This document shows, piece after piece, positions 1 to 26,758 of a stretch of DNA of 26,758 nucleotides. Source of the stretch: Clostridiales bacterium (GTDB lineage: Bacteria; Bacillota; Clostridia; Christensenellales; Aristaeellaceae). The notes below the pieces were generated by a model. The model had not been told where the DNA came from. It did not search any database and saw nothing but the letters and a program-made list of their open reading frames with translations. The translations under genes were made by a program, and so were the position numbers. Location of the stretch: contig SVGK01000010.1 in the NCBI GenBank assembly GCA_015056395.1, positions 1-26,758 on the forward strand. The letters are read 5' to 3'. Within the stretch, counting starts at the first letter, position 1. Each line of letters starts with the position of its first letter.

Positions 1-426
1 GGCACCCTGATCCACAACATCGAGATCAAGGTCGGCCGCGGCGGCCAGATGGTCCGCTCCGCCGGCACCGCCGCCCAAGTCATGGCCAAGGAGAACGGCA
101 CCGCCCAGATCCGCCTGCCCTCCGGCGAGGTGCGCAAGGTTTCCCTGAACGCCCGCGCCACCATCGGCACCGTGGGCAATTCCGATCACTCCAACGTGCG
201 CGTCGGCAAGGCCGGCCGCAAGCGCCACATGGGCGTTCGCCCGCACGTTCGCGGCGTCGTCATGAACCCTGTGGACCATCCGCACGGCGGCGGCGAAGGC
301 CGTTCCCCGGTCGGCATGCCCGCTCCGATGTCTCCGTGGGGCAAGAAGACGCAGGGCGTCAAGACCCGCAAGCATCGCAAGTATTCCGACAAGCTGATCG
401 TCAACAGAGCTTCCAAGAAGAAGTAA
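1..426 (+). CDS. rplB: 50S ribosomal protein L2, C-terminal portion (5' end lies outside the window)
   Basis: Frame-1 translation from nt 1 reads [23 protein letters not shown]... and continues into ORF 49..426, which has the L2 C-terminal glycine/histidine-rich motif ([19 protein letters not shown]). It is followed by rpsS in the canonical S10-operon order. Confidence 0.93.
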
Positions 427-445
427 GCCGAGAGGAGTAAAAGAT

Positions 446-724
446 ATGAGCAGATCCGTAAAGAAGGGGCCGTACATCCAGCCCGTGCTCCTCAAGCGCG
501 TTCAGGAAATGAACGCCAAGGGCGAGAAGAAGGTCCTGAAGACCTGGTCCCGTTCCTCTACCATTTTCCCGGATTTCATCGGGCACACGGTTGCCGTTCA
601 TGACGGCCGCAAGCACGTTCCGGTCTATGTGACCGAGGATATGGTCGGACACAAGTTCGGCGAGTTTGCCCCCACCCGTACCTTCAGGGGCCACGCCGGA
701 GAAAAGGCGTCGTCCCGCAAGTAA
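446..724 (+). CDS. rpsS: 30S ribosomal protein S19
   Basis: 92-aa product [11 protein letters not shown]...[27 protein letters not shown] is a typical S19. The RBS GAGAGGAG lies upstream. Position is between L2 and L22. Confidence 0.95.
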
Positions 725-742
725 CGGAAGGAGAGAGAAGAT

Positions 743-1126
743 ATGGCAACTCGTGTAAAGGAGAAGGCCGCCGCGCGCAAGGCGAACGCTGACAAGCGCC
801 CGCGCGCCACTGCCAAATACATCCGCATTTCGCCCAGCAAGGTCAAGATCGTTCTCGATCTGATCCGTGACAAGCAGGTGGATCAGGCCCGTGCGATCCT
901 CGCATACACCCCCAAGAGCGCATCCCCGGTGGTCGAGAAGCTTCTGAACTCCGCCATCGCGAACGCCGAGAACAACCTGGAGATGGACCGCGCAAGCCTC
1001 TTTGTCGCCGAAGCGTACGCCAACCAGGGCCCCACGCTCAAGCGCTATTGGGCGCGTTCCCACGGTCGCGCTGACATGATCAAGAAGAAGACCAGCCACA
1101 TCACGATCGTGCTCGACCAGAAGTGA
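743..1126 (+). CDS. rplV: 50S ribosomal protein L22
   Basis: 127-aa product with the L22 signature ([22 protein letters not shown]...). RBS GGAAGGAGAG lies upstream. Confidence 0.95.
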
Positions 1127-1140
1127 GGGAGGATTAAACA

Positions 1141-1914
1141 ATGGGTCAGAAAGTAAATCCCCATGGCGCTCGCGTCGGTGTCATCCTTGACTGGAGCACC
1201 AAGTGGTACGCCGGGAAGAAAGATTTTTCCAACAATCTCGTCGAGGACTATAACCTCCGCAAGATGCTGAAGGCCAAGCTGGACGCTGCGGGCATTTCCC
1301 ACATCGACATCTCCCGCACGGCCTCCAAGGTCACCGTCACCATCTACACCGCCAAGCCCGGCGTCATCATCGGCAAGGCGGGCGCGAACGTCGAGGCCCT
1401 GAAGAAGGAGATCGAAAAGTTCTGCGGCAAGTCCGTGAACCTGGACATCATCGAGATCAAGAACCCCGACACCGACGCCCAGCTGGTCGCCGAGAACATC
1501 GCCCAGCAGCTCGAAAAGCGCATCTCCTTCCGCCGTGCCATGAAGCAGACCATCGGCCGCGCGATGAAGGCCGGCGCGAAGGGCATCAAGACCACCGCGT
1601 CCGGACGCCTGGGCGGCGCCGACATCGCGCGTTCCGAGGGCTACCATGAGGGTTCCATCCCGCTGCAGACCCTGCGCGCGAACATCGACTACGGCTTTGC
1701 CGAGGCGAAGACCACCTACGGCCGCATCGGCATCAAGGTGTGGATCTACAAGGGACAGGTCCTGAGCAAGGACGGCAAGCTGATCGGCTCCACCGATTTG
1801 CCCGTGCCGCGCGAGAACCGCCGTCGCGGCGGCTTCGACGGCCGCAGGCGCAACGACCGCAATGACCGCGGCGAGCGCAATGACAGAAATCAGCGGAGCG
1901 AAGGAGGGAAATAA
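1141..1914 (+). CDS. rpsC: 30S ribosomal protein S3 with a ~35-aa low-complexity R/G/N/D-rich C-terminal tail
   Basis: [14 protein letters not shown]... has the KH-domain S3 core. The tail reads [39 protein letters not shown] lies upstream. Confidence 0.95.
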
Positions 1915-1917
1915 GAC

Positions 1918-2349
1918 ATGCTGATGCCGAAGAGAGTCAAGCACCGCAAGCAGATGCGTGGCCGCATGAAGGGCAAGGCCCAGCGCGGCAATTTCCTCGC
2001 CTACGGTGAGTATGGTATCGTCGCCACACAGCCCGGTTGGATCACCTCCAACCAGATCGAGGCGGCCCGTCAGGCCATGACCCGTTCCACCAAGCGTGGC
2101 GGCCAGGTCTGGATCAAGATATTCCCCGACAAGCCCATCACCGCAAAGCCGGCCGAGACCCGAATGGGTTCCGGTAAGGGCGCGCCGGATTACTGGGTCG
2201 CAGTCGTGAAGCCCGGCCGCGTGCTGTTCGAGATCGGCGGCGTGTCCGAAGAGGTCGCGCGCGAAGCGCTGCGCCTGGCCGGCCACAAGCTGCCCATCAA
2301 GACGAAGTTCATCCAGAAAGAGATCGAAAAGGGTGGTGAAGAGCAGTGA
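1918..2349 (+). CDS. rplP: 50S ribosomal protein L16
   Basis: [25 protein letters not shown]... is the classic L16 N-terminus. The start lies 3 nt after the rpsC stop. Confidence 0.95.
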
Positions 2350-2552
2350 AGACCAATGATACCCTGAAGGCCCTGAGGGCCAAGACGCTGGCCGAGCTCG
2401 ACACCGACCTGAAGGCCAAGAAGAGCGAGCTGTTCAACCTGCGCTTCCAGCTGGCGACCGGTCAGCTCGAGAACACCGCAGCGATCAACGAGTGCCGCAA
2501 GGACATCGCCCGCGTCAAGACCGTGATGCGTGAGATGGGCCAGAAGGCGTAA
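2346..2552 (+). CDS. rpmC: 50S ribosomal protein L29
   Basis: 68-aa product ([27 protein letters not shown]) from a GTG start overlapping the rplP stop. Canonical position. Confidence 0.92.
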
Positions 2553-2564
2553 TGAAAGGAGGCA

Positions 2565-2831
2565 ATGAAAATGGCTGAAGTAAGAGGAATGCGTAAGACT
2601 CGTACCGGCGTCGTTGTTTCCGATAAGATGGACAAGACCATCGTCGTTGAGATCCGTACCCGCGTGAAGCATCCGCTCTACGGCAAGATCATGAATCGCA
2701 CCAAGCGCTTCAAGGCGCACGATGAGAACAACGAGTGCGGCATCGGCGATACCGTGAAGATCATGGAGACCCGTCCGCTTTCCAAGGACAAGCGCTGGCG
2801 TCTCGTGGGCATCATCGAAAAGGCGAAGTAA
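2565..2831 (+). CDS. rpsQ: 30S ribosomal protein S17
   Basis: [32 protein letters not shown] is typical S17. RBS AAAGGAGG lies at 2555-2562. The ATG at 2571 (MAEVRG...) has better RBS spacing than the one at 2565 and may be the true start. Confidence 0.92.
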
Positions 2832-2858
2832 GCCGTTAGGCAAGGAGGAAGATTAGCA

Positions 2859-3227
2859 ATGATTCAGCCTCAAACCCGATTGAAGGTCGCCGACAACTCC
2901 GGCGCAAAGGAAATCATGTGCTTCCGTGTGCTGGGCGGCTCTTTCCGCCGCACGGGCAGCGTGGGTGACGTCATCGTCGCGTCCGTCAAGTCCGCGACGC
3001 CCGGCGGCCAGGTCAAGAAGGGCGATGTGGTCAAGGCCGTGATCGTCCGCACCAAGAAGCAGTATCGCCGTCCGGATGGCACCTACATCCGCTTTGACGA
3101 CAATGCCGCCGTCATCATAAACGAGCAGAAGCAGCCCAGAGGCACCCGTATCTTTGGGCCCGTCGCCCGCGAGCTGCGCGAGAAGGATTACATGAAGATC
3201 GTCTCGCTGGCGCCGGAAGTGCTTTAA
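2859..3227 (+). CDS. rplN: 50S ribosomal protein L14
   Basis: [17 protein letters not shown]...[10 protein letters not shown] is a canonical L14. RBS AGGAGGAAG lies upstream. Confidence 0.95.
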
Positions 3228-3240
3228 TGGAGGTGCACAA

Positions 3241-3582
3241 ATGGCAGCGAAGGTTTTTGTAAAGAGCGGAGATACCGTGCAGGTCATCTCCGGTGACGAT
3301 AAGGGCGTCAAGGGCAAGGTCCAGAAGGTTTTCCCGGAGACCGGCCGCGTCATCGTCGAAAAGGTCAACATGGTGAAAAAGCACCAGAAGCCCCGCGGAC
3401 AGGGCATGCCCGGCGGCATCATCGAGCAGGAAGCGGCCATAGACGCCTCCAACGTCATGGTGGTCTGCCCCAAGTGCGGCAAGCCCTCCAGGATGGGTCA
3501 CAAGTATCTCGATGGCGAAGGCAAGGCCTCCCGTCGGAAGGTGCGCGTGTGCAAGGAATGCGGCGCCACCATCGACAACTGA
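3241..3582 (+). CDS. rplX: 50S ribosomal protein L24 (KOW) with a C-terminal Cys4 extension (CPKCG...CKECG)
   Basis: The N-terminal KOW region (VKSGDTVQVISGDDKGVKGKV) is L24-like. The C-terminal ~35 aa carry two CxxC pairs. RBS GGAGGTG lies upstream. Confidence 0.9.
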   Translation: MAAKVFVKSGDTVQVISGDDKGVKGKVQKVFPETGRVIVEKVNMVKKHQKPRGQGMPGGIIEQEAAIDASNVMVVCPKCGKPSRMGHKYLDGEGKASRRKVRVCKECGATIDN

Positions 3583-3603
3583 CGGTAAAGGAGGAAAACC
3601 GCT

Positions 3604-4143
3604 GTGGCAAGATTAAAGGATAAGTACCGCGCGGAAGTCGTACCGGCGCTCCAGCAGAAGTTCAACTATAAGAACGTGATGGAGATTCCGCGCCTTGAAA
3701 AGGTCGTCATAAACATGGGCCTTGGCGATTGCAAGGACAATGCCAAGGCGCTTGAGACCGCCGTTGGCGAGCTCACGATCATCGCCGGTCAGAAGCCGCT
3801 GGTCACCAAGGCCAAGAAGTCCATCGCGAACTTCAAGCTGCGCAGCGGCATGAACGTCGGCGCGAAGGTCACACTGCGCGGCGACCGCATGTATGAGTTC
3901 ACGGACAAGCTTGTCTCGATCGTTCTCCCCCGCGTGCGCGACTTCCGCGGCGTGTCCGACAAGGCCTTCGACGGCCGCGGCAACTACGCCCTGGGCGTGC
4001 GCGAGCAGCTGATCTTCCCTGAGATCGAGTACGACAAGGTTGAAAAGATCCGCGGCATGGAGATGGTCTTCGTCACCACTGCCAAGACGGACGAGGAAGC
4101 CAAGGAGCTGCTCCGCCTGCTGGGCATGCCGTTCCAGGCGTAA
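3604..4143 (+). CDS. rplE: 50S ribosomal protein L5
   Basis: [40 protein letters not shown] is a canonical L5. GTG start after RBS AAAGGAGG. Confidence 0.94.
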
Positions 4144-4164
4144 GCGTTAAGGAGGAAACATACC

Positions 4165-4350
4165 GTGGCAAAGACAAGCATGAAGGTCAAGCAGCAGCGG
4201 GCAGCAAAGTATTCCACCCGCGCTTACACCCGCTGCCGCATCTGCGGCCGTCCCCACTCGGTGCTGCGCAAGTATGGCGTGTGCCGTATCTGCTTCCGCG
4301 AACTGGCCTATGCCGGCCAGATCCCGGGTGTGCGCAAGGCCAGCTGGTAA
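4165..4350 (+). CDS. rpsN: 30S ribosomal protein S14 type Z (zinc-binding, 61 aa)
   Basis: [12 protein letters not shown]...[25 protein letters not shown] carries the C-x2-C...C-x2-C motif of short zinc-type S14 (rpsZ). GTG start after AAGGAGG. Confidence 0.94.
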
Positions 4351-4376
4351 GTCAGGCTGTATAAGGAGGATTAGCA

Positions 4377-4775
4377 ATGGTTATCAATGATCCCATCGCG
4401 GATATGCTCACCAGGATCCGCAACGGCCTGATCGCCAGACATGATTCCGTGACGATCCCCGCTTCCAACATGAAGAAGGGCATCGCCAAGATCCTGCTGG
4501 ACGAGGGCTATATCAAGGCATTCGATGTCATCGATGACGGCCTTCAGGGACAGATCAAGGTCTCCCTGAAGTATGCCCAGGGCAAGGAGTCCGTCATCAA
4601 GGGCTTAAAGCGCATCTCCAAGCCCGGACTGCGCGTGTACGCCAGGAATGATGAGATCCCCAAGGTCCTGGGCGGCCTGGGCATCGCCATCATCTCCACA
4701 TCCAAGGGCGTGATGACCGACCGCGAGGCCCGCAAGGCCGGCGTGGGCGGCGAAGTCCTGGCCTATATCTGGTAA
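4377..4775 (+). CDS. rpsH: 30S ribosomal protein S8
   Basis: [17 protein letters not shown]...GGEVLAYIW is a canonical S8. RBS AAGGAGG lies upstream. Confidence 0.95.
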
Positions 4776-4798
4776 GCAAGAGTTGGAGGTGCAATAGA

Positions 4799-5347
4799 AT
4801 GAGTCGAATCGGCAGACTTCCGGTCCAGGTTCCCGCCGGCGTGACCGTGACGATCGCGGATGACAACACCGTGACCGTCAAGGGCCCCAAGGGCGAGCTG
4901 AGCCAGAAGGTGAATAAGGATATCAAAGTCGAACAGGTCGGCGCAGAGGTCATCGTCTCCCGTCCGTCCGACAGCAAGCCTCACCGCTCGATGCATGGTT
5001 TGTATCGCGCTCTTATCAACAACATGGTCACGGGCGTCACGAAGGGCTTCGAAAAGGGCCTGGAGATCCAGGGCGTCGGCTGGCGTGTGACCGACTGGAA
5101 CAAGAACCAGCTGACCATCAACGTTGGTTATTCCCATCCCGTGGTGGTCGACGCCCCCGAAGGTATCACGTTCGACGTGGACAAGTCCAACGTGAAGCTC
5201 AAGGTCATGGGCATCGACAAGCAGCAGGTCGGCGCGGTCGCCGCGGATATCCGCGCGATCCGCAAGCCCGAGCCCTATCACGGCAAGGGCATCCGCTACG
5301 AAGGCGAATACGTCCGCCACAAGGAAGGCAAGGCCGGTAAGAAGTAA
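4799..5347 (+). CDS. rplF: 50S ribosomal protein L6
   Basis: MSRIGRLPVQVPAGVTVT...GKGIRYEGEYVRHKEGK is a canonical L6. Confidence 0.95.
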   Translation: MSRIGRLPVQVPAGVTVTIADDNTVTVKGPKGELSQKVNKDIKVEQVGAEVIVSRPSDSKPHRSMHGLYRALINNMVTGVTKGFEKGLEIQGVGWRVTDWNKNQLTINVGYSHPVVVDAPEGITFDVDKSNVKLKVMGIDKQQVGAVAADIRAIRKPEPYHGKGIRYEGEYVRHKEGKAGKK

Positions 5348-5365
5348 TAAGGGAGGGTACCGCAA

Positions 5366-5734
5366 ATGTTTAACAAGCGTGATCGCAACGAGGTTCGTAA
5401 GATCCGTCATGAGCGCGTACGCAAAAAGATCAGCGGAACGCCCGAACGTCCGCGCCTTTGCGTCTATCGCAGCAATCGTCACATCGAAGCACAGATCATC
5501 GACGACGTGGCCGGCCACACGCTGGCTGCCGCCTCTACGGTCGAGAAGGACATCGCCGCCAAGGTCGCCGAATGCGACAAGAAGGGCGCTGCCAAGATCG
5601 TGGGCCAGATCGTCGCGGAGCGTGCTGCCGCAGCGGGCATCAAGGAAGTCGTCTTTGACCGCGGCGGATACATCTACACCGGTCGCGTAGCCGAGCTTGC
5701 AGCCGGCGCTCGCGAGGGCGGTCTGAACTTCTAA
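5366..5734 (+). CDS. rplR: 50S ribosomal protein L18
   Basis: The [33 protein letters not shown]...[17 protein letters not shown] pattern is typical of L18. RBS AGGGAGGG lies upstream. Confidence 0.94.
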
Positions 5735-5743
5735 GAGGAGGGT

Positions 5744-6250
5744 ATGAACGCAATGCAGCGCAATGAGCAAGTCAGCGAGTTCAAAGAGAAATTGGTCGCG
5801 GTAAACCGCGTATCCAAGACCGTCAAGGGCGGCCGCAACATGCGCTTCAGCGCACTGATGGTCGTCGGCGACGAAGCGGGCCGCGTCGGCTGCGGCATGG
5901 GCAAGGCTGTCGAGATCCCCGAGGCCATCCGCAAGGGGACCGAGGCCGCCAAGAAGGCCATGATCACCGTGCCGCTGAACGGCACCACGATCCCGCACGA
6001 GGTGGTCGGCGTGTTCGGCACCGGCCGCGTCAAGATGCTCCCCGCCCCCGAAGGTACCGGCGTGATCGCCGGCGGCCCGGTGCGCGCCGTGCTCGAAGCG
6101 GTCGGCATCAAGGACATCGTCACCAAGTCCATAGGCTCCAACAATAAGATCAACATGGTCAGAGCCACCCTCGCCGGTCTTGAGCAGCTCCGCAGCGCCG
6201 AGCAGGTCGCCAAACTGCGCGGCAAGACTGTCGAAGAGATACTCGGTTAA
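5744..6250 (+). CDS. rpsE: 30S ribosomal protein S5
   Basis: [39 protein letters not shown] is the S5 dsRBD/S5 domain. RBS AGGAGGG lies upstream. Confidence 0.95.
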
Positions 6251-6264
6251 GGGGGTAGACAGTT

Positions 6265-6447
6265 ATGAAGCTTAAGATAACGCAGACCAAGTCCACCATC
6301 GCGTGCCTGAAGGACCAGATCGCCACTGTCAAGGCGCTGGGCCTGCATCACGTCGGCCACACCGTCGTGAAGGAAGATTCCCCCGCCATCCGCGGCATGA
6401 TCTTCAAGGTCAAGCACATGGTCAAGGTCGAAGAGATCGCAGAGTAA
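6265..6447 (+). CDS. rpmD: 50S ribosomal protein L30
   Basis: 60-aa product [27 protein letters not shown] is typical L30, in the canonical position after rpsE. Confidence 0.92.
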
Positions 6448-6460
6448 GGAGGCGGCCGAC

Positions 6461-6904
6461 ATGAAACTTCAAGATCTGAAACCCGCCGTTGGCGCGACCA
6501 CCGCGCCCAAGCGCCTTGGACGCGGCGTTGGCTCCGGCCTGGGCAAGACTTCCGGCAAGGGCCACAAGGGCGCCAAGGCCCGTTCGGGCGGCGGCAAGCG
6601 TCCCGGATTCGAGGGCGGCCAGATGCCTCTCACCATGCGCCTTCCCAAGCGCGGCTTTACCAATAAGTTCCGCATCGAGTATGCCACTGTCAACGTCTCC
6701 CGCCTGGACGAGGTGTTCGAGGACGGCGCCGTGGTCACTCCCGTGGAGCTGATCCAGACCGGCATCCTGAAGAACGTGCAGGATGGCGTCAAGATCCTTG
6801 GCGACGGCGAGATCACCAAGAAGCTGACGGTGCAGGCGAACAAGTTCTCTGCATCCGCAAAGGAAAAGATCGAAGCAGCAGGCGGGAAAGCTGAGGTGAT
6901 CTGA
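6461..6904 (+). CDS. rplO: 50S ribosomal protein L15
   Basis: [37 protein letters not shown]... is a canonical L15. RBS AAGGAGG lies upstream. Confidence 0.95.
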
Positions 6905-6905
6905 G

Positions 6906-8189
6906 ATGCGAGAAACGTTGAAGAACGCATGGAAGATCCCGGAGGTCCGTAAAAAGATACTCTACACGCTCTTCATGCTGTTGATTTACCGTCTTCTGTG
7001 CTACGTGCCGTCCCCGGGCGTGCCCGCAAGCTTGCTTTCTCAGATCGAACAATTGATCAACCAGTATTCCCTTCTGGGCTACATGCAGTCCATGTCCGGC
7101 TCGCAGCTGAGCCAGTACACCGTCATGGCCATGGGCATCACGCCCTACATCAACGCAAGCATCATCATGCAGCTCCTCTGCGTCGCCATCCCCCAGCTGG
7201 AGGCGCTGCAGAAGGAGGGCGATGAGGGCCGCAAGAAGATCGCGCAGATCACCCGTTACGTGACGGTGGGCCTGGGCTTCCTGCAGGCCATCGCGCTGAC
7301 CGTGGGCGTGAGCAACATGGCGGGCACCCGCATGAGCTTCCTCTCGATGCTGACCATCGGCTTCTGCCTGGCCGCCGGTACCGCGCTGGCCATGTGGATA
7401 GGCGAGCGCATCACCGAAAACGGCATCGGCAACGGCATCTCGCTGTTGATATTCGCCGGCATCATCTCGAACATCGCCAGCAACCTGGTCGGATACGTCC
7501 GCGCCATCGCCACCGGCACGACCTACAACGGGTCCTCCGCCGTGGCCGGCCTGATCGTCTCCGTGGTGGTGTTCCTGATACTGATCGTGGGTATCGTGTT
7601 CGTGGATCTGGCCGAGCGCCGCATCCCGATACAGTACTCCAAGCGCATGGTCGGCCGCAAGATGTACGGCGGCCAGTCCACGCACATACCGCTCAAGCTG
7701 AACGCCTCCGGCGTGCTGCCGCTGATCTTCGCCAACGCGATCATGCAGTTCCCCAGCACGATACTGGCGTTCTTCCCGAATTCCTCCGCCAACCAGTGGT
7801 GGACCAACCATGTCAGCACGATGTCTGTGCCCTATCAGCTGATATTCGCTCTGCTGATATTCGGCTTCACGTTCTTCTACTCCTCCATCACGTTCGATCC
7901 GGTGGAGATCTCCAAGAACATACAGAACAACGGCGGCATGATCCCCGGCATCCGCCAGGGCAAGCCCACCTCTGACTACATCAAGAAGATCACCCGCCGC
8001 ATCACCACCTTCGGCGCCATCTATCTGGCGGTCCTGGCGGTGCTGCCCGCCATCATCTACGGCATCGGCGGCGTGTCCCTGCGCTTTGCGGCATCCTCCC
8101 TGCTGATCGCCGTCTCCGTCGCGATGGAGACCGTGCGCGAGCTGGAGAGCCAGATGCTCATGCGCCACTACAAGGGCTTCCTGAAGTAA
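6906..8189 (+). CDS. secY: Preprotein translocase subunit SecY
   Basis: 427-aa polytopic membrane protein with conserved SecY motifs (IFAGIISN, GGxxPGIRPG-like GGMIPGIRQGKPT). The start lies 2 nt after the rplO stop. Confidence 0.95.
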   Translation: MRETLKNAWKIPEVRKKILYTLFMLLIYRLLCYVPSPGVPASLLSQIEQLINQYSLLGYMQSMSGSQLSQYTVMAMGITPYINASIIMQLLCVAIPQLEALQKEGDEGRKKIAQITRYVTVGLGFLQAIALTVGVSNMAGTRMSFLSMLTIGFCLAAGTALAMWIGERITENGIGNGISLLIFAGIISNIASNLVGYVRAIATGTTYNGSSAVAGLIVSVVVFLILIVGIVFVDLAERRIPIQYSKRMVGRKMYGGQSTHIPLKLNASGVLPLIFANAIMQFPSTILAFFPNSSANQWWTNHVSTMSVPYQLIFALLIFGFTFFYSSITFDPVEISKNIQNNGGMIPGIRQGKPTSDYIKKITRRITTFGAIYLAVLAVLPAIIYGIGGVSLRFAASSLLIAVSVAMETVRELESQMLMRHYKGFLK

Positions 8190-8199
8190 GCCGGGAGGT

Positions 8200-8850
8200 A
8201 TGACTATGAAGCTGATTTTCCTGGGCCCTCCCGGTGCGGGCAAGGGAACGCAGGCCGCGGGCGTCAGCGCGCACCTGCGCGTGCCGCACATCTCTACCGG
8301 CGATATGTTCCGCTCTGCCATCTCCAACGGCACGCCGACGGGGCTTGAGGCAAAGCGCTACATGGACGCGGGCCAGCTGGTGCCCGACAGCGTCGTGATC
8401 GACATGGTGCGAGAGCGCCTGGCGATGGATGACTGCGCGAACGGCTATCTGCTGGACGGCTTCCCCCGCACGGTGGAGCAGGCCGAGGCGCTGGACGGCA
8501 TATCCGCCCCGGACGCCGTGGTCGAGATCAACGTGCCGGACGAAAGGCTGCTTGCGCGCCTGACGGGCCGCAGGGTCTGCCAGAAGTGCAGCGGCACCTA
8601 CCACATCTCAAAGCTTACGGATGAGAAGGTCTGCCCCGTGTGCGGCGGCGCGCTCATCCAGCGCGACGATGACAAGCCGGAGACGATCGCCAAGAGGCTG
8701 CAGGTCTACCACGACCAGACCTCCCCGCTGATCGGCTACTATCAGGCGCAGGACAAGCTCCGCGTCATCGACGTGGCCTCGCTGGCCACGGTGGATGGCG
8801 ACAGCCGCCCCGAGGATGTGTTCAAGGCCATCCTCGCTTCGCTGGAGTAA
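8200..8850 (+). CDS. adk: Adenylate kinase with a zinc-binding LID (C-x2-C...C-x2-C)
   Basis: P-loop GPPGAGKGTQ. LID cysteines CQKCSGTYH...CPVCGG. The ATG at 8206 (MKLIFLG) has better spacing from RBS GGGAGG (8193-8198) and may be the real start. Confidence 0.94.
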   Translation: MTMKLIFLGPPGAGKGTQAAGVSAHLRVPHISTGDMFRSAISNGTPTGLEAKRYMDAGQLVPDSVVIDMVRERLAMDDCANGYLLDGFPRTVEQAEALDGISAPDAVVEINVPDERLLARLTGRRVCQKCSGTYHISKLTDEKVCPVCGGALIQRDDDKPETIAKRLQVYHDQTSPLIGYYQAQDKLRVIDVASLATVDGDSRPEDVFKAILASLE

Positions 8851-8853
8851 TTC

Positions 8854-9627
8854 ATGATCAAGTTAAAGACAGAGGCACAGATCGAAAAGATGCGCGCAGC
8901 GGGAGTGCTGCTGCACAGCGTACTCACCGCCCTGCGCGCGGCGGCCAGGCCCGGCGTGACGACGCTCGAGCTGGACCGCATGGCCGAGGACATGATCCGA
9001 AGCGCCGGCGCGACGCCGTCGTTCAAGGGCTATGCCGGCTTTCCGTATTCGATCTGCGCATCCATCGACGACCAGGTCGTTCATGGCTTTTCGAACGACA
9101 GGCCCCTTTTGCAGGGACAGCTGCTGAGCATAGACTGCGGCTGCAAGCTGGACGGCTGGCAGTCCGACAGCGCGCTCTCCGTGGTGGTCGGCGGCGGCAA
9201 TGCGGAAGCGCAGCGTCTGATCGACATCACGGAACGCTGCTTCTGGCTGGGCGCTGACATGGCGCGCGAGGGCAACCGCTTAGGCGACATCGGGCACGCG
9301 GTGCAGACCTATGCCGAGAGCATGGGCTGCGGCGTGGTGCGCGACTATACCGGACACGGCATAGGGCGCGAGATGCACGAGGATCCCTCCGTGCCGAACT
9401 ACGGCTACGCCGGCCGCGGCCTCAAGCTTCAGAAGGGCATGACGATCGCCATAGAACCCATGATCACACTGGGCACGTGGAGGACGAAAAAGCTCTCCGA
9501 CGGCTGGACGGCCGTCACGGCCGACGGCTCACTGGCGGCGCACTACGAGCACACCGTGCTGGTGACCGACGGCGAGCCCGAGCTGCTGAGCTTCCCCGGC
9601 GCACGCATTTCGGAGGCGCTTCGATGA
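8854..9627 (+). CDS. map: Type I methionine aminopeptidase
   Basis: Pita-bread-fold metal-binding residues are in context (…HGFSNDRPL…IDCG…HGIGREMHEDP…IEPMI…EHTVLVT). It is in the canonical position after adk. Confidence 0.94.
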   Translation: MIKLKTEAQIEKMRAAGVLLHSVLTALRAAARPGVTTLELDRMAEDMIRSAGATPSFKGYAGFPYSICASIDDQVVHGFSNDRPLLQGQLLSIDCGCKLDGWQSDSALSVVVGGGNAEAQRLIDITERCFWLGADMAREGNRLGDIGHAVQTYAESMGCGVVRDYTGHGIGREMHEDPSVPNYGYAGRGLKLQKGMTIAIEPMITLGTWRTKKLSDGWTAVTADGSLAAHYEHTVLVTDGEPELLSFPGARISEALR

Positions 9628-9911
9628 AGATGTATCCGATAGAGCCGGGCAGCGTGGTCCGCTCCACGGCGGGGCGCGACCAGGGCAGGCTGTTCATCGT
9701 GGTGAGCCTGATCGACGAGGATTTTGCCTACGTCGCCAACGGAAAGCTCAGGACGATGGAACACCTGAAGAAGAAGCGCAGGAAGCATCTGAAGCCCACG
9801 GGGCATGTGGTCGGGGCGTTTGTCGAAAAACAGCGACAGGGAGAGCCTGTGCTGGATCATGAAATACGCGCGTGGTTGAAAGAGGAGGAAGAAAAGCTTG
9901 TCCAAGTCTGA
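9624..9911 (+). CDS. Small KOW-domain protein (YbzG-like), conserved between map and infA in Firmicutes
   Basis: The ATG at 9624 overlaps the map stop (ATGA). [29 protein letters not shown]... is KOW-like. The ORF-track frame 9477..9911 has a spurious N-terminal extension. Confidence 0.8.
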
Positions 9912-10119
9912 TGTCATCGAAGTGGATGGCGTTGTCACGGAGTCGTATCCGAACGCCATGTTTGAAGTACAGCTGCCCAACGGGCACAAGGTATTGGCAC
10001 ACGTCTCCGGCAAGATGCGCATGAACTACATACGCATATACCCCGGCGACAAGGTGAAGATAGAGCTCTCGCCCTACGATCTGACCCGCGGCCGGATCAC
10101 CTGGCGTTCCAAGAGCTGA
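9898..10119 (+). CDS. infA: Translation initiation factor IF-1
   Basis: [41 protein letters not shown]...RITWR is a canonical S1-like IF-1. It has a TTG start codon overlapping the end of the preceding gene. Confidence 0.94.
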
Positions 10120-10162
10120 GCGACGACGCAGGTCGATGAGTAAGTAAGGAGGCTTGTTACCG

Positions 10163-10276
10163 ATGAAAGTGAGACCTTCTGTGAAGCCCATGTGCGAGAA
10201 GTGCAAGATCATCAAGCGCAAGGGCCGCGTGATGGTGATCTGCGAGAACCCCAAGCACAAGCAGAAGCAGGGCTAA
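10163..10276 (+). CDS. rpmJ: 50S ribosomal protein L36 (zinc ribbon, 37 aa)
   Basis: Not in the ORF track (<60 aa). Translating 10163..10276 by eye gives [47 protein letters not shown] lies at 10146-10152. Confidence 0.93.
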
Positions 10277-10296
10277 GGGGACCGCGATAATACGGC

Positions 10297-10331
10297 AGCG
10301 CCGGACGAATGTCCGGCGCTCAAGTGTTTTT
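10297..10331 (+). terminator. Rho-independent terminator ending the ribosomal cluster
   Basis: Perfect 10-bp stem AGCGCCGGAC-gaat-GTCCGGCGCT at 10297-10320, followed by caagTGTTTTT. It sits between rpmJ and the convergent minus-strand gene. Confidence 0.8.
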
Positions 10332-10339
10332 GGGCCGGC

Positions 10340-11578
10340 TCAGCTTCGTACCGCCTTCTTCAGCTTCTTTGCGATGCGCGCAGGCAGCAGGTCGGCGTGC
10401 GCGATCATCGCGTCGAGCAGCATATCAGGCAGCGCGCGTATCTCGTCCAGGGACATTTCGTCCAGCGCCTCCGCCATCTCCGCAAAGGTATCCTCCGGTT
10501 CCGCGTTGTCAAGGTGCTCTCTCATGTCGTCCGCGGCCTCGTCCAACCGATCCAGATCGTCCGTGACGGTCAGGCGGATGTTCGCCCTGCGGCAGAACTC
10601 TTCGAACAGGCACTTCGCCTCGTTCGAACGGACCCTGATCTCCTTGGGGTATCTGTCCTCCAGGCTTTCGATGAAGTGGTCCAGCATCGCGTCGGCGTCG
10701 TATGAGGGGACATTGCTCAGATGGGACACGTTCACAAGTCCATCCTCGTCCACGGACATCAGCATCGCGGGGAGGAACGGCGGGTCGCCTTCTATGGGGT
10801 GCGGCAGGCGCAGTATGTCGCACTCGTACACGCCCCGTTGCCTGTGCTTCATGAGCTTGGCTATGGCGATGTCGTTGATGCGGGTCGGCGTCGCGGGGAC
10901 AGGTTCGGCGTAAGGCGGCAGGGGTATGCGCTCCTGCTTCAATTTCCCGTCGACGATCGAATACAGCGGTATCGTCACACGGTCGCCGGAGAGACTGTCG
11001 AAGAGCCCCATCTGTTCCGCACCGTAGCACTGGTCGTGCCGGCCGACCACCACAGGCCGCAGCCCGAGCGACGACTTGCCGTGCGCCTTGATCTCCTCGC
11101 TCAGCCTGATCGCCACCCTGAGCGCCGTTTCGAGGAAGGTCCAGTCGTCGTCCTCCACGATATACCAGGGCAGGCAGTGCGGCCTGAAGCGCTGGAAATC
11201 CGGATATGGCGCGCGGAAGGGGATCCCCGCCGCGCTGCAGTATTCTCTGAGCATGTCGAGCTCGTCCGGCGCGAACCGGTCCCTCTGTTCGATGGAGCAC
11301 TGTATGCAATCCTGGCTCAGCATGTCGTCCATGCTGCCGTACACAAAGTCAGGCCCCGGATCGACGACCTTGCGGTATGTCGTGAAGCCCTCCGCGCCGA
11401 CGTACACGGACAGCGCCATGTGCTCGCCAAGGCTGCCCATGACGCAGCAGTAGCCGATCTCGCCCTGCCCATCGTTTGAAGGTATCCTGACGGCGAACAG
11501 CTCTTCTTCCGAGAGCTGCTTCCAGACCTTCGACTTGCGAAAGGCGTAGCCAAGGTCCAGGTAACGGTGATCGATCAT
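10340..11578 (-). CDS. Hypothetical cytoplasmic protein (412 aa), last gene of a three-gene minus-strand operon
   Basis: Long ORF with coding-like composition. Its start lies 25 nt downstream of the SGNH hydrolase stop. No family recognised by eye. Acidic C-terminal region. Confidence 0.7.
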   Translation of the reverse strand: MIDHRYLDLGYAFRKSKVWKQLSEEELFAVRIPSNDGQGEIGYCCVMGSLGEHMALSVYVGAEGFTTYRKVVDPGPDFVYGSMDDMLSQDCIQCSIEQRDRFAPDELDMLREYCSAAGIPFRAPYPDFQRFRPHCLPWYIVEDDDWTFLETALRVAIRLSEEIKAHGKSSLGLRPVVVGRHDQCYGAEQMGLFDSLSGDRVTIPLYSIVDGKLKQERIPLPPYAEPVPATPTRINDIAIAKLMKHRQRGVYECDILRLPHPIEGDPPFLPAMLMSVDEDGLVNVSHLSNVPSYDADAMLDHFIESLEDRYPKEIRVRSNEAKCLFEEFCRRANIRLTVTDDLDRLDEAADDMREHLDNAEPEDTFAEMAEALDEMSLDEIRALPDMLLDAMIAHADLLPARIAKKLKKAVRS

Positions 11579-11602
11579 ATGTGACGCTCCTTGATGGTCT
11601 TA

Positions 11603-12259
11603 TCACGCGAGCATCTCGCGTATCTTTTCCGCCACGACGGGCGCGAGCTTCGCGTGGTCCGCCCTGGAATAGTGCAGCCCGTCGAAATCGTTGATCTCGA
11701 AGCCGAGCTCCGCACAGTCGATGAAGCCGCAGCCGTGCCTTTCGGCGATGTCGCAGTACAGCGCGCCAAGCTGCAGGCTCTTTTGATAGGCCTCGTCGCC
11801 GAAGCGCGATGCGCTCCTGAGCTTGCCGATGTCCGGATGCGTCGGCGCGGGCGCGATCAGCAGCACCTTGGGCGCGGGATAACCGTAATAGCGCTGTTCA
11901 CACTCCCGCACCAGCATGTCCATGCCCTTGGCGATCATGCCCGCGGAGAGGTTGAAGTGGCGCTTGAGCTCGTTGCAGCCCAGCTGCAGCACGGTCAGAT
12001 CCAGCGGCGCGTGCGCGTCCAGCGCGACCCTGAGGCCAGTGATGCCCCTGCGCAGCGGGAAGTAGGGGTCTTCGACCATGATCGTGCGTCCGTTCAGCGC
12101 GTCCGTGACGACGTCGAACCCGTCGCCCAGCAGCGCGCGCACACGCCCGGGCCAGTGCTCGTCCTCACGCATGCGCCTGCAGGTGTCGAGCTCGGGGATG
12201 TACTGCGTGTGGTCATAGCCCCAGGTGTTGGAATCGCCGAATATCAGTATGCGTTTCAT
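11603..12259 (-). CDS. SGNH/GDSL-family hydrolase (esterase/lipase-like)
   Basis: N-terminal GDSNTWG (block I serine). A GxND-like block. C-terminal DGLHYS (catalytic Asp-x-x-His). ATGA start/stop overlap with the upstream gene. Confidence 0.85.
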   Translation of the reverse strand: MKRILIFGDSNTWGYDHTQYIPELDTCRRMREDEHWPGRVRALLGDGFDVVTDALNGRTIMVEDPYFPLRRGITGLRVALDAHAPLDLTVLQLGCNELKRHFNLSAGMIAKGMDMLVRECEQRYYGYPAPKVLLIAPAPTHPDIGKLRSASRFGDEAYQKSLQLGALYCDIAERHGCGFIDCAELGFEINDFDGLHYSRADHAKLAPVVAEKIREMLA

Positions 12260-12756
12260 GTGCGGATCCCCTTCGCTTCGTCCAGCGCCTTGCGTATCAG
12301 CACGATCTTGCGCTCGTCCTGTTTGTGCTTGACGTTCTTTCGATAGCCGTCCTTTGAGGAAGCCTCATAAACCCTGAGATAATCGGGAAGCGTCAAAAGC
12401 CCATAACGCGCGCCCTTCTCCTCGACGATCGGTATTCTGGATATGTCCACGCCGGCGAAGGGCCCGAGGCTCTCCAGCGAAGCGAAGGCCACGCTGACGC
12501 CGTCCCTTTCGAAGGCGTGCTCCGAGTCGTCATACAGCGCATAGCCCAGCGCCGCCATGGCCCGGCTGAGCATGGGCCAGGCCTCGCGCAGCAGGCGTTC
12601 GGGGACCAGCACGTCCACGTCGTCCGCGTCGAGACTGCGGTCCAGGCGTTCCTCGAGCCCCAGCGAACCAAACAACAGCGGTTCGACGCCGAAGCCCTCG
12701 TTCAACATGCGCGCGACCTGCAAAAATGCCGCGCGTTTCGCGCCGTCAGCTCTCAT
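12256..12756 (-). CDS. Nucleotidyltransferase-fold protein (Pol-beta-like NTase superfamily, 166 aa)
   Basis: Motif LLFGSLGLEERLDRSLDADDVDVLV fits hG[GS]-x(9-13)-DxD. The ATG at 12756 is preceded by AGGAGG 5 nt upstream. The longer ORF-track start at 12876 has no RBS and would read through the upstream hairpin. Confidence 0.7.
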   Translation of the reverse strand: MRADGAKRAAFLQVARMLNEGFGVEPLLFGSLGLEERLDRSLDADDVDVLVPERLLREAWPMLSRAMAALGYALYDDSEHAFERDGVSVAFASLESLGPFAGVDISRIPIVEEKGARYGLLTLPDYLRVYEASSKDGYRKNVKHKQDERKIVLIRKALDEAKGIRT

Positions 12757-12792
12757 GCGTCCTCCTGCGTGCGAACATCCCATCGTCCTCCA

Positions 12793-13345
12793 CAGCGGCG
12801 GCCTCCGGGCCGCCACGCTGTCCATCCGTTCCAGTCTGCGGTCAGTTCGAGGCGAGGAACAGCTTCCAGTCCTCATCTGATATGGAAAACTTGTCGACGA
12901 TCTCCTCGTCCGACCAGCCGGTGGTCAGGCGCAGCTTGCGTATCGTGTCGAAGAGGCTGTTCAAGCGCCCCTCGGCGCGTCCTTCTTCGCGTCCCTCTCT
13001 ACGTCCTTCTTCGCGCCCTTCCTGATAGATATCTTCAATGATGCTGCACATTGCACGTACCCCGTGGCCCCTCCGCAGCGGCGGCCTCCAGGCCGCCACA
13101 CCATCGTCCGTTCCCGCCTGCAATCAGTCCGAGGCGAGGAACAGCTTCCAGTCCTCGCTCGATATGGAGAGCTTGTCGACGATCTCCTCGTCTGACCAGC
13201 CTGTGGTCAGGCGCAGCTTGCGGATCGTGTCGAAGAGGCTGTTCAGGCGCCCCTCGGTGCGTCCTTCTTTGCGTCCCTCTTCGCGTCCTTCTTCGCGTCC
13301 TTCTTCGCGCCCCTCCTGATAGATATCTTCCATGATCTTGCACAT
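12793..13345. repeat. Two tandem ~270-284-bp direct repeats (~88% identity) spanning the 3' end of the Rpn-type gene plus its downstream GGCGGCC-n4-GGCCGCC hairpin
   Basis: Copy 1 is ~12793-13060 and copy 2 is ~13077-13345. Both begin CAGCGGCGGCCTCCRGGCCGCCAC and contain ...CGAGGCGAGGAACAGCTTCCAGTCCTC... Confidence 0.85.
12842..13051 (-). pseudogene. Duplicated C-terminal fragment (~69 aa) of the adjacent Rpn/YhgA-type nuclease gene
   Basis: MCSIIEDIYQEGREEGRREGREEGRAEGRLNSLFDTIRKLRLTTGWSDEEIVDKFSISDEDWKLFLASN is ~85% identical to the last ~70 aa of the 13124..13996 product. It arises from a 284-bp tandem DNA duplication. Confidence 0.75.
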
Positions 13346-13996
13346 TTCAAGCGCCCCCTTTGGGTCGTCCTTATAATACCCGCTTCGTTCCGCCATCTCC
13401 TCGTACAGCATATCCCCGGGATCGCTGCACAGGAAATCGTGCATCAGCTTTCCCAGCGCGTCGTCGCCCCTGTACTGGCCGTTGACATACAGTATGTGTT
13501 CGCGGTCGTCGAAGGGCGCGCCGGTGCCCAGGTTGATGCGCTCGACCGGATAAAGCCCCTTCCCCATGCGGAACACGTCGTGCTCCGTGATGAATATGAC
13601 ATAGGTCTCCGGCAGCGCCCTGAAGGGCTGTCCCGCGCTCAGAGCTTCGATGTCCATCGCGGCTGAGTGGTACCGGGCGCGCTCCGGCTCGGCGCCCTCG
13701 TCCGCGCGCTGCACCTCGATGTCATACTGCCTGTGCTTGCTGTCCGTGGCGTGCACGTCCAGCGTCACGGACCGTGCGCCGGCCAGCCGCTTCATGTCGC
13801 GCTGCGTCTCCGCGCCGGTGAGCACCAGGTCGTCCTTGTCCAGTATGATCCTCAGCACGAACTGCGCAAACGGCAGATCGTCGCGGAACATGCAGCGCAT
13901 GAACACGTCGTCAATGGGACGCAGCTGCGCAAGCCGCGCAAGGCTCCGCTCCGTGAACTGCCTGCGCCAGGCCTCGTCGATGTTCATGGCGCACAC
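13124..13996 (-). CDS. Rpn/YhgA-like PD-(D/E)XK family recombination-promoting nuclease / putative transposase
   Basis: The D...IEVQ core (LDVHATDSKHRQYDIEVQRA) is typical of the transposase_31/PDDEXK families. The C-terminal EGREEGREEGREEGRKEGRTEGR repeats and the LNSLFDTIRKL...WSDEEI tail are hallmarks of this family. Confidence 0.75.
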   Translation of the reverse strand: MCAMNIDEAWRRQFTERSLARLAQLRPIDDVFMRCMFRDDLPFAQFVLRIILDKDDLVLTGAETQRDMKRLAGARSVTLDVHATDSKHRQYDIEVQRADEGAEPERARYHSAAMDIEALSAGQPFRALPETYVIFITEHDVFRMGKGLYPVERINLGTGAPFDDREHILYVNGQYRGDDALGKLMHDFLCSDPGDMLYEEMAERSGYYKDDPKGALEMCKIMEDIYQEGREEGREEGREEGRKEGRTEGRLNSLFDTIRKLRLTTGWSDEEIVDKLSISSEDWKLFLASD

Positions 13997-14162
13997 CTCC
14001 TCTGCTCCGAATCTATTATATCATGGATACGAACGGCGCGCAAGGTGTTCGCAGCGCGTTGCGTTTCGGTTAATTGCATTCGGATGGTATAGACCCCTTG
14101 AAATCAGCGTCCACATAGATTATACTAATGTAAATAGGTATGCCCTGAAGGAGAGTGAGCCC

Positions 14163-15923
14163 ATGAGCAAGTTCTTTATCGAATGCCCGGCCTGTCACCG
14201 CTACAGCCAGGCCTCCACGTCCCTGTTTGCCAGCCGGCGCATACGCTGCGCCTGCGGCTTCACCATCGACGTCAAGGCGGACCGCATCACCACGCGCGTC
14301 TGTCCGTCCTGCGGCAATTCCATCGCTTTCGACCAGGCGAAGGGCGCGACGGCGAAGTGCCCCATATGCAGGGCGCAGCTGCTCACGCCGGAGAGCATGA
14401 ACAGCCTGGTCACGTTCGCGTGCCGCACCTGCGGCTGCACGCTGCAGGCGAACAAGGGCGCGCAGCAGATCACGTGCCCCCTGTGCGACACGGTCAACGA
14501 CGTGCAGGCCGAGGTCAAGCTCGCGGCGCAGCGCGCGCAAGGCACGCCGCAGGTCATACGCTACGAGGGCGACAACATGACGTTCGTCTGGCGGCACCCC
14601 GCGACGGACTTCGTGATGGGCTCGCAGCTGATCGTGCACGAGAGCCAGGAGGCTCTGTTCTTCCGCAACGGCGAGGCGCTGGATTCGTTCCCAGCGGGAC
14701 GCTACACGCTCGAGACCGCGACGCTGCCGCGCATGAATGGCCTGCTGCCGCTGCCTGTGCAGGGACAGCCCTTCCACGCGGAGGTCTTCTTTGTCAACCT
14801 GACCACGCAGATGGGCATCAAATGGGGCACCAACAGCAAGGTCGGACTGTTCGACCCGGCCAGCGGCCTGCATGTGGAGCTGGGCGCGTCCGGCAGCTTC
14901 AACCTGCGCGTGACGGACCCGCGGCGGCTCGTGATCCGCCTGGTCGGCACCACGGACAGGCTGACGCAGGAGCAGGTGTTCGGGCACGACGGCGGCTACT
15001 TCCGCACGCTGGTCATGACGAAGGTCAAGGCGAACCTCGCGCGCGTGATCAGGGAGAACCGCATATCCGTGCTGGAGCTGGACCAGCACATCGACGTGAT
15101 CGGCGAGGCGCTGCGCACGCAGATCAACGCGGAGTTAGAGGAATACGGCATGACCATGCCTGAGTTCTACGTCGCCAACATACTGACGCCGGACGACGAC
15201 CCGAACTTCAGGCGCATGAAGCAGCAGCACGCGGAGCTCTACCTGCGCACGCGCGAGGAGGAGATCCGTAAGGCCGAGGCGGAGGCGGCGTTCGAGCGCA
15301 AGGCGGTCGAGGCGCAGACGCAGGCGCGCATGAAGGTGATCGGCGCGCAGGGCGAAGCCGACGCCATGCGCATACAGGCGCAGGCCCAGGCGGACGCCTA
15401 CCGCATGCAGGCGGAGGCGGAGGCGCAGGAGATGCGCATGAAGGGCTACACCTACCAGCAGGAGACGACGCGCCAGGTCGCCACGGAGGCGGTCAAAAAC
15501 GGCGGCGCGGGCGGCTTGGCCGGCGACGTGACGGGCGTGCTGGGTGGCGCGATGCAGCTGGGCCTCGGCCTGGGCGCGGCCGGCAGCGTGATCGGCATGA
15601 CGAAGGACGCGCTGGGCGCGATGAACGCGGCCGTGCCGCAGGCGCCCGCCGCGACGGACGACGGCTGGACGTGCGAGGGCTGCGGCTGCACGGGCAACAC
15701 GACGAACTTCTGCCCGAACTGCGGGCGGCGGCGGCCCGAGGCAGGCTGGACGTGCCCGGGCTGCGGGCAGGCGGGCATCACGACGAACTTCTGTCCGAAC
15801 TGCGGGAGGCGACGGCCCGAGGCGGGCTGGACGTGTCCCGGCTGCGGGCTCACGGGCATCACGACGAACTTCTGTCCGAACTGCGGCGCCAAGAAGGGTG
15901 AGAAGGGAGATGTCGAGGGATGA
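14163..15923 (+). CDS. SPFH/Band-7 (YdjI-like, Band_7_1) domain protein fused to multiple zinc ribbons
   Basis: RBS GAAGGAGAG at 14148-14156, then ATG at 14163; the ORF-track start at 13650 is an unsupported extension. The N-terminus has three CxxC...CxxC pairs. The central segment (IRYEGDNMTFVWRHPATDFVMGSQLIVHESQEALFFRNGEALDSFPAGRYTLETATLP...FHAEVFFVNLTTQMGIKWGT) resembles B. subtilis YdjI-type SPFH. An A/E/Q-rich coiled coil, a Gly-rich linker, and three GWTCPGCG..TTNFCPNCG zinc-ribbon repeats follow. Confidence 0.8.
   Translation: MSKFFIECPACHRYSQASTSLFASRRIRCACGFTIDVKADRITTRVCPSCGNSIAFDQAKGATAKCPICRAQLLTPESMNSLVTFACRTCGCTLQANKGAQQITCPLCDTVNDVQAEVKLAAQRAQGTPQVIRYEGDNMTFVWRHPATDFVMGSQLIVHESQEALFFRNGEALDSFPAGRYTLETATLPRMNGLLPLPVQGQPFHAEVFFVNLTTQMGIKWGTNSKVGLFDPASGLHVELGASGSFNLRVTDPRRLVIRLVGTTDRLTQEQVFGHDGGYFRTLVMTKVKANLARVIRENRISVLELDQHIDVIGEALRTQINAELEEYGMTMPEFYVANILTPDDDPNFRRMKQQHAELYLRTREEEIRKAEAEAAFERKAVEAQTQARMKVIGAQGEADAMRIQAQAQADAYRMQAEAEAQEMRMKGYTYQQETTRQVATEAVKNGGAGGLAGDVTGVLGGAMQLGLGLGAAGSVIGMTKDALGAMNAAVPQAPAATDDGWTCEGCGCTGNTTNFCPNCGRRRPEAGWTCPGCGQAGITTNFCPNCGRRRPEAGWTCPGCGLTGITTNFCPNCGAKKGEKGDVEG
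15657..15899 (+). repeat. Three near-perfect 81-bp (27-aa) tandem repeats inside the SPFH gene, each encoding one C4 zinc ribbon
   Basis: GGCTGGACGTG recurs at 15663, 15744 and 15825 with an exact 81-nt period. The encoded units are GWTC[EP]GCGxxGxTTNFCPNCGRRRPEA. Confidence 0.9.
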
Positions 15924-16579
15924 AGAACGGTAAGGGCCATTTCCTTGCGCTTTGGGCCATCGCGCTGGCGCTGTTCGTGGTGCTGGCGCTGGCGATACCT
16001 TTTGCGCGGACGCCGGTGTACTGGATCGGCTTTTGCGCGACGCTTTTGATGTTCGCCGTAGTGACGGCGGCATTCATGCGCGCGTTCAGGGACGGGCGGT
16101 CGCTCGAGAGCGCGCTGCTGGGCTGGCCCATATTCAAGTGCGGCGCACTGGCGCTCGGCGCGCAGCTGATCGCGGGCTTTGCGCTGATGGCGCTGGCGCG
16201 CGCGCTCGGCGTCACCGCGGCTGTGGTGATCGAGATCGTGCTGTTCGGCTGCGCGGCGGCGGTGCTGGTCGCGCGGGACGCGGCGCGCGCCGCTGTCGAG
16301 CAGACGGAGGCGCGCGTGCGGGATGACACCGGCGCGTGGAAGGCACTGCGCGCGCAGGCGAGCGCGTTCGCGGCGGCGGCCGGCAGCGACGCGGCGCGCA
16401 AACTCGCCGACGACATACGCTTTGCGGACCCGAGGCCCACGGACATGGACGGCGATATCGCGCAGGCCGTGGGCGCGCTGGGCGCGGACGCGGCGGACGA
16501 GGATATCGAGCAGGTCAGAAAGATGGTCGGAAGGAGAAACGCGCTGGCGAAGGCGGGGAAGAAGGAAATGCAGAATTGA
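15920..16579 (+). CDS. Small membrane protein (about 4 TM helices, Ala-rich cytoplasmic C-terminus), translationally coupled to the SPFH gene
   Basis: ATGA overlap with the upstream stop (15920-15923). Hydrophobic segments are HFLALWAIALALFVVLALAI, VYWIGFCATLLMFAVVTAAF, GALALGAQLIAGFALMALA and AAVVIEIVLFGCAAAVLV. Confidence 0.75.
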   Translation: MKNGKGHFLALWAIALALFVVLALAIPFARTPVYWIGFCATLLMFAVVTAAFMRAFRDGRSLESALLGWPIFKCGALALGAQLIAGFALMALARALGVTAAVVIEIVLFGCAAAVLVARDAARAAVEQTEARVRDDTGAWKALRAQASAFAAAAGSDAARKLADDIRFADPRPTDMDGDIAQAVGALGADAADEDIEQVRKMVGRRNALAKAGKKEMQN

Positions 16580-16613
16580 TAATTCAGAATTCAGAATTAA
16601 GAATTAAGAATGG
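16580..16613. repeat. AT-rich heptamer microsatellite (AATTCAG x2, AATTAAG x2) directly after the stop codon
   Basis: taATTCAGAATTCAGAATTAAGAATTAAGAATgg contains two EcoRI sites. It is an AT island in an otherwise >65% GC context. Confidence 0.7.
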
Positions 16614-16664
16614 ATAGCCCGGAGACCCGAACGTGCGGGTCCCCCGCAATGCCCCGAACGACCT

Positions 16665-17655
16665 CGTAGCGGTGGCGTCTACGCCGCCATATCCCTCGCC
16701 ATTCCCGCCAGGGAATGCGAAACGACCGAAGGACCTCATCCGGCCCTCACGGGCCACCTTCCCCAAAGGGCAACGCTGTCAACTTTGAACAAGGACATAA
16801 CAAATCATAGATATACGTCGTCCAGCGGGAATGGCGGCTGATAGCCGCCGCTACGGATCACATGATCTGCAAATGTAACCGCATAAACGGCACGGGATCG
16901 TCTTAAGTTGACAGCGTTGCCCCAAAGGGGAAGGCAAGGTCCGCCATTCAATATACGATCCGCCGTCGTACCTCGCCCATCGGTCCCGAGGACGATGATC
17001 AACAGACAAAGAGACGATCGGCCCACGAATGTACCCATATCACAGCTCGGCACGCCCGATCCTCGCCCGGAGCGGCGTCCTGTCGACGCCGTCTCCGCGA
17101 CAAAACCTCGAGCCGTCCGCTCCTATCCGACCTTGATCCCCGAGCTGACGTGGCCCGTTGGACCGCGTACAGCACAGCCACCGCGCCGAAGGCGCGGCGC
17201 GAAGCGTCCTTGAGGGTCCTCATGCTGTCTGCTAAACTGAAGCACACGGCGGCGTGATAAGGTTTCGTTTCCAACCTCTCACCCGTCGCCGTGGCCTCAT
17301 ACAAGCAGACAGCAGGAGGTTCATCAAGGATGGCGGCCGGACGAGGTATCCGTCCCCCCCAACGACCCCGTAGCGGCGGCTATCAGCCGCCACATCCCTC
17401 GCCATTCCCAACAGACAAGCCGAAACGACCGAAGGACCTCATCCGGCCCTCACGGGCCACCTTCCCCAAAGGGCAACGCTGTCAACTTAAGGCGATCCCG
17501 TTTTGGTTGTGCAGCTACATCTGCAGATCGTGTGATCCGTAGCGGCGGCTATCAGCCGCCATTTCCGACGCACAACGTATACCCGTGATTTGTTATGGTC
17601 TTGTTAAAAGTTGACAGCGTTGCCCCAGAGGGGAAGGCAAGGTCCGTCATTTGAA
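16665..17655. mobile_element. Non-coding MITE-like composite repeat: ~115-bp inverted arms (16827-16943 and 17455-17566) around a ~500-bp core, with extra partial copies on both sides
   Basis: The left arm and the reverse complement of the right arm align at ~85% (GGAATGGCGGCTGATAGCCGCCGCTACGGATCACAYGATCTGCA...CTTAAGTTGACAGCGTTGCCC...). Direct repeats 16665-16786 and 17369-17488 share an identical 66-bp block at 16721-16786 and 17424-17488. There is a further fragment at 17609-17652. The only ORFs here are spurious GC-frame ORFs. Confidence 0.6.
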
Positions 17656-17791
17656 TACAAGATCGACCGCACCCCCCAGAATCACGGCCAGCGTTCGATC
17701 TCCGGCCAATAATTCCGAAACACCCGGAGGGTGTCTAGCGAAGCGTCGATTCCGAATTACCCCATCCCCCCACGACCAAAGGAGCAACACC

Positions 17792-20700
17792 ATGATCATC
17801 TTCAAATGCAAATCCTGCGGCGGCGACCTGTCCTTCGAGCCGGGCGCGAGCGTCGCGGAATGCCCCTACTGCGGCGTGAAGCAGACGCTGCCGAAGCTGG
17901 ACGACGACAAGCGCGCGAACCTCTACGACCGCGCCAACCACTTCCGCCGCCAGAACGAGTACGACAAGGCCATGGCGATCTACGAGCAGATACTGTCCGA
18001 GGACCGCACGGACGCCGAGGCGTACTGGTCGCTGGTGCTGTGCCGCTACGGCATAGAGTACGTCGAGGACCCCGTTACGCGCAAGCGCGTGCCCACGGTC
18101 AACCGCGCGCAGTACGCCTCCGTGCTGGCGGACGACGACTACAAGTCGGCGCTTCAATACGCGGACCCTGCGCAGCGCGTGCTCTATGAATCGGAGGCGG
18201 AGGCCATCGCGGAGATACAGCGCGGCATATTGGACATCTCGCGCAAGGAGCAGCCCTTCGACGTGTTCATCTGCTACAAGGAGACGGACGCGAACGGCCG
18301 CCGCACGCCGGACAGCGTGCTGGCGACGGACCTGTACCACCAGCTGACGAAGGAGGGCTTCCGGGTATTCTTCTCGCGCATCACGCTGGAGGACAAGATC
18401 GGCACGGCGTACGAGCCGTACATATTCGCGGCGCTGAACAGCGCGAAGGTGATGGTGGTGCTGGGCACGAAGCCGGAGTACTTCAACGCGGTGTGGGTGA
18501 AGAACGAGTGGAGCCGCTACCTTGCGCTGATACGCGCGGGCGCGGAGAAGGTGCTGGTGCCCGCGTACCGCGACATGGACCCCTATGACCTGCCGGAGGA
18601 GTTCGCGCACCTGCAGGCGCAGGACATGGGCAAGCTGGGCTTCATGCAGGACCTGATACGCGGCATCAAGAAGCTGACCGCGAAGGACGATCCGAAGCCC
18701 GCGCGGCCCGCAGCGCAGACCGTGGTCGCGGGCCCCGGCGCGAACATAGAGAACCTGATGAAGCGCGCGCGGCTCTTCATGGAGGACGGCAACTGGATGA
18801 GCGCCACGGAGTACCTGGACAAGGTGCTGGACGAGAATGCCGAGTACGCGCCCGCCTACGCGGGCAAGGTGCAGGTCTCGCTGCGCATGAAGCGGGAGGC
18901 CGAACTGGCCGGGAGCCTCACGGACTACGAAGGCGACCCCGACTGGCAGAGGGCGCTGCGCTTTGCCGCGCCCGAACAGCGGAAGGTTTACGAGGGGTAC
19001 GCGGCGCAGGCGGCGGAGGCGCGGGAGGAGAAGCGCAAGGAAGACATCTATGCCGGAGCGGCCGCCATGCTCGCAAAGGCCGATACGCCCGCCGCGTGCC
19101 GCGCGGCGAAGGCGGAATTTGCGAAGATCCCGCTGCACAGGGACGCGGGCGCGAAGGTGCGCGAGTGCGAGGAGAAGGCGAGGCGCATCGAATACGACGC
19201 GCTCCTCACCAGATACAAGGACGTGGCCAGGGACTATAACAGCGTCTCAAAGGCCGAGAGGCTTGAGGCGCTTGCGGCGGAGTTCGATGCGTTCAGGGGC
19301 ACCGACATGCCCGGGCGCTGCCGCGCGGAGGCGGAGCAGTGCCGCGCGGCGCTCTATGACGAGGCCGCCGAGGCCATGCGGAAGAGCGCGCAGGCACAGC
19401 AATTCGAAAAGGCGGCGGAGCTGTTCAGACGGCTGGGCGCCTACAGGGACGCGCAGGCGCAGGCGCGAAAGTGCTCGGACAGCGCGGCGGAAGTCAAACG
19501 CGCCGACGAGCTGCGCGCCGCGCGTGAACGCGAGGAGCAGGAGCGCAGGATAGAGAAGGAGCGCGCCAGACAGAAGAGGAACAGGGTGCTCCTGTCGTTG
19601 CTGGTGCTCGTGCTGGCGGCGGGCGCGCTGGCCTATCTGTACGTGCTGAAGCCCATGATGGCCTATGACAAGGCGGTTGGGGCGATGGAGGCGGGAAACT
19701 ACGACGAGGCGACGGCGCTGTTTGAAGAGATGGGAGACTACAGGGACGCCGCTGTACAGGCGCAGGAGAGCCAATACAGGAAGGGTCTGTCGTTGATGAA
19801 CAGCGGAAAATACGATGCGGCTGTAGAGGTGTTCAACAGTATCGGCAGTTACGGCGATAGTTCCGCAAAGGCAAAACAGGCACAGGCAGACAAATTGTTT
19901 GATGCGGGATATTACGCCGAAGCGTATGCGGCATACATCGCATTGGATTCGGAGTATCAAACACATAAAGACGATTACGAGCAGATGTACGTCGATGCAT
20001 CGAGGCTGTTTGCGGATGGTGATTATGATGGCGCCAGCATGGCGTTTAATTCGATCGCGGGATACAAGGATTCAACAACACAGGCAAAGGAGAGCCAATA
20101 CCAGAAGGGCCTGTCGTTGATGAACAGTGGGCAATATGATGCAGCTGTAGAGGTATTCAACAGTATCAGCAGTTACGGCGATAGTTCTACGAGAGCAAAA
20201 CAGGCACAGGCAGATGAATTGTTTGCTGCGGGGAATTACGCCGAAGCATATATGGTTTACGCCGCATTGGATACGGGATATCAAACACACAAAGACGATT
20301 ACGAGCAAATGTACGTCGATGCATCGAAGCAATTTGCGGATGGTGATTATGACGGCGCCAGCAAGGCGTTTAATTCAATTGCAGGATACAAGGATTCAGT
20401 AACACAGGCAAAGGAGAGCCAGTACCAGAAGGGCCTGTCGTTGATGAACAGCGGGCAATATCATGCAGCTGCGGTGGCATTCAAGAGCCTTGGCAGTTAC
20501 AACGACGCCGCGACACAAGCGCAGGAGAGCCAGTACCAGAATGGCCTGTCGTTGATGAAAATTGGGCAATACGATGCGGCTGTGGAGGTATTCAAGAGCC
20601 TTGGCAGTTACAACGACGCTGCGACACAGGCGCAGGAGAGCCAATATCGGAAAGGCATGTCGTTGATGGAGAGCGAGGAGTATGATGCGGCTACGGAGGT

Positions 20701-21484
20701 GTTCGATGGCCTCAGTAATTACAACGACGCCGCGACAAAAGCGCAGGAGAGCCAGTACCTGAAGGCGGCGGCGCTGAACACAGCGGAGAATTACGATGAA
20801 GCTTATCTGGTCTATGCGTCCATAGCCGGCTATAAGGATGTTGACAGCATCGTCAAAAACGACGGTAATATTTCAGCAGCAGCCTGGCGCGCGCAGTTAT
20901 ACGTCGGCAATACGGTGACCTTCGGCGCGTACGACCAGGACGGCGATACCTCAAACGGCGCGGAGGCCATCGAATGGATCGTGCTGGCGAACGACGGCAA
21001 GACGGCGACGCTGATTAGCAGATACGGTCTGGACGCGAAGCCCTACAACACTGAACAAGAATATGTGACCTGGGAGACATGCACGCTGCGGAAATGGCTG
21101 AACGGCGATTTCCTGAACGCGGCCTTTTCGGCGGACGAGAGGGCGAAGCTTGAAACGGTCAAGGTCACGGCGGACAGGAATCCCAAGAATTTTATCGATC
21201 CCGGCAACGACACGCAGGACAAGGTCTTCCTGCTGTCCATAGACGAGGCGAACAAGTATTTCAGCTCTGATTCGGACCGCATGTGCAAGCCCACGAAGAC
21301 GGCAGTCAAGAATGGAGCAAGCACGAACAGCTCGGGTGCGTGCTGGTGGTGGCTGCGGTCGCCCGGCTACTATCCTAGCCTCGTCGCATACGTCCGCGAC
21401 GACGGTTCGGTCTACTACGACGGCTGCGGTGTCTACAACGGCGATCTCGCTGTTCGGCCGGTCGTGGTGCTGCGGCTTTCATAG
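17792..21484 (+). CDS. Large single-pass membrane protein (1230 aa): N-terminal zinc ribbon, TPR-like region, TIR domain, helical repeat region, TM helix, ~12 degenerate 37-38-aa extracytoplasmic repeats, DUF6273-like C-terminal domain
   Basis: RBS AAAGGAG at 17778-17784 and ATG at 17792 (MIIFKCKSCGGDLSFEPGASVAECPYCG); the ORF-track start at 17651 is an unsupported extension. The TIR region at ~18254-18680 reads QPFDVFICYKETD...EGFRVFFS...VMVVLGTKPEYFNAVWVKNEWSRYLAL, with the conserved W-x3-E at 18494-18508. The TM helix RVLLSLLVLVLAAGALAYLYVL lies at ~19585-19650. Repeats fit the pattern G.Y.DA..QA.ESQY.KG. The C-terminus (TVTFGAYDQDGD...IEWIVLANDGKTATLISRYGLD...VTWETCTLRKWLN...KVFLLSIDEA...ACWWWLRSPG...AVRPVVVL) matches my recollection of DUF6273. 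Confidence 0.8.
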   Translation: MIIFKCKSCGGDLSFEPGASVAECPYCGVKQTLPKLDDDKRANLYDRANHFRRQNEYDKAMAIYEQILSEDRTDAEAYWSLVLCRYGIEYVEDPVTRKRVPTVNRAQYASVLADDDYKSALQYADPAQRVLYESEAEAIAEIQRGILDISRKEQPFDVFICYKETDANGRRTPDSVLATDLYHQLTKEGFRVFFSRITLEDKIGTAYEPYIFAALNSAKVMVVLGTKPEYFNAVWVKNEWSRYLALIRAGAEKVLVPAYRDMDPYDLPEEFAHLQAQDMGKLGFMQDLIRGIKKLTAKDDPKPARPAAQTVVAGPGANIENLMKRARLFMEDGNWMSATEYLDKVLDENAEYAPAYAGKVQVSLRMKREAELAGSLTDYEGDPDWQRALRFAAPEQRKVYEGYAAQAAEAREEKRKEDIYAGAAAMLAKADTPAACRAAKAEFAKIPLHRDAGAKVRECEEKARRIEYDALLTRYKDVARDYNSVSKAERLEALAAEFDAFRGTDMPGRCRAEAEQCRAALYDEAAEAMRKSAQAQQFEKAAELFRRLGAYRDAQAQARKCSDSAAEVKRADELRAAREREEQERRIEKERARQKRNRVLLSLLVLVLAAGALAYLYVLKPMMAYDKAVGAMEAGNYDEATALFEEMGDYRDAAVQAQESQYRKGLSLMNSGKYDAAVEVFNSIGSYGDSSAKAKQAQADKLFDAGYYAEAYAAYIALDSEYQTHKDDYEQMYVDASRLFADGDYDGASMAFNSIAGYKDSTTQAKESQYQKGLSLMNSGQYDAAVEVFNSISSYGDSSTRAKQAQADELFAAGNYAEAYMVYAALDTGYQTHKDDYEQMYVDASKQFADGDYDGASKAFNSIAGYKDSVTQAKESQYQKGLSLMNSGQYHAAAVAFKSLGSYNDAATQAQESQYQNGLSLMKIGQYDAAVEVFKSLGSYNDAATQAQESQYRKGMSLMESEEYDAATEVFDGLSNYNDAATKAQESQYLKAAALNTAENYDEAYLVYASIAGYKDVDSIVKNDGNISAAAWRAQLYVGNTVTFGAYDQDGDTSNGAEAIEWIVLANDGKTATLISRYGLDAKPYNTEQEYVTWETCTLRKWLNGDFLNAAFSADERAKLETVKVTADRNPKNFIDPGNDTQDKVFLLSIDEANKYFSSDSDRMCKPTKTAVKNGASTNSSGACWWWLRSPGYYPSLVAYVRDDGSVYYDGCGVYNGDLAVRPVVVLRLS
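19766..20413 (+). repeat. Two tandem 324-bp (108-aa) intragenic direct repeats (~88% identity) within the extracytoplasmic repeat region of the TIR protein gene
   Basis: GAGAGCCAATAC recurs at 19766, 20090 and 20414 with an exact 324-nt spacing. This stretch (~19690-20830) has visibly lower GC (~50%) than the 5' half of the gene (~70%). Confidence 0.85.
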
Positions 21485-21607
21485 TCAAATCGTTAATCTT
21501 TACTCTTCAAATCCTCTGGCGTGCAAGCGCCATGATCCCGGCAGTGCCGCGAACAGACCTTATCCTGCAGGAGCGAGAATCATTGAGTACAAAGAGGTGA
21601 ACAGAAT

Positions 21608-22492
21608 ATGAACGGAAGACCAGGCATCCTCTTTCTCGGCAACGGCATCAACCGACTGTTCAATGACGATCCGTGGGACAAGATGATCCGCGACCAGCTC
21701 GCCCTGTCGGGCCATCGCTACACGTGGGAACAGATCAGGAACATACCGCCCACGATGCAGATCGTACTTGCGACGAACGATCAGGTCGACGCCCGCCTCA
21801 AGCAGATCGCAAAGGAGCTGGAACAACAGCGCATACAGGACGAACGCGCCGCTTTCCTGCGCAGGCTCGCCGGTATGGATGTCGACTGCGTAATGACGGC
21901 GAATTATTCTCTCGAGATCGAAAAGGCATTCGGGCTGAAGGAAAGCTGCGCCTCCTACAGGCGGCGCCTGAACAGGACCATCGAAGCAAACGGCCTGCGC
22001 GACGATTTTCGTCTGTACCAATATTATCCCCTCGAGCGGGCGGACGGAAGGACGATGCCGCTTTGGCACGTGCACGGCGACATCGCGAAGCCTCGCTCCA
22101 TGATCATGGGCCATTACTACTACGCAAGGCATCTGCGCGAGATACAGGACCGCGTCGGCGTTATGATGCGCGTCGTTCGGGGCTGTGAACGGGCCGGCTC
22201 GACGTTCCATCCGCAAAGCTGGGTCGATGCGTTTCTGATAAGCGACGTGTTCATGCTCGGCTTTGGGCTGTATCTGTGTGAGTCCGATTTGTGGTGGCTG
22301 CTCTGCTGCAAGAAGCGCAACTTCCCCGATACGAAGGTGTTCTTCTACGGCGAGGCGACGAATGATGTCCGGCTGCTGCTGGAGGCCTATGGCGGCGAAA
22401 CGCAGGACGAGATCAGCCGGATCGGAGAAGACGGCTATATGCGCTTTTATGAAAGGGCGATCGCGGATATCGAACGAAAGCTGGAACATTAG
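21608..22492 (+). CDS. Stand-alone SIR2-like (SIR2_2 / DSR-ThsA-type sirtuin fold) protein, 294 aa, no additional sensor domain
   Basis: The N-terminal ILFLGNGINRLFNDDPWDKMI fits the SIR2_2 consensus lFlGAGxS...PxW..L. VMTANYSLEIEKA fits TTNYDxLlE (catalytic Asn retained). LWHVHGDIAKPRSMIMGHYYY fits iyKlHGs...lvlt.edY (catalytic His retained). DVFMLGFGLYLCESDLWWLL fits llfiGYSl.D. RBS AAAGAGGTG lies upstream. The gene is 124 bp downstream of, and co-directional with, the TIR gene. Confidence 0.65.
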   Translation: MNGRPGILFLGNGINRLFNDDPWDKMIRDQLALSGHRYTWEQIRNIPPTMQIVLATNDQVDARLKQIAKELEQQRIQDERAAFLRRLAGMDVDCVMTANYSLEIEKAFGLKESCASYRRRLNRTIEANGLRDDFRLYQYYPLERADGRTMPLWHVHGDIAKPRSMIMGHYYYARHLREIQDRVGVMMRVVRGCERAGSTFHPQSWVDAFLISDVFMLGFGLYLCESDLWWLLCCKKRNFPDTKVFFYGEATNDVRLLLEAYGGETQDEISRIGEDGYMRFYERAIADIERKLEH

Positions 22493-22574
22493 TTGGATGT
22501 CCAGAGGGACAAGGACCGCGATCCTGCATGATCGGTGTCATTGATGTATGTCCTGCCCATGCCCTCAATAACGT

Positions 22575-23545
22575 ACCACCGTAGGGACGCCCCATGGGGC
22601 GTCCGCGTGCCCGATCCCGGCACGCACCGCGCAACGTCTTTACGAACCGCATCCCGTAGGGACGCCATTCATGGCGTCCGCCGCGCGTGAGCGCACCGTT
22701 ATCCGTTTCCCCGCAGGGCGCGTTTTCCCCGCGATCCGCCATTGCGGACACACGCAGGGGGAACGTGGCGGCGTAGACGCCGCCGCTACGGATGTTGTTA
22801 TATCACTTGAAGGATGGCGGACAAGGCGCGGCAAGCAACGCTCCTGCGGCGACACATCGCCGCCATTCCGTACACCGACCGTCCTGTCGCCCACGCCGCA
22901 CAGAGCATGACCCTCCGTAGGGACGCCCCATGGGGCGTCCGCGTGCCCGATCCCGGCACGCACTGCGCAACGTCTATACGAACCACATCCCGTAGGGGCG
23001 CCATCCATGGCGCCCGCGCCCTCATCCCGGCATGAACCGCGCAACATCCACACGAAACCGCATCCCGTAGGGACGCCATTCATGGCGTCCGCCTGCGCGT
23101 GAGCGCACCGTTATCCGTTGCCCTACAGGACGCATATCCCCCGCGATCTGCCATCATGAACACGGGGCACGTGGCGGCGCAGACGCCGCCGCTACGGGTG
23201 TTGTTATATATCACCTAACGATGGGGGCGGATGGGGCGCGGCAAGCGACGACCCTGCGGCGACACATCGCCGCCATTCCGTACACCGACCGCCCTGTCGC
23301 CCGCGCCGCACAGAGCATGACCCTCCGTAGGGACGCCCCATGGGGCGTCCGCGTGCCCGATCCCGGCACGCACTGCGCAACGTCTATACGAACCACATCC
23401 CGTAGGGGCGCCATCCATGGCGCCCGCCCGCGCGTAAGCGCACCGTTATCCGTGGCCTCCCAAGGCGCATATCCCCCGCGATCCGTCATCACGAGCGCGG
23501 GGGAACGTGGCGGCGCAGACGCCGCCGCTACGGGTGGTGTTCTTG
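22575..23545. repeat. Three tandem non-coding units (~330, ~420, ~230 bp), each with a perfect 20-bp palindrome GGACGCCCCATGGGGCGTCC, a second palindrome GGRCGCCATYCATGGCGYCC ~75 bp later, and a GTGGCGGCG-yAGA-CGCCGCCGCTACGG hairpin
   Basis: Palindrome A occurs at 22585, 22919 and 23339. Palindrome B or variants occur at 22660, 22995, 23080 and 23413. The CGCCGCCGCTACGG hairpin occurs at 22773-22800, 23171-23198 and 23507-23535. Sequence between the palindromes is itself repeated, so these are not CRISPR spacers. Confidence 0.8.
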
Positions 23546-23603
23546 GACCACCTTTCGCATTTGCGAGCAACGAGTGGTGGATGAGGGCGCAGCATTTTAC
23601 ATG

Positions 23604-23645
23604 AGGGCCTGTTCCCTTCGCGAGAGGGAACGGGCCCTTTTCTTA
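23604..23645 (+). terminator. Stem-loop GGGCCUGUUCCCU-ucgcgag-AGGGAACGGGCCC followed by TTTTCTTAT; terminator-like, first of two near-identical copies
   Basis: 13-bp stem with one G-U pair plus a T-tract on the + strand. It lies immediately 3' of the minus-strand SWIM gene stop (23648), so it is probably bidirectional. The second copy is at 24097-24140. Confidence 0.55.
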
Positions 23646-23647
23646 TG

Positions 23648-23983
23648 TCATTTGCCGAGCACGGTTTCCGCAAACCTGTCGCGGCAGCGCTTTTCAAGCT
23701 CTTTTTCCTGCTGCTTTTTGTAGGCGATGTATTCAAGTACGGCGTTTTTGTCGATGACGCCGCATTCGAGCATGAGGCGGGCGATGTGCTTGCACGGGGC
23801 GTCCTTCTTCTTTCCCCTGATCTGGAAATCGGGGCAGTCGCATTCTTCGAGCGTCGCGTGGTAGATGTCGCCGTTGGAGCCGACGAACACGGCGGAGGGC
23901 ACGCCGGTTTCGATCGACTGCACATTCACGTCCAAGGCGCGAATAGCGGTCTTGTCGTCGAGGTTCCTGTAAGAAATTGCCAT
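23648..23983 (-). CDS. Small SWIM zinc-finger protein (111 aa)
   Basis: CDCPDFQIRGKKKDAPCKHIARL matches the SWIM CxCxnCxH signature. RBS AAAGGAAG lies 6 nt before the ATG at 23983. GC is intermediate. Confidence 0.7.
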   Translation of the reverse strand: MAISYRNLDDKTAIRALDVNVQSIETGVPSAVFVGSNGDIYHATLEECDCPDFQIRGKKKDAPCKHIARLMLECGVIDKNAVLEYIAYKKQQEKELEKRCRDRFAETVLGK

Positions 23984-24096
23984 GGGGATGCACTTCCTTT
24001 CTGGTCGATGCGGTTATGAGGTGCATATCAGCTTTCGAACGGTGATGTATAATAGAAATGCAAATCGGACAAGTGGTGTTGGCTGATTTTGCATGT

Positions 24097-24140
24097 GGGC
24101 CTGTTCCCTTCGCGAGAGGGAACGGGCCTTCTTATTTCTT
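24097..24140 (+). terminator. Second copy of the GGGCCTGTTCCCTTCGCGAGAGGGAACGGGCC stem-loop plus TTCTTATTTCTT, abutting the stop of the minus-strand secreted-protein gene
   Basis: Identical 32-bp hairpin and similar flank (ATTTTRCATGWG upstream) to the copy at 23604. Confidence 0.5.
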
Positions 24141-24689
24141 GGTCGGGGCAACAACAAGCAAATAACTTTCGATGTATTCGGGGTTCCAGATGTAATAGGT
24201 GGCATAGCGGCCAATGTGATAGGGGATACGCGCGCCGGGCGTCAAGATGGATCCTGCATTTCTGAAAACATTCATAGTCTTCTCATAGAACCCTTTTGAA
24301 TCGGACATTATGGACAAAACCTGATCATGCGATATATTCGGGAAACTTGTGTACTCAAGCGCAGAATACAGGGCCATGAGCTTGAAGGCGTCTTCAACAG
24401 ACAAGTCGTCAGTGGATATGTTGACGTTCAACGGAAAATCTACAGACAATGTAGCGAAAGATGAAGCATCGTACTGAATCGTAATCATGTCATAGCCCAT
24501 CGCGGAAGTGGCATCGTTCACATCGGCAAAAACTGGGTCAGCTTTGAACGGATAGCCATACAGCGAACACCATCCAGCATATGTGGCTGCAATCCTTGAA
24601 GGCGTATCAAAGCCGGACGAAGCATCTGCGAGAGCGAAACCGGACAATATGAGTGCGAGCAAGAGCAGTATAACAACAAGTCTTTTCAT
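24132..24689 (-). CDS. Secreted hypothetical protein with N-terminal signal peptide (185 aa), lower-GC gene
   Basis: ATG at 24689 preceded by GGAGGTG with a 7-nt spacer. MKRLVVILLLLALILSGFALADAS is a signal peptide. The ORF-track start at 24734 lacks an RBS. GC is ~45-50% versus >65% for flanking DNA. Confidence 0.7.
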   Translation of the reverse strand: MKRLVVILLLLALILSGFALADASSGFDTPSRIAATYAGWCSLYGYPFKADPVFADVNDATSAMGYDMITIQYDASSFATLSVDFPLNVNISTDDLSVEDAFKLMALYSALEYTSFPNISHDQVLSIMSDSKGFYEKTMNVFRNAGSILTPGARIPYHIGRYATYYIWNPEYIESYLLVVAPTKK

Positions 24690-24747
24690 GTGAAACACCT
24701 CCATTAGGTCCATATTCCGTGACGGCACGTTCATGGATTCAGGATAA

Positions 24748-25131
24748 CTATGCCGTTATGGACGCGCCATCTTCCTTTTGCATGTCCGGGTTGCCTGCGA
24801 AGGCGCGGGCTGTGTTCAGGAGGGTGGTTTGGGCGTCGTGGTTCAGGGAACGGAACAGGGAAAGAAGCTCAGATTCCTGTTCTGTAAGCGGAACGGATAA
24901 TTCATATTTTGGGGGTTCAGAGTAGAATTCAGCGATGCTGTTGATTCCATAGATCTCACACAGGCGAAAGAGCATATCAGCGTCCGGCTGGCCCCGGCCA
25001 TGCTCCCAGCCCGATACGGTCTTATCGCTTTTACCGATCATTTCGCCAACTTCTCTTGCTGTCAAGCCTGCCATTATTCGGAAATCATGCAGCTTGGCGG
25101 CGAGGGCTTTTCTGATTTCTTGTTCTTTCAC
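24748..25131 (-). CDS. XRE-family (Cro/CI-type) helix-turn-helix transcriptional regulator, 127 aa
   Basis: GTG start at 25131 preceded by GAGGTGA. The HTH reads LTAREVGEMIGKSDKTVSGWEHGRGQPDADMLFRLCEIY, and there is a C-terminal extension. Confidence 0.85.
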   Translation of the reverse strand: MKEQEIRKALAAKLHDFRIMAGLTAREVGEMIGKSDKTVSGWEHGRGQPDADMLFRLCEIYGINSIAEFYSEPPKYELSVPLTEQESELLSLFRSLNHDAQTTLLNTARAFAGNPDMQKEDGASITA

Positions 25132-25150
25132 GGAATCTCACCTCAAAAGA

Positions 25151-25179
25151 AGTATACAACCATTTTAGCTATATTGCAA
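25151..25179 (-). promoter_or_regulatory. Sigma-70-type promoter for the minus-strand XRE regulator (-35 TTGCAA, 17-nt spacer, -10 TATACT)
   Basis: Reverse complement of 25151-25179 reads TTGCAAtatagctaaaatggttgTATACT. Located ~20 nt upstream of the RBS. Confidence 0.55.
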
Positions 25180-25219
25180 GACAAATCCTTAAATAATGAG
25201 AATTAATTGATAAAATGGC

Positions 25220-25248
25220 TTGACAGTCTATGATTTTAAGAGTATTAT
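25220..25248 (+). promoter_or_regulatory. Divergent sigma-70 promoter (-35 TTGACA 25220-25225, 17-nt spacer, -10 TATTAT 25243-25248) flanked by three TTAAGAG/CTCTTAA operator-like repeats
   Basis: Consensus -35 with near-consensus -10. TTAAGAG recurs at 25236-25242 and 25271-25277, and an inverted CTCTTAA at 25262-25268 brackets the -10. Confidence 0.65.
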
Positions 25249-25291
25249 ATATCCACGCTCTTAAAATTTAAGAGATTGAGAGGTGGTTAAT

Positions 25292-25507
25292 GTGTATCAC
25301 ATCAAAGATGTCGCTACTGTAGTTGAGGAAAGACGCAGTGAATTTGGTATGACGGTTCGCGCATTGTCTCAAAAGAGCGGCGTCAGCGAAGGCGCTTTGT
25401 ATAGGATCCTTGGCGGCCATTGAAAGATGACCGCATCGGAACTGCTGTCGCTCTCGGAGGTATTGCATTTGACGTTCGATGACTATCGATCTGAAGAGGC
25501 GGTGTGA
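25292..25507 (+). pseudogene. Small XRE-family HTH gene interrupted by an in-frame TGA (25421-25423); Cro-like partner of the divergent regulator
   Basis: GTG at 25292 after RBS AGAGGTGG. Translation is MYHIKDVATVVEERRSEFGMTVRALSQKSGVSEGALYRILGGH-*-KMTASELLSLSEVLHLTFDDYRSEEAV*. Both halves together make one canonical HTH_XRE domain in a single frame. Confidence 0.55.
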
Positions 25508-25509
25508 AT

Positions 25510-25761
25510 ATGGCGCGGATGAGCGTTGAGGAGCTGGCGGCGCTTCCGGGCGTCGCGGTCGGAACGAAAGAAGCCGCGGCGGTGCTGGGGTGCGACAGGT
25601 ATTCGCTGACCATCGCCGCGAAGTGCGGGATGCTGGGGCTGCCGCACTTCTTCTCCGGGAACAGGCTCAAGATCAGCAAGGCGGCGCTGCTTGAATTCTG
25701 CGGCGCGCACGGCGCGACGGGTGAAGTGCCCATCGTGCCGGGAAAGGGCGTGAAGGCGTGA
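25510..25761 (+). CDS. Excisionase/MerR-like helix-turn-helix (HTH_17, Xis-type) DNA-binding protein, 83 aa
   Basis: MARMSVEELAALPGVAVGTKEAAAVLGCDRYSLTIAAKCGMLGLPHFFSGNRLKISKAALLEF. The ATG at 25510 immediately follows the upstream stop. Confidence 0.65.
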   Translation: MARMSVEELAALPGVAVGTKEAAAVLGCDRYSLTIAAKCGMLGLPHFFSGNRLKISKAALLEFCGAHGATGEVPIVPGKGVKA

Positions 25762-25997
25762 AGATCATCGCGGTGGACTTTGACGGGACGCTGTGCGAGA
25801 GCGCTTGGCCGGACATCGGCAAGGCGCACTGGGGCGTGATCAACCAGCTCGTGAAGCGGCAGGCCGAGGGCGACAAGATCATACTTTGGACGTGCCGGAC
25901 GGGAAAGCAGCTGGAGGAGGCCGTCAAGTGGTGCACAAACCACGGGATACGGTTCAAAGCCGTGAAGCGACGCCCCTACGGCGACGCATCATCGTGA
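25758..25997 (+). CDS. Small HAD-motif protein (DxDGT motif I; phage-associated type), 79 aa
   Basis: The GTG start overlaps the upstream stop. VKIIAVDFDGTLCESAWPDIG... is HAD motif I, followed by ILWTCRTG (motif II-like Thr). Confidence 0.55.
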   Translation: MKIIAVDFDGTLCESAWPDIGKAHWGVINQLVKRQAEGDKIILWTCRTGKQLEEAVKWCTNHGIRFKAVKRRPYGDASS

Positions 25998-26039
25998 TCG
26001 CGCTAAACCGATCCGATGTATACGCACATATGATTTTGC

Positions 26040-26165
26040 GCACGACATAGGCCGTTCCCGCAGGGGCACCATCCATGGCGCCCGCCACACGTGAGCGCAT
26101 GTTACCCATCTTCCCGTAGGGACGCCCCATGGGCGCCCGCGTTCCCCATGCCCGACACACCGAAA
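26040..26165. repeat. Partial, degenerate copy of the palindromic repeat family seen at 22575-23545
   Basis: GGGCACCATCCATGGCGCCC (near-palindrome) ... CACGTGAGCGCA ... CCCGTAGGGACGCCCCATGGGCGCCCGCG match the palindrome B and A types of the downstream array. Confidence 0.6.
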
Positions 26166-26222
26166 CAGAGCCGCCGCGCGCCATCTGCGCACGGCGGCTC
26201 CGCCTGTCATCTCAACGCTCTT

Positions 26223-26758
26223 TTACTTGAGCAGCTCGTTGAACTCGTCCTGCATGGCCTGGAGGTTCGCGTCCACCTCGCCGGTGGAGAGCATCTCGGT
26301 CATGTAGTCGTCAAAGCGGGTGAAGATCTCCTGCGTGTTCTTGTCGGCGGCGGGCAGCGGCACGCCCCAGCCGTCCTTGGACGCGCCTAGGAAGGCCTCG
26401 GTGTTGAAGTCCGCATAGGCCTCGGCCCACATGTCGTCGCAGCCCTCGTAGGCGGGGATGACGACCTGGGCGGTCATGGCCTGCGCCTCGGCGGTGCCCA
26501 TCCACTCAAGGAAGGTCTTGACCTCTTCGGGATGCTCGGTGGTGGCGGCGCCGACCCAGCTCAGCGAGTGGGACACGGTCTTGCGCTCGGCCATGGTCGG
26601 CAGCGGGGCCACGCCCAGCCTGTCGCCGAACACGCCCACATAGGTGCCCATGTTCCAGGAGCCATTGAAGGTCATGGCGATCATGCCGGACTGGAAGCGG
26701 GTGTCGGCGTCCAGCTCGACCTGGTCTTCGACGGTGGGAGATACGCCTTCCACGAGTA
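26223..26758 (-). CDS. ABC transporter extracellular solute-binding protein, C-terminal part (N-terminus beyond window end)
   Basis: The frame is open to the window edge. The C-terminal sequence ...GVAPLPTMAERKTVSHSLSWVGAATTEHPEEVKTFLEWMGTAEAQ...DEFNELLK is typical of family-1 sugar SBPs. Stop at 26223-26225. Confidence 0.75.
   Translation of the reverse strand, partial: LVEGVSPTVEDQVELDADTRFQSGMIAMTFNGSWNMGTYVGVFGDRLGVAPLPTMAERKTVSHSLSWVGAATTEHPEEVKTFLEWMGTAEAQAMTAQVVIPAYEGCDDMWAEAYADFNTEAFLGASKDGWGVPLPAADKNTQEIFTRFDDYMTEMLSTGEVDANLQAMQDEFNELLK

What the first reader, a model, noticed from the sequence alone, without database searches (positions are those of the whole stretch)
22560..23560. 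Tandem array of ~330-420-bp non-coding units made of nested perfect palindromes, directly downstream of the SIR2 gene
Three units each carry two perfect or near-perfect palindromes: a 20-bp GGACGCCCCATGGGGCGTCC and GGRCGCCATYCATGGCGYCC. Each also carries a GTGGCGGCG-n4-CGCCGCCGCTACGG hairpin and a conserved ~90-bp block (GGCGCGGCAAGCRACG..CCTGCGGCGACACATCGCCGCCATTCCGTACACCGACCG...). All three stem types begin or end with the CGTAGGG / CCCTACGG 'clamp'. It superficially resembles a CRISPR array, but the inter-palindrome sequences are themselves repeated and the spacing is irregular (76/258/76/88/256/74 bp). It is more likely a REP/BIME-like or satellite element. Its position makes it a candidate recombination hot spot or boundary for the TIR-SIR2 cassette.
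Basis: seen in the sequence. Interest (0 to 1): 0.6.

Follow-up and report, generated by a model that had tools for sequence, protein, structure and literature searches.

The report
Tandem cluster of GTAG-tagged REP hairpins
The repeat array after the SIR2-like gene is a non-coding cluster of REP elements (small GTAG-tagged DNA hairpins, a known kind of bacterial genomic repeat) that has been amplified in tandem and differs in unit number between strains; it is not a CRISPR array or a gene, and it is mostly ordinary.

Summary
Window 22579-23545 holds seven direct-oriented hairpins of the form CCGTAG + 9-bp stem (GGRCGCC..GGCGYCC) and three inverted hairpins of a second class (CCGTAGCGGCGGCG..CGCCGCCAC). 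They are arranged as three composite units: [A B C][X A B' B C][X A B'/B C].

It is not CRISPR, because the 44-nt inter-palindrome pieces are 75-100% identical to one another. It is not coding, because its longest ORF has no homologue among 5.8 billion proteins.

The hairpins meet the published structural definition of REP elements: GTAG 0-2 nt 5' of a 7-20-bp stem with a short loop. The same family occurs in:
- two further intergenic clusters in the window (16650-17560 and 25960-26140);
- a neighbouring contig and a related prophage contig;
- many contigs of other rumen Clostridiales MAGs.

In other phyla the same core flanks RAYT (Y1 transposase) genes. Strain contigs from different metagenomes carry 2, 3 or 4 units, so the array expands and contracts.

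The best reading is a REP cluster of a GTAG family not described for Clostridia in the papers I read, that is, a new member of a known kind. No RAYT gene could be tied to the source genome. The proposed role as boundary of the TIR-SIR2 cassette remains untested.

The parts
22579..23545 (+). Whole REP cluster. It has three composite units: unit 1 at 22579-22815 [A B C], unit 2 at 22816-23225 [X A B' B C], and unit 3 at 23226-~23561 [X A B'/B-hybrid C].
22579..22604 (+). REP-A1: CCGTAG + GGACGCCCC-AT-GGGGCGTCC (perfect 20-nt palindrome)
   Evidence: ssDNA fold of 22575-22650, which also holds the accessory hairpin: -22 kcal/mol, z -2.8
22654..22679 (+). REP-B1: CCGTAG + GGACGCCAT-TC-ATGGCGTCC
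22915..22940 (+). REP-A2
22990..23015 (+). REP-B'2: CCGTAG + GGGCGCCAT-CC-ATGGCGCCC. The stem change A>G is compensated by T>C on the other arm.
23065..23090 (+). REP-B2
23325..23350 (+). REP-A3
23400..23425 (+). REP-B'3: B' stem joined to the B-type 3' tail. This is the pattern expected from a 75-nt deletion by recombination between B' and B.
22765..22791 (-). Class-2 REP (C1), read on the minus strand: CCGTAGCGGCGGCG-TCTA-CGCCGCCAC
23171..23197 (-). Class-2 REP (C2)
23507..23533 (-). Class-2 REP (C3)
22605..22625 (.). Accessory hairpin GCGTGCC-n7-GGCACGC directly after REP-A. It is repeated at 22941-22961 and 23351-23371.
22816..22914 (+). Block X, copy 1 (99 nt). It contains the hairpin GCGGCGA-CACA-TCGCCGC at 22846-22863. 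Copy 2 lies at 23226-23324 (92% identical).
23603..23639 (+). Strong terminator-like hairpin (16 pairs followed by TTTTCTT). It closes the SIR2-array interval and sits next to the 3' end of the convergent SWIM gene (23648-23983, minus strand).
25961..26141 (+). Second, decayed cluster of the same family. It has an X-like piece with CCCTACGG (25965-25990), a B'-like REP with one stem mismatch (26058-26083) and an A-like REP with a 1-nt deletion (26114-26140).
16652..17651 (.). Third cluster, upstream of the TIR-TPR gene. Class-2 REPs lie at 16666(+), 16854(-), 17370(+) and 17539(+), inside two ~300-nt direct copies of a composite element.

Best explanation
The region is a cluster of repetitive extragenic palindromes (REPs) of the GTAG-tagged super-family. 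It lies in the 1.1-kb non-coding interval between the convergent SIR2-like and SWIM genes of a rumen-type Clostridiales MAG.

Two REP classes are present:
- Class 1 is GTAG|GGRCGCC..GGCGYCC, with seven copies, all with GTAG 5' on the + strand.
- Class 2 is GTAGC|GGCGGCG..CGCCGCC, with three copies, inverted.

Together with stretches of flanking DNA they form a composite unit of 336-410 nt that has been reiterated in tandem.

Shown here:
- The hairpin anatomy.
- The presence of the same family at other intergenic sites of this lineage and on many contigs of related genomes.
- Compensatory stem changes.
- The non-coding, non-CRISPR nature of the array.
- Unit-number polymorphism (2, 3 or 4 units) between strains.
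- The same REP core flanking RAYT genes in other phyla.

Inferred from what is established for REPs and RAYTs:
- The hairpins form on single-stranded DNA. The + strand is probably the lagging-strand template here, because the ribosomal-protein operon is on the + strand and GC skew is positive across the variable region.
- They are recognised through the GTAG guide plus the stem by a RAYT/TnpA-REP Y1 enzyme encoded elsewhere in the genome, which seeds copies.
- The local array then grows and shrinks by unequal recombination or replication slippage between REP copies. The 75-nt B' sub-unit gain, and its apparent loss in unit 3, are examples.
- The interval has no convincing terminator before 23603 (only the weaker, terminator-like C hairpins at 22764 and 23170). 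The array is therefore probably transcribed as the 3' UTR of the TIR-SIR2 operon, where GC-rich hairpins could act as 3' exonuclease barriers, as E. coli REPs do. This last step is speculative.
For: - Anatomy: all 15 GTAG-tagged hairpins in the 26.7-kb window fall in three intergenic clusters. All have GTAG 0-1 nt from a 7-10-bp stem with a 2-4-nt loop.
- Folding: the hairpin-containing segments fold as ssDNA with z-scores of -2.4 to -3.3 against shuffles.
- Family membership beyond this locus: a class-2 singleton lies between the MatE and NUDIX genes on the neighbouring contig (L127:2638). Exact REP-A/REP-B pairs lie at two intergenic sites of a related prophage contig (L125 = L145).
- Wider distribution: a capped scan of species-representative genomes gave more than 113 stretches. 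These include 10 separate 8-kb chunks of rumen MAG RUG11088, 6 of RUG103 and 4 of RUG13574.
- Stem covariation: of 127 matches, 121 have complementary R/Y (84 A-T, 37 G-C), against about 72 expected if the two positions were independent.
- Related Clostridiales show the same habits: head-to-tail tandem arrays of 36- and 44-nt period, and head-to-head dimers of two different stems.
- RAYT link: Y1_Tnp / 'REP element-mobilizing transposase RayT' genes sit next to, or are flanked by, the same GTAGGGACG.. core in L037, L039, L012 and L048. GTAG hairpins also flank RAYT relatives in L150, L151 and L152.
- Dynamics: architectures are [ABC][XABC] in L114, L116 and L119; three units in the window; four units in L117; and at least three in L115 and L120. 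Flanks are otherwise identical.
- Non-coding: no Pfam hit. The 147-aa ORF has one hit in 5.8e9 proteins, a spurious call on the same array. Gene callers call nothing in some strains and different frames or strands in others.
Against: - No RAYT gene was found in the window, in its ~6-kb extension, or in 34 Bacillota loci (about 239 kb) carrying the REP. The transposase step is therefore unproven for this lineage.
- The genome-wide copy number in the source MAG is unknown, because the window is the whole contig.
- A crude ORF-mask test showed only modest extragenic enrichment in other genomes: 66% of REPs lie inside a >=150-aa six-frame ORF against a 92% background.
- Head-to-tail (direct) arrangement is reported as rare for GTAG REPs.
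- The 2- and 4-unit variants come from short-read metagenome assemblies, which can collapse or mis-join tandem repeats. Many contigs break inside the array.
- No expression data exist for the 3' UTR idea.
Confidence: 0.8

Rival explanations
1. The 336-410-nt units are copies of a non-autonomous transposable element (MITE/PATE-like, or a REPIN-like doublet bounded by the B(+) and C(-) hairpins with GTAG ends outwards). It inserted repeatedly or duplicated, and moves as a unit rather than as single REPs.
For: - B(+) and C(-) form a head-to-head pair with GTAG termini outside.
- Tight head-to-head pairs of two different stems are the common form in related MAGs (L043, L018, L097).
- The upstream region holds two ~300-nt copies of another composite REP-containing element with 18-nt perfect inverted repeats.
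Against: - Outside the ~30-nt REP cores, the unit sequence (X block and tails) matches nothing in 142 fetched loci, nor in the protein-level search.
- The two hairpins are ~80 nt apart and are not complementary to each other, so no REPIN-type long hairpin forms.
- The units are strictly head-to-tail with no target duplications. This fits local amplification better than repeated insertion.
Confidence: 0.1
2. The array is primarily a functional RNA feature: a long structured 3' UTR, terminator/attenuator or sRNA array controlling the TIR-SIR2 operon or the convergent SWIM gene. Its REP resemblance would be incidental to that role.
For: - It lies between the SIR2-like stop (22492) and the only strong terminator (23603-23639).
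- The C hairpins are followed by GTTGTTAT tails and are flagged as weak terminator-like sites.
- All class-1 hairpins are in the sense orientation for the upstream operon.
- In L034 a head-to-tail REP array sits between a stop codon and the next gene's ribosome-binding site.
Against: - No Rfam family matches at the gathering threshold, and the only two matches at E<=1 (E 0.31 and 0.57) score far below their families' gathering scores.
- Unit number varies between strains, which argues against a precise RNA architecture.
- The same hairpins occur in unrelated contexts and phyla and next to RAYT genes.
- There are no expression data.
- This reading is compatible with the REP explanation rather than opposed to it.
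Confidence: 0.15
3. It is a degenerate or orphan CRISPR array.
For: Palindromic ~26-31-nt cores recur at 75-nt spacing. At most three occur in a row (22915, 22990, 23065).
Against: - The 44-nt 'spacers' are 75-100% identical to each other (shuffled mean 55%, maximum 70%).
- The two long inter-palindrome pieces are 87% identical to each other.
- Spacing alternates between 75 and 260 nt.
- No Cas model hit in the ten neighbouring proteins scanned.
- The repeat core is shared across phyla as singletons and dimers.
Confidence: 0.01
4. The units are part of a repetitive protein-coding gene.
For: - ORFs of 67-147 aa exist on both strands.
- The 75-nt sub-unit is a multiple of three.
- Gene callers produced a 174-aa and a 204-aa 'gene' in two strain contigs.
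Against: - No ORF spans more than about one unit, and the 410-nt unit is not a multiple of three.
- The called ORFs are on different strands in different strains, and none is called in others.
- There is no Pfam hit.
- The only homologue in 5.8e9 proteins is the spurious call on the same array.
- Translations are Arg/Ala/Gly/Pro/Cys-rich, as expected from GC-rich non-coding DNA.
Confidence: 0.01

Closest known systems
GTAG-tagged REP families and their clusters (Di Nocera et al. 2013, PMC3733652; definition used by Quentin et al. 2018, PMC6006769)
   Same: - GTAG tetranucleotide directly 5' of a 6-13-bp GC-rich stem with a 2-4-nt loop.
- Sub-families differ by compensatory stem changes.
- Several families coexist in one genome.
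- Location is intergenic.
- Clusters are made of dimers reiterated in tandem together with flanking DNA.
- RAYT genes are flanked by the same hairpins (shown here for other phyla).
   Different: - The host is a Clostridiales (Bacillota) MAG. The 2013 survey lists Proteobacteria, Cyanobacteria, Chloroflexi and the PVC group, and does not mention Firmicutes.
[quoted passage not shown]
- The reiterated unit is unusually long (336-410 nt).
E. coli BIMEs (bacterial interspersed mosaic elements)
   Same: - Composite intergenic mosaics of REPs plus conserved linker motifs.
- Often found between convergent genes or within operons.
- Variable in copy number between strains.
   Different: - BIMEs are defined by regularly spaced REPs in alternating orientation (Nunvar et al. 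2010 abstract). Here seven REPs are direct, and only the class-2 hairpin is inverted.
- The linkers are not related to BIME linker motifs.
- Binding of IHF, gyrase or Pol I was not tested.
REPINs (REP doublets forming hairpins; Bertels and Rainey) with Group 2/3 RAYTs
   Same: REP-derived repeats thought to be mobilised by a single-copy domesticated Y1 transposase. Head-to-head doublets exist in related rumen MAGs.
   Different: No pair of mutually complementary inverted REPs forming a long hairpin occurs in this array. The RAYTs found next to this REP core are a different, widely distributed COG1943 family from Chloroflexota, Cyanobacteria and Bacteroidota.
Thermomicrobium roseum GTAG-23 blocks
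   Same: [quoted passage not shown]
   Different: The stem sequence and phylum differ. Whether the source genome also has dispersed singletons is only partly known; one was seen at L127:2638.
CRISPR arrays
   Same: Short palindromic repeats recur at a fixed 75-nt pitch over short runs.
   Different: The spacers are themselves repeats, the spacing is irregular overall, no cas genes are present, and the repeat is dispersed as singletons elsewhere.

Membership tests
REP (GTAG super-family) | GTAG (or GTGG) tetranucleotide 0-2 nt 5' of the hairpin | tested here: met
   All 10 hairpins of the array and all 15 in the window carry C/T-CGTAG. It lies 0 nt (class 1) or 1 nt (class 2) from the stem.
REP (GTAG super-family) | Fully paired basal stem of 7-20 nt with a loop of 2-5 nt | tested here: met
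   Class 1 has 9-bp stems with 2-nt loops. Class 2 has 7-10-bp stems with 2-4-nt loops.
REP (GTAG super-family) | Many copies dispersed through the genome, mostly extragenic | tested here: inconclusive
   Four separate intergenic regions were found in the ~32 kb available for this lineage (window plus L127), plus a related prophage contig. Related rumen MAGs have hits on up to 10 separate 8-kb chunks. The crude ORF-mask enrichment was weak.
REP (GTAG super-family) | Stem maintained by compensatory changes among copies | tested here: met
   GGACGCC/GGCGTCC against GGGCGCC/GGCGCCC within the array. 121 of 127 matches across genomes have complementary R/Y.
REP (GTAG super-family) | A cognate RAYT/TnpA-REP gene in the same genome, typically flanked by the REPs | not testable with these tools
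   No RAYT was found in the window, in L127, or in 34 Bacillota loci. The same core flanks RAYT genes in L037, L039, L012 and L048, and GTAG hairpins flank relatives in L150-L152. Bertels et al. 2017 report Group 1 RAYTs in Clostridia.
BIME | Regularly spaced REPs in alternating orientation | tested here: not met
   The seven class-1 REPs are all on the + strand. Spacing is 75/261/75/75/260/75, and only the class-2 hairpin is inverted.
REPIN | Two inverted, mutually complementary REPs forming one long hairpin | tested here: not met
   The B(+) and C(-) stems differ and lie ~80 nt apart. No inverted repeat joining them was found.
CRISPR array | Unique spacers of uniform length between identical repeats | tested here: not met
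   The 44-nt spacers are 75-100% identical to each other, and the 229-230-nt pieces are 87% identical. TRF reports 80% matches over the whole 75-nt period.
CRISPR array | Associated cas genes or a leader | tested here: not met
   No Cas family appears among the Pfam or PADLOC results for the neighbouring proteins. This covers only the 26.7-kb contig.

The most novel reading that the evidence does not exclude
REP clusters in this lineage may be more than passive repeats. They could be the recombination joints of a variable island.

Three clusters (16650-17560, 22580-23530, 25960-26140) punctuate three apparently acquired modules:
- the TIR-TPR/SIR2-like pair;
- a low-GC SWIM/HTH block;
- a truncated phage-like HTH/HAD block.

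One strain contig (L139) switches to unrelated DNA exactly at the end of the upstream REP-containing element. If REP/RAYT chemistry, or REP-REP recombination, swaps cassettes at these joints, this would be a REP-mediated cassette-exchange system for defence-like genes in Clostridia.
Probability: 0.1. Interest if true: 0.6.

Novelty: new member of a known kind. Interest (0 to 1): 0.3.

Why it matters
REPs and their RAYT transposases have been studied almost only in Proteobacteria. This locus shows a canonical GTAG-tagged REP family in rumen Clostridiales. Its core (GTAGGGRCGCC..) is nearly identical to cores that flank RAYT genes in Chloroflexota, Cyanobacteria and Bacteroidota.

The practical value is modest:
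- Such arrays mimic CRISPR, break short-read assemblies (many contigs end inside this one) and generate spurious gene calls.
- The strain-variable unit number could serve as a typing marker.
- The family could be used to look for a Clostridial RAYT.

Nothing here overturns current understanding.

Tried and rejected
- Rfam: no family at gathering thresholds for the whole window. Only two chance-level hits at E<=1 for 16500-26300.
- blastn of the array against 50,697 phage records: no match.
- Metagenome scan with the exact 29-nt REP-A: only one contig, so it gave no census of the source genome.
- Search for a RAYT in all fetched loci, by tblastn with E. coli RayT and four new RAYTs and by an HMM built from 120 homologues. 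Only the four non-Bacillota genes were found.
- RAYT-profile scan of IMG/VR: three further RAYTs, none demonstrably Clostridial.
- Look-ups by the SIR2-like, SWIM and 219-aa proteins, to find strains lacking the cassette or the array. All contigs that reach the array have the same order.
- Test for flipped orientation of the upstream 119-nt inverted-repeat-bounded segment among strain contigs: none flipped.
- Literal search of the REP core in the paper library: only unrelated primer hits.
- Integron attC sites were considered and set aside by inspection only. No R''/R' GTTRRRY-type cores were seen, the hairpins are short and perfect rather than 60-140-nt imperfect, and no integrase is present. 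No formal attC model was run.
- The ORF-mask test of extragenic location was too crude in ~60% GC DNA to be informative.

Full report
**What is there**

The sequence between the stop of the SIR2-like gene (22492) and the convergent SWIM gene (23648-23983, minus strand) is 1.1 kb of 65-68% GC DNA. It contains seven hairpins of the form CCGTAG + 9-bp stem + 2-nt loop:
- GGACGCCCC-AT-GGGGCGTCC at 22585, 22921 and 23331;
- GGACGCCAT-TC-ATGGCGTCC at 22660 and 23071;
- GGGCGCCAT-CC-ATGGCGCCC at 22996 and 23406.

All seven have the GTAG head on the + strand. Three hairpins of a second type, GTGGCGGCG-n4-CGCCGCCGCTACGG, lie at 22765, 23171 and 23507. Read on the minus strand these are CCGTAGC + GGCGGCG stem.

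The pattern is far beyond chance: 8 matches against 0.01 expected. Tandem Repeats Finder gives a 410-nt period and a 75-nt sub-period.

I split the array into sub-elements:
- A is REP-A plus an accessory hairpin plus a tail (75 nt).
- B' and B are the other two class-1 sub-units.
- C is the inverted class-2 hairpin.
- X is a 99-nt block.

With these, the architecture is [A B C][X A B' B C][X A B'/B C].

**Not coding, not CRISPR, not a known RNA**
- ORFs in the array are 67-147 aa on both strands, and none spans much more than a unit.
- They have no Pfam hit.
- The 147-aa ORF finds a single 'homologue' among 5.8 billion proteins. That hit is a spurious gene call on the same array in another metagenome.
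- Gene callers called nothing in the array in some strain contigs, and called different strands in others.
- The 44-nt pieces between palindromes are 75-100% identical to each other (shuffled mean 55%). The two long pieces are 87% identical. There are therefore no unique spacers.
- No Cas or other defence model matched the neighbouring proteins, beyond HTH and SWIM domain hits.
- Rfam gave nothing.

**It is a member of a dispersed hairpin family**

The same CCGTAG-tagged hairpins occur outside the reported coordinates.
- A decayed cluster lies at 25961-26141.
- Four class-2 copies lie in the 1.1-kb intergenic region upstream of the TIR-TPR gene, at 16666, 16854, 17370 and 17539.
- All 15 GTAG-tagged hairpins of the window lie in these three intergenic regions. 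None lies in the ribosomal-protein/SecY part.
- A neighbouring contig of the same lineage has a class-2 singleton between two genes (L127:2638).
- A prophage tail-module contig from another metagenome carries exact REP-A/REP-B pairs at two intergenic sites (L125 = L145).

A capped scan of one genome per species with CGTAGGGRCGCC-N6-GGCGYCC returned more than 113 stretches.
- About a third are from rumen or gut Clostridiales and other Bacillota MAGs. Up to 10 separate 8-kb chunks come from one MAG.
- The rest are mostly from Anaerolineae and other Chloroflexota. Others come from Omnitrophota, Planctomycetota, Myxococcota and further phyla.
- The loops are non-random (ATTCAT, ATTTAT, ATGCAT and similar, which extend the stem).
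- The two degenerate stem positions are complementary in 121 of 127 matches. This is direct evidence that the hairpin, not the sequence alone, is maintained.
- Only the ~30-nt core is shared with other genomes. The X block and the tails are private to this locus.

**Comparison with known REPs**

The hairpins satisfy the operational definition of canonical REPs: GTAG or GTGG 0-2 nt 5' of a fully paired 7-20-nt stem with a 2-5-nt loop (Quentin et al. 2018).

They also fit the description of GTAG families by Di Nocera et al. [quoted passage not shown]

That survey lists Proteobacteria, Cyanobacteria, Chloroflexi and the PVC group, and does not mention Firmicutes. It also states that head-to-tail dimers are rare. 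Here the class-1 copies are all head-to-tail. Related rumen MAGs have head-to-tail arrays of 36- and 44-nt period as well as head-to-head dimers of two different stems. Strict BIME (alternating orientation) and REPIN (complementary doublet) architectures are not met.

**Link to RAYT transposases**

Among the 113 loci, four carry a Y1-transposase gene next to the matched hairpin.
- These are L037 and L039 (Anaerolineae), L012 (labelled Pleurocapsa) and L048 (Pollutibacter).
- In L039 the gene is flanked by two inverted GTAG-GGACG hairpins, which is the classical RAYT arrangement.
- The four proteins hit Pfam Y1_Tnp weakly, and only one exceeds the curated cut-off.
- They have more than 2,200 relatives. 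JGI names many of these 'REP element-mobilizing transposase RayT'.
- Three further relatives from IMG/VR are also flanked by GTAG hairpins with lineage-specific stems.

No such gene was found in the window, its extension or the 34 Bacillota loci. For the source genome the enzyme is therefore inferred, not shown. Bertels et al. 2017 report Group 1 RAYTs in Clostridia.

**Dynamics**

The window is a whole contig of a 'Clostridiales bacterium' MAG. Contigs from at least ten other metagenome assemblies encode the identical SIR2-like protein. Where the interval is complete, the unit number differs:
- two units in L114, L116 and L119;
- three units in the window;
- four units in L117;
- at least three units in L115 and L120, where the contigs end inside the array.

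Unit 3 of the window looks like unit 2 after recombination between B' and B. Many contigs stop exactly at a REP-A. Short-read assemblies can collapse tandem repeats, so the alleles need long-read confirmation. Even so, the coexistence of distinct, internally consistent architectures argues for real expansion and contraction.

**Mechanism proposed**
- Established for REPs elsewhere and inferred here: the GTAG plus stem is recognised on single-stranded DNA by a RAYT, which seeds copies.
- Local arrays then change by unequal recombination or slippage between copies.
- The + strand is probably the lagging-strand template. The ribosomal operon is on the + strand, and cumulative GC skew rises over the variable region. 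This is the strand on which Y1 enzymes act.
- The first strong terminator after the SIR2-like gene is at 23603-23639. The only earlier candidates are the weaker, terminator-like C hairpins at 22764 and 23170. The array is therefore probably a 3' UTR in which the hairpins may slow 3' exonucleases. This is speculative.

**Boundary idea**

REP clusters sit on both sides of the TIR-TPR/SIR2-like pair, and on both sides of a low-GC SWIM/HTH/phage-remnant block. One contig (L139) diverges into unrelated DNA exactly at the end of the upstream REP-containing element. No strain lacking the array or the cassette on the SIR2 side was recovered. The boundary role therefore stays an untested possibility.

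**Verdict**

This is a real, non-coding, strain-variable cluster of GTAG-tagged REPs. It is a new lineage and an unusual (head-to-tail, long-unit) arrangement of a well-known kind of element. Interest is modest.

Noticed in passing
window 16652-17651: Two direct ~300-nt copies (93-95% identical, 703 nt apart) of a composite element lie upstream of the TIR-TPR gene. Each starts with a class-2 GTAG hairpin. Each contains a 119-nt segment bounded by perfect 18-nt inverted repeats, GGGCAACGCTGTCAACTT/AAGTTGACAGCGTTGCCC. The inner segment is in opposite orientation in the two copies while the flanks are direct, so it looks like an inverton or a MITE. No flipped variant was seen in nine strain contigs, and the inverted-repeat motif was not found in IMG/VR.
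   Followed up: partly
L139 3688-3993 (corresponds to the window just after 16949): In one metagenome contig the 219-aa gene and a single copy of the upstream element are followed by unrelated DNA: a terminator-like hairpin and a minus-strand ORF. The second copy and the TIR gene are not there. The switch is exactly at ...GGTCCGTCATT|. The same sample also has a TIR-SIR2 contig (L122). This hints at a variable junction.
   Followed up: partly
window 25961-26141 and 25758-25997: The decayed REP cluster begins exactly where a phage-like HAD/PNKP-type phosphatase ORF is cut short. The ORF is 79 aa and covers only profile positions 2-91 of 143. The ORF tail (KRRPYGDASS) is read from REP-like sequence.
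   Followed up: partly
window 23640-25960: A low-GC block (43-52% against ~60%) looks like a mobile-element remnant lying between two REP clusters. It contains a SWIM protein, a 200-aa protein of unknown function, an XRE-type HTH repressor, a divergent HTH gene interrupted by an in-frame TGA (25292-25510), an HTH_17 (excisionase-like) ORF and the truncated HAD gene.
   Followed up: partly
window 23594-23644 and 24086-24136: Two 51-nt direct repeats (90% identical) flank the SWIM gene. Each contains a strong + strand terminator-like hairpin, GGGCCTGTTCCCTTCGCGAGAGGGAACGGGCC. The neighbouring gene is 200 aa in some strains and 185 aa in others.
   Followed up: no
L037 ~4690, L012 ~1125, L048 812-839: In three RAYT genes of other phyla a GTAG-REP hairpin lies inside the RAYT reading frame. 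It sits in a variable loop between the HUH motif and the catalytic C-terminal part, for example ...RRDAMHGVPT... in L048. The frame is kept open.
   Followed up: no
L125 (= L145) 880-1240 and 8010-8105: A contig that IMG/VR classes as viral, with a tape-measure (PhageMin_Tail) gene, carries exact REP-A/REP-B pairs in two intergenic gaps of the tail module. These REPs therefore also populate (pro)phage DNA.
   Followed up: partly
L034 6996-7134; L109 5148-5308: Rumen MAG RUG11088 has mini-arrays of four head-to-tail copies of the same REP at 36-nt and 44-nt pitch. Their 'spacers' are near-identical. One array lies between a stop codon and the next gene's ribosome-binding site. These are CRISPR look-alikes that could confuse array finders.
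   Followed up: partly
window 17651-22492: The 'TIR-SIR2 cassette' is weakly supported as a defence system. The large protein has TIR_2, many TPRs and a C-terminal DUF6273. The SIR2_2 hit of the 294-aa protein is below Pfam's cut-off. Neither protein matches any PADLOC model. The TPR region holds 324-nt and 111-nt tandem repeats at 19756-20763.
   Followed up: partly
window 15663-15886: An 81-nt in-frame tandem repeat (2.8 copies, 88% matches) lies in the C-terminal double-zinc-ribbon part of the SPFH/Band-7 protein (13650-15923). Strain contigs call this gene at 586 aa rather than 757 aa.
   Followed up: no

Follow-up and report, generated by a model that had tools for sequence, protein, structure and literature searches.

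An in-frame opal stop in the cro-like gene of a 1.9 kb prophage relic from an uncultured Clostridiales bacterium

The interrupted gene and its immunity region

The window, which is the entire 26,758-bp contig of a genome named at NCBI as "MAG: Clostridiales bacterium", carries on its forward strand at 25292-25507 a cro-like gene of the XRE/HTH_3 type that is now a pseudogene, as judged from its translation, Pfam match, homologues and synteny. The frame has 71 codons, running from a GTG start at 25292, with a Shine-Dalgarno sequence (GAGAGGTGG) at 25278-25286, to a natural stop TGA at 25505-25507, and is interrupted by an in-frame TGA at 25421-25423. Translation of 25283-25507 gives VVNVYHIKDVATVVEERRSEFGMTVRALSQKSGVSEGALYRILGGH, a stop, KMTASELLSLSEVLHLTFDDYRSEEAV and the natural stop; read from the GTG the part before the internal stop is MYHIKDVATVVEERRSEFGMTVRALSQKSGVSEGALYRILGGH, whilst the same frame beyond it gives KMTASELLSLSEVLHLTFDDYRSEEAV. 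The initial annotation had described a complete XRE helix-turn-helix domain broken by this opal codon, and the description stands. Membership of XRE/HTH_3 (PF01381) was taken as a score above the Pfam gathering cut-off across the domain; the joined cro sequence reaches 27.8 bits where 23 are needed, its residues 16-67 matching profile positions 3-54 of 55, and the match requires both halves. The bridged sequence also aligns end to end with 11 intact homologues, which are single open-reading frames of 71-73 aa sharing 63-72% identity with it. Since both the alignment and the HTH_3 match span the stop, cro is, on these comparisons, a truly interrupted gene rather than a chance pair of open-reading frames.

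The codons ahead of the stop (25292-25420, translation and AlphaFold model) form a 43-codon N-terminal remainder holding helices 1-3 only, and the 43-aa product that the initial annotation had foreseen is well founded, as the GTG has a ribosome-binding site and aligns with the GTG starts of the intact homologues. The segment after the stop (25424-25504) holds helices 4-5 and opens with a Lys and a Met that are invariant in the family, the Met codon being the ATG at 25427, 3 nt past the stop, and no new start. Neither the 43-codon fragment nor the post-stop fragment is predicted by any gene caller in a 15-billion-protein collection, and cro itself has no NCBI accession, the flanking accessions being MBE5807009.1, MBE5807010.1 and MBE5807011.1. 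A 66-aa open-reading frame on the other strand (25268-25468) lies across the conserved frame of cro and has no support as a functional gene.

Upstream, a promoter for cro (TTGACA-17-TATTAT, 25220-25248, + strand) matches 11 of 12 consensus positions and is conserved in intact phages. Operator-like repeats lie at 25233-25274, with one half-site, TTTAAGAG, between the -35 and -10 boxes (25235-25242) and a palindrome, CTCTTAAA-A-TTTAAGAG, at 25258-25274 (inverted repeat I3, 100% complementary); these repeats, which are conserved with the phage loci L007, L012 and L013, are putative operators. The whole region between cro and cI is conserved between the window and intact phages. Divergent from cro is an intact cI-like XRE repressor of 127 aa (MBE5807009.1, 24748-25131, - strand; Pfam HTH_3, 3.5e-11), for which we found 95 homologues of about 125-129 aa. 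With promoter, operator-like repeats and repressor all intact, decay of the module has not been uniform.

Downstream of cI on the same strand lies a signal-peptide/lipoprotein-like gene (24132-24734, 185-200 aa, called from its open-reading frame and synteny) with no family match among Pfam and PHROG profiles, its position matching that of a 213-220-aa gene of intact phages. On the cro side follows a small gene of 83 aa (MBE5807010.1, 25510-25761, + strand) with a weak Pfam HTH_17 match, the start of which overlaps the cro stop.

The fold of the family was modelled with AlphaFold on the homologue P0003 (pLDDT 86). The model has five helices, at residues 7-18, 22-29, 33-40, 48-57 and 62-65, in the arrangement of the lambda-repressor-like fold, and Foldseek matched it to HipB, C.Esp1396I, SinR-N, 434 Cro (2cro) and P22 c2 at TM scores of ~0.7 (0.70/0.76 against 2cro), whilst a PDB sequence search with the cro family returned no match. 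Like the 434 Cro and P22 C2-type regulators, the family consists of all-helical helix-turn-helix proteins of ~70 aa; unlike those solved structures, to which its sequences are only ~15-23% identical, it belongs to an uncultured Clostridiales host, its copy in the window is broken by a stop, and its DNA binding and antagonism of cI are putative. The residue replaced by the stop sits in the loop between helices 3 and 4, and the window product ends after helix 3. As helices 4-5, which complete the XRE fold, are missing, we infer from the model that the 43-aa product is non-functional.

Intact relatives and the extent of the relic

Intact prophage loci (L007-L010 and L019) share a fixed gene order. 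One strand encodes a large serine recombinase/integrase, a secreted/lipoprotein-like protein of 213-220 aa and the 127-aa cI-like XRE repressor; the other encodes the 71-aa cro, a 72-aa gene, a HAD-like gene of 151-169 aa, DUF1064, dUTPase, SSB and other early genes. Within these temperate phages the cro-like gene is the first rightward gene of the early operon and diverges from the cI-like repressor, and the window copy occupies the same position as in L007 and L019. From this gene order the 71-aa gene is the Cro-position partner in a lysis-lysogeny switch, similar to lambdoid immunity regions, in which cro and a cI-like repressor gene diverge from a promoter/operator region that they share. 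A role in binding shared operators and antagonising repressor synthesis is putative, the sites seen being operator-like palindromes. A tblastn search against cultured phages gave no match.

The initial annotation had placed the interruption in an otherwise intact context, which does not hold: the neighbourhood is a truncated prophage remnant of ~1.9 kb (~24041-25955) that has lost its integrase and rightward genes. Only three of 18 L007 proteins were found by tblastn in the whole window, these being the repressor (66% identity at full length), cro (70%) and the HAD-like protein over its residues 1-69. As in a prophage remnant, there is a lesion at a conserved residue that intact homologues lack, the integrase, replication and later rightward genes are gone, and the genes at the edges are truncated.

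At the right edge, a 79-aa open-reading frame (25758-25997, + strand) is the truncated remainder of a HAD/PNKP-phosphatase-like phage gene, covering only positions 22-96 of 155 in PHROG 1238, where the L007 orthologue has 169 aa. Contig L033, which is 98% identical here, encodes an intact protein of 145 aa (P0179) and diverges from the window past residue 66, exactly after 25955, and from this comparison 25955 is the right deletion breakpoint. The nucleotide identity of 98% to L033 includes the 83-aa gene region. When L033:1-852 is set against window 25493-25955, the two are 98% identical from the last four cro codons (EEAV and the stop) onwards and differ upstream. The relic is a mosaic in GC content, with 46.8% in 24041-25503 and 64.4% in 25504-25964 against a background of 61%; L033 shares only the high-GC part, and the mosaic junction at the cro 3' end coincides with the jump in GC.

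At the left edge, phage homology begins at a TATAAT box at 24041, the -35 box and the integrase beyond it being missing. The remnant end (24041-24136, + strand) resembles a phage small-RNA element, with the -10 box, a 33-nt hairpin at 24060-24092 and a terminator at 24097-24129. Candidate small RNAs of this kind lie between the integrase and the lipoprotein gene at L007:1791-1894, L019:1778-1878, in L030-L032 and at L015:1064-1150, as well as at the window position, and share a layout of TTGAC(A/T)-17-TATAAT, a 33-mer, a variable GC hairpin that shows compensatory changes, and a T-run. Almost invariant, the 33-mer (GCAAATCGGACAAGTGGTGTTGGCTGATTTTGC) folds as a 12-bp hairpin; it is the same, base for base, in L007-L010 and L030-L032, phages that share no more than 70% identity in the flanking genes. 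No Rfam match was found for the candidate small RNA.

To the right of the relic lies a host ABC-transporter operon, to the left a SWIM-finger gene along with clustered palindromic repeats rich in GC. The SWIM zinc-finger-like gene (23648-23983, - strand, 111 aa) stands at the integrase position of the intact phages, and next to it, at 23594-23644, the terminator hairpin of 24086-24136 recurs in a second copy with 90% identity. The REP-like cluster occupies 22480-23545 and 26056-26143 in units of ~336-410 bp; one example, TCCCGTAGGGGCGCCATCCATGGCGCCCGCC, occurs in five copies within 3 mismatches, and copies flank the relic on both sides (23398-23428 and 26056-26086). The number of units varies among assemblies, L001 being one unit short. 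These repeats may have mediated the deletions in the relic.

Defective prophage remnants are exemplified by the cryptic prophages of E. coli K-12. Like those, the relic has lost integrase and structural genes, has truncated genes at its edges, and retains an intact repressor beside a regulator inactivated by a point change; it differs in being very small (~1.9 kb) and in its place within a MAG, where a REP-like cluster lies on one side and an ABC-transporter operon on the other.

Origin and age of the internal stop

The alignment of homologues identifies the residue that the stop at 25421-25423 has replaced. The stop column is Arg in 11 of 11 close homologues and also in the more distant P0108, P0109 and P0129; the codon is CGG in L007-L010, L012 and L013 and AGA in L011/L014, and a change from AGA or CGA to TGA takes a single step. 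Given Arg in all homologues, the lesion is, from this alignment, an Arg-to-opal nonsense mutation. The comparison of orthologous loci that had been proposed thus returned, for each homologue, one open-reading frame with Arg rather than two conserved small genes. The wider family gave the same picture, as relatives collected by profile search of 1.84 billion representative proteins are nearly all single open-reading frames of 65-75 aa covering the whole profile; no half-length protein family was found in that search, and no stop at the cro column occurs in the 11 close homologues or in the distant relatives. The few aberrant relatives break at differing points (P0107 after residue 53, P0129 after ~51, L015 after RKM), which indicates, at the level of sequence, sporadic damage rather than a conserved recoding site.

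The damaged member at L015:2334-2489 is found in a locus without an integrase open-reading frame, and this locus may be another relic of independent origin. P0003 (L017:4986-5201 and L018), the closest homologue at the C-terminus, lies downstream of a portal gene and a Cys-rich CPCC gene, in an arrangement with all genes on the same strand and no divergent repressor called.

Copies of the locus were sought through exact matches to neighbouring proteins in other assemblies (ENA, JGI and Logan). This yielded 11 distinct contigs, all with the same TGA, that derive from at least 10 other metagenome samples, which may not be independent populations; each contig is 100% identical to the window over whatever part of 24001-26222 it covers. 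Searches for closer relatives returned little: an exact-pattern scan with NNN at the stop codon gave 0 matches in genome contigs and 0 in viral contigs, and profile-guided scans gave 0 confirmed relatives in genome contigs, one locus in viral contigs and five in metagenome contigs, none above 73%. A repressor-based search for relatives of the window immunity type likewise found nothing between 72% and 100% identity. As no relative above ~72% identity shares this immunity region, neither the ancestral codon nor the mutation's age can be read directly.

Between the window cro and its nearest relatives synonymous sites are saturated (pS 0.65-0.97). The post-stop part has a pN of 0.07-0.15, where intact homologues have 0.02-0.17, and the pre-stop part is more diverged (pN 0.22-0.29). 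With post-stop non-synonymous divergence no higher than among intact homologues, the comparison suggests that the stop is young relative to the deep divergence from relatives. At columns that are otherwise invariant, the window cro differs by five private changes (E4H, M5I, C8V, N39R and R45stop; homologues 0-3) and the window repressor by two (homologues 0-2). These private changes and the pre-stop divergence would fit a relaxation of constraint on cro as well as a divergent specificity, the two being inseparable here. Because the copies found do not differ from one another, selection is unmeasurable in the post-stop segment, whose good preservation agrees with a recent mutation but would agree with continued use as well.

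We therefore consider it highly probable that an Arg codon in the cro-like gene of this 1.9-kb prophage relic has genuinely mutated to opal and that the nonsense mutation is fixed, and we infer that the mutation is recent and has no programmed role. Of the origins put forward in the initial annotation, a recent nonsense mutation in a decaying switch is the one borne out, by the invariant Arg, the prophage relic and the lack of excess amino-acid change after the stop. In outline, a serine-integrase prophage in the uncultured Clostridiales MAG was the parent, and deletions removed its integrase at the left and everything past the first 66 HAD-like codons at the right. The single-codon change would have inactivated the Cro-type early rightward regulator of its temperate-phage immunity module: translation would end after 43 residues (helices 1-3), giving a product expected to be non-functional, and would be uncoupled from that of the overlapping 83-aa gene downstream.

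Within this decay reading, the relic may have been kept as a "locked" immunity cassette because its cI-like repressor protects the host from related phages, loss of Cro being favoured or tolerated since it removes an antagonist of repressor expression. The full-length repressor, with private substitutions within the range of its homologues, the promoters and operator-like repeats conserved with intact phages, and the fixation of the relic, with no difference among at least 10 samples, all agree with this. However, the copies offer no sequence variation for a test of purifying selection, a 384-nt open-reading frame can remain open by chance for a while, and the neighbouring relic genes are simply truncated, and we regard retention for immunity as unlikely.

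Programmed or tuned UGA readthrough, or termination-reinitiation at TGA-AAG-ATG, would instead yield the 43-aa peptide together with a share of Cro in full-length or two-piece form. Among bacterial stop codons UGA is the leakiest, conservation past the cro stop is good, and ATG 25427 follows closely; yet this ATG is the family's invariant Met and lacks a Shine-Dalgarno sequence of its own, near-cognate decoding would insert a residue other than the invariant Arg, and the homologues offer neither a stop nor a half-length family. Stimulatory structure is also lacking: the 89 nt around and past the stop fold no better than shuffled sequence, with a minimum free energy of -22.6 kcal/mol where shuffles average -24.0 (z = 0.44), and an Rfam scan of 22000-26758 gave no passing match, only two sub-threshold chance hits. 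As the locus is a relic, there is nothing left to switch, and we consider such a mechanism very improbable. The option of programmed readthrough giving two products was accordingly not upheld, the stop being unconserved, the RNA unstructured and TGA an ordinary stop here. A UGA lying in frame within a recognisable domain, in a gene of phage origin, does recall programmed UGA recoding and stop-reassigned phages; the cro stop differs in being unconserved, in having no SECIS or stimulatory structure, in the use of TGA as a stop in the same gene and its neighbours, and in the conserved Arg. There is a similarly slim chance that the relic is a domesticated immunity cassette in which the UGA is tolerated or exploited for traces of full-length or two-piece Cro, by readthrough or by reinitiation at TGA-AAG-ATG; were this so, the leaky UGA would keep Cro very scarce but not absent, alongside a repressor expressed constitutively. 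No relevant precedent emerged from a search of the literature.

An alternative genetic code or selenocysteine, with TGA as a sense codon in host or phage-derived genes, is scarcely credible even though stop-codon-recoded phages are known in gut and rumen metagenomes, since TGA terminates four ribosomal-protein-operon ORFs (cluster 1-9627), cro and both genes downstream of it, L007 cro and also map, where its reported use as a genuine stop is upheld by a match to profile positions 1-245 of 247, and since the homologues have Arg rather than Trp, Gly or Cys, a tRNA search of the window found none and hence no suppressor, and no SECIS-like hairpin is present. A sequencing or assembly error hiding a sense codon in cro, the other option raised initially and plausible beforehand only because the contig comes from a MAG, is effectively excluded by the recurrence of the identical TGA in the 11 contigs, which come from different pipelines. 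Phase variation at the stop was considered and rejected, the site having no repeat tract.

The nonsense mutation is of minor biological weight, as a clean case of gene decay in a prophage relic, and its annotation should give cro as a pseudogene interrupted by an internal stop rather than as a candidate for recoding. The locus can serve as a calibration case: where an in-frame stop appears in a small helix-turn-helix gene beside a cI-like repressor, prophage truncation should be checked before recoding.

Other genes of the window

Further from the relic, at 17651-21484 (+ strand), the window encodes a protein of 1277 aa that combines TIR_2 and numerous TPR repeats with DUF6273 at its C-terminus; around 19740-20766 this gene contains internal repeats 111 nt and 324 nt long. 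The adjoining gene (21608-22492, + strand) encodes a 294-aa protein with a sub-threshold SIR2_2 match. The pair looks, from these domains, like defence genes; PADLOC gave no useful match on the neighbouring genes, this pair included. Elsewhere, an Rpn-family recombination-promoting nuclease/transposase-like gene (13124-13996, - strand) overlaps the 5' part of an open-reading frame at 13650-15923 (+ strand) whose SPFH/Band_7 domain begins only at residue 313, and the true start of the SPFH gene is probably well downstream of 13650.
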